A stretch of 63,667 nucleotides of DNA, counting the filler. It is 11 parts of 11 records of this genome, joined end to end, with 100 filler letters (N's around TTAATTAATTAA, not from the genome) between each part and the next. Parts side by side here need not be neighbours in the genome. Positions count along the whole stretch, not along the records: positions 31,993 to 45,042 come from SRR7504441_7822; 10 more parts are not named here. One strand, 5' to 3'. Of this stretch, positions 1 to 63,667 are shown piece after piece. Made by a program: the position numbers and the translations under genes. The notes beneath the pieces are model-generated. The model was not told where the DNA came from. It saw nothing but the letters and a program-made list of their open reading frames with translations, and ran no database searches. The first letter of the stretch is position 1. Each line of letters begins with the position of its first letter.

Positions 1-2
1 GG

Positions 3-3000
3 CTTGAGAAACGGGCTACAGTGGAGCGGCAAACATTGGAGAAGAAGCTAGCGGTAGACGACGCTGTATTACAACAGCGCAAAGCACAAACCTCTTCTGC
101 CAAAGAGAAGTTCGAAGCAGACAAGGAGAAGCTTGAAGCGGACAAAGCTGCGTCCAAGGCCGAACGGGAGGCTTTGGAGAAGCTAGTGGCAGAGACAGCA
201 GAGCTGAGAGCGAGAGGGGAAGCTGAGAAAAAGGCTTTGGAGGATGAGCTGGCTGCGCAGACGGCAGAGCTCAGATCAAAGCAGAAGAAACAATCCGAAG
301 ACGAGATGCGCCAAACGAAGAGTCAAGACTTGAAAGGCTTAGAAGCCGAGGCCAAGCGAGAGGCTCTCTTAAACCAGCTTGCAGAGGAGGAACAGAATGT
401 CAGAGCGCAGGCCGAAGCTAAGCGACAGGCTCTCGCGAAGGATCTTGAGCGCGAGGAGGAGGAAGCGAGAACAAGGCGTGACGAAATTGCACAAAGACTT
501 GCTAAAGAACTCGAGGATGAGCAGGAAGAAGTCAAAACCAAAAAGGATGCAATTGCCAAAGAGCTTGCCGACGAAGAAAAGAAAGCTCATGCAAAGAGGA
601 CGACTCTATCAGAGGAGGGGCTTGCTTCAGCTACAAATGCCAAGGCTGAGCTGCAGAGACTAGAAAAAAAAGTGATAGAGTTGAAGCAGCAGGAACAAGA
701 GGCTTTGAGGAGCGTTGCAGAGTCAAAGGAGGAGCAGAAGACCACACTGGAGGAAACTTCAAGGAAGCAAAAGGCCGCAGCTCAAGAAGTTGCCGAGTTG
801 GAAGCGAGGCTGTCCAAGTTGAAGAGCGACCTCGAATCTGGTGAAAAGTCGGCGGCTCAAACATCTCAGATCACTGATGCTGCCACTGACATCGCACAGG
901 ACATGACATGGTTGACCAACAGTTTCAACGGCTTGAAGCACTTGATTGAGTCGTCGTCAACCCAAGAAGTGCTTGACGCTATGTCTGAAACTGCGAAATA
1001 CATGGGGGAAGTGCCAGATGCAGCGGAAGCGCTAGAGAAACTCAATGCCCAGGCAGCAGCTGCCGAAGCGCGTGCAGCTGAGGCGAAGGAGCTTGAAAAA
1101 ATGAAATGGGATGATTTGATCGCAGCTACACGAGCACAGAAAGCCGCACTCGACAACGCGTGTGTAGAGAAAGAGCGAGAAGTGACAAATTTGAATTTGC
1201 AACTGGAGACAATTCAAGAAGAGCTACAATCGAAAGAGAGTGAAAAAAAGAGGATGAGCCAAGAAATGGATGATTTGATCGCGAATAAACAGGCGAGGGA
1301 AACGCAGTCAAACATCGATACAAATGGAGCAATAGCTGGACAAGCCGAGCCTGCCAACACTGCTGCTGACTCCAAACTAGACCAAAAGCAACAAGAGATA
1401 GAGAGAATGTCTTCACAGGAGCAGGCGCTCCAAGAAGTCATAGCTAGACTTCGTAACGAGATCAAAGATCTCGAGCTGCAGGCTGCTGATGCTCAAACAA
1501 GAATCAGTAAACATGAATCTGAGAGTAAGGAATGGGCTGAAAAGTTGGATGTGCAGCAACGCGAGTGTGAGGCCGCACAGAAAGCTCTTGGAGACAAAAC
1601 TGGTAGACTGGCTGAAATTGAGAACAGCATAAAGGCTGCAACAGAGGGGGCAGCTCAGCTTGAAACCAGGAACAAAATCGCAGCAAATGAAGCTCGAGAT
1701 CTAGAAGCTAAGAACGAGGAGTTGCTGCGAAGGCATGAGGCGCGTGAAAAGCTCCAGGCTGAACAGCAAACACCCGCTAAAGCTGAGCAAATACAGCAGA
1801 CGCAAGAGGTGCAACAGGTTCAAGCGCGGATTAAAAAGCTACAAAAGCAATTAGACGGGTTGTCGCAGACCTGCGCAGAACGTGAGCACGAGAGCAAAAC
1901 ATTTCAGCGGCGAATTGTGGAACAGAGAAGCGAACTGGAAAATCTTCAGGAATCGAGAATCGCTGCCAAATCAGCTGAAGCAAAGATAGGTGAGCTAACC
2001 GAGAAAATCGACAACTTGGAAGCAAACGCAGTTAAGGCGAAAGCTAAATGTGATACGCTAAACAAAGAGCGCGAAGAGGCAGAAAGACTTTGCGCTGAGG
2101 CCAGGACAGCAAGAGAGGAGGAGGAAGCTGCCTTGGAGGCACAACGCGAGAACTGGGAGGCACGTCGGGAGAGCTGGGTGCAGGAGGAAGCTGATCAAAT
2201 GTCAACAATACCAGGGGCGACCAACTCAGTGGAAATGGCCAGCAAACCATTAGCCAAAACAGAAGTGATTGAATCACCGCACGAAAAATTCATCCAACAG
2301 GTCAAAAAGACGATTGATAGCGACGAGCGTGTCAAAGCCTTACGGGATCGGATCTCCAAGTACCACGGAGACGTTACGTTGTTAAGCCAGAATCAGATAT
2401 CCACACCTCAGAGAGGCACGCCATCCATTGGTGAGTCCACGCCATCTCCCTTAGATGTCCGGAGCTTGCAAGTTAAATCTGTAAGTCCAGTACAAAAGAA
2501 GGCAACAGCAGCACCGCCGTATCAGCCAGTAGGAACGGAATTATTCAGCGTACATTCAACATCACAAGTCGAGGCGGAGCCCCCCCGGCACAGCTTGTTG
2601 CAAGATCTGAGGCAGAAACACGCTCAAGTAAATGTGCTTAGAAACGAGATCGCTGCCTTGCGTTCACAGACAAGCGAGCTGACCGCGTACCAGTCTAGTC
2701 CAGGGAGTTCTGCAAGTTCGCCCGAGAAGGACAGTCCGCCTACAGATGTCGTCAACACAAACAAAGTCCAGATGGATTTTGCAGAATCAACATCGCCATC
2801 TTCAGTGAATGACGACCAGCGTACAAACCGTTTGTCACAGCTGCGCCAAAGACTGCAAGAGCAGTATGGGAGTCCACCTGGTCTTGTTTCATTTAATGCA
2901 GTTTCCTCATCAATCAGTGATTCCCCGAGCAAAGGAGAGAAATCATTTGACGACTTAGTAGGCGTGTGCATTCGATTACGAGAGGAGCTTGATGAGCAGC

Positions 3001-3062
3001 GCTCTGCACTTTTGTCAGAATTTGAGGCTGCAACAATAGGATCGAAATACTCCGACACGTGA
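3..3062 (+). CDS. Long coiled-coil protein (5'-partial), Ser/Pro-rich C-terminal region
   Basis: Uninterrupted >1000-codon frame open from the contig edge; E/K/A/Q-rich heptad composition; stop TGA at 3060-3062. Confidence 0.85.
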   Translation, partial: LEKRATVERQTLEKKLAVDDAVLQQRKAQTSSAKEKFEADKEKLEADKAASKAEREALEKLVAETAELRARGEAEKKALEDELAAQTAELRSKQKKQSEDEMRQTKSQDLKGLEAEAKREALLNQLAEEEQNVRAQAEAKRQALAKDLEREEEEARTRRDEIAQRLAKELEDEQEEVKTKKDAIAKELADEEKKAHAKRTTLSEEGLASATNAKAELQRLEKKVIELKQQEQEALRSVAESKEEQKTTLEETSRKQKAAAQEVAELEARLSKLKSDLESGEKSAAQTSQITDAATDIAQDMTWLTNSFNGLKHLIESSSTQEVLDAMSETAKYMGEVPDAAEALEKLNAQAAAAEARAAEAKELEKMKWDDLIAATRAQKAALDNACVEKEREVTNLNLQLETIQEELQSKESEKKRMSQEMDDLIANKQARETQSNIDTNGAIAGQAEPANTAADSKLDQKQQEIERMSSQEQALQEVIARLRNEIKDLELQAADAQTRISKHESESKEWAEKLDVQQRECEAAQKALGDKTGRLAEIENSIKAATEGAAQLETRNKIAANEARDLEAKNEELLRRHEAREKLQAEQQTPAKAEQIQQTQEVQQVQARIKKLQKQLDGLSQTCAEREHESKTFQRRIVEQRSELENLQESRIAAKSAEAKIGELTEKIDNLEANAVKAKAKCDTLNKEREEAERLCAEARTAREEEEAALEAQRENWEARRESWVQEEADQMSTIPGATNSVEMASKPLAKTEVIESPHEKFIQQVKKTIDSDERVKALRDRISKYHGDVTLLSQNQISTPQRGTPSIGESTPSPLDVRSLQVKSVSPVQKKATAAPPYQPVGTELFSVHSTSQVEAEPPRHSLLQDLRQKHAQVNVLRNEIAALRSQTSELTAYQSSPGSSASSPEKDSPPTDVVNTNKVQMDFAESTSPSSVNDDQRTNRLSQLRQRLQEQYGSPPGLVSFNAVSSSISDSPSKGEKSFDDLVGVCIRLREELDEQRSALLSEFEAATIGSKYSDT

Positions 3063-3427
3063 AAAGAAAGCTCACAAAAATCCGCCGTCAAGCGTTCGCC
3101 GGGCGTGGAGGTTCTAGTCGTAGGCCAAGATGCTAGCCAAACCGTGCTAATAAGCCAAAAGAACTTAAACACGGTTCTAAGGGTCATTAAAGGGTCATAG
3201 TGTGAACCAGTAGGTTATAATGTACATGTACATCCCGTAGGTTATAATTATATAGCGATATAGGGACTGGGTGATCTACTTGTATTTTTGAATAGGTTTA
3301 CATGTACATGACATTGTACAGAGGAATGAACATTGACAACGTGACTCATCATGACGACATTTGTATGCACGAATCTGCGAAATAATGAAGCTAGAGATCA
3401 GCCTCCCACCAATACTTCACCGAGCTA

Positions 3428-5976
3428 TCACCGAGCGTCGTTCAGTGCTTGGAATGTGGCCTTGACCTTGTCCATGATGGCATCTTTTTGTGATGCGCAC
3501 AGCCGTGATCCAAACATTTGAGCAAATTTGTCGGGGTGCCACCTGATTTGCACAGAGCACACAGCACTTAAAGGGCGGCAGTTTTGGATGAAGCAGTGGC
3601 ACCTCTTGGCAAGCTTTTTGAAATCAGTGCCTCCAATATGCAGCGATTTCACTTTAGGGAACGGGACATCTGACATCTTGATGTCCTGCAGATTTTTGGC
3701 TTCGAACTGCTCCCACTGCGTGTCGTTGGCAGCATCATAGACCCGCGGGTCAGTACGCCATCTTGATTGTGACCTCGACGAGGATGAGGAGCTATAACCC
3801 TCAGATCTGAAGTCGAAGTGTGCACCAAAGATCCTCTCTTTGAATGTATCCCTATTTCGCGGTCCCCTAAAACTGTCAAAACCAAATGGATCATCTGCAT
3901 TCAGGCCCAATCAGTGTTGACCCATCCAACTAAATGCGCCCTCGCACCTTTGTTAAGTTCCTCCTTTAGTTTGGCACGAGCTTTCTCCCTATCTTCTCGA
4001 GCTTTGGTCAGTTCTTCCTGCAGGGCACAGGTCATTCTGAGGCTTTCGTCTCACCATGCACCTCTCGCATCCGCTGCTGTCGTCGCGCATCTTCACGCTT
4101 TTGCGCTAGCTCCTCTTCTTCTCTCGCCCTTGCTTGCTGCCGCTCGCGCTCGCGGGCCTCCTATGTCCCAACCATCCTTCAGCCTGCAACCACCATGGCT
4201 CGACACGCACCTGCTGTGCTCTTCGCTCTTCCAGCACGCGTTGTCTCTCCTCTTGCGAAGCCTGCTCCCTGGCACGCTGAGCCTCCTTTGCCTGGTGCCA
4301 CGCGCTCAGTCCACCCCTAACGGCAGCCACTACCTTCTCGAGCTCGCTGTTCCTACGCTCCTGCCTGGCTGCAGCCTCTTTCCTCGTCTGCTCAATCTCC
4401 GCTTCCCGCTGCTGCGCTCTCTTTTGGATCTGATCCCGCGCGCGCTTCCACTCTCTCTCCTGCGCTGCCGCATTGGCCTCCCGTTCCTCCTGCGATCGGC
4501 TCAGCTGCTGCCTGTCCCGGCCGGCACCTGCTCTCGCCTGTGCTCCGCCTCTCTCCGCTGCTGGTCGGCCAGCAGCCTGGCCTCCTCCTGCTCGTTCCGG
4601 AGCTCCATCTGCTCGAGCTGGGCGTCCAGCTTGAGCTTGGCGTGCGCCTGCTCCTTGGCCTGCCGCTCGAGTTCGAATTGGTCTCTGGCCGCCCGCAGCT
4701 CCTGCTCGAGCTGCTCCGTCCGCCGGGTCTCCATCTCGCGCAGATGTCGCTGATGCTCCTCCCGCTCGCGAGACTGCTCCTCCCGCAGCTGCTCGAACGC
4801 GCTGCCTACCCGCGAGGCTGACTGCTGGATTTGCTCGTGCTGCTGCTCCAGCCGGCTGTTTCTGTCCTGCATCTCCTGCTTAAAGTTGGACAGCTTGCTC
4901 TTCATCTGGGCCTCAAACCCGCTCGCCCGCTCCGAGGCGTCCTCCGCCTTGTGCGTCTTCCGCCGGCTGCGCAGGTTGGCTCCCACCTTCCGAATCCCAA
5001 TCCGCATCTGCTCCAGCTTGTGCGCAGCCACATCCCGCTGATTGCCCTCAGTCGGCTCCTGGTCGGGCTCCAGGCTGCTCTGGTCAGCCATCTGCTCGGA
5101 CATCTTCTTCCGCTCGGCCGCCTGGCTCCGGAGCTTGTGCTCGAGCATCGTCCGTGGCGTCTCGACTGGCAGCAGATCCTCCTGTGCTGGCATCTCCCGC
5201 GGCTCCGGAGATGGCCCCGGCGGCTCAGCTGGGCTCGCTCGCTCCAGTGTGCTCGCGCCGGCAGGCTCCGGGGCTGGCGGCACTGGCGATCGCACCGGCG
5301 ACCTTGACTTTGGCGGGGCCGGTTTGGGAGGGATGAGCCTCTTGCCCCGCCCACGGGCAGGCGGCGCCAGCGAGCGCTCCGGCTTGGCCGCCAGGCTCTC
5401 CCCGACCGGCGCCGGGGCCGGGCTGGCCGGCTGCTCCGCCGTCGTGCTGCACATCTCTGCGCCGGGCGGTGAGCCAATCCGCAGCGGGGCAGCACCGGTC
5501 ATCCGATCCTTGAGCTGCTCGATGGCGTCCGACAGCCGGAGCGCCCGATTGACAGCAGCCCGCCGGCGATCGGAGCAATCTGCCCCCGCCGGTCGGCCCG
5601 GGGCCGGGCGGGCAGCTACGTGTGCGGTCGAGCCCGTCGATCTCAAGCAGGACCTGCCCCGCGGCTGAGCCGCCCAGCGCCCGGGCCGCCCGCCTGGGTG
5701 ATCGACTCGTCCAGTGCGGTGAAGACCTGCCGCTTGGACCGGAGGTACCTGGCCCGCGGCTCGGGCAGCGCCGGGCGCCGGGCGCACCGCTTGCGGGCGT
5801 CTCGGTCCTGCTCGGCCAGCTTGCCAGCCTCCTTCTGGCGGCCGGTGGTCTCGGTCTCGACCCGATCGAGCAGCTGGCCGGCGGGCTGGCGCGGGGCGGG
5901 AGCGGGAGAAAACCTGGTCGATGTGGTCGATCTTGGCCGTCACCTGCTCCTTGTCCATCGACCTAGCCACTGCCAT
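3428..5976 (-). CDS. BAG domain / Pro-rich / coiled-coil / NFKBIL1-like C-terminal HPD (J-like) protein, 10 introns
   Basis: Removing short GT/GC-AG introns (e.g. 5874-5913, 5749-5787, 3543-3602) gives one continuous frame. N-term ...ALDESITQVLLEIDGLDRTHCSDRRRAAVNRALRLSDAIEQLK (BAG-like); C-term ...VPFP...KKLAKRWHPDKFAQMFGSRL...KVKATFQALN. Confidence 0.75.
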
Positions 5977-6118
5977 TGAGCTCTACTCCCAAGCCATATT
6001 CATATGGCGAAAATTTACTCGCGGTTTGCCGTTGCTGCCGGGAACAGGACTCAGGCTCACCCGCTCAGCTCTCTCTGCATCGCTACGTGTAGTTAGTTAG
6101 TTAGTTACCGAGCATTTA

Positions 6119-6218
6119 NNNNNNNNNNNNNNNNNNNNNNNNNNNNNNNNNNNNNNNNNNNNTTAATTAATTAANNNNNNNNNNNNNNNNNNNNNNNNNN
6201 NNNNNNNNNNNNNNNNNN
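6119..6218. other. Artificial contig linker (N44-TTAATTAATTAA-N44)
   Basis: Identical 100-nt six-frame-stop spacer repeated ten times in the window. Confidence 0.98.
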
Positions 6219-6259
6219 CCCCTGTGGGTGGGTGGGCTGGCCGCTGAGCCAGCGGGCAG

Positions 6260-6626
6260 GACGGCAAGACGGCGCTCGATCTTGCTGAGGAGAAAGGCTA
6301 CAGCGAGATCATCGCCGTGCTGCGCGCCCCGGCGAGCTGCCTCGGCCGGGCATCATCGAACCGGGGCTGTGCAGGCGGTCACTGTCGAGCGCCAGCTGTT
6401 TGATGCCCTCGACCTCGACCGGGATGGCACCGTGACTTACGCCGAAATGCACAAGGGCTTCCGCGGCAAACGCAAGGATGAGCTCAGGCAGCTGGCCAAC
6501 GCTTGTGGCCACCAGTGGAAGTCTCTGGAGTTCCTTTTTTACGACAAGCCCAACAGCGAGGGCTGCAGCTTCCAAGAGTTTGAAGCTTGCGTGAAGGCTC
6601 CTCCTGAAGCAGTTATGATATTATGA
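6260..6626 (+). CDS. 3' end of an ankyrin-repeat + EF-hand protein (partial)
   Basis: Exon DGKTALDLAEEKGYSEIIAVLR (ankyrin), then a GC-AG intron, then EF-hand LFDALDLDRDGTVTYAEM; stop at 6626. Confidence 0.7.
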
Positions 6627-7227
6627 GCACATGAAGCTAACATGAAGCAGTGGTTGAGCATATGTGCGCTTGAACCGGTTCAATGATCTGAACGGAGCTG
6701 TGCAGGAAAGCACGATCATGGTGTGAGTGTGATGTCAAGCATGATACTGTAGTACGCATTGTGGCCTAATTGTGGCCTCAAGTGTCGTGAGAATCTTCAA
6801 TAGTACGCATCGATGTACACTACGTAGTACTTAGTGAGGACAGAGTCTAATTAAGTCTGATTATGGTATAACATTACATCGCATGCACCGCTATAGCTAA
6901 CTAAAGCTTAGTATGGCGCTTGAGCCTAGCTCGAGCCCACCGGAGCCCTTGGTTTAAGCTTGGTTGGTCTGGAGGGCATGGAGAAAGCTGGTGTAACTGT
7001 GAGATAACGCTAAAGATATCACTGGAAGATAACGCTAAAGATAAAGCTCGGGTCAACATCTGATAAAGATACAAAAGACATACAAAAGAGCATTGATTTT
7101 AGGACTCAGGAGATCAGTTCTCACTCAGGCTGCAGTCTGGCAGAGCCCACCTGCCACGGCACCGCTGCCGGCATAGGTCCGTTGAGCTGCATCGTTGATG
7201 CATTTTTAGCCTGAGAAGTGGTCCCAG

Positions 7228-8452
7228 ATGGCGGGACCTTCGATGCCTCCGCTGGCCGGAGTGCCTGGCCCCTCCGGGATGGCCAGCCACCGGTCCACAC
7301 ACTCCCGGATGGTAACCCCCGCCCACCGGCTGGCCCGACCGGCCGGCCCCAGTCCGACTCGCGACGATCCAAGCTAGAGCGGCTCAGGGCGCGGGAGCAG
7401 TCGGCAGACCGAATCCCGCTCTCCCGGCGGTCCAGGTGCCCGCCTAGCGGCCAGCTGGGCGAGCCAGTGGTCAGCGGTCGGGGGATGGAGCTGCCGCGGC
7501 CCCGGACTGGTTCGGGCACCCCTGTACTGCGGCCAGTGACCGGTGCCTCTCGGCCGCCTACCGGGGCCTCCCGCCCGCCGACGGGATACCTGGAGAGCGC
7601 AACTGGCTACTACCCGAGCATACCAGAGGAATCCGAGTACCAGGACGAGCTCGGAAGGATTGCGGAGGAGGCGCCGCAGATCGAGCGGATCGGGGAGGAG
7701 CCAGAGGAGGACGAGGCAGCCTACCAGCCAGACCGGGCTGACGGCGGCCGGCCAGGTAGACGAGTGGGCGCTGTTGAACGAGCTGGACATCACCTGCTAT
7801 CAGTTCGAACAGCAGCAGGCGCGCATCGATCAGCACAATCGACGGAAGAAGGTGCGCGACACGCTGTTTGATCAAATACGAGAGCAGAACGAGACTCGGG
7901 TGCGCTGCCAGCTGGATCGGGGCTGAGCGAGCGCGGTAGGCGCGGAATCGGGAGGAGGCGGACATGGAGCAGCAGCAACAGGAGGAACGGCTGGCCGACT
8001 GGAACCGATGTGAGGACCTTCAGGACCAGATTGTGGACAAGCAACAGCAGCGGCACAAGGAGCTGCAGACCCTGCTCATGACAGTGGGCGACATGCGCGA
8101 CGCCATGAACGAGCAGGAGCATGACGCCAGAGTGGAGAGGCAGCAGCGACTTGAGCACCAACGGCGGTACGGCGACCTGCTCCTCAACCAGTACAAGCAG
8201 CACAAGAAGAAGGTAGAGTACTCGGGCATGACGCCTAACGAGCGCCGGATCAACTTGCCGTTGCTCGAGAAGCTGCGCGACTCGTGTGCGACCGGGATGG
8301 CCAACTCACAAACCTCCCGGACAGTTACTCCAGCCCCCTTCTCAGAGAGGAGCGGAGCCTCGAGCTCCAAGTTCCTCGGGGTCAAGGGCGAGCTGGAGCG
8401 CGGGGCCAAGATCCGGAATAAGATGAGGGCCGATAACGTCAAGTTCGGGTAA
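7228..8452 (+). CDS. Hypothetical coiled-coil protein, possibly ciliary (4 introns)
   Basis: ATG 7228; introns 7312-7352, 7436-7474, 7716-7755 (GC-AG), 7900-7939 join the frames. Motifs DEWALLNELD...TLFDQIREQ and MTPNERRINLPLLEK resemble flagellar coiled-coil proteins (inference). Confidence 0.65.
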
Positions 8453-8757
8453 GAGCTGACTGATGATTGCGCTTGTCACTACACGAGGCGTCAGGACATC
8501 TGTCCAACAAACAAATCGGATGTCCAGCAAATAAATTTGAATCGATATTGATTTCTAATTACGAGTATACCGTGAGTGACGGAGTTTAGGAATGATCATG
8601 GTCAGACTCTAGTTGCTAAATAACGACAATACAAAACATAGTTGTAACAAGACTTAGTCTCGTGAATGCGCGTGAGCGCTACGTGCGCGCGTGTCCGTCT
8701 CCACAGGCACACACTCTCCGGCCGCTTCCTCAGTAATTACTCCGCAATCCTTCCGCG

Positions 8758-11194
8758 CTACTTCTTGAGCTTACTGCTCCTCGGCTTGGGCGGCACGAAC
8801 TCGCTCGATTGCTTTGCGCCCCCGTCGCATTCCTTGCTCATTGGCCGCGGCAGGCTGCTGTTCGGCTGCTCGTTGTGGTGCAGCGTCTTGGCGCAAGGCT
8901 CGGCCCCGTTTGCGTCCAGCTCCCCATTCAGCTTGCCAGAACTCTGCTCCACGTACGGCCGCCACTTTCCGTCCGGTGGCTTGGCCGACCGGGGCTTGGG
9001 CGGCACAAATTGGGCCAGCCCAGCCCGTGGCTTGGCCAGCTCGACCTGGCTGCCGGCCGCTTCAACCTCTGGCGGCTCTCTAGTTTCCCCTTGTGTGGCA
9101 GTGCAATTGGATCTTGTGGCCTCATGCTCGAGCTTAGGCGCTTCCCCGCGCTGCCCGTCCGTTCGGGCCTGGTCCTGCCACATGGCCAGCCGGGACCGGC
9201 ACCGCCGCCCGTTGAGTCCTTTAAGCTTCTCGGCCACCTCCGCGTGCCCGGCCGCCGCCTCTTTCGCCACGACGTCCAGGCACAGCACGAGCGCCGCATC
9301 CACGTCGTCCAGATTGGCCCCGATCGGCGCGGCCCGCTTGGCCTGCTCGACGGCGTCAACGCACTCGAGCAGCGCGGCATCTATCGGGGCCAAATCGAGC
9401 GGAGGGTGGCAGCTGGCCTCTGGCGCCGCTGGCAGCTCAAGCTCGGGCACGGCCGCTCTACTCGGATCCGGCTGGGGCGGCGGGCTGGCCGGTGGGCTGG
9501 CCGGCTTGGGGTGACTCATCAGCGAGTGCACCTGCGAGATGAGCGCCGGCCTCGCCTTGGCTCTTTGCTTCCTCAGGTCGTCACGCCGCCTCAGCTCGCC
9601 CTGCTGCTCCAGCCGGCTCAGCTCAACCTCCTCCTCGGCCTTCCGCCGGTCCGCCACTTCCTGCCTCTCCCGGCGGGCGGCCTTCTTCCGGGCCCTCCGC
9701 TCCTTCTCCTTGGCGGTCTTGATCGCTTTCTGTTCGAGTCTAAACTTCTCCTCAGCCTCCTGCTCCTCGAGAAGGTGTGTAGCGTGATTCAGCGCTCTAT
9801 ACTCGCGCCGCTCCTTGAGCATAGCCGCCACCTCCGCGTGCCCGCCCGCCGCCGCCAGCCCGATCGGGTCCAGCCCGTCGGCCGTCTTGGCGTCCACGTT
9901 CAGGCTCCGCTTGAACAGTGTAGCCGCCGTGTCTTGATGCCCGCCCCGCGCCGCCCAGTGCAGCGGCAGCATCCCCTGCGCGTCGGCCGTCTCGGTACTC
10001 CCCCCGAGCCTGGCCACCGTCTTGACCAGCTCGGTCTGGCCGCGCCCGGCCGCCAAGTGCATCGCGGTCCGCCCGCGGTCGTCAGTAAGGTCCAGGACTG
10101 TTAGCGCTCCGTGCCGCTCAATCTCCACCAAGAGCCGCTCGGCCACCTCCGTCCGCTCGTTCTCTATCGCCCGCATTAACGGCGTCATCCGGGCCGCGTC
10201 CTGCGCCTCCAGCCCGGCCCCGTGCAGCGCCAGTAGGCTGACTGCCTCCAGTTGGCCTGCCGCCGCCGCCAGGCAGAGTGGCGTCCTGCCATCAACGTCC
10301 CGCACCCTCACCGAGCTTGGATCCGCCTGGAGCAGCCGATCTAACATCTGGCCCATCCCACCGAGCGCCGCCAGGTGCACTGCGGTCTGGCCGGAGGGAG
10401 CGCTGGGCAGATTGACCTCGACTTGATGTTTGAGCAGCACCTCAACACACAATGAGTTGCTCTCCTGCAGACCAGTCAGCCGGGCACAAGCCCGGGCGGA
10501 CCAGCACGGCCATCTGGAGCGCGCTGAGCCCGGTGCTCTGGTGCAGCTTCGAGCTGTCGGCCCGTTGCTGCAGGAGGAGCGCGAGCACATGCTTCTGCTC
10601 CAGCTGTCCCCGCACTCACCGGCCGACCGCCAGGGCCCGACCTGGGTGGCCAGGTGGATCGCCGTCCCGCCCCCGCTCCCGACCATCTCAAGAGACTCTG
10701 GCGACCCCCGCCTGCCCGCTCGGCTCGCCGAGCCCCGGCCCGGAGCTGGCACCGGATGAGTGCCTCGGCGCAAGTGGCCTTCAGCGCCCGGATGGCCGCC
10801 AGCAGCGCCGTTTCCTCCTTCAAAGTCCGGAGGGCGCAATCCGCCCCCTGGCGGCCCGACCGTAAGCCCGGCCCGGCCCGGCCGGCCTACTGCGTCGATG
10901 AGCACCGAGATGCATCCGGCGTGGCCTTGGGAGGCGGCCAGGAAGAGCGGGGTCCGGTCCTGGTCGTCCCGGCAGTCGACCTCGGCCTTGTGCTGCACCA
11001 GGGTCTGGACCAGGTGGTGGTGCCCGTGCCGCGCTGCCTTGTGCACCGGGCGCATCCCGGTCACGTCGGCTACATCCGGGTCCTGCCCCCCGATCCAGCC
11101 GGCTCAGCTCGGCCGGCACCTCGCCCTGGGCCAGCAACGCCTCGGCGTGCTTGACGTTGCCGTCGAGCGCCGCCAGGTGGAGCGGACAGAACAT
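8758..11194 (-). CDS. Ankyrin-repeat protein with coiled-coil and low-complexity tail (about 5 introns)
   Basis: Repeated ankyrin motifs (PLHLAA..G, GRTPLCLAAAAG, GRTAMHLAAGRG, GMLPLHWAARGGH); 37-43 nt introns restore the frame in the 5' half. Start codon uncertain. Confidence 0.85.
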
Positions 11195-11401
11195 GGCTCA
11201 CCCTCGGCCCCCCCCAGCCGGCCGGCCCGCCGCCGTATTCATGGGCCGACCAGAAGATGACCAAGATGGAAACACGAAGAGACCGTTGGACTCACACGCA
11301 GTACCAACGCAGGCAACGCGGCCGGGGCGACGTGGGGTGTTTGAGCGTGTACGTGTATATAGTGGCGCTTCATAGGAGATGGTAATGATGCGAACTATAT
11401 C

Positions 11402-11430
11402 GCCTTTAATAGCCTTTAATAGCCTTTAAT
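11402..11430. repeat. Tandem 10-mer (GCCTTTAATA) x ~3
   Basis: gcctttaatagcctttaatagcctttaat read directly in intergenic DNA. Confidence 0.85.
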
Positions 11431-11469
11431 TCAGTGACGTCCACGAGCTGTTGAAGCAGAAGTGAGCGG

Positions 11470-12259
11470 TCACCAGTTATCTGCCATCCAGAGGCTAAGC
11501 ACGCCCGGCAGCGGGGCACCGCCAAACACGTCCATGGAATCGGCGTCCATGGTGAAGGACTCGGTGATCGAGATCATTCCGTTGCTGATCTCAACGTGCG
11601 GCCGGCCAATCACGTGGTGGCCCTTGGCCTCCTCATTCTTCGCAATATCATCCTCCATCTTCCGGGTCTCCACGCTGTTCCCGAGCAGCCCGTCCAGATA
11701 GCCGTACGCCGCCCCGGACTGAGTCCGTTGGTCCAGATGCTCGCTCCGGGCCCACTCGGCCAGGCTGGCCGCCACCATCTCCCCTTTGTACAGCTCGCCC
11801 CGCGGCAGCGCCCTGCGCCTGGTCAGCCGGCGCCAGCGGGGCAACGGACTGCGTGAACAGCCGCACCGCGGGGAACCGGTCGATCTCGTGCCGCTTGGTC
11901 AGCTCTGGCCTGGCTCAGAGGGGGCCCCATGGCGCCGGCTCGCCTGGGTAACTGTACCCGTCCAGCTGGCCAGAGAGAACCGTCCGTCGGCCTGACGCGG
12001 GGCTCGGGGGCCGGCGGGCGGGTCGGGCGCCTGGAGCGTGCTGGCCAGCTGATCGAACTCGCGGTCGAACCGCTTGCAGTGCCCGGACCAGGGCGAGTGA
12101 AAGTAAATCAGCGTGTGCCCCGGACCGGCCAGCAGCTGCCCCACCCGAGTGAGCCGCAGCTGCCAGGGCGGCCGCCTTCTCCAGCCCGGCCGGGTCGACC
12201 GACTCCACCCCGGCCGCCCCCCCGGCCAGCCCCACCAACCAGAGGACCGCCCACCACAT
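11470..12259 (-). CDS. Secreted thioredoxin/PDI-like protein with SGHC site (apparent 1-nt frameshift near 11970)
   Basis: Signal peptide MWWAVLWLVGLAGGAAG; IYFHSPWSGHCKRFDREFDQLA; ELTKRHEIDRFPAVRLF; LYKGEMVAASLAEW; three GC-AG micro-introns. Confidence 0.7.
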
Positions 12260-12383
12260 GGGCAGCCCGAGTAACGGACATTGGAGCCAAGCCGATGATT
12301 CGAGTGATCTCGGAGCGGATCATCCGGCCGGCCCAGACCAGCCGGGTGGCCCAGATCATGCACGGAGTGCCCCCCCCCCCCCC

Positions 12384-12483
12384 NNNNNNNNNNNNNNNNN
12401 NNNNNNNNNNNNNNNNNNNNNNNNNNNTTAATTAATTAANNNNNNNNNNNNNNNNNNNNNNNNNNNNNNNNNNNNNNNNNNNN
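12384..12483. other. Artificial contig linker
   Basis: N44-TTAATTAATTAA-N44. Confidence 0.98.
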
Positions 12484-12656
12484 TGCGTGCGATTTGAGTG
12501 ATGCCACTTGGTGTATACGTATGCCCCTGAAGTTGCGTAGAATCTAATTAGGTAGCAATTGCTGACTAGTTAAACTCCCGAACGCCCGAGTTGTGTTCCA
12601 GCAGCGAAGTCCGTTACGACCTAGAGGTAGCAGTTGAGCGGAGAGCGGCGTGGACA

Positions 12657-15600
12657 ATGCGCGCTACAGGGGGCGTTGCGGGGCGGATGCGCAGCTTTGT
12701 GCCGGCCTTCCGCGGGGTCAAGGTGTGGGCCTGGGTGCACCACCAGTGGCACAAGGGCGAGGTATCTAACCGTCCAGGCCCCGCCGCTCAACCTCGGCAG
12801 CTCATCACCGTCCTGCCGCCGGACCAGCTGTCGCTGGCGCTCGACTCCGAAGTCATGGTCTGGCCATTTCCCCCAGATTTAATAGAGCAGCTGGGGGCAG
12901 CCGGTGCCTGTGCCGGTGGAGCACGTGCTGCCGCGGGAGGAATCGGCCTCGATCGACGACTTCGCCCAACTCACCTACGTGCACGAGCCGGCCGTCCAGT
13001 GGGCCATCCGCACCCTCGCCTGCCAGGTGGCCCTGAATGCGATACCCGCCCTAACGCCAACGGCCAGGGGGTGTACTGTGTGCATGCCGGGCCGCACCTG
13101 GTGGTGATCCGGGACGGGCCCGACCGGCACAGGATGCTTAGGTCGGCCGACAGTGCCCAGGCCGCCCAAGACCAACGGCCGCACCAGTTCCAGGCGAGTT
13201 GGTTAGGCCGCGCCTCGGCGAGCACGCGGGCAGTTGGCGCGGCAGCTGTGGGCCGACCACTTTGAGCGGCCGCAGGCTGTGCTGCTCCACGGGGCGTCCG
13301 GATCTGGCAAGTCGCAGACCGCCGAGTCGCTGCTGCAGGCAAGCGGGATTGGTCGGTTGACCACTGAGCGGGGGACAGTACCTGTGCGCAGTGGCTGGGG
13401 TGCCGATCGGCCGGGCCCAGATGCGGCTCAAGCGCTGCCTCAAGCTACTCCAGGCGTTCAGGTGGTTCGTACCCCGACCAGAACCGAGCCGGCTGCAGCT
13501 GCGCCGGCACGGCGGCGGGGGCCAATTCGTCGTACGCGAGCACGCTGCTCAAGGTGAGGATCGTGGACGGCGAGATTGCGCAGGCCAAGGCGCGGCCGGG
13601 CCCGGTGTGCGGGTGAGGCTCTGTGGGCAGATTAAGCTGGTTGGCCTGGCTGTGAGCCAGCTGCTGCAGCCTCACATGAACTCCAACTGGTGGGCTCTTT
13701 ATAATTCTCCGGCCAAGTACCGGTCTCAGGTTTCATGTGATGCACCAGCTGGTGGCTGGTCTGCCAACCGAGCGGGCCCAGACCTTGATGCTGGCTGAGG
13801 TGGCCTTTGGGCTCTCACCACGACTGCAGCTGGCCGGGCTGACTGACGCCGCTGGTTGGGCGGACACGGTGGCGGTGCTGAGTCAGGAGCTTGGCTGGAG
13901 CTCGGAACAGGCTGGCTGGTTGTGGCGAGGGTTGTCTAATCTGCTGGCAGTTGGAGGAGCTCGAGCACCTGCTGGTGGTGATCGCCCATCTGGCCCAGCT
14001 GGATTTCAGGCACCCGACCCAATCCAAATTAGACTAATTGGTCGCAGCGCGCGCGACGGGGCCAGCCTGACTGAGCTGCTCTATTCGCGCTCAGTGACCA
14101 GCCTGGCCGAGTTGCTCAGGATGTCACCTGCCGAGCTGCTCTCCGGGCTGCTCGGACCAGGTGCCCCGACTGGCTGGGCCGTGCTGATCTGGCCGTTGCA
14201 GAGGTGGTGGAGCAGCACATGAACAACGAGGAACAGAGCATAGGCCCGGCGGTGGCCAGCCTGGCCCACTCGAACGTTCTCTCGCTGGCCGGCGGGCTGT
14301 ACAGCGGACTCGTTAGCCTGCTGGTCGAGTCTGTCAATCAGGGGCTGGCCGACTGCTGTACTCAACGGGACGGAAACCTCAAGCGCGAGCATAACTGGAT
14401 CGTGATTGTGGACCGGCCCGGGCTGAACAATCTAAGCGGGGAGGGCACGATGGCCGACCTGTGTAGAAATCTAGCCCATGAGGTCAGCACACAGCAGTTC
14501 GCTTCACATGAGAAGCATCGGTATGCCCTCAGTGTATCGGACTGCATCTAATCTGGGGGGGTAGGCTGGCTGCATTGCACACCGGCCAAAGCCCGGAGGG
14601 TCTGGCACTCAAGCAGGATGATCTGATCCGGTCCGGTCTATGCCAGCAGCAGCTGAGCTGGCAGCAGGTGGGGGCTGCTTCCGCTGGACGAGTCGCTCCC
14701 GCTGCAATTATTCGACAACTCGCTGATTGAGCTGCTCTCCAGCTTTAAGCACCTCCCAATTGCCATGCAGATGCGCACGCTGTACGCTGAGAACTATTCC
14801 CACCCGTCCTTCCGGTGCGGCGGCTGGCACGCAAGCAGCCAACCCGTGTTATAAATAGGCGAAACCTGGACTTTACTGGGACCTGTTTTAGCGTCAAGCA
14901 CACTGGCGGCGAGGTCTTGATTGGTCGAATTAATTTCATGAACTGCGGGACAGGTGATCTACAACCTCGAGCCTCTCGGGCTGCTCGCGGTATTATCAAT
15001 TGCTAGTTCAATTCGATTAAGCGCTGGGCAGCATTCTCACGAGCTAGCGCCGGGGCAACGGAAGCTGCTCAAGCCGCACCCCTCTAGACTGATTCACCAC
15101 CTCATCCAGCCCAAACCACGCAAGCTGTCGGCTCTCGAGGCCATCCGAGCCGACATGAGTGAGCTGTATGACAGTAACCCAACCGCTCGGGGCTGGCCAA
15201 CGGGGTGGGACAGCCACGCTGGCTGGCTACGAGCAGCGGCACTTGTTCCTGATGAAGCCGTTCCTGTCCAGCGACACGGCTGGCAAATCATTTGATTGAT
15301 CAGATAGTTGAGTGGCGGCGCAGGCAACGCCGGGGAGCAGTTTGACGTGTCGGCGATCGTAGAGCAGATGACTAGCTGCAAGCTGATGCAATCGCTCACT
15401 GCCCGGGTGACCGCCACCGTTGGGCTGTTTATGATCCGTCGCAGGTCGGTCTCGAGGCCTCCAGCCGGCTCCAGCGAGTGAGGGAGCTCAATCTACCGGA
15501 GGCCCGCTGGGGCACAGGGGGTGGCAAGGCATCTCAGCTGGCCCAGGCGGTGGTTGCCGGTCTGGGGCTGGCCCCAGCTCAGCAGGCGATGGGGGTCTCT

Positions 15601-16447
15601 CCCGCGCCGGCCAGCTCTCACGGAAGGCTCAGGTCTCACGCGCGCTGCTGTTTGGCGAGCAAATGCAACTGGTCCAGATACTGACAGACTTGCAGCTCGA
15701 GGCGGCAGCACGGCTGCTACAGACCGCCTGGCGCGCATCTCGGCCGACCAAGCCCGAGATATGCGCCCCGCGGCCGGCCCTCCCGCTGCTGCCACCGGCG
15801 GTGCCGGTGGTCCCGGTGTTCGACCCGGTGGCGGCGGCCGAGGACATTTGCCGGGACAAGTCAGCAAGCAAGATCCAGGAGTGGTGGCGCTACCGCCGGT
15901 GCGCTTGATTCATAGCCAGTCCGGGCTGACAGAGTGCGGTGGCAGCAACCAGCAGCTGGTCATCCAGCCGGTGGAGCGGCTGGAAGCCCAGACTGTTGAG
16001 CCTAGTTCTAAGCCGGACCGTCAGCTGAGCAAGGAGGAGCAGCTCGAGCGAGTTGAGGCCGCGTACCAGAAGGCGCTCCAACAGCGGGGTGCTCCCTTAC
16101 AGTGGCTGAGCTGATCGGGTGGGACAGGCGCAGTGATGCAGCAGCTGAGTCCGATCGAGTCGGAGGTGGAGCAGCAGCTGAGCCGAGTATATCAGCCGTC
16201 TACTGTGCTCGACCATAGTGCAATAGATGAGCTGGCCAAGACTAGTCCGCTACGAGTAGCCGCGATTGCTTCGCGGTACCCTGCAGGCAAGTACAACCGC
16301 AAGTATCAGCGCAAGTACGCAATGGCCCCGGATGGCAGCTTCCTAGAGACAGGTTACAACTCAGCGGATAGCTCGGCCAGTAGCTTGACCGATTCAGACG
16401 TAGTCTCGTCGGATGATGAGGGACTAGACAATATGATGCTCGCTTAG
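12657..16447 (+). CDS. Highly divergent myosin-like protein (N-terminal SH3-like region, motor domain, two IQ motifs), many introns
   Basis: Spliced motifs IDDFAQLTYVHEPAV, HGASGSGKS (P-loop, 13291-13314), LQAFSCAGTAAGANSSYAST, NWFHVMHQLVAG, IVIVDRPGLN, LCRNLAHEVSTQQF, LLQTAWRASR, KIQEWWRYRR occur in myosin order. Exon boundaries in the 3' half are less certain. Confidence 0.75.
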
Positions 16448-16587
16448 GGCTCCTGGGCAGAGGATGAATTTTCGCATTAAATGTTTAGCATAATCAAATG
16501 TTTCAAGAGTTAATTAACATTTTTGTTTTGACTCGGGATCAGCTTTATTCAAGTAAAGGTCCCCTGAGCCTCTATGCTCGAGGCTAA

Positions 16588-16687
16588 NNNNNNNNNNNNN
16601 NNNNNNNNNNNNNNNNNNNNNNNNNNNNNNNTTAATTAATTAANNNNNNNNNNNNNNNNNNNNNNNNNNNNNNNNNNNNNNNNNNNN
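16588..16687. other. Artificial contig linker
   Basis: N44-TTAATTAATTAA-N44. Confidence 0.98.
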
Positions 16688-16805
16688 TCTCGTTTGAAAT
16701 AAAGCTCCTCCATTGGCATAAAAAAAATGATCTGCACAGCCTACTAGTATGCATATGCTGTGCTGTATGCTCTCCTTTGGCCTGGAAGTCCGTTGCCGAC
16801 AAGAG

Positions 16806-18280
16806 ATGAAGGGTGACGAGGAGGAGGAGCACTCGCTGCTCGGGAACGGGAGCGACAGCAAGGCGAACGGAAACAACACCCGGCTGATCGACGAGTACGA
16901 GGCTCGAGTCAAGCAGCGTGACCTGACCGGGCAAGACCCAACCGACCGGCCGGTCTCGTTCCTCAAGGCAGTCCGCCAGCTGCACGACGAGCAAGGCGGG
17001 CGGGTCAAGATCGCCAAGGAGCTCTCGTACGACCCGCAGATCGATCGCAAGTGCTGGGTCCTCGCTGGGCTGGCCGTGCTCTCCATTTTGCTCTACATCA
17101 TTCACATGGAGGTCAACTTCAAGAAGTCCGAGCGGTACATGGACAACAGCAGCCCCACCTCCTACGTCATGCGGTACGCGCTTACCGTGGTCACCGCGCT
17201 GCTGCTGTGCGCCCTGTTTGATTACTATCAGCTGCTAGTCTACATCTACCGCCGGTACCAGACTCCCAACCCGGAGGATACCAGCGACGCCTGGCCGCGC
17301 GAGTTTATGTTCTCGTTCGCGGTAGAGTTTGTGCTCTGCTTGATCCACCCGATCCCCGGGGTGATCAACAACAAGCTTGGGGCGTTCATCTGCCTCCGGC
17401 TCTACCTGTTGCTCAACTTGGTACGCAGCTACTCCGAGGTCTACCAGCAGAGGAGCCTCATATACAACTCTGGTCACCTCAAGCGCGGGGGCGAGCGGAT
17501 CGACACCGAGCTGTGCATCAAGATCATCGTCTCCCAGAGCCCCGGCCGATGTCTCGCGCTTGCGCTTGTCACGATTGGGCTGCTGATGGGCTACGGCAAT
17601 TACATCTGTGAGCGCCGGCCTGCAGCCTGTGCTGACCCAGGGGCAGGCATGCGCGAGGGTCTTAACGGCGCCGACCTGACATATTGGAAGGCGGTCTGGA
17701 GCACTGCGTTCCTGCTCATGCGGGGCGTCCCGCTCCTGGACAACTCCGGCAGCACAGCAGGGAGGGCGATTGAGCTGGCCACAGCGCTGGTCGCGTGCAG
17801 CTGCCGGCTGGGCTGACGGGTGGGCAGGTCGGGCTGGTGCTACTGGCGATCGTGGTGTCGCTGGTGGTGGAAATGATGAACGTCTCGCACGCGGAGGAGT
17901 TTGCACTCACTTGGCTTGAGAGGCACAAGTCGAGGCGGAAGGCCGAGGTCTACGCCGCCGAGCTTATCCAGGCATGCTGGCGGCTCCACCAGCTCAGGGT
18001 GCGTTGGCCTGCCGACCCGCTCACTCTGCCGCAGGAGAAGAGCCCGGGCGAAGTGACGCTTGAAGTGGAGTATTTTTTCAACTCGCTGATTACGCGGCAC
18101 GGCAAGTTCCGCGACGAGCGGAAAAACCAGGAGGATTTGAGCCTGGATGCGGCGCACGACAAGGCGCTTGAAGTGACTCGCGAGCTCGACAATGTGGTGC
18201 AAGACATTGACAGCATTAAGAACGTGCAAGACGATCTGCTCCGCACGTTTGACGAGATTGATGACAACGTCTCGATCTAG
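16806..18280 (+). CDS. SK/KCNN-like calcium-activated channel homologue with degenerate pore (2 introns)
   Basis: TM helices with SK-type motifs (LIHPIPG, FICLRLYL, YICER) and a CaM-binding-like segment AEEFALTWLERHKSRRKAEVYAAELIQACWR followed by a coiled coil. Confidence 0.7.
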
Positions 18281-18298
18281 TCTCGCCCTGGGCCTCGG

Positions 18299-18340
18299 GC
18301 AAGGCTATATGGCAAGGCTATATAGCCTTGCTAGCCTTGC
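18299..18340. repeat. Nested palindrome/hairpin in a 3' UTR
   Basis: Perfect 20-bp palindrome GCAAGGCTATATAGCCTTGC (18312-18331) flanked by outer arms GCAAGGCTA / TAGCCTTGC. Confidence 0.85.
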
Positions 18341-18517
18341 TCGAGCTGCCATGTACATACTAAGATGTCTCTTTATGATGTTCAATATTTAAGTGTATTA
18401 GTCGAGTCTGCGAATCTGATCACTATCGGCTTGACTAGAGTCTAGGGACCTAGATCTCGCTGAAGTCTGCGAATGCCCGGGACTCGAAGCACCGGCGGGC
18501 CGCAGATGTACTGAAAG

Positions 18518-20183
18518 ATGCCGGAGGTGCCGCCAGGGGAGGAGGCCACCGCCCTGAACGTCAACACCGACTGGCCAGCCACCCCGCGCAGCTGGCCGGC
18601 CGAGCTTGGGTCCGAGTCGGGGGCGCCGGTCCCGCTCTGGCGGCTGACCGTCATTTCGCTGCCCTACCTGGCCATATTCTTCACCGCGAGCGCCGTGGTT
18701 GCCCAGAGCCTGCCGCTGCTGCTCTCGTTCGGTGGCTCGCCAATCTTGGTCACAGGGACCTTTGTGCTCAGCTCGCTGCTCACTGTGCTGGCTCAGCCCG
18801 TGGTGGGCGCACAGTACGACGCGCTCCAACCGGCTGGCCGACCGTGGTTCCTCGCGGCGCTGATGGGCGGGTTGGTGGTGGGCGACCTGGTCTACACGAC
18901 GGCCTGCTTCTGCCACCACCGAGAAGCTCCGCAGCGGCTGGTGCTCGGGCTCGGACTGGCGGGGCTGAGCCTGATCGTGGTCTCGCTCAACGCGGCACAG
19001 GTCCCACTCCGGGCCCTGGCGACTGAGGTAGCCCCCGTGGCTCAACAGACCACCGCGCACGCGCTGTTTGGGGTGCTGGCCGGGCTGGGTGCCTCGTCGG
19101 CCTATGTGCTGGCCAGCACGGTGGATGTGCTCCGATGGTGTGAGGTGAGGCCAGCCGACGCGGCTGCTCACTCAGCCGGCAGGCGTACTTCCTAGGGGCG
19201 GTCGGACTCAGTCTGGCCTCCACGGCCGTGGCTGTATGGCAGCACAGGTCAATCGAGCGGGCGGCTCCGCCCAAGCAGAGCGCACCCATCTCCAGCTGCC
19301 ACAGCTCTCTCCGGAGGCTGAAAGCCACAGTACGCCAGCTGGTACAGGCCCCCGCGGTGGTTCAATTAGTGTATTTGGCCCATTTTCTGAGCTGGGCCGC
19401 ACTCCAGACCTTTTTCTCGGTGTGCTCTAGCCCAGGCAGTCTGTGAGCTTTGGCAGAGCGTGACCACTTGGAGTGGTAGCTACCTGTTCGATGGAGAGCC
19501 GGGCAGCGAGCAGTTCCGACGAGGACTGCAGCTGGCAGCGCTCGGTTCCGCTTGGCGTGGTTGGTCTGACGCTGTGGGCAGGGCAGGCAGTTAAGAGTTT
19601 TCTCCAAGCGCCTCTGTGTGCAGCGTTGCCTGGACTGGCGGATTGCATTGGACTGCGCCGGCTATATGTCTTTTCACAGGTGTGGATGCTGGCAGTTTTG
19701 TTGGCCTTTTCTGGGCTGCCGCAAGTAGACGGGGATGGCGACACGGTCGGAGGCGTGTCGGCGGCGCTTGGGGCGAGCATGGTCTTGCCCATATCCAGCA
19801 CCCAGACAATTCCGTTTGCTATCTTGGGGAAGCTAACCAAGGAGTCAGCGCAGCTTGGGGTCTATTCGTCTGGTTTAGGCACGGCCAATATGGCCGGGGT
19901 GCTGCTAGCGTTCTTGACGATAGGACCTGTTGCGGAGATGGCTGGCTGGAGGTTTGTCATGATGGCAGCAGCTGGCCTGGCATTGTTGTCCATCATTCCA
20001 GTCGCTCGCCTATGCATGGTCAAGTCATTTAGTAATCCCGTTATCGACGAGCCGGCTGGAGTTGAGCTAGCCGAGGTGGAGTTGGAGACTCCTGGACACG
20101 CAGGGCAACCGGTACCGCCTAAAAATAACTATGATTGTGCGCCGGACTCAATGTCTGAGGAACAGCACGGGTCGATTTCATGA
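18518..20183 (+). CDS. MFS sugar transporter, SLC45/SUT (GPH)-like
   Basis: About 12 hydrophobic segments; AQPVVGAQYD, VSLNAAQVPLRALATEV, HFLSWAAL, IPFAIL..GVYSSGLGTANMAG; frames joined by short introns. Confidence 0.75.
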
Positions 20184-20354
20184 CAACCAAATAAAAGTGA
20201 CTTCTAAACAATATAGCTACATACATGCGCGTGACACATGCATGAGTTCTAATAGATGTATTACAAACATGATTGTGACAAACACAATTATTCATGACCA
20301 ACACAATCACAAAAAGTGCAAGCTATCGTATATCCCATGCCCATGCAATTGAGA

Positions 20355-20809
20355 TCATACCAAGCTAGTGGCGTTAGCTGGCTTTTTGGCCGCAACTTTA
20401 GGATCGACAGCCTTCGGTGTGTTCGAAGCTTTCTTGGATGGATCCGGCGGCGGTCCAGCTATAGGCGGCGGCCCAGCAGGACGAGGCTTTGCAGGAACAA
20501 ATTTCTTCAACTTAGGTTTGGCTGATTTCTCGTCCTCATTAGTGAGCGTGTGGTTTTGGATCGCCACAACTTCAGCGTCAATTTGCGCTTTTGTGAACCC
20601 TGCCTCTGCGTGGGTGGCATTAGGGTTGAGGTCTGGAGCAAACGGGTTCTTTGAGCTGTTGCTGGGTGCCAATGCGCCAGCAAGAGCACCTTTGCCAGCC
20701 GGAGCCTTAGGAGGCCGGATCTTCTTCGGCAGCAGGTAAGCATGCTTGTCTTTGTTCTCGGCTTTGGGCAGGTTGCACCCTGAAGGCTTTTTGGGCTTTA
20801 AAGGTCCCT
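20355..20809 (-). CDS. 3' end of a Pro/Lys-rich hypothetical protein (partial)
   Basis: Open frame running from the contig edge to the stop at 20355, with repeated KxKKxxPPKP motifs. Confidence 0.55.
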
Positions 20810-20909
20810 NNNNNNNNNNNNNNNNNNNNNNNNNNNNNNNNNNNNNNNNNNNNTTAATTAATTAANNNNNNNNNNNNNNNNNNNNNNNNNNNNNNNNNNN
20901 NNNNNNNNN
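20810..20909. other. Artificial contig linker
   Basis: N44-TTAATTAATTAA-N44. Confidence 0.98.
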
Positions 20910-21000
20910 ACAAAGCACCGTAACAATTCCACTTCGGGTTCTTCAATCATGAATCTTCAATACTCGTACAATAACTACAATTTCCAATTGTAACGTAAGG

Positions 21001-22220
21001 TCAATAAGTTAGCTTGATGCGTTTGCATTGCGTGCTTGTACAAATATACAACCTTCCGTCATTGGTGAGGATGGCTGTTTGGCACTTGCCAGCGGTGACT
21101 TGACATGCTGTTGGCCCTCCGACAATCTCCGGCCCATCAGTGCACTCAATAGAGCCAAATCCATCAAGCCTTACAGGCCGTATCCCGCTCTTCAGCGAGG
21201 GGCGGCCCGGGCCAACACCCCATACATATACAGCCCCAGAACTGTTGAGCGCAATGCTGTGTTCATCCCCCGCGGCCACCCAACGAACTGCCAGCAGCCC
21301 ACTGACGAGCGTGGGCCGAAGCCTATCCTTCATGTCACCAACACCCAACTTACCGTGTTCACCCGCACCCCAAGCGAAGACAGCTCCTCCACTAGTCACG
21401 GCAACCATGTGAGCATCCCCAGCACTGCATTGTACCACTCGACTGGACTGAATGAGACCCCCAACTGCACCTGGATATCGCTTATTCTTGGTATCACCGT
21501 GCCCAAGCCGGCCGTTTGCTCCTCGTCCCCACGTACATACGCCTCCTGACTGCACGACGCAACAGCTGAAGTCGGACCCTGCTGCAACAGCCACTGCAGA
21601 TTGCTGGTCTAGTCCGACCTCCACTGGCTCATCGCGGTACTTGTTATCACCCTGACCCAGTTGCCCGTAGCTGCCAGCCCCCCACGCGTACAGCCGTCCC
21701 TTAGCTGAACAGCAGAGCACATGCCGGCCGCCAGCAGCTACCACACTGACTAGCTGGCGCGAGAGCAACCCCATCACTCTGGCTGGCTCGGGTCTATCTG
21801 TGTGGCAGTCTCCAAGCCCCAGTTGACCATAGCAGCCTACCGCACGCCACGGTGAGTGCCATGCAGTACAAACGGCGCACCTTGACCCCAGGCGAGTACC
21901 TGCCCTGCAGCGGTCAGTGCTACCGAAAAGCCGCCTCTAGCGTCCCCGCCCGCAGCGACAGCCTTCACCTTCTCGCCCCAGATCCGGAGCTTCACCGGAG
22001 AATTTGTACCAGATGAGTCGCCGAGCTGGCCGGATTCGCCCACACCCCAGCCAAACACCGCTCCCTCACTGGTCACAGCCAGCGTATGCGCAGGGCCAGT
22101 TGCTATCTGAATGACCCTGAGCTCCGAGTTGGGACCCCAGGGGAGCTCATAAGGATCTGCCGTGGCTGTGTCTTCGAGCTCGGCTTCAGCTCTCCGGCTG
22201 CACGAGTCCCCGCAGCCCAT
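21001..22220 (-). CDS. RCC1-repeat beta-propeller protein with N-terminal MGC acylation-type motif (1 intron)
   Basis: Repeated VAAGxxHxL...GxVxAWGxGxxGQLG units; one intron joins AWGQG|CYGQLG; starts MGCGDSC. Confidence 0.85.
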
Positions 22221-22374
22221 CCTACAGTGTATCAGCCTCCCCGTAGGCCATATGAACTAGAGTTCGTACACATGGCATGATGAAAAATCCCAGCGGTGTT
22301 TCAGATGGCCCGCGGTTTGGACTCGGCGGGGTGCTGCAGCTCAGTGTGGCCTGGGTAGAGCCGATGATCCAGTG

Positions 22375-24906
22375 ATGCGGGGACCCGAAGAGCAATCTGG
22401 CCTTGGGCAGCGCCGCTGGAGGGTGCGCTGGCACGTGCGGGGCCTGGTTGTTGCGGGGATCTGGTGCCTGGTAGTGGTATTCTTCGCTTCGCGACTGGGT
22501 CAGAGCAGCAGTGGGCGCCATTCCTTTATGCACGCCTCCCCCAGTCTGCCTCCCACCCTGCTTGCACGCCCGCGTCCGCCCCAGATCCCCGTGGCCGTGC
22601 GCCAGCCCCGTCCGGTCCTTCCGGTCAGCCAGGGCCCGCGTGCTGTCACCCCAGCCCGAGGTGAAACGAGGAGCACGCCACAGCACAGCGCAACTGCTGG
22701 CACCGAAGTGGCCCATGCCCGGATGGCCGACGTTACAGTGGGCCTGGAGCTCGGTGCGTGACTCCACGTCCTGTTGTACCCCTAGACCAGCTTACGCGAC
22801 CTGCTTACTGGTGGGCAGAATTTTATTCTCGGCAGTCGGCGCACTTGGGAGTCAAGCGACTCGCCCGCGCACAAGGCTGGACCTTTGACTTCCTCGAGGG
22901 GTCTCTAGACACTGGCCTCTTCTATCGCGACGATCTGCCCACTCGAGCCCATGCCGCCGAACTCAATCTTCGTAAATGCTGCCGCCGGCGATCAGACCCA
23001 GGTGTGCCGACCCTAGCTGCTCTTGGGACGGTGGGCAGTGGCGCCGGACGCTGAGCTGATTCCGGTCCTCGCTATGCACCCTGGCCAGCACCCAGTATTG
23101 CTGAGCGGAGCCTGCTGCCGGTGCTTCCAATCCAGGTAAGATATTGGCGATTTTCCAATTCCTGGTTAGACAGCGCGGTTCAGGCTCAGAGAGCGCTGGA
23201 AGGGGGTCACAAAATCCGATTTTGAGCATACAAGTGCAGCTTGCTGCAAATCGGAACTCGTTGCACATTGTCTCGTTGGTGGCACCCACCTGAATGCAAT
23301 GCATTCAGTACGCGTGACAAGGTCTCGAGCTGGTTTCTGGAGTTCTAAGCCCGACTCAAGCAAATGACATGCTCAGTGCTTCGCTGCCTCGGTTGGCCCA
23401 GGTGTGGCTGGTTCTGAGGGGTGCTTGACTCTTTCTCAGCTTGGTGCAACGGCAGACTCAACAGCCGGGTAAGCGCCGCCGCCCAATATGTGGCTGATCC
23501 TGGGGTGGTTGGTTCCCCAGACTGCACGTACATGTAGGTTTGGGAATTGTGCCCCACTCGGTACGTAAAATGCCCCCTTGGAGGCCAAATTCACGAATTT
23601 GGACAGCATCTTGCAGAAGTACCGAAACACGTGTAAAGCCAATTGTTTTCATCTCCCGAAACTTGTGTTGCAAGGCGCCCTGCTAGTCTCATGCTGCTAC
23701 TGCGGCTCTACACTACCACCATTGGGCCTACAGTGCACATCGATGGAGGCATGATCCATGCTGAAAGGTGTAAGCGCTTTGTGTGTACAGGAGTGGGACT
23801 GATGCTGGGGCTTAGTAACCCTCCCACACTTACTCTATGACATGCATGTTGTCTGTAGCGGAAGTTTGCTGGCGCCGTTGGAGCTTGTGGCATCAATCTG
23901 ATCAGTCTGGAGAGAACTCATCTCCTGATCATGAGTTCGTCTTCTTGAATGATGAGGTGCCCGCTGATGTGCAATACTAGAACATGTGCTTGCAGGCACG
24001 GGAAGCCACGGCTACACTGTGTCTCGAATACATTAGGGTGCTCTCTGTGTTGGCGTCTGGGCGTGGTAATAATAGGCGCAATCAGCTGAAAGCACTGCAG
24101 CAACTGCTGCTCGACGCTGTAGCACAGTACGGTGCTGCTGTTGCCACGCTACACAGCATGCATGTTCCTGAACCAGAAAGCTGCGACGAACTACCTCGAC
24201 CACCAGCACCAGAGTTGTGCCTCAACACCCAGGCATTGTCCATATCCCTGCTAGTGCTTGAATGATGAATTGTGTAGCGCCTATTACAATGGATCCACCA
24301 GTCAGGATTTGTCGATAAAATCGCGTGTGCTCAAAGACAGGCCTGCCCATCAATGTCAATAAGGTTTGACTGAATCAGCGTGCCTGCAGATTTCCAGTGT
24401 GATACGAGATCATGGGCTAGGATCAGGATGCCCCGAAAGCCCAGAACCGGTTCCAATGCCCAAGTTGTATTGCCGCTGGTGTGCAAGACATTCAAGGACA
24501 GCATCGCCAGTTAAGCCTTTGTTACAAACTCCTGAATTGAGCGGCAATAAGCCCGCGCAAGAGCTCGGTGATTTCTTTCGGCGCTTGGCTGCAGCGCAGG
24601 GACATCTAAAATCTCAGCGAAGAGGCCCCACATCTAGTACCTATGCTATACAAGAGAACGAGCGAAACAATGGCTGGAGTGCACTACCACAGTGTCACTA
24701 TGAGGTACGCGCCTAGCTCCGACTTACTTCGCTCTTGCCTGAACGTTGCACTGCTAGCCGAATTGACTGACAATAATATAGCTCTTAATGATGATTGTGC
24801 AGGTAAACTTCTGCACTATTGGACGAATCGGAACCGTAGAATTCCGAAGGCAGAGCATGACCTTCGATGCAAGGCAAGCTCAATTGTGGGTGCAGCATTG
24901 CGTTAA
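22375..24906 (+). CDS. Putative type II membrane protein of unknown function (multi-exon; 3' structure uncertain)
   Basis: Basic N-terminus + single TM (GLVVAGIWCLVVVFFA) + Pro-rich stem, then successive + strand exon-like frames (22758-23054, 23984-24265, 24366-24906) separated by GT..AG segments. Confidence 0.4.
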
Positions 24907-25320
24907 TATTACACGGATCGCAATGGGCCGAGGCGTGCGCAGCTAGTGCGCAGCACTCTAGATAAACCTTAATCTATAAACCGGAGGATGAATTCTACTA
25001 CTTCAATCGGTGCTCTATGACCAGTTACCTTATAACAACTCGTAATATGATGCTCTCGCGGCCTATCTCTGTTGTCTATTTGAATTGCGCATGCAAGCAC
25101 GGTAATAAGGACAGTGCATTTGGCTCAGATCTTTACGTAGAAGTAGAAGTAGAGGAAGAGGCTGAAGCCGACCCAAACAGCAGAGCTGCCTCAACTGCGC
25201 GATTCCACTCCTTGAATCTGCATCGCATTCAAGAATGGCTGCAATCTAAAGTCAGCTACAGACCTCATGGCACGTTCCGTATCCCCAATCACAGGTTTGA
25301 ATTGTACCGATTCCCCCCCC

Positions 25321-25420
25321 NNNNNNNNNNNNNNNNNNNNNNNNNNNNNNNNNNNNNNNNNNNNTTAATTAATTAANNNNNNNNNNNNNNNNNNNNNNNN
25401 NNNNNNNNNNNNNNNNNNNN
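25321..25420. other. Artificial contig linker
   Basis: N44-TTAATTAATTAA-N44. Confidence 0.98.
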
Positions 25421-25421
25421 C

Positions 25422-25883
25422 AATGTGCTGGGCTGCTTTGCTGGCGTAGTACTGGCCAAGCTGTGGTGGGTGGCTGGATTTGGCCTTAATGATCCGGTCA
25501 TTGCTTCAACGAGCGCGGGGCTGCTGGCAAACCTCATCATCGCGTCGCCGAGCGACTGGCAGTACGCTGATACTTTAATGCGCGCGGTGGCTACGGGGAG
25601 CCTCCTTGGGATGGGCGCCCCCAAGCTCCTCCCCGAGCCGTGGATGTTTGCCTTGGCCGGGTTGATCGCCGGAGGCTATGTATGCCTTCTCTTCCCTTTT
25701 TTCCCGGGCTGGAGTGGCAGAGAAGGAGTCCACGCGTGTTTGGCATATTCAACTGTTGCGCTCGCCCGAGCTTTGTTCCTTTGTGTGTTTCCTGGCCCGG
25801 AGAGTGCTAGTCCAACGCTCGAGAAGCCCGGGATCACAAGCGCAAGCAACTGCGCCGATGGTGGGGATAATGATCAGCTATAA
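25422..25883 (+). CDS. 3' end of a polytopic membrane protein (partial)
   Basis: Open from the contig edge; several Gly-rich hydrophobic helices; stop at 25883. Confidence 0.6.
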   Translation, partial: NVLGCFAGVVLAKLWWVAGFGLNDPVIASTSAGLLANLIIASPSDWQYADTLMRAVATGSLLGMGAPKLLPEPWMFALAGLIAGGYVCLLFPFFPGWSGREGVHACLAYSTVALARALFLCVFPGPESASPTLEKPGITSASNCADGGDNDQL

Positions 25884-26134
25884 CGCGAATAAAACGCCAA
25901 CAGGCGTGTACACTTGCTTATATTAATTTATTAAACTGACTACATGAGCAACACGATTATGTTTTATGTTAAACCGTCGGCACGCCAGCTACAGGATCAT
26001 CGTTGGGCCGCAAATCGGGATTAAAGCGGGATACTCCGATGGACGTCATGTCGGCGGCGCGGCGACGTCGATCGTGTTTTTACTGATCGCGACGCTACGT
26101 GCATGTACAATAAGTCATGATCATGATTGCAGAG

Positions 26135-27787
26135 TTAACGATGGGCCTTCAAGAATGCCTTGAACTCGTCCAACGTCAGTTGATTGTCGCCATCGCAGTC
26201 AAATGCACGCATGGCGTTCTCTGCATCGGCCCTTGTTTTGAATCCAATGTCGCAAGTCACGGCCATATTAATTAGCTCGTGCAAATCAATTTGTCCATCC
26301 TGGTCCAGATCAAACTTGTTGAAGAGTGCTGCCACATCCGCGCCAGTCGAATCATAATAGCGAAGTGTGGCAGCTTGAAAATCATGTAAGTTGTCGAGGG
26401 TCGGCTCCTCTACTGCTGCTTGGTCGTCTTTTGCAAACGGGCCAGTGAATCCAGGGCCAAGGGTGCCAAACAGATCCCAGTGCTTCTCAAACTGCTCAAT
26501 GCTCATTGCGCAAGGTTTGCATCCCTGGGCAAGTAGTCCCTCAGTGACGATTTGTTGCATGCCTTGCTCCAAGATCCTTTGCTTGAGAGCACTATCAGCC
26601 TGGGCCCGGGCGAGCAGATTCAGACAGGCCTTTGCATTGTGCAAGCACTGCCAAGAAAAGTACAGCGGGCCGTTGTTGAATTGGAGTGCGTGCATCATGG
26701 GAGTCAGCCATAGTGCTCTCAATGCGGCACCGATCTCCATATCATACATTACCTCCTCCACAGTGTTGCGGGTGAAGGGCTGCGCTGCATCGCCGAGCTG
26801 GTCGATGTAAGATTGGGCCACATTCCTACGCTGCTCGAGAGATGGCCATTCGCCTTGGGGCTCGCCAGCACCGAAGAAGTACCCAAGTGGTCCTCGCATG
26901 CTAGTAAAGAGTACAGTACCAAGGTCAATAGCTGCTGGGAGGCGGCCACAAAAGTCCAAATCGATCATGCAAAGGTCGCCATGGCCACCATTTGTCTTGT
27001 GCATCAGATTACAGCCGTGGCAGTCTCCGTGCCCAACCACTTTTCTGCCCATGAGGGACTCTGGGGCCAGCATGCCGTATAGCAGGGGGGTAAGCTCCTT
27101 GAGCCCCGCACAGAGAGCTTCACCGTTCTTCCCACCTTTGGCAATGAAATCGCCCCAAAGCACTGTCATGAAGGCATAATCGCCATACATTGCTTTGGCT
27201 GCTGCCGCGTCCTTGTTGGTTGGGGCGTCGACGAAATATTCCTCCCATTGGCCCTTGGTATGGTCCTTGTATGCTTCGTACCACTCAGACGGAGCACTAT
27301 GCAGCTTGGCGATCAGCGTTGCAAAGCATGTGGCGTCCTCCTTGTTTGCAAGAAACTCGGGCCCGTGTTTGGAGAGGAGCCAGGCTGCGGTGCCGCCCTC
27401 TACAAAGTCATACACTTCGAGGCCTGGAGCCAGAGGGTTGCCCAGGCAATAAAGCTTCGGGACGAGCCCGGCATTGTCCAACTGGTGATAGGCCGCGTTG
27501 ACCAAGCTGTCTTCGCCTTCGGAACCAGGATTTATCTTGAGGGCGAGGCCCCCGCTCTTGCCAGCGCGGGTGCACTTGATTATCGCGTTGCCCGAGAAGC
27601 CCCCGCCCAGAGCCTCGGACGTGAAGTCCGCCTGCTGGACGTCGGCCCACTCGGGGTTCGCGAGCTTGCACAGCAGGAGCAGAGCTGTCTCGTCGCCGGT
27701 CTGGGCTGCAGGCAGAATGTACTGGTAGATCTCCCACGAGACACTAACTTGCGTCTGTTCAGGTTCGACGCGCAGAAAGCGAGACAT
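26135..27787 (-). CDS. Choline/ethanolamine kinase-like (APH/ChoK fold) protein with two C-terminal EF-hands
   Basis: LGGGFSGN, VVGHGDCHGCNLM (Brenner motif), MIDLDFCG; EF loops DLDQDGQIDLHE and DCDGDNQLTLDE; intronless; ATG 27787. Confidence 0.8.
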   Translation of the reverse strand: MSRFLRVEPEQTQVSVSWEIYQYILPAAQTGDETALLLLCKLANPEWADVQQADFTSEALGGGFSGNAIIKCTRAGKSGGLALKINPGSEGEDSLVNAAYHQLDNAGLVPKLYCLGNPLAPGLEVYDFVEGGTAAWLLSKHGPEFLANKEDATCFATLIAKLHSAPSEWYEAYKDHTKGQWEEYFVDAPTNKDAAAAKAMYGDYAFMTVLWGDFIAKGGKNGEALCAGLKELTPLLYGMLAPESLMGRKVVGHGDCHGCNLMHKTNGGHGDLCMIDLDFCGRLPAAIDLGTVLFTSMRGPLGYFFGAGEPQGEWPSLEQRRNVAQSYIDQLGDAAQPFTRNTVEEVMYDMEIGAALRALWLTPMMHALQFNNGPLYFSWQCLHNAKACLNLLARAQADSALKQRILEQGMQQIVTEGLLAQGCKPCAMSIEQFEKHWDLFGTLGPGFTGPFAKDDQAAVEEPTLDNLHDFQAATLRYYDSTGADVAALFNKFDLDQDGQIDLHELINMAVTCDIGFKTRADAENAMRAFDCDGDNQLTLDEFKAFLKAHR

Positions 27788-27880
27788 GGCCAAATCGCCG
27801 GGGGCGGAGGCGAGCTGTTGGGGCTGGCGGGGCTGGGGAGCAGATCTGCTGGCGGGGCAAGCTCGTCCGGGATCCAGAAA

Positions 27881-27960
27881 CGCAGAGCTGTGGCCAATGC
27901 CCCTTGAATCCGCCGCCGCGCCCTCCACCGAGCCCCAGGCGCAGAGCTGTGGCCAATGCC
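27881..27960. promoter_or_regulatory. Duplicated 21-bp CCAAT-box element in a bidirectional promoter
   Basis: CGCAGAGCTGTGGCCAATGCC at 27881-27901 and 27940-27960, between divergent ATGs 27787 and 28033. Confidence 0.6.
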
Positions 27961-28032
27961 GGCCGCGAGATTACGGCAACCGACTCGCGGCGACGCTGTC
28001 AAAAGTCAAGCGCTGGCTGGGTTACGCGCACG

Positions 28033-31000
28033 ATGAATCATGCGTTCGACCAGCTGTGCCGCGACGAGGTGCCGTCCTACCCGCTCTGGCAGTCGCCGTG
28101 CTTGGTGGACGCACTGGTGGTCAGCCCAGCACTCTTGCTGCTTCTGATTGTCTCCACTGCACGGATCCTGCGCGCGCCGCCCAAGGGGCTGGCAGTGGGC
28201 AGCTCGATCCGCGCCCCAATCTGCCTGGGCCTGGCGATGGGCTCGTTTGCTTGCTTCGCGCTCCAGTGCACAGAGGTGCTCGCCTATCCGCTCGGCGCTT
28301 CCCACAAGCAGTCCAGCCTCCCTCCGGCTGCATACATCTGGGTATCGCTCTCTGTGGTTGGCTGGTTCGCTGCAGGCGCCGATGTCGCCCGGCCTGACTG
28401 GTACGCGCTGCCCCCCCTCGGGCTGACGGCAGCGGCGTTAGCTGCCCGCTGCGCCACCACCGTGCTGCACGGCACATGGAACGCTGCAGGGGCTTACGCC
28501 GTCAGCCTGGAGGCCATCGGGTCGTTGCTGGTGCTCGCCTCCGCGGTGGGTCAGTGGTCGTCCGGTCTGTCGCGAGGGCGATCGCTCGAGCCGGTGGCGT
28601 ACCAGCCGGCAGGGCAAGATAATCTGGCCAAGGAGGAGACGGCCGGGCTGCTGAGCACCATCACGTTCAGTTGGGTCTCTCCGCTGATGCACCTGGCAGT
28701 GGACCGGATCAGCCAGGGCAGCGCGCTGGAGGAGGCCGACCTAGAGGCGGAGATGCCGTTATCGCGGTGCGACACGTCGGAGGAGGTGTACCGGGTCTTT
28801 CATGAGAACTGGACCGATTCAGGCGAGCAGCTGGCACCTGCCCTGCGGCGAGGGTTTGGTCTCCTTTTTGTCCAGGCAGCAGGAATGAAGCTGCTTTACG
28901 ACACCGGACAGGTCGCGTGCCCGCTCATGCTGCACGCCATCATCACTTACTTGAACGAGGACGCGGTTGGCCCATCCCAGAAGGGGATTGGGCTGGTTCT
29001 AGGCCTGCTGGCCATCAATGTTAGCCAGACAGCTGTATTGCACCAATATTTTCTCCGCATGTTCAGACTCGGACAGCAACTCCGGTCGGCGGTCATCCTC
29101 GCGGTGTACCGCAAGTCACTGCGCGTGCCGCCTGGACAGTGCAACTCGGAGCAAGATTCGGGTAAGACCATCAACCTGATGACAACCGACGCAACCAGAA
29201 TGCAAGACCTGACAACATATTTGGGCAGCCTGTACTCTGGTCCTTACTGCATTGGGCTCTGTCTGTTCTTCCTGTACCGGACGGTCGGGACGGCCATGCT
29301 TGCGGGACTTGGAGTGATGGTGCTGATGGTACCGGTCACAGGAATTATTGCGAGGCTCACCAAGATATATCAGAATGCACTGATGCAAGCCAAGGACACG
29401 CGGATACAAATAACAAACGAATGCGTCACTGGAATAGAAATCATCAAGTGCTCGGCCTACGAGGCCGCGTTCGAGCAGTCGATTGGTGCAGCCCGTGGAA
29501 AGGAGTTGCGTCGCCTCCTTGAGTATCAAGTGCTTCAGGGAATGTCTTCGGTCTTGTGGCAGGCAGTGCCTGTGATGGTAGCGCTGGCCACATTCGTCAC
29601 CTACACCTATCAGGGCAATAATCTGGACGCCGCAACCGCCTTCACTGCGCTAGGCCTGTTCAACGTACTCAGATTCCCATTGACCATGTTTCCAGCCACA
29701 ATCAGCAATTTGGTCGAAGCGAGCATCTCTGTCAAGAGAGTTCAGGATTATTTGCTACTAGCAGAGTTGGACCCCGAGGCCGTAGACTCTGCCTCCGCCG
29801 ACAGCGGTCGGGCAGACCTGAGCGTGGCGATCCAAGTGACTGGGCAAGGTGGGGCGCATTTTGTGTGGAGCATGGACCAGCTTGCTGCCACAGCCAATGA
29901 GGGATCAGCTATTGATCCCAATCCGCTGTCAGAGCCAATGCTCAAGACCGATGGAGCTATGCGATCCGAAGGATTTGAGCTCAAGGGTCTCGAACTTGCC
30001 ATCGGGCAGGGTGAGCTGGTGGGGGTAGTGGGCCAAGTGGGTTGTGGCAAGTCGGCGCTGCTGCATGCACTGCTGGGCGAGATGAACAAACTCAAGGGGA
30101 CTGTTAAAGTCAATGGCACTGTAGCCTACATCCCCCAATCAGCCTTTGTGCTGAATGACACCGTCGAGAAGAACATCACATTCGGACTTCCAATGTATCC
30201 GGAGCGTTATGAAAAGGCCAAGCGGCTCTCCTGCCTCCAGCACGACCTTGAGAGCGACGCAATGCCTAAAGGAGATCAGACACAGATCGGTGAACGTGGC
30301 CTCACACTCAGCGGAGGCCAGAAACAGCGTGTGAGCCTAGCCCGGGCCTTGTATCGAGATGCCGATGTGTATCTCTTTGACGACTGCCTCTCAGCCCTGG
30401 ATGCTGCAGTCGGCCAGAAAGTCTTTGAGGAGTGTATCCGGACTGCTCTGGCTGGGACAACGCGGGTTTTGGTCACTCACGCTGTGCAGCATCTGCCCCA
30501 CTGCGACCGAGTGTTAGTGCTCCAGAACGGTACAGTTATCGAGCAGGGAAGCTACAAGGAGCTTGTCGACCAAGGCGCCGCGGTATTCCAGAGCTTTGTT
30601 TCCTCACATGAGGCGAGTGTGAATGAGATGGTCGAGATTGCCAATTCCACTTCAGAGGACCCCTCTGGACTTCCTCCGGAAGAACAAGCAATCGAAGAGG
30701 CTGCAAAGATGGCCAAGAAGCGCAAAACTGAGGAATTGGACGAGAGAGCACAGCGCAAAGAGGTTCGGCTGAAGGGATCTGTAGACAAGAAAGTCTATTG
30801 GAGCTACGCCAGAGCCACAGGAGGGGTGTGCATGGTGCTCAGCATCGCAATGCTGGCCACATTTAACCAAGGCAGCTCTGTTGCGACCAATTACTGGCTA
30901 TCCTATTGGAGTAGCCATGGCGAGGATCATGACTCTTCATACTTTCTGGATATCTATGCGGCCCTGGCTTGCTCCAATATCGTAATTATGGCCTGTGGGA

Positions 31001-31892
31001 ACCTCGTGCGTGCTTGGGCAGGAGTGAAAGCTTCCCGAGTTCTGCACGAGACTCTGCTGGCCTGTGTGCTCAGGGCCCGGCTCTCTTTCTTCCTTACAAC
31101 ACCGACAGGCCAGATCACGAACCGCTTTGCTCAAGGTAGCCCCTATTAGGCTGGCCGGTCGGGTCGCTGATTGGGGGCAGATGTTTACACGGTTGACGAG
31201 CAGCTGCCTCAGACAATGAACATGCTGATCTTATGCATATGGAATGTAATGGCCACATTGGCCCTGATTGTGGCTGTCACGCCTTGGTTTGCACTGGCTA
31301 TCATTCCACTCGGTTTCTTGTACTATCGGGCCCTCAAGTACTATGTGGCCACCAGCCGCGAGGTCAAGCGGATCGAGTCTATCGCCCGCTCTCCCATCTA
31401 CTCACACTTTGGCGAGACTCTGCAAGGCTGCACCTCCATCAGAGCATATAACATGGACGCAAATTTCTCCCTCAAGAATTCGAGTCAGCTCGACTTGAAC
31501 CAGCAAGCTTACTTTGCAGGCACCTCAGCCAATCGCTGGCTTGCAGTTCGGCTTGAGTTCGTGGGTTCGGCCATCGTCTTTGGCTCAGCCTTATTTGCTG
31601 TGATAGCGAGAGGCGACATCGACCCATCGCTGGCTGGCCTTTCGGTTTCATACGCACTTGGCGTCACACAGACTTTGAACTGGATCGTGCGGATGGGCGG
31701 ACAGGCAGAAACCCAGATCGTGTCAGTTGAACGGCTTGGAGACTACGATAAGCAGCAGAAAGACGGCACTATCCTGGTCGAGGACGAACGGCACACAGAT
31801 GCCTGTGTCCCAACAGGCTGGCCGCAGCAGGGCACGATTGAGGCAAAGGGCTTATCTGTGAGGTGGCGGCCAGAACTGCCTCTTGCAATGCG
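28033..31892 (+). CDS. ABC transporter, ABCC/MRP subfamily (3'-partial)
   Basis: TMD0, TMD1, NBD1 (GQVGCGKS, GERGLTLSGGQKQRVSLARA, YLFDDCLSALD), TMD2 (TPTGQITNRFAQD, RSPIYSHFGETLQG, WLAVRLE, VSVER); intron 31136-31180. Confidence 0.95.
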
Positions 31893-31992
31893 NNNNNNNN
31901 NNNNNNNNNNNNNNNNNNNNNNNNNNNNNNNNNNNNTTAATTAATTAANNNNNNNNNNNNNNNNNNNNNNNNNNNNNNNNNNNNNNNNNNNN
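31893..31992. other. Artificial contig linker
   Basis: N44-TTAATTAATTAA-N44. Confidence 0.98.
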
Positions 31993-32229
31993 GCATGTGT
32001 ACGAGTTGTTGCAAGCTCAGGCAGAGAGCCGAGCGTGCGTGTTTGGGCGTGACGGGGCCAGTGACGGGCCACAACAAGCTCATGTCAACGGAACAACTGA
32101 TCGGTTGAGGCCAGCGCGCCGGTGGCATCCAGCTGCTGCGTGTGGCCGACTCTCGTACCTCGCGAAGGCGTCGGACGACGGACGACGCCGAACAGGTGAA
32201 AGCTCTTGCAGGCACGGCCGGCGGCTCGG

Positions 32230-32856
32230 ATGACGAGGCAGCGCAGTGACGGTGATCTGCACGGGGGGTCCATCGGGTGGACTGCGCCGCTGCCGTTTCT
32301 TCTGCTCTCCGGGCTGCACCTCCTCAACGCTGAATGGATCCGGCACGCGCCCGGATCATTCCCGGCTGCGCACGATGCGCTGGATATGCTCTTGCATGCG
32401 GCTCTGCAGACAAGTGCCTGTGCGCTGTGCACGAAGGGAGCGCCTTTGTTCGGTGTGTTTATTGCTCGGATCGTGGTGGAATACCTAGTGTTCACCTGGG
32501 CGTTCAACGACGCGTTCTATGGTCGTAGGACGGCGCCAGACTCGGAGACATTCTACACATGGAATCAGCTCCTTCATTCCACGATTGGGGTTTCCACCTA
32601 CATCTTCTTTGAGGCTCTCGCCGCGTTGGTCGGCTTCTTGCCATGTGTGTTGCACGTGAAACTACGGCCGAGACAACTCATTGCTTGGGCGTTGCCTACC
32701 CTCTTTCATTTCTTGTACATCTGGTTTGCAACTGCTTATCTTCAGACCAAGGCATATCAATACTTTTACGCTGCGCACTCCATGAACTTTTTGTTTCCCT
32801 TTATATGTTTGTATCATCATGGATCTGTCATCATAATGGATAACAAGAAGACCTGA
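32230..32856 (+). CDS. Hypothetical polytopic membrane protein
   Basis: 208-codon frame with about 5-6 aromatic-rich hydrophobic segments. Confidence 0.6.
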   Translation: MTRQRSDGDLHGGSIGWTAPLPFLLLSGLHLLNAEWIRHAPGSFPAAHDALDMLLHAALQTSACALCTKGAPLFGVFIARIVVEYLVFTWAFNDAFYGRRTAPDSETFYTWNQLLHSTIGVSTYIFFEALAALVGFLPCVLHVKLRPRQLIAWALPTLFHFLYIWFATAYLQTKAYQYFYAAHSMNFLFPFICLYHHGSVIIMDNKKT

Positions 32857-33154
32857 TGCACTATCTATAACATTTGTCATGGCATAAACAAATAAATGAT
32901 ATATCATAAATCCATGGTGTTCTGGACAATGCACTGACTAATTCGCCGGTGTTCCAGCGGCTGAATCCGCGTTGAAGTCCTGACTCGAGCTTTTGTTCCG
33001 TGCGAATAAGACATGTCCAGACACCTCGCAAGGCACCTCCTTCCTTGCGCCCGTGATCTAGTACTCGATCGCCCCGTACTTGCCGCCGAGCGAGGGCTCT
33101 TGATTCTAGGCATCAGTCTCTTCGTTGCACAGAGTAGCTCCACGGTCGCCCAGG

Positions 33155-34552
33155 TTAATGGTCCTTGGGCTTCCTATACAAATCAAGTCCACGAGATCTG
33201 AGACGGCCCAACAGCCCAATCCCGCACCGCCCCATCCGCAGCACGCCGAGCACGACACCTATCGGCACCGCCAGGGCAGTACTCAGCCCGAGCAGCACCG
33301 CCGCCGCGTTGACTAGCTGCGTCCGCCACCAGGCGGGCGGCAAGCTCGGGCTGCACCGCCAGTTAAGCTTGTTTGAGCCGCGTGGCTTGAGTTGATCGAA
33401 CGACCACTCGGCCGCAATCTTGACCGCGCCATCGTCACCCACAATCTCGCACCGGACTGTCCCGGCAGCCCAGTCCACCACAAGCTCGCCGAAATTACGC
33501 CCGAGCCACCGGGCGCCTGGGATGTCATAGTCAGCAGGCATCAGCGCCAAGTAGGTTCGCAACACCCAAGAGAGTAGCCAGTTTGGTGAGCCCGGCCCTA
33601 GCCAGGCGTGCGTGAGTCCGCTGCTGGTGAGCTCAGGCAGCACCACCCTGTGCCCCTGATCGGACCTGCACGCGGCCTCACTCAGCTCAGCGAAATGGAC
33701 GTCGCCAGAGATGAGCACAGGAGCCCTCGCTTTCGAGCTCATCAACAGCTGGAGCAGCCTATCCCTGGCGGCCGGGGCGCTTCGCCAGGCTTCCTGCTTG
33801 AGCCTGGCCTGATGCAGCACTTGCACTCCCGAGACTACTAAGGTCAGATCGGCCCGGCTCTTGGCCAGCCGCTCTGCCAGCCACCGCCACTGCTTGTCGC
33901 CGAGCATGTCGGAGCCGGTCTTGTGATACCTCACATCCAGCAGCAGCACCGACACCACCCGGCCATCCGGACCACTCAGCCGCTCCTCGTGGTACACCCC
34001 GGCCCGGTCCCGCCGTTCCGATTCGGCTGGGACGCCAAATGCGTCCAGGAACAGCCGTTGAGAGGTTTGCTTCCCCTCGAAGCGCCCGTCTCCATTGTTC
34101 AGCCCTGCCGGCCGGTCAGCCTGTCCACGCCCAGTTGCACGCACCGTAATCGTGATCGTCCCAGGTGGCCATCACCCGACCGCCGGCTGCGGCCACCGCC
34201 GGCCGGAGGGTCTGCCCGAACCCTGGCCCCTCCAGCAGCGCCTCGTACTCCCGGCGGAGCGCCAGCTCTGTGGCTGGCCACCACAGTCGCCAGCCCCCCC
34301 CCCCGCCAGCTCCCGCAGGCACAGCTGCATCCGCTGCCAGCTGGGTAGGCCGGCTATGCAGGCGTGCTTCCGGTCGGCGTAGACGTTGTCCCCAGCAAAC
34401 AGCCAGCCGGTCGACCCTGTGCGCGAGGCCCGGGCTGCCGCGTGCCGCCAGAGAGGCGACGGTAGCGCTGGCTTGTTGCACGAGCCAAACAGCAGCCGGG
34501 TGCTGCTGGCAGACGCCACGGTATGGACCGCCAGCAGAGCACCGAGCAGCAT
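33155..34552 (-). CDS. phoD: PhoD-family alkaline phosphatase/phosphodiesterase with C-terminal TM (1 intron, apparent frameshift in a G11 run)
   Basis: FGSCN, GDNVYAD, TWDDHDYGLNN, LLDVRYH, LGDKQWRWL, ISGDVHFAEL, ELTSSGLTH, NFGEL. Confidence 0.85.
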
Positions 34553-34731
34553 GGAATCCGTTCTTGGTTGTGCAGACCAGAGTGCTACTCTCTGAGGCGG
34601 CAGCAGCGGTCACCTCCTCACTCAGCCCTGTCACCACCTGCGGCGTCTCGCTCTCGTAAAAATCCGTTATCCACGCCTCTGCAGGGTTGGGTGCTGCAGC
34701 CGTGCCACTGCGCACGTGGGCCGATCGCGCT

Positions 34732-37309
34732 ATGGACCTTTCGGACGGGCTCTCCGACGATGGGTTTCCTGGACTGGCTTGTTCTGACTCGTTCTTAGAC
34801 GAAGTGCTGGCCGCCACCAAGCGGGCAGAAAGTCACCGGCTGCCGCCAGCGTCCGCCGAGCAGGCCGCAGTGGTGCAGGATCTGCAGGCAGGCTGCTGCG
34901 TCGCTGTCGACAGCGTGGCCGGCTCGGGTAAGACAACGACAATGCTGCTGGCGTGCAGCGCACTCAAGCGGAGGGCGCTCGTGGTGACGTACAACCGGGC
35001 GCTGGCGGACGGCTGCAACGCGCGGATCGAGCAGCTGAAGCTCAACGCCAGGTGCTACACTTACCATGCGCTGGTGGGGCGCTCGGCCCAAGCGTCATGT
35101 AAGGACGACGCAGAGCTGCTTAGAATAGTCGCAAGATGGGACAAGGGCGAGGCTGTGAAGCGGCCACCTGAGGAGGACCTGGTACTTTTGGACGAAGTGC
35201 AGGACCTCAGGCCGAGCTTTGCACAGGCGCTGGTCCATGTGCTCGGGGCACGGTCCGAAGGTCCGTTGCAGATGATGGTGGTGGGCGATAATGATCAATT
35301 ATTATACGATTTCCACACCTATGGCCAGGACAAGGCCACTGCTGCGTACCTACAGCACCCGAAGCATTACTTTGGCCACCTGACCGGTAAGAAACCCTGG
35401 GTGCGCCGCACACTCAACACGTCATATAGACTTACACCTCACATAGCCTCATTCGTGAATGCGATATGGGGGACCACAATCATTCCAGGAAACCGAACAA
35501 GCCAGAATGAGCCAGTTCAGTACTGGTGTAAATATCCCTTCCCGCAAAGCGAGTCGTGGCAGACTGATAGCCTTTGCACCGATTGGCTCGAGGAAATTAT
35601 CAAAGGTGCCCCCACTTCTGGTCTCACATTTTGACTGCTTTCACAGAACACGGTTCGGAGAACGTGATGATGCTTGCTCAGAGTATCAAGAGTGAAAAAT
35701 CGCCTATCATGGTACAGATGAATGAGCTCTCGGCCCGAGGGTACTGTTTTCTGGTCCGTGACCACGAACGAGGCTTTGAAAACAACAGCGATTATAAAAA
35801 CAAGACTCGGGTGGGCACGTTCTGCTCTTCCAAAGGCTGTGAGGCCGAAGCTGTGATCGTGTTTGGTTTTGATATGCGTGATGAGAACACAAAACCGCCG
35901 GTGGGTGTGCAGCCTAGAGCTACAATTGATAACTTCGCAGGGCAACCAGATGGGTGTGGCTCTGTCACGAGCCAGGAGCCGTCTATATGTGGTGCATGGT
36001 GGGAAATTTACCAAGGGTGAATTCGAACCTTACAGGTACTTTCCTTGCTGTGGCAGGGAGGACGTCACACGTGCATCCGATGAAGCCCATGCTAGAATCA
36101 TGGGACTGCTAGCAGCAGGGGTAATCGACGGCAATCCTCCCGAGGAAACCTGTGCTGATTCTGAGATAGATTCCATATTGATAGACGCAGTGGTGACAGA
36201 CTTCACCCACTTCTCTGCTTTGGAGCTCGAACGTTTTTTGCAGTATGCAACTTGGGAGATGGTGAATGGTGCCACAGTGGATATCCAGTATGAGACCCAA
36301 GTGCAGTGCGAGCGCACCATCGAAGATGTTAGTGCAATATATGGAGAGTGTGTCCCGCTGGTAATGCAGTGGCAGCGGATGGGCTTCTGTCCAAAGGTCG
36401 AGGACACTTTAATTGGGCCAATCGTGCTCGACAGTAGCTCTTGGTATTCACGGGATGAATTTGATCAGGAACTGGAAAGAAAGGAATGCTGCCCAAGCAA
36501 GGAATCTTCCAAGGCACTGGACCGACAATTTGGTGGCAAGAAAGTCAAGGGGCGCAAACTAATCAAGCTGGTGAATGAGGAGCTACGAATAGTGCGCCAA
36601 AGAGGCGATGGCAGGGTATCGGAGTATAGAGTCAAAGCTATGGAGACCCAGCTTTATGATACTTTGATACACGACCAGCTGAACATTGCCAAAGGGATGT
36701 ATGAAAAGGCTTGTGATTGTAATACTGCATCTTGGATGTATTTGGCCAATGTGTGCCTCGCTGTCGGCGGCTTTCATGAGGTGCCTCGCTAGGCAAGGCA
36801 ACGCTAACCGTGAGGCCTAGGTGCTTCGACAAGTTGGCAGGCACACAACGTACAACGAATGGGTAAATGAAGGAGCGGTTGCTGAAGGTGTTAAGCAACT
36901 GGAGCTTTGTCTTGAGCAAGGGAGAGAAGGTGCCTTTGAGCAGCCATTGGAATACGCATTTAAGCCTCCCATTCAAGGACGGAGAAAAGAGGAGGTCTTG
37001 ACAATCTCTGGAATTGCGGACTGGGTTAGTGATGCAAGCAACTCCTGTGAGCTTATGGAGTTCAAATTTGTCAAAGAACTGTCGAACGAACACAAGCTAC
37101 AAGTGCTGCTCTATGCAGCCTTGCGTGCGGTGGAGCTCAGTACGACTTGCAATGGTGCCTTGTTTAATGCTAGAACAGGAGAGAAGGTCGCATTGAGTAT
37201 TGACCCCAAGCGTGCTTTGGAACTGCTGCATGAAATTGTGGTATTCAAATACGGTAATTCATCGCGCAAACGAAAATTGGGTGTGAGACGACCCGGCCAA
37301 CTAGTTTGA
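34732..37309 (+). CDS. SF1 (UvrD/Rep-like) helicase fused to a C-terminal PD-(D/E)XK nuclease (3 introns)
   Basis: SVAGSGKTTT, VTYNRAL, TYHAL, LLDEVQD, VGDNDQLLYDF, SYRLT, TFCSSKGCE, VALSRAR; C-term ISGIAD...MEFKFVKELSNEHKLQVLLYA. Confidence 0.85.
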
Positions 37310-37481
37310 ATCAAACAACTTATATAATTAAATGAATCGTACTCGTAATAATCTACGGCCTGGAGCGGGTAGGGACCCTAGTCGGCGTAAAGAGCACCAA
37401 GTTTAAGCTTACAAGTTTTACAAGTTTAACTCTTTGAACATGCGCTTGTGGCCAGTGACAACTGCTCTAAGGGCTGAGTGT

Positions 37482-38888
37482 TCATGAAATTTCTTCACGT
37501 AATTCCTCCAATATTTTCGCCAGCTGGTTAGCTCCGGCCCCTTTACGTGGACAAAATCCCCAATATCGATCCCCTTTGATTGAAACTAGTGGATGGGGGT
37601 AGGTCGAGGCCAACAACTCACGTAATCGTGGCTCTTCGAACTTAGCCGTTAGTGCTGCGCGCATCACACGATCTCTCATCCCTTGCCCATCTGCAGTGCC
37701 GTTCCACAGCTCCTTGTCAAATGGCACTGGCTTCTGTTCATGATAGAACAATTCAGTTGGGCCAGTTGGCCCTCCTTTGCAATACTTGCGGCCGTTAATC
37801 ACCAATGGCTGCTCCGAGTCAAACTTCCACGTAGAGTGCACATTTTCAAATTCGGTGGCCCATACGAAGTCGTCTCCGAAACACGCAGCAGCTTTATCCA
37901 GGCCCTGCTCACTGTACCCCAACGCACGTGCCACCTGTCTCCAAGGCCCCCAGCAGGGCAAGTGTTCCACCCATCCATTGAGCGCTTTGACCTTGGATCG
38001 GATCACACCCGCCTGTTCAGCTGAGAGATAGTAGTAAGGCTCGGTGAGCACAGCAGGCAGCTGCTTGTAAAGCACGGCACCCGGCAGCGGTATCGCCTTA
38101 GTCGGCTCAGCTTCACATGGCGCTGGCTCCCCCTCCTCAATGCTCAGCTGCGAGCAATGGGATTCGCCATACTCGTATTTCTCGTTCAAGCCTAAGCTAA
38201 TTCCTCCTTCAGCCCGGCCGGTCAGAAAGCTCATCCGGACCCTGAGCATGTCCCTGCTGCTCTGGCCCGGCCTCCTGCAAACTAGCCGCAGCGGCCGCTT
38301 CTCCAGCAACATCCGGATCTGCGACTGTGTCTCGCCCTCGACCATCCTGTTGTTGCATTTGACAAGCACGTCTCCTGAGCGCACACCGTGCTCATGTGCC
38401 AACCCGCCTGGCTGCACGCGCTTTATTGTGTACCCTGTAGCTGCCACATCGATGGCTGCACGCAGCGGCCCCTTCTCGTGCCGGGATAGCTCCGCAACCA
38501 CTATCACCTCGGGATCAGCTGTGCCAAAGGTGCAATTCTTGCCGTCCCACTCTACTGGCCGCCACCGTCCCTGTTCAGAGTGATCGTGGATCAGATGCAC
38601 CCGGTCAGCGGACAACCTAAATGTGAGGGAGGTCCAGACCGCCCTGAACCGGATGTCCCGCAAGGTGAAGTGGTGGAGGCCATCGTAGGGATAAACAAAC
38701 TGGTAGATGATCTCGAGTATCCTGGGAACAGCCAGTACATGTGCGGACGCGGCCGTGTCACGGGTGCACAGGATAAAGTTGAGCATCGGTCGAACAGCTG
38801 GCGGGGGAGAGTATGCTTCCCATTGTCTGTGCACGCGCTGATACACGCCCTCGGGCGGACCCTTTTCCGTGTCCTCAGGCCTCGGCAT
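37482..38888 (-). CDS. PDZ domain + NADAR (YbiA-like) domain protein
   Basis: PDZ: TIKRVQPGGLAHEHGVRSGDVLVKCNN..RPLRL. NADAR: INGRKY..TELFYHEQK..W..RDRVMRAALTAKF..LRELLAST..DRYWG..GAGANQLAKILEELRE. Intronless. Confidence 0.75.
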   Translation of the reverse strand: MPRPEDTEKGPPEGVYQRVHRQWEAYSPPPAVRPMLNFILCTRDTAASAHVLAVPRILEIIYQFVYPYDGLHHFTLRDIRFRAVWTSLTFRLSADRVHLIHDHSEQGRWRPVEWDGKNCTFGTADPEVIVVAELSRHEKGPLRAAIDVAATGYTIKRVQPGGLAHEHGVRSGDVLVKCNNRMVEGETQSQIRMLLEKRPLRLVCRRPGQSSRDMLRVRMSFLTGRAEGGISLGLNEKYEYGESHCSQLSIEEGEPAPCEAEPTKAIPLPGAVLYKQLPAVLTEPYYYLSAEQAGVIRSKVKALNGWVEHLPCWGPWRQVARALGYSEQGLDKAAACFGDDFVWATEFENVHSTWKFDSEQPLVINGRKYCKGGPTGPTELFYHEQKPVPFDKELWNGTADGQGMRDRVMRAALTAKFEEPRLRELLASTYPHPLVSIKGDRYWGFCPRKGAGANQLAKILEELREEIS

Positions 38889-38916
38889 CTGTTCAGAGCT
38901 ACCGTAGCTCGCCTTC

Positions 38917-38961
38917 TACCGGTCAGCCAGCTCGCCCTCCCCTTATACCGGTCAGCCAGCA
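38917..38961. repeat. 15-bp direct repeat upstream of the PDZ-NADAR gene
   Basis: TACCGGTCAGCCAGC at about 38917-38931 and 38947-38961. Confidence 0.7.
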
Positions 38962-39124
38962 GTCCTACAGCTGTACTAGGTTCCGGCGGATAAAATAAAT
39001 ATTTTATGATATGCCGACAATTTACGGACATGCGTCAACGTGCTGTGACAAATTACACCCCACAGGCTGCCAGGTCATCTCTCCGCCTTTCAATGGGTTT
39101 ATCTTGGGTTGCTCGCCTAGTCGA

Positions 39125-40783
39125 CTATTTGTCGGCCCCGAGCTCGATTGGCAGCCCGGTAGCCCGGTCTATTAGCGTTTCCTCCGTCGGGAGCACTTGC
39201 GCCCCGCCTCCGGTGCAAGTCGAGTACATGTACTTGACAGGCGTTGCCACCTGCCCGGCCAGTTGGCCCGGATGGCTTGACCCGGCCTACCGATGAGTCG
39301 TGGAATCGGTCGCACGCTGCTGCAAGCTCGGGCGCGACCCCTACCGCCATCGCTTGGGCATACGCCTGGTCGTCGTTCATCGGGCAGTCAAAGTACCGTT
39401 TCATCAGGGCAGTGAGCTCATTCAAGTGCGGCTCAGTGGTGTAAATCACAGCATTCGGGCCAGCATCAAATGTGTACGCTGCGCGGATCTGCGGCTGCAC
39501 TCAGCACAGCAGAGCGACGGGGCTCACACACCTCCTGTGCCCAGTCGTTGTATGCGTGCACCATGTTGATAATCGAACGCGAGGTGTCGTTCATATAGAA
39601 GATCGGTGGATACCTGTGCCCGTGGGTTGCGCCGGCCCGCCCAATCAAGGCTCACGTATCAAGGCAGGTCGCGTGAAACTGGTTGCTATCCTGCATTGTG
39701 ATCCGACCAAAGGTGCCAAAGTCTTTGGCCAAGAAGGCCGCTTTGAGTTCTTCCAGCCGACCGGGCACAATGCAGCTGGCCCGGTGCCGGAGCAGCTCTG
39801 AGGTCGCCACGCTCGTGCCCATCCCCGCGGTGCTAGAGGTGCCCTTCTTGGCATCGGAGACCACAAGAATCAACGCCCGAATCTCTGGCCAGTGGTGCTG
39901 CCCCCAGCCGTCAGCCAGCAGCCGGCTGGTCAGTTGCCTCATCAGCGATTTGCTTGGCAATGCTGTCACTCCCGTCTTCCATCTCGCCAGCAGTCCACTC
40001 GACCAGACCACCGTACAGACTCCGGCTTGCTGAGCCACTCCCTTGCCGGGCAATCGCCGTCAGCTGCCCTGGGAATTCCTCCTCCGCAGCGAACAGCTCG
40101 GCGAGCGCTTTGGTCAGCGCAGCGTACCCAGCAGCCGACGAGGCGAGCCCGGCCGCAGTAGGAAAAGTATTCTTGGACACAACGTGCACCTTGTACAGCG
40201 GCCAGTCGGCCTTGCGTACCAGCACCCCCGAGTACGCATCCCGTTTATCCTGCCCGGGGCGGTCAGCTGCCGCCAGCCGGCAGGAGTCACCTGAGCCAGC
40301 CGGCGGACGGCTGCGAGCACAGTCTGGAACCGCTTGTTGTTGCTCACATCCTCCTCGACCCCGTTGAGCCAGAGCCGATCGCTCTCGTAGTCGGGCGAGG
40401 CCGCCGCGCTGGTGATGGCCCGAAGGTGCCGTTGGTCGAGCGTCAGGCTGGCGCTGCTGTTGATGGGGGTGTTGAGTCCGGCGTCTTTCTTACCCCAGTA
40501 CCTGCGGCCCGGCTGAGCCGCACGGCCGGCCGACGGGCGACTTGATCACGGCGATGTTGGTCGGGGCCGAGACGTGGGCGTGCACCGTCTTCTTCCCGGG
40601 TGAGTTGCGGATCTTGCATTCGTCATATGTCCGGTGCTTGTCGTCGTCTCGCCGCTCTGTCCTGGCCGCCGGAGGTCAGCTAGGGCGTTGGGCGGGGGGA
40701 GCGGGCCTGGAGTTGTGGCTTGGCGTGTTGGCCAGCAGCGACGACATGTTCCAGCCCAGCGTCTTGCCCTTGTCGGCGGCCAT
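39125..40783 (-). CDS. MVD: Diphosphomevalonate decarboxylase (7 introns)
   Basis: [73 protein letters not shown] after splicing. Confidence 0.95.
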
Positions 40784-40876
40784 GATCGATCGGTCGCTTC
40801 AAGCTGTAACGGACTTACGAAGCTCAGTGCTCGACTGGACGGTGGCACCGGCAGCCGGTGGGCCATGGGCCTGTGC

Positions 40877-41502
40877 ATGTCCGAGGAGGACTGGGAGTCG
40901 GGCATGGGCTACGACGAGTGCCCCGTGGGGCTGGCCTGGCCCGACTTGCTGCAGGGAGAAGGCGATCCAGGACCAGAAGGAGCGTGACGCCCTGGCGCAT
41001 CGGTGAGCCAACCGGCCAACTCGGCGGCCAGCCGGCTGCAGCCAAAACCTCAAGCTGAAACGCGAGCTGGCGGCCAACAAGCGGGTGCGCCGTCTGCCGT
41101 TCCGCCGGTGCGAGCCGGCCGTCAGGAGGAGATGCGCGAGAACGCGTTCGAACTGGACCTGAATGTGGTACGCGCCGACACCGGTCGGTCGGGGGGGCTG
41201 GGCTGTCGGGAGCGCCGGGGCAGGCAAAACCTACCCGATGCAGGTGCTCGGGTACGAGACAGTGGCGGTGCTCAAGGTGGGCTAGTGGGCGGCGGGGCGG
41301 AGGGCCGGGCAGAACCGGCTCCAGCTGCTGATGCGGGACACCCCGCTGCTGTACGAGCCCGTATTGTACTATAAAGGGCTTCCGATGCTCGACGGGCGCA
41401 CGTTCAGAGTGCCTGGCCGGCCCGGGACCGGCTGACCGGTCGTAGGAGCTGCAGGTGCGGAACCAGAGCACGCTGAGGATGGAACTGTCAGAGATAGGCT
41501 GA
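40877..41502 (+). CDS. Small protein with C-terminal ubiquitin-like domain (6 introns)
   Basis: Spliced product ...ELDLNVVRADTGKTYPMQVLGYETVAVLKNRLQ...LYYKGLPMLDGRTFRELQVRNQSTLRM matches the beta-grasp pattern. Confidence 0.7.
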
Positions 41503-41591
41503 TTGCAATAAACCAGGTTTGGTATATACATATCGTTGGAACACACCCACGAGCGCATAGGGTTGCTCACTCAATTCCGACCGATTTAGAA

Positions 41592-42392
41592 TCATAACTC
41601 CCTCCGATTATCTAGTCTGAGCAAATGGCACTCCATACTCTTTGCTAGCTTACCGCCCACTGGCATCGCGTGCAGCTCCGCACTGGCGTCCTGCAGCCGA
41701 AAGTACCTCGGTGCCTCCCGGAGCAGCGCTGCGTGTGCGTCCGGGCAGCGTGTCTGCAGGCAAAGGTACACCTGTGTCTCGGGCCCAGCCAGTGCGTGAG
41801 CGGTCTCTAGCAGTGGGCGGACCAGCTTGACGCTGAACACCACGTCCGTCCCCACGATGAGCCCCGGCCCCGGCTCTAGCCCGGCCCTGTCCTCCGGCTG
41901 GTCCCATCGGAGCACGGCGCTCTCGGCGCTCCCTCGGGTCATCCGGGGCTGGTTTTGGCTTATATTTGCCTCAATATTGCGGGTGGCCAGCGGCATGTCG
42001 GTCAGCACGCCCCGGGCGCCCAGCTCCTGGCAAAGCACCAGCCCGAGCAGCCCGCAGCCGGCCCCGAGTTCCAGCAGCCGCTCCGGCGGCGGCCGCCCAC
42101 TGTACATCCGGACTAAATAGCCGGCCAGCAGGAAGGCAGTCTCCCACACAATCCCACCGGTCTGCGGGACGCCCTCCCCGTGTATTGACCTATCCTGCGC
42201 GATCGCCAGCTCCACCCCTCCCGAGCACTTGTACCGGACCGTGTCCGCATTGGCCAGCTCGAAGAAGAAGCCCGGCCCGTCCTGCTCGTCGACCAGGCAG
42301 CCTGGGTCAAACAGCGCCCGGATCCGCTTGGCGCTGGCCGCCGGCTGATCCCCCCCCCGCTTCCGCTTATTGGCGTGCCGTTTCTTGCCCAT
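41592..42392 (-). CDS. Seven-beta-strand protein methyltransferase, Methyltransf_16 / METTL21-like
   Basis: TGGIVWETAFLLAGYL, LLELGAGCGLLGL, VLTD, LRWD, IVGTDVVF; intronless. Confidence 0.85.
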   Translation of the reverse strand: MGKKRHANKRKRGGDQPAASAKRIRALFDPGCLVDEQDGPGFFFELANADTVRYKCSGGVELAIAQDRSIHGEGVPQTGGIVWETAFLLAGYLVRMYSGRPPPERLLELGAGCGLLGLVLCQELGARGVLTDMPLATRNIEANISQNQPRMTRGSAESAVLRWDQPEDRAGLEPGPGLIVGTDVVFSVKLVRPLLETAHALAGPETQVYLCLQTRCPDAHAALLREAPRYFRLQDASAELHAMPVGGKLAKSMECHLLRLDNRREL

Positions 42393-42426
42393 CTAAACCC
42401 GTGCCACTGGGCGGCGTCCAAGCGCG

Positions 42427-42447
42427 TGCCGTTACCAAGTAACGGCA
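42427..42447. promoter_or_regulatory. Inverted pair of Myb-like TAACGG sites in a 60-bp bidirectional promoter
   Basis: TGCCGTTAC-CAA-GTAACGGCA, a perfect 9-bp inverted repeat between ATGs 42392 (-) and 42453 (+). Confidence 0.55.
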
Positions 42448-42452
42448 ATTTA

Positions 42453-44762
42453 ATGGCATTCAGAAGAGGTCTCTCTCGCTTCCTGGCATGTGTCTCTCTC
42501 GGGCTGCTGGCCCTCGCTGCGGCGGAGCTCTGCCCGATCCCGGCGTCACTGCAGCTGAACAAGCTGCAGCTGGCGCCGCCGACCGACTCGATCCACCCGG
42601 CCGCCGTCGCCAGCTGGCTCGGCGCCATGCAGCTGTGGCGCGAGAGCTGCCGGGCGAGTCTGCGGTTGGACCCGGCAATCTATTCAGTGCCCGGGCTGGG
42701 CTGGACCCAGACGGCCTACATGCAGCCGCTGGCGATGCCGTTCGACCGTTACTTCTACAACGACTCGCGCCAGGAGTACTCGGTCGACCGGTACTTGGAC
42801 TCGCTCGAGGAAGCGTACGGCGGGGTGGACGCGGTCTTGCTCTGGCCGACCTATACCAACATCGGGGCGGACGACCGGTCCCAATTTGAGATGATCCAGG
42901 CGCTGCCTGGCGGCGAGCCAGCGCTCAGGAAGGTAGTCGGGCAACTACACGCCCGGGGCGTCCATGTCCTATGGCCGTACAACCCGTGGGACCAGGGCAC
43001 CAACGGCGGGCACCCCACCAACAGCACCGCGGCCGGCGCGGCCGACGCGGCCCGGCTGGCCTCGTTGCTCTCTGCAACGGACTCTGACGGTTTCTTTGGT
43101 GACACGATCTCGTCTTCAGGCCTCGAGAAGTTTTACGAGGATTCAGTGGCTAGCGGGCGGCCCGCGGCGATTCAGCCCGAGGCGGGCGGGACCTTGGACA
43201 GCATGAACTACACCACGATCGGGTGGGGCTACTGGGGTCAGGTCGAAGGCCCGCCTCCGGTCGATTTACTCAAGTGGATTGAGCCCCGATGGATGACTCA
43301 GCCTTGCGCCCGATGGGAGCAAGACAAAAACAATTGGCTCCAAACTGGCTACTTTAATGGGGCCGGGTTCGAGACATGGCAGAACATCTGGGGCATCTGG
43401 AACGGAATCACGGCCCACGACGGCGAGGCGCTCCGGCGAGTCGGCTCAATTCTTCGGTTCTTTGGCTCACGAGGGTTTCTGACTAGTGCCGGTTGGCGAC
43501 CGCATGACCCGCTGGTCGGGGCCGAGCGGTGGCCGGTGTACGGGTCGGCATGGCCGGTCGGGGATGAGACGGTCTGGACGATGGTGAACCGTGGTGCCAA
43601 CCAGACAGCAGGCCCGCTGCTGGCTGTGGCTGCAAATGACACTCGACGGTACTGGGATTGCTATGGTGGGGCCCAGCTGCAGCCCAGCGGCGGGGCCGTC
43701 ACCGTGGTGATCGAAGCTCGTGGGTACGGCTGCATTCTGGCCACACCGAATGCGACACTGGATGCTGCCACAGCGGGATTCATGCAGAAGATGCGCCAAA
43801 TGACGGCTGGCCGCCCGCTGGCAGGATTCTCGACGACCTGGGCGCCGCTCCCACAGACCATCCGGCCGATTCCGCCTACTGCGCCGCATAGCGAGACGCC
43901 AGCCGGGATGGTAGAGATACCGGCCGTGCCGCAGTATCAGTTCGTGGTGCAAGGGGAGGAAATCGAGGGCGTCACGCTATTCCAGTTGAGCTGGACCTGG
44001 AACGGGCAGCGGGCGGTTGGAGTGGATGTTCAGTTCCCGTGGGAGCAATCGGCTCGGCCGTGGCACGCGCACAACCTTTCAGTGCCGCGCTTCTTCATCG
44101 ACCGCACACCGGTCACCCGAGCCGCCTACCAAAGCTACCTCCAAGAGAGCGGATACGCGCCCGCGGATTCTCACAACTATCTGCAAGGATGGAGCCATTC
44201 AGCTGGCCAGTGGATTGCGCCGGCAGCAGACCTACAGAAGCCGGTGACACACGTTAGCCTGGATGAGGCAAGGAAGTACTGCCGACACTACGGCAAGCGA
44301 CTGCCACACACCTGGGAGTGGCAGCTGGCAGCGCAGGGCACCGACGGCCGGAAATTCCCGTGGGGCAACGACCTTGCTGGACTGACTGATGGCGTCCGGT
44401 GCCCGCGGGTGCAGAACAGCACCAACGGACAGGCGATGGCGACACTGCTCTCGAATGTGACTGCGCACCCACAGGGAGCTAGCCCATATGGCGTGATGGA
44501 CATGGTTGGAAACGTCTGGCAGTACACAGATGAATTCTCAGACGTGCATACACGGGCTGTGCTCCTCCGCGGTGGCAGCGTGTACTACCCCCGTGTCCCG
44601 GCCGGTCAAAACTGGTATTTCCCGAACTCGGATCGGTCGTCGGCAGCGAAAGGCGAGCCGACGTTGGCGATGCGGGACTTGTCGACACATGGCAAATACT
44701 TTCTAATGAGCGACAGCTACGAGCGGGCGGGGACGATTGGGTTCCGTTGCGCGGCCGATTGA
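42453..44762 (+). CDS. Secreted protein with N-terminal glycoside-hydrolase-like region and C-terminal FGE/SUMF1-type domain
   Basis: Signal peptide; FFIDRTPVT, PVTHVSLDEARKYC..GKRLPHTWEWQLAAQG, FPWG, SPYGVMDMVGNVWQYT, LRGGS, IGFRCA; intronless. Confidence 0.8.
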   Translation: MAFRRGLSRFLACVSLGLLALAAAELCPIPASLQLNKLQLAPPTDSIHPAAVASWLGAMQLWRESCRASLRLDPAIYSVPGLGWTQTAYMQPLAMPFDRYFYNDSRQEYSVDRYLDSLEEAYGGVDAVLLWPTYTNIGADDRSQFEMIQALPGGEPALRKVVGQLHARGVHVLWPYNPWDQGTNGGHPTNSTAAGAADAARLASLLSATDSDGFFGDTISSSGLEKFYEDSVASGRPAAIQPEAGGTLDSMNYTTIGWGYWGQVEGPPPVDLLKWIEPRWMTQPCARWEQDKNNWLQTGYFNGAGFETWQNIWGIWNGITAHDGEALRRVGSILRFFGSRGFLTSAGWRPHDPLVGAERWPVYGSAWPVGDETVWTMVNRGANQTAGPLLAVAANDTRRYWDCYGGAQLQPSGGAVTVVIEARGYGCILATPNATLDAATAGFMQKMRQMTAGRPLAGFSTTWAPLPQTIRPIPPTAPHSETPAGMVEIPAVPQYQFVVQGEEIEGVTLFQLSWTWNGQRAVGVDVQFPWEQSARPWHAHNLSVPRFFIDRTPVTRAAYQSYLQESGYAPADSHNYLQGWSHSAGQWIAPAADLQKPVTHVSLDEARKYCRHYGKRLPHTWEWQLAAQGTDGRKFPWGNDLAGLTDGVRCPRVQNSTNGQAMATLLSNVTAHPQGASPYGVMDMVGNVWQYTDEFSDVHTRAVLLRGGSVYYPRVPAGQNWYFPNSDRSSAAKGEPTLAMRDLSTHGKYFLMSDSYERAGTIGFRCAAD

Positions 44763-45042
44763 ACAGGTAATGATACCTCTTGCGAGCAGGTGCCTCCATT
44801 GAAACAATCATGCGAAATTAAAATCATTGCGAGACATTCTTTACTATTGATAGAATCTAACTATGTACAAATATAACGAACCAAACGACACTGACTCGTA
44901 TGAGCCGATGATAAGCTTGCTCCACGTACGCTGTACGGAGCTCTTCGAATTCTCAGCAAGTTGATGACTTCCTCATAGCTTGAGAGATCTCTCTGATCAC
45001 CACATATCTTGCGATCAGTCGTCCATGAAGCCACCACCGTCG

Positions 45043-45142
45043 NNNNNNNNNNNNNNNNNNNNNNNNNNNNNNNNNNNNNNNNNNNNTTAATTAATTAANN
45101 NNNNNNNNNNNNNNNNNNNNNNNNNNNNNNNNNNNNNNNNNN
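45043..45142. other. Artificial contig linker
   Basis: N44-TTAATTAATTAA-N44. Confidence 0.98.
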
Positions 45143-46059
45143 AGACAGGTAAAGAGGATTGGACGCACCTGGGTGCAGCAATCGACAGGCTTGAGGCCAT
45201 CCAGAAGAGCCGGCCGTGCACTCTCAAAGAAGAGAACGATCTCTTAGAGTACCGCACGAGGTACTTACTGTCTTGTGTGGGAGCCTAACTTAGGCTTGGC
45301 AGGTATCGAACATCCATGGAGCAGTACTACGCCCAACACAGCAACGAAATTGACGACAGTCACGCAAAAATACTAGCCAATCTTCAAGATCTGGACCGGA
45401 GTAGGATACTGTTCAGCAAGAACAGCAAAGAGACGCTCATCTTTGAGATTGTGAGGCATGATGGTGTCAAAACATTCATACAGGCCCCGGAGAATCTCAC
45501 TCTACAGGGATTCCTACGAAGAGTAGGAGATTTGCCTAACTCCGACACAGCTGATCCCAAGTATGGCCAGCAGTATGTGCTCATGCAAGGCGAGCACACA
45601 GTGGTTTTATGCGAGAAAGACTTTGTATTTGGTCTGCACAAGGTCGGTCCAGGCACGCGGCTGACAGACCTTGGCTTCAACTTGGGCATCATGATCTTCT
45701 CTCAAGCTGTTGTTTGTGCCAGCCCTAGTAAAAGTTTTCCTCGTTTCATCAACAGGCTTGCCGCACAACGGGTAGATGCAGAGACTGTGGCATTCCCAGA
45801 GGAAGCTGCCGTCAGCAAGCTCTTGAAGGCATACAAAATAGACTTCTTTTTCCTACCCGATGACTTAGAAATCCTCGAGGACGCGACCCTGGCCTCTGCT
45901 GCACGACTCACGCGGCCGAAAGAGATCCCGTGGCGTGGCCAAGCACGGCATGAAAGTTCCCGGCCGGTCCAGTGGCAGCCTCCGCCAAAGGTCGGCGCGG
46001 AAAAGCAGTACCCGGATCAAATCAAAGTCGGTTCGTCCTCCCGAATGAATGCAAGCTGA
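45143..46059 (+). CDS. 3' part of a hypothetical protein (partial, intron 45261-45302)
   Basis: Open frame from the contig edge, GT..CTAAC..CAG intron, then a long exon to the stop at 46059; no family recognised. Confidence 0.6.
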
Positions 46060-46629
46060 TCATCATTTTATTTATTAGTGATCATCATAAAAAAGGTTAC
46101 TCCCGTTTTCATTTATACATGAATCAATCCAATTGTTTGGGTTTTGTACTTACTCTAGATTAACTCTAGATAGGACGAATAATTACCAAAGATCGTGGAC
46201 AAATGCTGGCCATCTTGTTCAGTTGTTTACAAGAACTTGGAGCATTGCTCAATTAATGCTTGAGCAATGATCGAGTGCTGGGCTGCACAATCATCATGAA
46301 TCATGAGCTTACCTAACGTTACTGTGATCTGATGATTCTCATCCGCTCACGATCATGATTTATTCACTTGCCGCGGCACGACACAATCAATTCATGCGCG
46401 ACACGCATGCCGACCGTGGCGTGCGGTCTGCTCCGACTCCGAGTGCTTCCGGCTATCTTCAGTCTTCTCGACCACATACTTGAAGCATTCAGCGAGCTTT
46501 TCGGTGGCGTTGTTAGTTTGATCCAGCAGCGACTGCTCCATCGCAGACACCTCCCGCTGCTGCCGCTGCACGGCGGGCTCCATTTTTTGATCCGAAAGCA
46601 ACGAATCATCACATTTCCGGGCTGTGCAG

Positions 46630-47652
46630 ATGCCGGGGCCCCTGCCAGTACTGGCGCTGCAGCTGGCAGTCGCGGGCGCGACAGCCGGCTCGTTCGCAAC
46701 AGCCGAGCTGCTGGGTAGCCTGTTCGCGCTGAATCGGCTCAGCGCGCTCTCTCTGCCGCCAGAGACGCTGGCTCGGTACAACTTCAGCGCGCCGGAGCCA
46801 CCCGTGTTTACCGCCTCGCCCCAGGCGCTGCAGTCCGGGACGGCGGTGGCTGAGCGGCCTGCAGGCGCTAAGATTACTGTCAGTGCCCCCGCAGCAGCCA
46901 GACCGGCTGGCGGCCACGCTCGGGCGGTGGGGAGCTGCGATCGTGCCGCGGGCGGTGCCAGCCCGAGCGGCCGCGGGCCTGAGGCGGCTTAGGTGAGTCC
47001 CCAGGCGGCAGCGGCGCTCGGAGCGGAGCTGGTGAGCGGACAGCACTGGGCACCCCCCATGCCAAAGCGAGTTCACCAGCCTGCTGGGAGGAGGGATGTG
47101 TCGCTCGGGATGACGCCGACAGTGAGTCGAGTGCTAGCTGGAGCAATCCGCGCAGTGGGCGGCGGGCTGGCGCGCGTGCTCGGACCAAACGCCTCGATGG
47201 TCGAACTGTCGTCGCTCACGGTCTGTGTGGGCACTCGCTGCACCGGGGGTTGAGGGCGTGTGTTGAAGGTCTACAGCGGAGCCAATGAGCAGCCGCCTCA
47301 TGCCGATGCCCAGATGGAGGAGGTGGAGGAACTTAGGACAATGCCACGGCTGATATCGGTTTTTGTGATGCTGTGTGACGTTGAGCCGTCCATGGGCAGC
47401 ACCGACGTGTGGCCTGGCACGCACACACACTTCCACTTCAACAACCGCTACCCTGACTCGGCTCCGTCCATCAGAGCTGCAGTACCCGTAGGTTCTCTCG
47501 TTCTGTGGGATGCGCGCACACTGCACCGTGGCTCAAGCCACTCGGCTGGACCAGCTCGGCCAGCCCTGTATTTCAGCCTTTTAGAGTCCAGGTCAAAGGA
47601 AAAAGTCAAAGCTAATCAGTTATTACTTACTCAGCTCATTACAGCTCAATGA
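46630..47652 (+). CDS. PhyH-family Fe(II)/2-oxoglutarate dioxygenase (about 3 introns)
   Basis: QPPHAD (HxD), GSTDVWPGTH, GSLVLWDARTLHRG, RPALYFS; signal-like N-terminus. Confidence 0.8.
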
Positions 47653-47997
47653 CATCAATACTCGCAACTATCTCGTAACTGTGCTAGATAAAATGTATGT
47701 GAGTGTGTGAGCGGTTGCGGCAGCTCGAGGCTTGCACTAGCAGCTAGCATGCTCTAGCTAGGACCACCGAATCTTCAGCCAGCCGGCTGCCAGCGCCAGG
47801 GGCGCCGCCAGTAGAACACACACGAGGCCGCCTTGCTTCAATACCATGGCCATGGCTGAGCCGCCGTCCGCCGGCGTTTTCGCCTCGCGTTCGTTGTTAA
47901 CTGGACTCCCTCTTTTTGGACGTCGTTGTACTCGTACCTGTAGTTAGTGTTGTTACAGTACGAATACTGCTGGAGTCTACTGACGGCAAAACCTTGA

Positions 47998-48882
47998 ATG
48001 GAGCAGCGCCTGAAGAGCCGGTGCCGCCGGCTGTGCGCGGCGGCCGAGTTCGAACCTGCAGCCGGTGAGGCCAACCCGTTGCTGGCCGAGCTGCTGGCCG
48101 AATCCCCGGAGCTGGCGAACGCCCCCGACCCGGACTTCGGACTCACAGCGCTGCGCTGTGCGGTGCGGGCCGGGCGGGTGGAGAACGTGCGGCGGCTGAT
48201 TGAGCTCGGGGCCGAACCGGAGGACGGCATGCTGGTCGAGGCAGCCGGGTTGCGCGAATGTGGAGCGGCCCGGCGAGTGATGGAGCTGCTGCTGGGGGCC
48301 GGGACGCCGGCGAGGTTCGAGGTCTGGGTGAGCCTGGCGCAGCGGCTGCCGGCCAACCTGAGCGAGCAGTGCTCGGACTGGGAGGAGCTGGCGGTATGGC
48401 TGGTCCAGGACGGCTTTCCGCTCTGCCGGGGCGCGGAGCTCGACGAGAATCGGCGGGGGGAGTACACCTTGCGATACCGTGGGGCTGGGAGGCCCGGTAG
48501 GGGGAAATACCAGATAGAGGGGACAGAGCGCGGGGACAGGACGATCACGGCGCTGCATCTGGTGGCGAGCAGAGGCAGCCTGCCGGTGCTCAGGGAGATG
48601 CAGCTGCACGGCGCTGACCCGGCAGCCAAGGACGCATACGGGCGAACGGCATATGATTGGGCTTCGCAGGCGGTGCAGCAGCAAGGGTTTGATCGGGTGC
48701 CCTGGTCCAGGCTGACACATAGGACCTTCCCGTCGGCCACGCGGGAGGGTGCGGTGGCGGCGGTGATGGTAGCGGGAGGTTCGAGCTCCAGCTTCTGGAG
48801 GCTGGTGGCGCAGAACGAGGTTGTGCTAGATTTGTTAGTCGAGCAACTAGCCGATTACGACGACAGAGATGTAGACATTTAG
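47998..48882 (+). CDS. Ankyrin-repeat protein
   Basis: GLTALRCAVRAGRVENVRRLIELGAEP and TALHLVASRG..LHGADPAAKDAYGRTAYDWA; intronless. Confidence 0.75.
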   Translation: MEQRLKSRCRRLCAAAEFEPAAGEANPLLAELLAESPELANAPDPDFGLTALRCAVRAGRVENVRRLIELGAEPEDGMLVEAAGLRECGAARRVMELLLGAGTPARFEVWVSLAQRLPANLSEQCSDWEELAVWLVQDGFPLCRGAELDENRRGEYTLRYRGAGRPGRGKYQIEGTERGDRTITALHLVASRGSLPVLREMQLHGADPAAKDAYGRTAYDWASQAVQQQGFDRVPWSRLTHRTFPSATREGAVAAVMVAGGSSSSFWRLVAQNEVVLDLLVEQLADYDDRDVDI

Positions 48883-49259
48883 GTTATTATAGCTTGATTT
48901 GATTATAGTACAAGTGCGCAACAAATGCAGGAGGCACTACGGCGCTGTGCAATCAACTTATACTCGTACAGTACGCAGTACGAGTACTCGTTACGGTATC
49001 AACTCGTCAACTCCTGGCCTAAGTGCCGAAAAATAAACCAGTGTGTATATGAGTATATTTGGTTCTTAGTATCACTCAATAGGTATGCGGCCGGAACCGG
49101 CGGCCCTCTTTGGTTTTGTGTCCAGAAGAAGCCGGGACGTTTGCACACGTGCGGATACGAGTAGCTACGATTGTACCATAGTCGATCCTTCATTGGACGG
49201 CGTGAGGCCTCAACAATTGTCACGAGGGCCTGCAGCGGCTAGTCGACTCCAGTTTGAGC

Positions 49260-49531
49260 TCATTCCGGGGCCGGTTTGGGCTCCTCGTGCTTAGGTAGCT
49301 CTCGCTTCTGGTCTTTAATCAGCATGATTCGCTCCTCCCCACCTTGGGCCCTGGGCTCCAGGAACAAGTTCCAGTCCTGTCGGTCCTGATTCCCTTCCTC
49401 GTCAAAGTTGATCACGGTGAGGAACGCCACTGTCCCGCAACTCACCCCGGCCGGCTCTGTGGGCCGCACCCCAATTGCCGCTGCCGAAACTTCTGGAATC
49501 CGTGGAATCTTTTGGGGGAATGGGCATACTA
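49260..49531 (-). CDS. 3' end of a hypothetical protein (partial)
   Basis: Exon, 40-nt GT-AG micro-intron, then an exon ending ...EEPKPAPE*. Confidence 0.45.
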
Positions 49532-49631
49532 NNNNNNNNNNNNNNNNNNNNNNNNNNNNNNNNNNNNNNNNNNNNTTAATTAATTAANNNNNNNNNNNNN
49601 NNNNNNNNNNNNNNNNNNNNNNNNNNNNNNN
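49532..49631. other. Artificial contig linker
   Basis: N44-TTAATTAATTAA-N44. Confidence 0.98.
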
Positions 49632-49814
49632 TCGGATGCGCTGACCGTTGCGCCACGCAGACTGTTCGTCGGGTTCGACGGTGCCGGGGCCGATCCGGCG
49701 CCGGCCGCGCCCGTCACCTGCGAGGGCGTCAAGTGCTTCACCCCCGTCTGCATGCCCGGAAAGATCCCGGGCCACGCGCCGGGATCCTGCTGCTTGTCCT
49801 GCGTTGCAGGGTAA
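49632..49814 (+). CDS. 3' end of a protein with a Cys-rich tail (partial)
   Basis: Frame ...CEGVKCFTPVCMPGKIPGHAPGSCCLSCVAG* from the contig edge. Confidence 0.4.
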   Translation, partial: SDALTVAPRRLFVGFDGAGADPAPAAPVTCEGVKCFTPVCMPGKIPGHAPGSCCLSCVAG

Positions 49815-50084
49815 CATTTGATGAGTGGCAATCGAGGATTGCTGGGAAATGGGGCACGTTGCCCACTTAAAACGGGCCCGTTGCATCCAGCATAAGTTGC
49901 CACATGCTAGGAGGCTGCAAGACATAAGTATTCTTAGTTTATTCTTAGTTTATTCTTCGGCACTCGGTATAGGTCGGGCAACTGCTTGCCTACAGTACTT
50001 ACTGCCAGCTGGGACCGGCTGTCCGGCTTGGAGCCAACACCTCGTGCCGTGCCTGATGCCGTTCCAGCCATGGGTGCAAATTGC

Positions 50085-52602
50085 TCACCCGCAACGAAGC
50101 TCTGCGGTATCAAACCATACTTTCCCGCCAATTGGTAGATACGGGGCCACACTGAATCCGATCCGCGATGAGCGCAGCCCACCTGCTGCAAGCTGTTGCC
50201 ATTCTGTGGTGAGCATCAACCCAGCAACTGTTTTGTTCAGATCAACTACCAGGGACAAGTGAGCCCCAGGCGGGGACGAACGAGCATACACACTCCCGTG
50301 GAACGAGGTACAGCTAGCAGTCAGCGAGTTGTTCAGTGCAGGTGATACGAGCAGATTGGGCTCAACGCCCGGCAGGCCAGGAGCCTCAAGAGGCGGGGCC
50401 GCCATATGCAATACCCCAGAGTGCCGCCCAGAGTGAGGAGCCGCAGTGTCTATGTCAAGCCGCACTCTGTCGTCCGTGAAGGTAGTCCTACGAACTTGCC
50501 AATCGCTCAGGACCACACCGGGTGCTGAAAGTTGCACGCGCTCGAACCCGGGGTCGGCCCATAGGTTTGCAGTGTCAGAAGCTGGATCGGGACAGCCCAG
50601 GCGGTACACGTTTGTTGCTTGATAGTCCAACATGTCGATGAACGATCCACCGGAGAGTTCAATAGGAAGCGGATCTGTGCCAGCAAAAATCCTAGTTGCA
50701 GACGAAATGTTGATTGGGAGATCGGTGATAGTGCAGCGAACCATCCCAGGCCTGCCGTTCAGATTGACTGCCACCAGGTGCCCGCAATTCGCCTTCTCTA
50801 ACCAGAGCTTGGCCAGCACATCGCCGCCTTCGAGCTTGCATTCCACCCCCGCCGACCAGGTCGGTGCTGCAAGCAGAGACGGGAGCATCTCCTGAATCTC
50901 GGCGTTGAACGAGCTCACGGCCGCGTTGGTCCGCCACATGGCCAGTTGAGGGTTGTTGAATACGTAAAAGTTGTTGCTGTGCGCATTCTCCTTTATCAAG
51001 CCAACGTACGCGTGGCTCCGCACAGCGGTCGGGTCCAAAATGCCAGAAGGCATCGGCATGTTCCAGAAAGGTTCCCAGGTCATGGGGTAATCAGCAAAGT
51101 AGGAGCGGGCTGGAGACCCGACTCCGCCCTCGTATGCTTCTTTCATTACGGCGTCAATGCCAAGCCCTGCGCCCTCCTCGGACCAAAACCAGGTTCCACC
51201 ACAAGCAACGGTTCCTGCAGACATCGGGTGATACGAGTCGATGCAAACTATCTAGCATAACAGTTATAAAGCCATGTACAGTTACCAAACATCAGGTGAT
51301 GCGGGTCCAACTTCCGGATGGAGCTGCGGATGGCCGCAATGGCCTGATACTCTTTGAGCGCTCCCTGCTCCTCATCCACATGGCAGCAATCGTCGCACGA
51401 GTAGTAGCCTGCCAATGCCGTGTGGTTTTTGACCGCATTTACAGCGTCTCGCACAAACGAGCAGTAATCGTACTCTCCACCGGGACAGTTGGCCAGATCT
51501 GTCGTATTGCGCAGAGTCTGATTTGACGAAAACGTGATGGCCAACTGGTCGACGCCTACGTCCACCAGCACATACACTCCAGCTGCGGCCGCCGCGTCCA
51601 GCAAGATGTTAAGGTCTTGATGCCTGTGTGAGTACCGGCCGTCAGGGTCCCAGGGTTTGCTCCACTCGATCCCGGTCCGGATGAACTTTATTCCCTGTCG
51701 GCCCCACTCTGTGGCCATCGACGCCTGCTCCCAGGCCGCCTGACTGTGCTGCCAATCGTACAAGTCCTGTCCTGATCTAAACGGATCCCTGAATAGAGAC
51801 GGCGACAGCCCAGCGCTCTCTTTGTCGTACTCGCCAGCGAACCAGCCGTTGGCGATCAGAGGCACCCCATCCGCCAACAGCGCCCGGCTGGCGTGATCGA
51901 TTTGAAACACTGTCACGGCTGAGCCCAGCTGGGGCGGCGGTGAGCGCTCAAACTGTCGGATGTGGACGGCTGCCAGCGTGCTGTCAACCCAGAGCGATAG
52001 GTTGACGAGCGCACTCAGGCTGGCCGGCAGTCCAGTCAGATCAAACCAGACCTGGTGGAACGGCACCCCGCCCGGCACCGGCTGGCGCACTGTCCGCCCA
52101 GCCAGTTCGAAGCTCAGCGAGAGGTTGCGCCCGGCCAGCGCCCGGTGAGTGGATAGCACCACACAGCCGCGGGCCTCACGCACGTACGGTCGCCGGCCGA
52201 AGGCCGGGGCGAAGCTTGCGTAGTGCTCGAAGAAGGCGGGGGCGAACCCGGGGACTGACTTGCCGGGGGCGGAGCTCACCGTGAGCGAGGAGTTTCCCGC
52301 GGTGATCACGGCTGGGACCGAGCACTCGACCAATTCCGGGCTGAGCACCCGGACGGGCAGCTCCAGGGAGTCGTCCCCCTTGCGCCCCCGAGATACCCTG
52401 GGAGCACCGCGGTGAAGGAGCCCACGCGGTCCAGCCGGCATCCGGCCAGCTGGCGTGCAACGAACTCAGGCTCGCCAGCCGTCCGGGTGAGCCGCACTAG
52501 GATCGGCCGCTCGATCGGTCCGGCGCTGATGTCGCCCTGCAGTGCGCCGGCGCCGGCCAGCAGCAGCACCCATGCCAGGAGCACTCGCGGTGCTCGGCGC
52601 AT
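50085..52602 (-). CDS. Secreted glycoside-hydrolase-like protein with C-terminal carbohydrate-binding-like domain
   Basis: Signal peptide; LLADGVPLIANGWF, LDAAAAAGVYVLVD, HTALAGYYSCDDCC, IRKLDPHH, MKEAYE (TIM-barrel GH-like); NLWADPGFE..PHSGRHS..VWFD (CBM-like). One ~69-nt intron near 51220-51288 and a frame break near 52385. Confidence 0.6.
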
Positions 52603-52928
52603 CGATCAATCTCGGGTGTTGTTGTTGCTTTGCGATCAGCGAAGAACTTCCGCGGCGCACTACCTTCTGCTCGTTGGCGTTCGAGACGAACACTTGCTGT
52701 CCGGGGATGATCCGACCGCCGCAGTGGTTGAACCCATTGGAGCACCATCCGGCCTCAGATGCCTTGGCCCCCTTGGTGGTGAACGGCTCCCCCGCACTCG
52801 CCGCCACTCCCTCGTTGCCGACTTGCAGCTTCTTGGCCTGCCTCCGCCGCTCGGGCACCTTTGCTTCTCCCTCCTCGTCAATACCAAGGAGCTGCTGTAC
52901 GTCAACCTCCACTACCATCGGCAAATGG

Positions 52929-53028
52929 NNNNNNNNNNNNNNNNNNNNNNNNNNNNNNNNNNNNNNNNNNNNTTAATTAATTAANNNNNNNNNNNNNNNN
53001 NNNNNNNNNNNNNNNNNNNNNNNNNNNN
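52929..53028. other. Artificial contig linker
   Basis: N44-TTAATTAATTAA-N44. Confidence 0.98.
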
Positions 53029-53461
53029 GCTTGTCGGATCAGCCCAGAGTTGTTGCCCGGGAGCACGAGGTAGCCGAATTGGACCGGCAGCCGCCCGATC
53101 GGCGGCAGGCTGGTCTGCAGCCGGCCCGGCCCGCTCCGTAGCCCGCGCCGCCTCCGCCGAGCATCCTCGGCCGCTGGCATCTCTCCGCGATTGGGGGCCC
53201 GATGGAACGCGGCTTCAGTTCCGTGTTTGGAACCAAGTCTGGGTGGTCCGGTGCCCAATTGTGTATCATGATAGGGTAGGTGAAAAGAGTACTAAATATC
53301 AAGCGTTGTAACGACGCGCGTACGACGCGCGAACGTGTACCTGACTCGCGCCTGAATTAAATCGTGAAAAAATAATATTAGTACGTCCAATGAAATGATC
53401 AGTAACCGTATTGTCACACGAGTCTCAATCAAGAGGGCTGAGCCGGGGGCGCGTGACGGAT

Positions 53462-54668
53462 CTATTTGGCGGCGACCATCTCCTTGACCTTCTGCTCTAG
53501 CAGCCGTTGGTCCTTGGCGAAGTTCCGGATCCCCTCGGCCAACTTCTCAGTCGCCATCGCATCCTCGTTGTGGTGCCACCGGAACTGCGCCTCGTCCAGC
53601 GACATCTGCTCCATGTCGAGCGCCCCCGCCGCCTCGGGCGTCAGCTTGGCCGCCACAGGGTCCTGTCCGCCCGGTTAGCCCTCGAATCCGACAGGCTGGC
53701 TGCCTGCATCTCTCCTAGCAGCTTTAGCAGCTTTGGGCTGACTGTGAGCGAGTCGCAGCCGGCCAGCTCGAGGATCTCGCCCACGTTCCGGAACGAGGCG
53801 CCCATGACCGTTGTCTGGTAACCGAACTTCTTATAGTAGTTGTAAATCTTATGCACGGACAGCACGCCCGGGTCCTCCGCTGCCTCGTACGACTCCTTGC
53901 CAGTGGACTTCTTGAACCTATCCCGGCTGAGCCCCGGGCCCGGCCAGCCCCGCACCAGTCCATAATCCGCCCCACAAACGGCGAAATCAGCGTCACCTTG
54001 GCCTCAGCGCACGCTACTGCCTGGGTCGCACTCAGCCGGGCGGCCAGGCCGGCGGCGCACCTGGGCGAAGGAGAAGAGCAGGGTCATGTTGCAGTGGATG
54101 CCCTCTTTCTCCAGTTGCTCGCCCGCCTTGATTCCTTCCCAGGTAGACCCCAGCTGCCCCGCCGCTCGCCGCGGCTCACCGCCGGGGGGCGCGCCTTAAT
54201 CAGAATGCGATCCTTGTCGATACCCATCTCCTTGTACATCCCGATCAGCTCCCTGGCCTTGGCCAGCGACCCTGCCCCCCGCTCGGCCGGGCCCGGGCCG
54301 CGGGGCCACCCTCGGTGTCGAAGGAGAGTCTGGCGTCGACCTCGGTAGAGACCCGCCCTGGCACGATCTTGAGGATCTGGCCCCGCCTGGGCGGCCGCCC
54401 GACCGCGGGGCAGCACCTCCGCCCCGAAGTTGACCGCCAGCTTGTCGCAGATGGTGGCCACCACGGTGGGGTCGTCCTTGGACTTCTTCTCCAGCCCGTA
54501 GGACACCGCCGAGTCGAAAAGCGCCGAGTACTTCTCCATCTTGGAGGCGGCCAGGATCAGGGACGGGTTGGTGGTGGCGTCCTGCGGGGTGTGCTCCTGG
54601 ATCGCGTCCACGTCGCCCGTGTCGGCCACGATCACTGTAAGCTTCTTGAGCTGCTCGAGGGACGACAT
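53462..54668 (-). CDS. TALDO1: Transaldolase (6 introns)
   Basis: [80 protein letters not shown]. Confidence 0.96.
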
Positions 54669-54740
54669 CCTGTTGCTCGGGCCACTGCACGGCCAGTAGA
54701 AAGTAACGGCAGCCCAGAATTTACGATTTGCTTTCGCAGC

Positions 54741-56065
54741 ATGCCCAACTCCAAGGAGAACCCGCTCGAGGCGCCCGCAGCTGGGGCCGGCGGCTCAGCC
54801 GGAGGGGGCAGGCGCTGCGTAAGACCGGGAACACGGCAGCCCAGCGGGTCCCGCTCAAAAGCTCCCGGTCCAGCAACGAGCCGGGCGAGAGCACCAGCAA
54901 GATGGGGCCGCCGCTCACAGAGAAGACCAGGATGCGCTCATCCAGCAGCAAGTGTCTCCCGCCCACGGACCGGGCTGAGCCGCGCGGCAGGCCGGCGCCG
55001 GTCCCTAGACTGGCCAACAGGACGCAGGAGTCCAGCGAGCGCCGGTGGACGCTGGCCGACTTCGACATCGGCAAACCGCTGGGTCGCGGCAAGTTCGGTA
55101 ATGTGTACCTAGCGCGGGAGAAGCGGACAAAATACGTCGTGGCGCTCAAGGCAGCCGGGCGGGCCGAGCGGGTCTGAGCCTAGGACAGGTGCTGTTCAAG
55201 GGCCAGCTGCAGAAAGCGCAGGTGGAGCACCAGCTGCGGCGCGAGATAGAGATCCAGTCGCATCTGCGGCACCCGAACATCCTCCGGATGTACGGCTACT
55301 TTTACGACCAGAACCGGATCTATCTGATCCTAGAATACGCCCCTAAGGCGCCCCCCCCGCCGTGTCGACACTGAGCCCACGCAGGGCGAACTGTACAAGC
55401 AGCTGCAGAAGGTCGGACGGTTTGAGGAGAAGCGAGCGGCCCAGGTGGCCGGGCCTGCGGGGCTAGCTGAGCCTGCGGGCAGTACGCGCTGCAGCTGGCT
55501 GGGGCACTCGACTACTGTCACTCTAAGCACGTGATACATCGGGACATCAAGCCCGAAAACTTGCTGCTCGGGGCCATGGGCGAGCTTAAGATCGCGGACT
55601 TCGGCTGGTCCGTGCACGCGCCCCACTCGCGCCGCAAGACGCTTTGCGGGACGCTCGATTATCTGCCGCCGGAGATGGTGGAGGGCAAGGACCACGACTG
55701 CGCAGTCGACCTTTGGAGCCTCGGGGTGCTCATTTATGAATTTATTGTGGGGAATCCGCCGTTCGAGGCGGCGGTGCCCGGGCTGGGCCGGGCCAGCGCT
55801 GACCGGCGGGCAGGGGCACACTGAGACGTATAAGCGTATCACGCGAGTACAGATGGAGTTTCCGGAATTTGTTTCGCCAGGCGCGGAGGACTTCATCTCG
55901 CGGCTGCTGGTCAAGAACTCGACCGACCGGATGAAACTGTCCGAGGTGCCAACGGGGCGATCCCGGGCTGACGGGGGACAGGTGCCGTCGCACCCTTGGA
56001 TCAGGCAGCACTGCCACCAGGAGATAGCCGACCTAGACAAGCTCATGCAAGAGCTGAACGTGTGA
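54741..56065 (+). CDS. Aurora-family Ser/Thr kinase (7 introns)
   Basis: [87 protein letters not shown]. Introns 54771-54811, 54952-54990, 55151-55188, 55348-55384, 55445-55482, 55774-55813, 55946-55981. Confidence 0.96.
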
Positions 56066-56307
56066 CCGCAGATTTAATTAATCACCGCGCGCTCAGGCTC
56101 GAGCCAAGCGCTAAGTAGGCGCTCAGGCAGTTGTAAATAGGCGAAGGGAACGGCCAGCTAGCTCACGACTTCTAGCTTAGACGATGACTCAGCGGGCCCG
56201 AGGGTTAAATACGATTTCAATTACAATGAGTGAGTCAATGATTGTGACAGTCATGTAAAACTTACTTGATTAGTGGGATAGCGTACAGCGACCGACTCGC
56301 ATGAAAT

Positions 56308-56407
56308 NNNNNNNNNNNNNNNNNNNNNNNNNNNNNNNNNNNNNNNNNNNNTTAATTAATTAANNNNNNNNNNNNNNNNNNNNNNNNNNNNNNNNNNNNN
56401 NNNNNNN
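56308..56407. other. Artificial contig linker
   Basis: N44-TTAATTAATTAA-N44. Confidence 0.98.
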
Positions 56408-58418
56408 TTGCAATGTCGTCGAAGGTACCGCGAGTGGTGGTCTTCCGCGCGAATTCCTTGAACTGCTTCCGAACAAACGCCCGGTTTAGTCGCCCTCTTG
56501 AAGGCGCGTTCAGTGCAGCAATCGCTGCAGCCCTCTGCTCCAGGACCGCGTTTATGTCGATTCCAGCGCGTTCAGCTGCTGGCTGATAGGTTGTCTCTGC
56601 AGACGGCTCCGGATGCGTAGGCCGAGGCACTGCAGTTTGGGTAGGCGGAGGCTGAGGCACTGGCGCTGACGGCCGTGCTATAGCCTCGGGAGCCTTGGCT
56701 AGTTCTGGAGCAGCCGGCTGCGGCGCTACAGACTCCGCGTGGTGCTTCCTCAGCAGACCCTCTCGAGCTGCCTTCTCCTGCGCGATGAGCACCTTCCTCT
56801 CTTTGGCCCAAGTCTTCTTCTGCATCTCCCAGCCCTGCTTTTCCTGCTCCCATCCCGCCTTGGCAGCTTCAAAGTCCGCAGAGCTTTGCCTGGCCCGCTC
56901 AGTCTGTTCAGCCAGCGAGGCTTTGAGCTGAGCGATCTGCTCGAGCAGCTCTGGCCTGTTCATCTCGCGCTCAATCATCTCCTGCTGATCGAGCACGCCG
57001 TCATTGTTGGTATCAAACTTCTCAAACTCGGACCGCGACCCGCCCGCCGCCAGGAACTCGTCCATGTCGATCACTCCGTCCTTGTTGGTGTCCATCCGGC
57101 TCAGCTGCTCCAGCCCGCGAGCCTCGGCTTCCTCCCTACCGAACTGCCTGCCCTCCTCGTACGCATTCTGTTGTGACTCGCGCCATCGGTCCGCAACGGT
57201 CAATTCCAACTCCCTGGCATGCGCGTCCTTGAGCGCAATAATCTCGTCTGCCACTGCTCGCTCCTTCTTCTGCATGGCTTGCCGAGCCTCATCCTCAGCG
57301 CTTGCTAGGGCTATTGCTAATTCCGAGGCGTGTGCCTCCCTTGCAGCTTCGAGCTCAGCCAATAACTCCTGCTCTGTCGCCCGGCCTCGCTCCTCCTGCG
57401 CCGTCGCCTCCTGTGTCGCCCGGGCAAGCTTGTCGTTGGCGTTGCTCAGCAGCTCAGCCTGCTCGGCGGCCTCAGCGCTGGCGGCCTCAGCTGCAGCCAG
57501 CAGCGCTTCAGCGTGAGCTTGCGCAGCCCGCGCGCTCTCCGCTTGCCAGTTAGCCTGCTCCTGCTTCAGCTCGGCCGCCCAGCGCTCCCTCTCTCCTGCA
57601 CTGGCCTCGCTAGGGGCTGACCGTGCCGCCTGCAGCTCTGCTCGGAGCGCATCAATCTTGGCATCAGCCTCCGCCGAGGCTGCCGTCCGGGCAAACTGAG
57701 TGGCCTGCTCAAGCGCAATCGCGAAGGCCTTGTGGTCGGCCTTGGGCTGCGGCGAGCCGGGGGGCGATTTGACTGCCATCTGCTCCATAAGCCCCGACAT
57801 TTCCTTGCTGAGCGCCTCCTTCTCGGCCATGCTCGCACGCAGCTCGCCCTCCAGCCTCCACACCTGCTCTTGCAGCCTGTCGCTCTCGCTGACCGGCGGG
57901 TCCAGCTTCTCCTTCTGCTGCAAGCTGATCATCAGCTCGCAGTAGCGCTGGCGCTCCTCCTCGATCAGTTGGTCGTGGCTCCGCTTCTGCAGATCCAACT
58001 GGCTGGTGAGCTGCTCGACCTGCGCCGTCTTGGTCTTGAGCTCCTCCTCCGCCGCCTCGAGCTCCTTGGCCTCCCGGGCACTGGTCACGTGCGCCTGAGT
58101 CCAAGCCTCGATCACGGTCTGTTGCCGCTGAATCTCTTCGCTCCTCGCCTGCAGCTCTCGCTTAGCATCGGCCGCCGCCTCCTCCAGCGATTCATTCTCT
58201 CGGTGCGCCGCCCGCAGCTTGGTCCGCTCCTTGGACAGGAGCGCCTGCAGCTCGGCCAGCGAGCCGAACGAGCCGTTTTGGTCGGTCCGGCGCTTTAGTC
58301 GGTCAATCTCGGCGGTCTGTGAGCGGATCCGGTCCCACGAGCGGGCCACCTCCTCCCGGAGGAGCAGCAGCTCGTCCCGCCCCTGGAGCTCCGACGGCAG
58401 CACCCTCAGCCCCGCCAT
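56408..58418 (-). CDS. Coiled-coil protein with an internal EF-hand pair (3'-partial)
   Basis: Long E/A/Q-rich frame; EF loops DTNKDGVIDMDE and DTNNDGVLDQQE. Confidence 0.8.
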
Positions 58419-58562
58419 GCTTTCTACTGAGCGATCCCTCCCCGACAAAGCAACAAAGCCTCACAGCAATTGGTGCTCCATCAATTCGGAATCAATTTCC
58501 GTTGCAAATTTGTGAGCAAGCAAGGACGCAGGGGGCTGTGTGAGTAGGGGCCAGCGGCAGGG

Positions 58563-59286
58563 ATGGGAGACCCGGCGGTAACGCGCACCTTGAGCCATGA
58601 TCTGACTCCGGCTCCAGATCCTCCTCAAGATCGAGCAGGAGCGCTGCTTCAAGATCCAAGACAAGGACGGCGACGGCGGGCTCGACCCGCAGGAGATGGC
58701 CACCTTCCTCCGGGCGCTCGGGCTGAGCCCAGACAACGCCACGGTGCCTGCTTGCCCGCCACCCCAGCGAGCCCAGCGCGTGCAGATCAAGTCGTTCGGG
58801 CCCAAGCTGAGCCTGGACGACGCGATCAAAAAGTACGAGGAGCTAGCGGCCAAGGAGGCCAAGCAGACCGAGGAGAGCCTGCTCGAGCTGTTCGAGGCCT
58901 GGGACCCCGGCCACCGGACTGGCGAGGTGCCATTCGACCCCGGGCGGGGCCCGAAGGCTGTGGGCAGGTCTCGTTCGGGGAGTTTGCGCGGGGACTGACC
59001 ATCTTTGGGAAGAGTGAAGGCGAAAACTTTTCGGATGACGAGGTGGCCCCCCTGCGGCTAGGCGGGGCTGGGCGGGGCTGGGCGAGGCTGGGTCCAATGT
59101 GCTGACTGGAGGGGGCAGATCACCAAACTTAAGATCACTCTCGGGATCCAAAGCGAGGACGCGCCACTCAAGTACAAGGAAGTGATCAAGCTGCTGCTAC
59201 AGACAAACCAGCCGCATCTGGTAGCCTCGCTCTCTGATGACCCCGAGCAGTGGCCGCGCTTCCCCAACTCGCACTATGAGCAATGA
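58563..59286 (+). CDS. Calmodulin / myosin-light-chain-like EF-hand protein (4 introns)
   Basis: CFKIQDKDGDGGLDPQEMATFLRALGLSP and LLELFEAWDPGHRTGEVSFGEF after splicing. Confidence 0.75.
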
Positions 59287-59695
59287 GGATCTGGGAAGAA
59301 CCCGCGATTGTTACAAACGATGTCACTTCTCTAAACCGATGCTCGTGCATGTCTGGCTCGGAGATTATCTCTATAATGCCATAGCAATGCTAGAGCTTGA
59401 GTGCGAACCGGACGGTATAGCCGGCTTGATTAAAATAGATTGTTCATCTCGAGTCATTCACGGGGCCGGGTTCACGGCAATCATTTAATAACGATGATAT
59501 TGATCATTGTCAGAGATCCTCGTCTCTTAATACGTGTTTCAGTGGATTCACCCAGCCGGCTCACTCATCATTGTGGACTCATTGCCGTGAATGCCGTCAC
59601 CTTCACCCCGAGAGTTGCCCTCATGCAGCGTCCGTTGGAGTACTGTAACGCCATACAACAGTAGGGGCTCCGAGACCCATAGGCGCTCTGCTACC

Positions 59696-62600
59696 ATGTG
59701 GTCGTGCTTCACCTGCTGTGGGGACGACGCGATGCTCAAGCGGCACCTGCGGGTGGCGTTCGAGAAGATCCGTGCCTACAACCGGGACGTGGTGGGCGAG
59801 CGGATGTTCGTTGACCGGATGGTGATCCACAAGCACCTCCCAGGCGGGAGCAAGGCCGCCGAGAGCTGCCGGCGCGAGATGGAGCACTGGGTGACCCCAG
59901 AGCTCGACGAGTCCGAGTTCGTCGAGCGGTTCGGGTTCAAAACCGCCCGGAACGCGTTCCAATTCGACGACGACTTCCAGCGGTGGGTGTGGACCCTGCC
60001 GGTCGGGTGCGAGGATGGCACCGTCCAGACGCTCGAGGACGCCGGGCGGCCGCCTGAGCCGGAGGCGGACACGGCGCACCTGCTGGAGCACATGGACGTG
60101 CTCCGGAAGATGCAGGAGGAGGACAAGAAGGAGAGGGATGCGCTCGAGCAACGGCAGCAGGAGCAGAAGCAAGAGTACGAGCGGCGGATAGGCGAGTACG
60201 AGAAGAAGATGGAGGAGCAACGGCTCGAGATGCAGCGGCTGGCCGAGGAGCGCAAGCGGTCGTGGGAGGGCGAGATGAAGGGGCTGCAGGCCGAGCTGGA
60301 GGAGACGCGCGCGCGAGAGACCGAGCTGGCTCAGACCCTGAATGAGAGTGAGATAGCGCACAACCAAGCCGAGTATAAGCTGACCGAGGCCGAGGCCCGG
60401 CGGCAGCAGCAGGAACAGGAGCTGGAGCAGGCGCGCGAGAAGGAGGAGGAGGCCGATAAGATGAAGGAGCTTGCCGCGCAGGATAACGCCGCGGCGGAGG
60501 CGGCGCAGAAGGCTCTTGAGACTCAAAACAGCGAGTTGCAGAAGCTGCAGCAGCAGCTCAAGCAGGAGCGGGAGAGCTGGGAGCAGCAGCTGGCCACAGT
60601 CCAACAGGAGCAGGACAACCTGCAGGCCCTGGCGGCCAAGCGGCGTGAGGAGGCTGCTGCGGCCCAGCTGGCGCTGGCACTCGAGAAGGAGCAGCACGGC
60701 AAGGAGATGCGACGGCAGGAGATGGAGCTGCGCCGACAGCAGGAGCGCGAGCTGAAGGACGCTGTGCAGGAGCAGGAGGAGCAGCTACGGCGACTGGAGC
60801 AGCAGGCTAAGCAGGCGGCGAGTGCGGAGCAACAGGCGGCTGAGAGGCTGATAGAACAGGACGAGGCGAGTAGGCAGGCGGGTGACCGGGCGGCCGAGAT
60901 GCGCGCCAAGGCGGCGATCTGGGAGGCTCAGTATCGGACGGAGGTGGCCAAGAGGAAGGAGCAGGAGGCGCTGCACACCCAGAATATTGAAAAGCACGCT
61001 GCGGCGATGGCTGCAGCCGAGGAGCGGCGCGCCGACCTGGAGCGCCGTGCGGAGGAGGCGAGGAAAGCCAAGGCAAAGGTAGAGAAGCAGCTGCAGAAGC
61101 AGCGGAAAGCAGAGAGGGAGCGCAGGTCTGAGGAGGCAAAGGAGGCCGAGGATGAGAACAAGCGGTTGGAGGCCGAGGCGAGGATGCTGCGGGCAATGGA
61201 TGGGGCAGACGGCGAGGATTCGAATCTCGGGATATACACCCGGGCCGACCGGGAGCGTACGGATCTGCACCACATGCCGCCGCAAGAGTTTGACAAACTC
61301 AAGTCAATCTACGATTCAATCGATGAGAACAGAAACGGCTCTGTTAGCTTTGTCGAGCTGATGGAACACTTTGAGAACGTCAGCAAGTGAGCAGGCTGTG
61401 AGCTGGGGCCCGTTACGATGGCTGGGTGGCAGGTATCGCGACTCGGACCTTCCACCGTCGTTCTCTGACGAAAAGGGGAACTTGCTCTTCAAGCGAATGG
61501 CAGGCGGGGTTCAGAGCACATTTTACGATAAGCAGAAGATCAAGTTGCTCAAGTCGCTCAATGTGGACGCGGATGGCGACGATAAGATCACCTTCCGCGA
61601 GTTCACATGGTGGTACTGTGCTGAGTATGACTTGTGGGTCCCGTCATACAAGGCGCGGCCCACAGAGGCGCTCCAGCCTTGACCGCTTGCTGCAGGTGTT
61701 CACAGATGAGACGCTTGTATGTGAAATTCTGTCCTGGTGCACCCAGTCAGACCAGCAGAATTCCCACCCATTGTACCCGTTCCGAACGCTCGGCCGCTGT
61801 GCGATGGTCAACCGACTGTTCAACAAGATTGCGAGCAGTGACAGCGCGTGGATGGGCATATACTGCAAGGCGTTTGGCGACTATGAGCAAGCAGCCAGGA
61901 GGGTGCGCAAGAGTGGAACCAGCTGGAAGGAGCAAGCCACACTCGTGCAGGCGCTCAAAACCAGTCTCAAGACAGCTTTCGAGCTCAAAGTGTGGACTCC
62001 TGAGCCGCTCTTCCAGGGCTGGCAAAACCAGGGTGGTGCCCGGATCGACAGCGGGACGGAGCAACTGCAGAGCGCTAATCAGATCGTGCTCAAGGCATTG
62101 CAGACAACCGACGGAGGATCGGCCATCTGGCGGACACATGACCAGGACACGCTCGGTGAGATCTGTGACACACAGAGCTTGCATACGGGCCAGATTGTTG
62201 GTGTGGTGCTCCTAGACAACCGGATTGTGGTGGCTTCGACCGATAGGGTGGCTGTGTGGGGAATCGACGGCAAAGTGATCAATAAGAGCCTATTCGAGGA
62301 CCAGGGCCCAACCTTCAGGAATGGCAAGAGGCTCATCTCTGACCCTGAGTACAGCTGCCTCTACTGCTGGCCACAGCGCCGTGACTACGTGATCAGTGGA
62401 GGCAGTCATGGGCAGGTGCTGGTCTGGAACATGGATAACGCCGATAACAAGCTGGCCCGTGTACTCTACTGCAGTGAGACGGCGCGAGAGGCCAGCAACG
62501 GGATTCTGGAACTTTGCGCCACTAGAGACGCTCTGAACCGTGATGTACTGGCTGCAATCTGTGGCAACGCTCAGACAGGCGTCGGAGAGAAGGTGGCCCT

Positions 62601-63515
62601 GGTTGGGAGTTGTAGCGTTGACTGCTGTTGCCAGGTGATTGTCTGGAAGTGCGTCGAGTTTAATGGAATGGAGGAGTTTGAGCGCACTGCTGCAAAGAAG
62701 CGTAAGAAAAAGAAGCACGGTGGCATGCCACGTGTGAGCTGTTGCAACTGAGGGCTGGCTTTCAGAGACTGGCACAATATCCGACGAGCGGATCACTTAC
62801 CGTAAGATGCACCACACAATGCAGGTCAGTGCAGCCCAGTAATCCGACATCAGAGACGTGCTGGGCAGGCTCCACAGCCGGAGTGTGTTTGCATGTACAA
62901 AGGACTTTTGATTGCTGGAGACACGAGTGGAAAAGTGAGACTTCAGCCTGAGATGTACTCATGCAGCTTGCTTGCAGGTGTTTGCAACGGAGCTCATGTC
63001 TGGCCGGCTCAAGTTTGTCTGCCAAGGTACTTGTGCTATGCTGGTGGTGGGTATCGGTTGGCAGGCGTGGAGGGAGCGGCTGTTAAATGCGTTTTGCCTG
63101 CTGGGGACCGGCTGTTCTGTGGCGGTGAGACAGAGCTCGTCTCTGTTTGGGATGTCAAGACCGGCCAGAAGCGTGACCAACTGGACGCCCAGTGTCAGCA
63201 TCAAGGCAGTCGCTACACGGTCAAGGGGATGGCAATCTGTGGCGGTGTGCTGTTCACGATTGCCAGCAATGACTGCACTGGAGTTTTGAAGGTGGCACGG
63301 GGCTTTTGTAGGCATGAGCCGGCAACCAGGTGTGGAGCTCCGACGATGGGGAGCAGCTGCAGGAAGTGCCGATTGAGGGCGACTTGGAGAAACTGGCTGT
63401 CAGCGAAAAGTATGTGTACGTTGCAGAGTATGAGGCAGTCTGGGCCTATGCGCTCCCTTCGCTTCAAAGCTTAAGCCCATAGATGATGTCCACTACAGTG
63501 GCATTGTTCAAGTAG
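59696..63515 (+). CDS. Coiled-coil + EF-hand + F-box + WD40-repeat protein (3' end 63482 or 63515)
   Basis: MWSCFTCC start; coiled coil; EF loops DENRNGSVSFVE and DADGDDKITFRE; a GC-AG intron (61653-61695) joins to F-box (FTDETLVCEILSW..LGRCAMVNRLFNKIASSDSAW); WD40 motifs (ISGGSHGQVLVWN, VSVWDVKTG, LKVWS). Confidence 0.72.
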
Positions 63516-63667
63516 GTTTGTACAGACAGATGAGTTAAACTTGGTTCTAGTGAAGATAATCAAGTTGTGCAAGTACTCAATTAGTTTACTTGGTTCTACT
63601 GGTACATAGGCTTTTCTCAGTAAATCGAAAATCGGAAAAGTGCTCCGCTCTCGTAACTTTATTATCG

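Follow-up and report, generated by a model that had tools for sequence, protein, structure and literature searches.

The window analyzed here, a 63,667-nt stretch of DNA (filler included) joined from 11 contigs of a marine eukaryote, carries genes that are split by very short introns with a candidate branch adenosine in a narrow zone around position +27. These are probably ordinary U2-type introns near their minimum size, limited in both of their arms, in a protist close to Telonema. The nearest named relative is Telonema subtile, whose transaldolase is 88% identical. A full-text literature search on the nuclear introns of telonemids found no paper within the text that it indexes, and the gene structure of Telonemia, an orphan eukaryote branch, is apparently undescribed so far. 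The kind of architecture, that of minimal introns, is already known; the lineage is yet undescribed. The word shares of the window in all sequencing runs are small (0.05 to 0.14), and no conclusion on habitat was drawn from them. No Rfam family reached threshold in the window.

Introns were predicted using our own simple gene finder, which gives lengths of 33 to 60 nt an advantage of 3 log units and overlooks stop-free introns that keep the reading frame. The main counts refer to 71 predicted introns of 33 to 47 nt, and a wider set comprises 81 introns of 33 to 60 nt; predictions above 47 nt (18/96) are unconfirmed and were excluded from the main counts. At least one of these, 36781-36840, contains a complete 40-nt intron with the same donor. 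The term verified denotes 19 introns with external backing, which consists of RNA contigs, a transcript-derived protein of 100% identity, or homology without gaps. Excision is shown for 12 introns, through an RNA joint in five cases, loose ends of RNA contigs in one, and a protein that matches the spliced gene exactly in six, so that the segments in the MVD and transaldolase genes are indeed removed, as the original prediction had assumed. For 11 of these 12 RNA- or transcript-verified introns, the finder had given the exact boundaries before that evidence was available, and its single error among the 19 verified introns is the last one of the Aurora kinase gene. A donor model restricted to GT was rejected: it gave many "introns" of 53 to 126 nt and disrupted the Aurora, transaldolase, and MVD proteins. 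When GC donors are allowed, these false introns resolve into introns of approximately 40 nt. In addition, a scan for in-frame introns by splice-site and codon scores could not separate introns from coding sequence rich in Glu, Ala, and Gln, and the shortage of 39- and 42-nt introns among the predictions may therefore be an artifact of detection bias.

The most direct evidence comes from the MVD gene, on the contig at 31993-45042, the one contig on which RNA and DNA contigs were placed. The contigs of RNA run X3 contain five joints that equal predicted MVD introns base for base, one of them GC-AG, and DNA contigs run through the MVD segments that the RNA contigs skip. All six introns lie on the minus strand. 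The 40-nt GT-AG intron at 39251-39290, with As at +27 and +28, is skipped exactly in an X3 RNA contig and retained in an X1 DNA contig. X3 joints likewise mark 39614-39655 (42 nt, GT-AG), 40250-40290 (41 nt, CTGAC with its A at +28), and 40502-40541 (40 nt, sole internal A at +28, GCTCAGC), as well as 39898-39937 (40 nt, GC-AG, CTGAC A at +27), where the joint ends read CT..GC on the plus strand and hence GC..AG on the gene strand. The remaining intron, 39489-39531 (43 nt), was placed by loose ends of RNA contigs at 39490 and 39532, the sequence behind 39490 mapping to 39534. Its only As are at +8, +31, and +36; it has no A at +26 to +29, and the A of its CTGAG is at +31, 12 nt before the 3' end.

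The transaldolase gene, once spliced and translated, matches P0001, a protein of 330 amino acids from a 1009-nt contig, with 100% identity across 322 residues. This contig is too short to hold the introns, and all six must therefore have been removed in the transcript. They comprise, on the minus strand, 53663-53703 (41 nt, GC-AG, GCTAACC), 53918-53955 (38 nt, GCTCAGC, A at +28), 54021-54060 (40 nt, CTGAG, A at +29), 54154-54194 (41 nt, GC-AG, zone A at +29 in GGCGAGC), 54272-54309 (38 nt, sole internal A at +27 in GCCGAGC), and 54377-54416 (40 nt, sole internal A at +29 in GCCCAGG). A seventh intron was considered on account of eight extra N-terminal residues in P0001. It was rejected because the genome matches from the third codon onward and the leading ATGGG of the contig is what we take to be the end of a template-switch oligo.

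Ungapped homology fixes six further junctions in the Aurora kinase gene and one in an ABCC-type transporter gene, all on the plus strand. The first Aurora intron (54771-54811, 41 nt, GC-AG, CTCAG A at +27) interrupts the junction NPLE|ALRK, which is continuous in P0131, a protein of a relative. The second, 54952-54990 (39 nt, in frame and free of stops, CTGAG A at +27), is probable: the alignment to P0131 shows a gap of matching size, for which an indel is the alternative. Removal of 55151-55188 (38 nt, GC-AG, CTGAG A at +27) leaves a kinase domain that aligns without gap to P0131, P0132, and P0133, and homology equally defines 55348-55384 (37 nt, GC-AG, CTGAG A at +27), 55445-55482 (38 nt, CTGAG A at +26), and 55774-55813 (40 nt, CTGAC A at +29). 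The gene finder put the last Aurora intron at 55982-56020; manual curation moves it to 55946-55981 (36 nt, CTGAC A at +26), the removal of which restores the HPWIRQHC motif and a gap-free alignment to P0131-P0133. All seven Aurora introns thus show the expected CT(G/C)A(G/C) with its A at +26 to +29. The transporter intron, 31136-31180 (45 nt), has As only at +3, +10, +13, and +35, and lacks one at +26 to +29; the A at +35 belongs to CTGAT and precedes the 3' end by 10 nt. When its flanking exons are compared to human ABCC3 (8hvh_A), the first alignment ends at residue 1073 (query 99/100) and the second restarts at 1076. The gap equals exactly the last residue plus the split codon, which establishes the junction without an indel.

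The verified introns measure 36 to 45 nt with a mode of 40 (n = 19), and 67 of the 81 introns in the wider set fall between 36 and 44 nt in a narrow, unimodal distribution, in agreement with the length range first proposed. Genes here can have 6 to 21 introns. All 19 verified introns end in AG, with 13 GT and 6 GC donors. GC donors, overlooked in the original prediction, also open 18 of the 81 predicted introns, and they are preceded by an exon AG at -2 and -1 in 16/16 cases, compared to 21/53 for GT donors. The acceptor reads GCAG in 44 of 71 introns. At positions -9 to -4, 55% of bases are G and only 38% are pyrimidines, so a pyrimidine tract is absent, as had been noted. Such a tract before the acceptor is typical in animals and plants but not universal. 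Its absence excludes no membership in the U2 type, since it is also absent in accepted U2-type lineages, as described in the excerpted text of PMC2483917. U12-type introns have the donor [AG]TATCC and the branch motif TCCTTAAC. Among the 71 introns, neither the donor [AG]TATCC (0/71) nor CCTTAA (0/71) was found.

The base composition of the introns bears on the proposal that competing As had been purged from them. The A content is 10.8% in introns, 10.9% at third codon positions, and 23% in intergenic DNA, and intron A correlates with third-codon-position A across genes (rho 0.64, p 0.014). Because the two agree, there is no A depletion specific to introns. At +7 to +22, A is rarer than T (123 versus 177, p 0.002), which leaves room for some selection against extra As.

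An A at +26 to +29 is present in 65 of the 71 introns, while the 10.8% A at +7 to +22 predicts approximately 40%; the claimed peak of A thus goes beyond what composition yields by chance. Per-position A counts in the 81 introns peak at 20, 26, 22, and 18, in contrast to 4 to 9 in the flanks. Measured from the other end, an A lies 11 to 14 nt before the 3' end in 62/71 introns. In the verified set, 17/19 introns have an A at +26 to +29 and 19/19 have one 10 to 14 nt from the 3' end. The 31 introns with one candidate A only are the least ambiguous: the distance to the 5' end is 25 to 29 nt in 30 of them, and the distance to the 3' end is 10 to 15 nt in all 31.

The sequence around this A is less degenerate than had been described. 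Expectation-maximization without a positional prior recovers the motif G-C-T-G-A-(C/G)-C, and CT[GC]A[GC] occurs in the branch zone of 33/71 introns, compared to 2.7 +/- 1.5 (maximum 8) in 300 shuffles, an enrichment of approximately 12-fold; among the verified introns it is found in 12/19. A search for the best motif site without a positional limit often picked the GTGAGC beside the donor, and the regressions derived from it were discarded as noise. On the other hand, T at -2 of the candidate branch A is absent in 13 of the 31 unambiguous introns. Sites of this kind include three that are transcript-verified (GCCGAGC, GCCCAGG, and GGCGAGC), and canonical U2 pairing would be poor there, as they lack this T.

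In the preferred reading, each arm would be near its own lower limit, about 26 to 29 nt between 5' splice site and branch A and about 10 to 14 nt between branch A and acceptor AG. The arms would vary independently and their sum would yield the narrow length peak at 37 to 41 nt, with an A near +27 as a by-product of this two-sided packing. The branch would be marked mostly by the U2-complementary (G)CUGA(C/G) and, where this is eroded, by the lone A of the zone; the acceptor would be the first (G)CAG sufficiently downstream, without a pyrimidine tract, and GC donors would be offset by the obligatory exon AG. Judging from the sequence, we infer that branching takes place at the zone A. The arm lengths are presumably set by steric limits, and U2, SF1, and U2AF would act conventionally.

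The distances of the candidate A from both ends are informative in this respect. The slope of the 5' distance on intron length equals 0.63 +/- 0.11, or 0.35 +/- 0.09 without the 45-nt intron (n = 31), which differs from 0 (p 8e-4 to 5e-6) and also from 1, being 3.3 to 6.9 standard errors below it. The covariance of the 5' and 3' distances is near 0 (-0.05 to -0.54; 31 introns). In addition, positional priors were compared by leave-one-out log-likelihood. For the 71 introns, the uniform, 5', 3', and two-sided priors reach 36.6, 88.1, 91.6, and 101.5, respectively; for the 19 verified introns, these values are 25.1, 39.1, 44.3, and 49.3. The part of the original prediction that ties the branch to position is thus upheld, since any positional prior lifts the log-likelihood from 36.6 to 88-101, and the part that anchors it at the 5' end is not, since the two-sided model is best in each set.

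A different two-sided arrangement is unlikely: the bound splice sites would form a geometric caliper, an intron-definition complex of about 40 nt, in which U2 pairing would be largely dispensable and G-runs would mark the intron in place of a pyrimidine tract. If true, it would be accompanied by diverged or lost functions of SF1 and U2AF65. Compatible with it are the roughly 40% of unambiguous sites without T at -2, the lack of a pyrimidine tract, and an intron content of GGG about twice that of CCC (138 versus 63).

Also unlikely is an anchor at the 3' end alone, in which a CTGAC-type motif at a constrained distance from the acceptor would set the branch and the +27 peak would only reflect the narrow length distribution. 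The unbroken 19/19 count for an A 10 to 14 nt from the 3' end and the better score of the 3' prior over the 5' prior in the verified set speak for it, and several lineages are known to keep the branch-to-AG distance fixed, according to the excerpted text of PMC2483917. However, the 3' distance also rises with intron length, as the 5' slope below 1 implies, and anchoring at the 3' end would predict a standard deviation of about 2.2 nt for the 5' distance (length SD, 1.70; 3' SD, 1.39), whereas 1.04 is observed. The two-sided prior also adds 5 to 10 log units over the 3' prior alone.

The mechanism first proposed, a ruler that places the branch A about 27 nt downstream of the 5' splice site, with competing As removed, context irrelevant, and a derived mode of intron definition, appears improbable. 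It draws on the frequency of A at +26 to +29 in the predicted short introns and in all seven Aurora introns, on the sites without T at -2, and on a standard deviation that is slightly smaller for the 5' distance (1.04) than for the 3' distance (1.39); in the 30 unambiguous introns of 36 to 43 nt this difference is not significant (Pitman-Morgan p 0.13), and the 3' distance is about as tight. Introns with a single internal A, described as many, also fit it, but they number only 10/71. If the set is extended to unverified introns of up to 80 nt, the 5' prior scores above the 3' prior (94.3 versus 80.3), a gain that we think arises from several long predictions that hide a shorter true intron with the same donor. 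Against such a ruler, the 5' distance grows with length (slope 0.35 to 0.63), and the verified introns at 39489-39531 and 31136-31180, both devoid of an A at +26 to +29, carry CTGAG and CTGAT 12 and 10 nt from the acceptor, respectively. The verified set moreover favors the 3' prior (44.3 versus 39.1), the canonical motif is strongly enriched over shuffles, and the A content of introns is that of synonymous sites.

Minimal introns with a constrained branch A have precedents. Stentor coeruleus has introns of 15 to 16 nt with an A at position 10 in 90.9% of them, and, in the excerpts of this source, all snRNAs are present and the U2 recognition site is conserved (PMC9505925). As far as these excerpts describe them, both systems combine very narrow length distributions, a nearly invariant branch A, and a weak consensus in the branch region. 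Unlike the AT-rich introns of Stentor, those reported here measure about 40 nt, are rich in GC and in G, and have CTGA(C/G) in about half of cases; their A shifts by about +/- 2 nt relative to each end, and GC donors make up a quarter to a third of the total. High shares of GC-AG introns are listed in the consulted part of PMC3033335 for the marine picoeukaryotes Aureococcus anophagefferens (39.6%) and Micromonas pusilla (22.2%), which have in common with this genome the unusually many GC donors and a high G+C content. The present lineage, unlike these two, is close to Telonema.

The excerpted text of PMC2483917 gives, for Ostreococcus, a branch ACTGAC, an acceptor CGCAG, and a branch-to-AG distance of 20 to 35 nt and, for Yarrowia, Trichomonas, and Giardia, a constrained branch-to-AG distance of 2 to 4 nt with no pyrimidine tract. 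On this partial description, the CTGAC-type branch motif and (G)CAG acceptor are common to the window and Ostreococcus, and the missing pyrimidine tract and constrained branch-to-AG distance are common to the window and the other three. All four are described there as intron-poor with a very strong consensus, whereas up to 21 introns (6 to 21) are possible per gene here and the motif is moderately conserved; the branch-to-AG distance of 10 to 14 nt here also lies apart from 2 to 4 nt and from the 20 to 35 nt of Ostreococcus. Finally, human ultra-short introns of 37 to 65 nt are, in the excerpts of PMC4463651, G-rich with G triplets, their branch and 3' signals score poorly by standard methods, and an enhancer known from them contains GGGGCTGGG. 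Length range and G-richness, here seen inside introns as an excess of GGG over CCC and of GGCTGG over its complement (14 versus 5), agree with that excerpted account. The human ultra-short introns are rare exceptions, whereas such introns are the default type here.

For splicing biology, the window provides a GC-rich addition to the lineages with minimal introns, and the analysis shows a way to tell a 5' ruler from two-sided packing; a new mechanism is not demonstrated. Annotators of marine eukaryote metagenome bins should expect introns of about 36 to 45 nt, of which between a quarter and a third have a GC donor, and callers based on open reading frames will read through in-frame introns that are free of stops.

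The region at 40865-41502, which includes the interval 40877-41502 of the original prediction, is predicted to be a small gene with six introns and a ubiquitin-like C terminus. The support for the six putative introns within 40877-41502 is statistical and comes from the gene model, which scores 20.7, compared to a maximum of 1.8 in 300 dinucleotide shuffles. RNA run X3 does not cover 40693-41562 and is uninformative either way. An exact 34-base scan of metagenome contigs for this gene gave no match, no protein homologous to its largest exon turned up in a search, and a 32-residue exon had no match in Pfam. The C-terminal exons, read across the last junction, may resemble a ubiquitin fold. It is very improbable that these segments are no introns but a chance chain of GT..AG in GC-rich noncoding DNA, or coding sequence of the opposite strand: the lack of RNA contig cover and of protein matches, together with an open frame of 248 codons on the minus strand (40827-41570), would fit, but no shuffle approaches the model score, the same finder was base-exact for 11/12 RNA- or transcript-verified introns, the C-terminal exons seem to resemble a ubiquitin fold, and the minus-strand frame has a GC content by codon position of 0.73/0.61/0.65, while real genes here have a GC2 of 0.38 to 0.52.

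At the sequence level, all coordinates checked from the initial list hold, both in this gene and on the minus strand, where the A is at +27 in 5874-5913, in 54272-54309, and, as the sole A of 39 nt, in 5749-5787. The six predicted introns of the gene are on the plus strand. The first, 40918-40954 (37 nt, GT-AG), has its sole internal A at +27 in CCCGACT, 10 nt before the 3' end, and the second, 41003-41041 (39 nt, GT-AG), has As at +4, 8, 9, 16, 17, and 28, the last being the zone A (GGCCAGC). A sole internal A is also found in the third (41085-41125, 41 nt, +29, TGCGAGC) and fourth (41184-41223, 40 nt, +28, CGGGAGC). The fifth, 41277-41312 (36 nt), has As at +8 and +25 (GCGGAGG), and the sixth, 41409-41445 (37 nt), carries CTGAC with its A at +27.

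The window's 63,667 bases comprise 11 separate contigs of 3.3 to 13 kb each, connected by spacers of the form N44-TTAATTAATTAA-N44 (positions 6119 to 6218 and nine more). Because the window is thus not one locus, neighborhood arguments across the spacers are void. The source organism is provisionally treated as a Telonema relative, since transaldolase exon 1 shares 88% identity with a Telonema subtile transcript (EukProt EP00656), the closest named sequence, versus about 60% with other named organisms; this assignment is based on one gene rather than on a phylogeny. Contig 31993-45042 has words in common with public runs, namely metagenomes from marine or aquatic sources and one metatranscriptome, though the share is small in each. 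DNA contigs from three runs (X1, X2, and X4) are 95 to 99% alike to this contig, with scattered single-base differences and small indels, and presumably derive from related strains. Pfam matches in the window mark an ankyrin-repeat protein (8758-11194, minus strand) and, on the plus strand, an SK-channel-like membrane protein (16806-18280), an ABCC-type transporter (28033-31890), a UvrD/AAA_19-type helicase (34732-35605), and an FGE-sulfatase-domain protein (42453-44759). No Rfam family scored above threshold in the window.

Introns were predicted with a purpose-written dynamic programming gene finder, which combines codon log-odds trained on the window's long open frames, position weight matrices for donors (-3 to +6) and acceptors (-4 to +1), and a weak length preference for 33 to 60 nt; the intron interior contributes no information. 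Gene models limited to GT donors were rejected, as they contained many 53- to 126-nt "introns" and broke conserved proteins. Introns starting with GC were first recognized by eye in the Aurora kinase gene. With GC donors permitted, nearly all introns measure 36 to 47 nt and conserved proteins are continuous. The main set contains 71 predicted introns of 33 to 47 nt in genes scoring at least 15, and a wider set contains 81 of 33 to 60 nt. The finder placed the last Aurora intron wrongly, which was corrected by hand, and it reads stop-free in-frame introns as coding sequence, including 5749-5787 (minus), 12762-12800 (plus), 54952-54990 (plus), and perhaps 17999-18034 and 58744-58785 (both plus), all 36 to 42 nt long. 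Introns of 39 and 42 nt are scarce in the predicted set, which may reflect this read-through bias or a real deficit.

Nineteen introns, 36 to 45 nt in length, were verified from outside the sequence. For the minus-strand MVD gene, run X3 yields RNA contigs that lack 39251-39290, 39614-39655, 39898-39937 (GC..AG ends), 40250-40290, and 40502-40541, each exactly as predicted, and RNA contigs have loose ends at 39490 and 39532, marking a sixth intron at 39489-39531; the DNA contigs run uninterrupted through these intron stretches. The spliced transaldolase translation is 100% identical across all 322 residues to a 330-residue transcript-derived protein (P0001), whose 1,009-nt source contig is too short to include these introns. 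This match fixes six transaldolase introns, two of them GC-AG. In Aurora kinase, six junctions, three GC-AG, are ungapped against transcript-derived proteins of relatives (P0131 to P0133; 92 to 93% identity to the query exon), and the seventh, in-frame intron (54952-54990) corresponds to an alignment gap of the right size. Finally, exons flanking the ABCC intron 31136-31180 stop at residue 1073 of human ABCC3 and resume at 1076, an interval that accommodates precisely the last residue and the split codon. P0001 extends eight residues beyond the genomic ATG on the N-terminal side, and the genome agrees from its third codon (54669-54690, minus). The first five bases of its transcript resemble the end of a template-switch oligo; if they are that, the transaldolase mRNA would begin close to 54686, leaving about 55 nt to 54741, where the divergent Aurora gene has its modeled start codon.

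GC-AG introns account for 18 of the 81 predicted and 6 of the 19 verified introns, for example 39898-39937 and 54154-54194 (minus) and 55151-55188 and 55348-55384 (plus). An exonic AG precedes the donor in all 16 GC introns of the 33- to 47-nt set, versus 21 of 53 GT introns; such an AG would be the usual compensation for a GC donor, acting through U1 pairing. Gene callers restricted to GT donors will break genes of this organism.

The A peak originally noted does exist and stands well clear of a background of roughly 11%. An A lies at +26 to +29 in 65 of the 71 predicted introns and 11 to 14 nt before the 3' end in 62, and 17 of 19 verified introns have the former while all 19 have an A 10 to 14 nt from the 3' end. 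The peak is equally sharp from both ends: in the 81-intron set, counts at +26 to +29 are 20, 26, 22, and 18, and the 3'-anchored peak reads 22, 20, 20, and 19.

A branch site fixed by a ruler of about 27 nt from the 5' splice site was compared with constraint from both sides in the 31 introns where a single A lies 20 nt or more from the 5' end and 7 nt or more from the 3' end, which leaves no ambiguity over the candidate. Standard deviations of length, 5' distance, and 3' distance are 1.98, 1.73, and 1.41 (covariance, -0.54), or 1.70, 1.04, and 1.39 (covariance, -0.05) without the single 45-nt intron (n = 30); in the latter set the difference between the 5' and 3' spreads is not significant (Pitman-Morgan P = 0.13). 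The slope of 5' distance on length is 0.63 ± 0.11 (n = 31) or 0.35 ± 0.09 (n = 30); both values are significantly above 0 (P = 5e-6 and 8e-4) and fall 3.3 and 6.9 standard errors short of 1. Both mean distances climb with length, from 26.5 (5') and 10.5 nt (3') at 37 nt to 28.0 and 13.0 nt at 41 nt.

Likelihoods summed over all candidate A's, with branch-motif weights and leave-one-out scoring, were computed for uniform, 5'-anchored, 3'-anchored, and two-sided priors. These reach 36.6, 88.1, 91.6, and 101.5 for the 71 predicted introns and 25.1, 39.1, 44.3, and 49.3 for the 19 verified ones. For 82 predictions of 33 to 80 nt, including unverified long introns, the values are 37.0, 94.3, 80.3, and 109.2; here the 5' prior exceeds the 3' prior, which counts in favor of a ruler, although several of these longer models seem to combine a 40-nt intron with misjoined sequence. 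A fixed +27 position is contradicted by two verified introns without an A at +26 to +29: 39489-39531 (43 nt) has A's only at +8, +31, and +36, with the CTGAG A 12 nt from the acceptor, and 31136-31180 (45 nt) only at +3, +10, +13, and +35, with the CTGAT A 10 nt from the acceptor. Given these introns and the growth of 5' distance with length, a fixed 5' ruler does not hold, and the introns are best read as minimal U2-type introns with two independently bounded arms. Ruler and two-sided readings would be told apart best by the predicted introns at 3428-4210 (minus), the AT-richer 3' part of one gene, which are longer (44, 50, 53, and 60 nt); the exons there encode what resembles a C-terminal J-domain with an HPDK motif.

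The branch context, originally described as highly degenerate, is not so. Expectation maximization with a uniform positional prior yields G-C-T-G-A-(C/G)-C, and CT[GC]A[GC] occurs in the A-bearing zone of 33 of 71 predicted introns, versus 2.7 ± 1.5 (maximum, 8) in 300 shuffles of intron interiors, and in 12 of 19 verified ones. CTNA is found there in 40 of 71 and 14 of 19, and a T at -2 in 50 of 71 and 14 of 19. This T is missing at 13 of the 31 unambiguous sites (C in 9, G in 4), verified examples being GCCGAGC, GCCCAGG, and GGCGAGC. Positions -9 to -4 before the acceptor are 55% G, so a polypyrimidine tract is absent, as had been claimed. Of the 71 introns, 44 have a GCAG acceptor. AGs within about 6 nt of the putative branch are skipped, including the upstream AG that, as originally noted, CTGAG itself creates, for example in RNA-supported 39489-39531.

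The gene at 40865-41502 is modeled with six introns of 36 to 41 nt, and the A positions originally assigned there (+27, +29, and +28) are correct. No RNA from the runs compared covers it, its largest exon has no homologue or Pfam match, and scanning metagenome contigs for exact matches returned nothing. The model scores 20.7 versus at most 1.8 among 300 dinucleotide shuffles of the region, which gave no introns, and the same finder was exact for 11 of 12 RNA- or transcript-verified introns. The six introns are thus predicted, with internal support.

These features are best read as a minimal-intron architecture of a known sort in a lineage so far undescribed; search listings showed nothing relevant on telonemid nuclear introns. 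Published work describes 15- to 16-nt Stentor introns with a nearly invariant branch-A position, weak consensus, and conventional snRNAs (PMC9505925), and several lineages with a constrained branch-to-AG distance and no pyrimidine tract, a tendency of very short introns toward degenerate signals, and an ACTGAC/CGCAG pattern in Ostreococcus (PMC2483917). GC-AG introns are given as 39.6% in Aureococcus and 22.2% in Micromonas pusilla, both GC-rich (PMC3033335), and human ultra-short introns as G-rich with poor standard signals (PMC4463651). The window introns are likewise G-rich, with 138 GGG versus 63 CCC on the sense strand, 42 GGGG versus 16 CCCC, and 14 GGCTGG versus 5 CCAGCC. This excess is reminiscent of the G-triplet enhancers that small introns of vertebrates carry.

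GC content is much higher in gene bodies than in the spacers between them (76.5% at third codon positions and about 70% in intron interiors, versus 53% in intergenic DNA), and per-kb GC of the contigs spans 0.44 to 0.72. Intron positions +7 to +22 contain 10.8% A and 15.6% T, compared with 10.9% and 12.6% at these genes' third codon positions and 23% A in intergenic DNA. Since intron A equals third-position A and tracks it across 14 genes (rho = 0.64, P = 0.014), the A-poverty reflects gene-body composition, not an intron-specific purge of competing A's. The proposed mechanism thus survives in half: the position of the A counts, and a minority of introns have a weak context, but there is neither a 5' ruler nor a special A depletion. 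Single-A introns (10 of 71) are located in the most GC-rich genes, and A is modestly rarer than T at intron positions +7 to +22 (123 versus 177, P = 0.002). The most A/T-rich introns in the window (16.6% A) belong to the gene at 12687-16447 (plus), of no clear family, whose model predicts 21 introns and a P-loop exon at 13246-13338.
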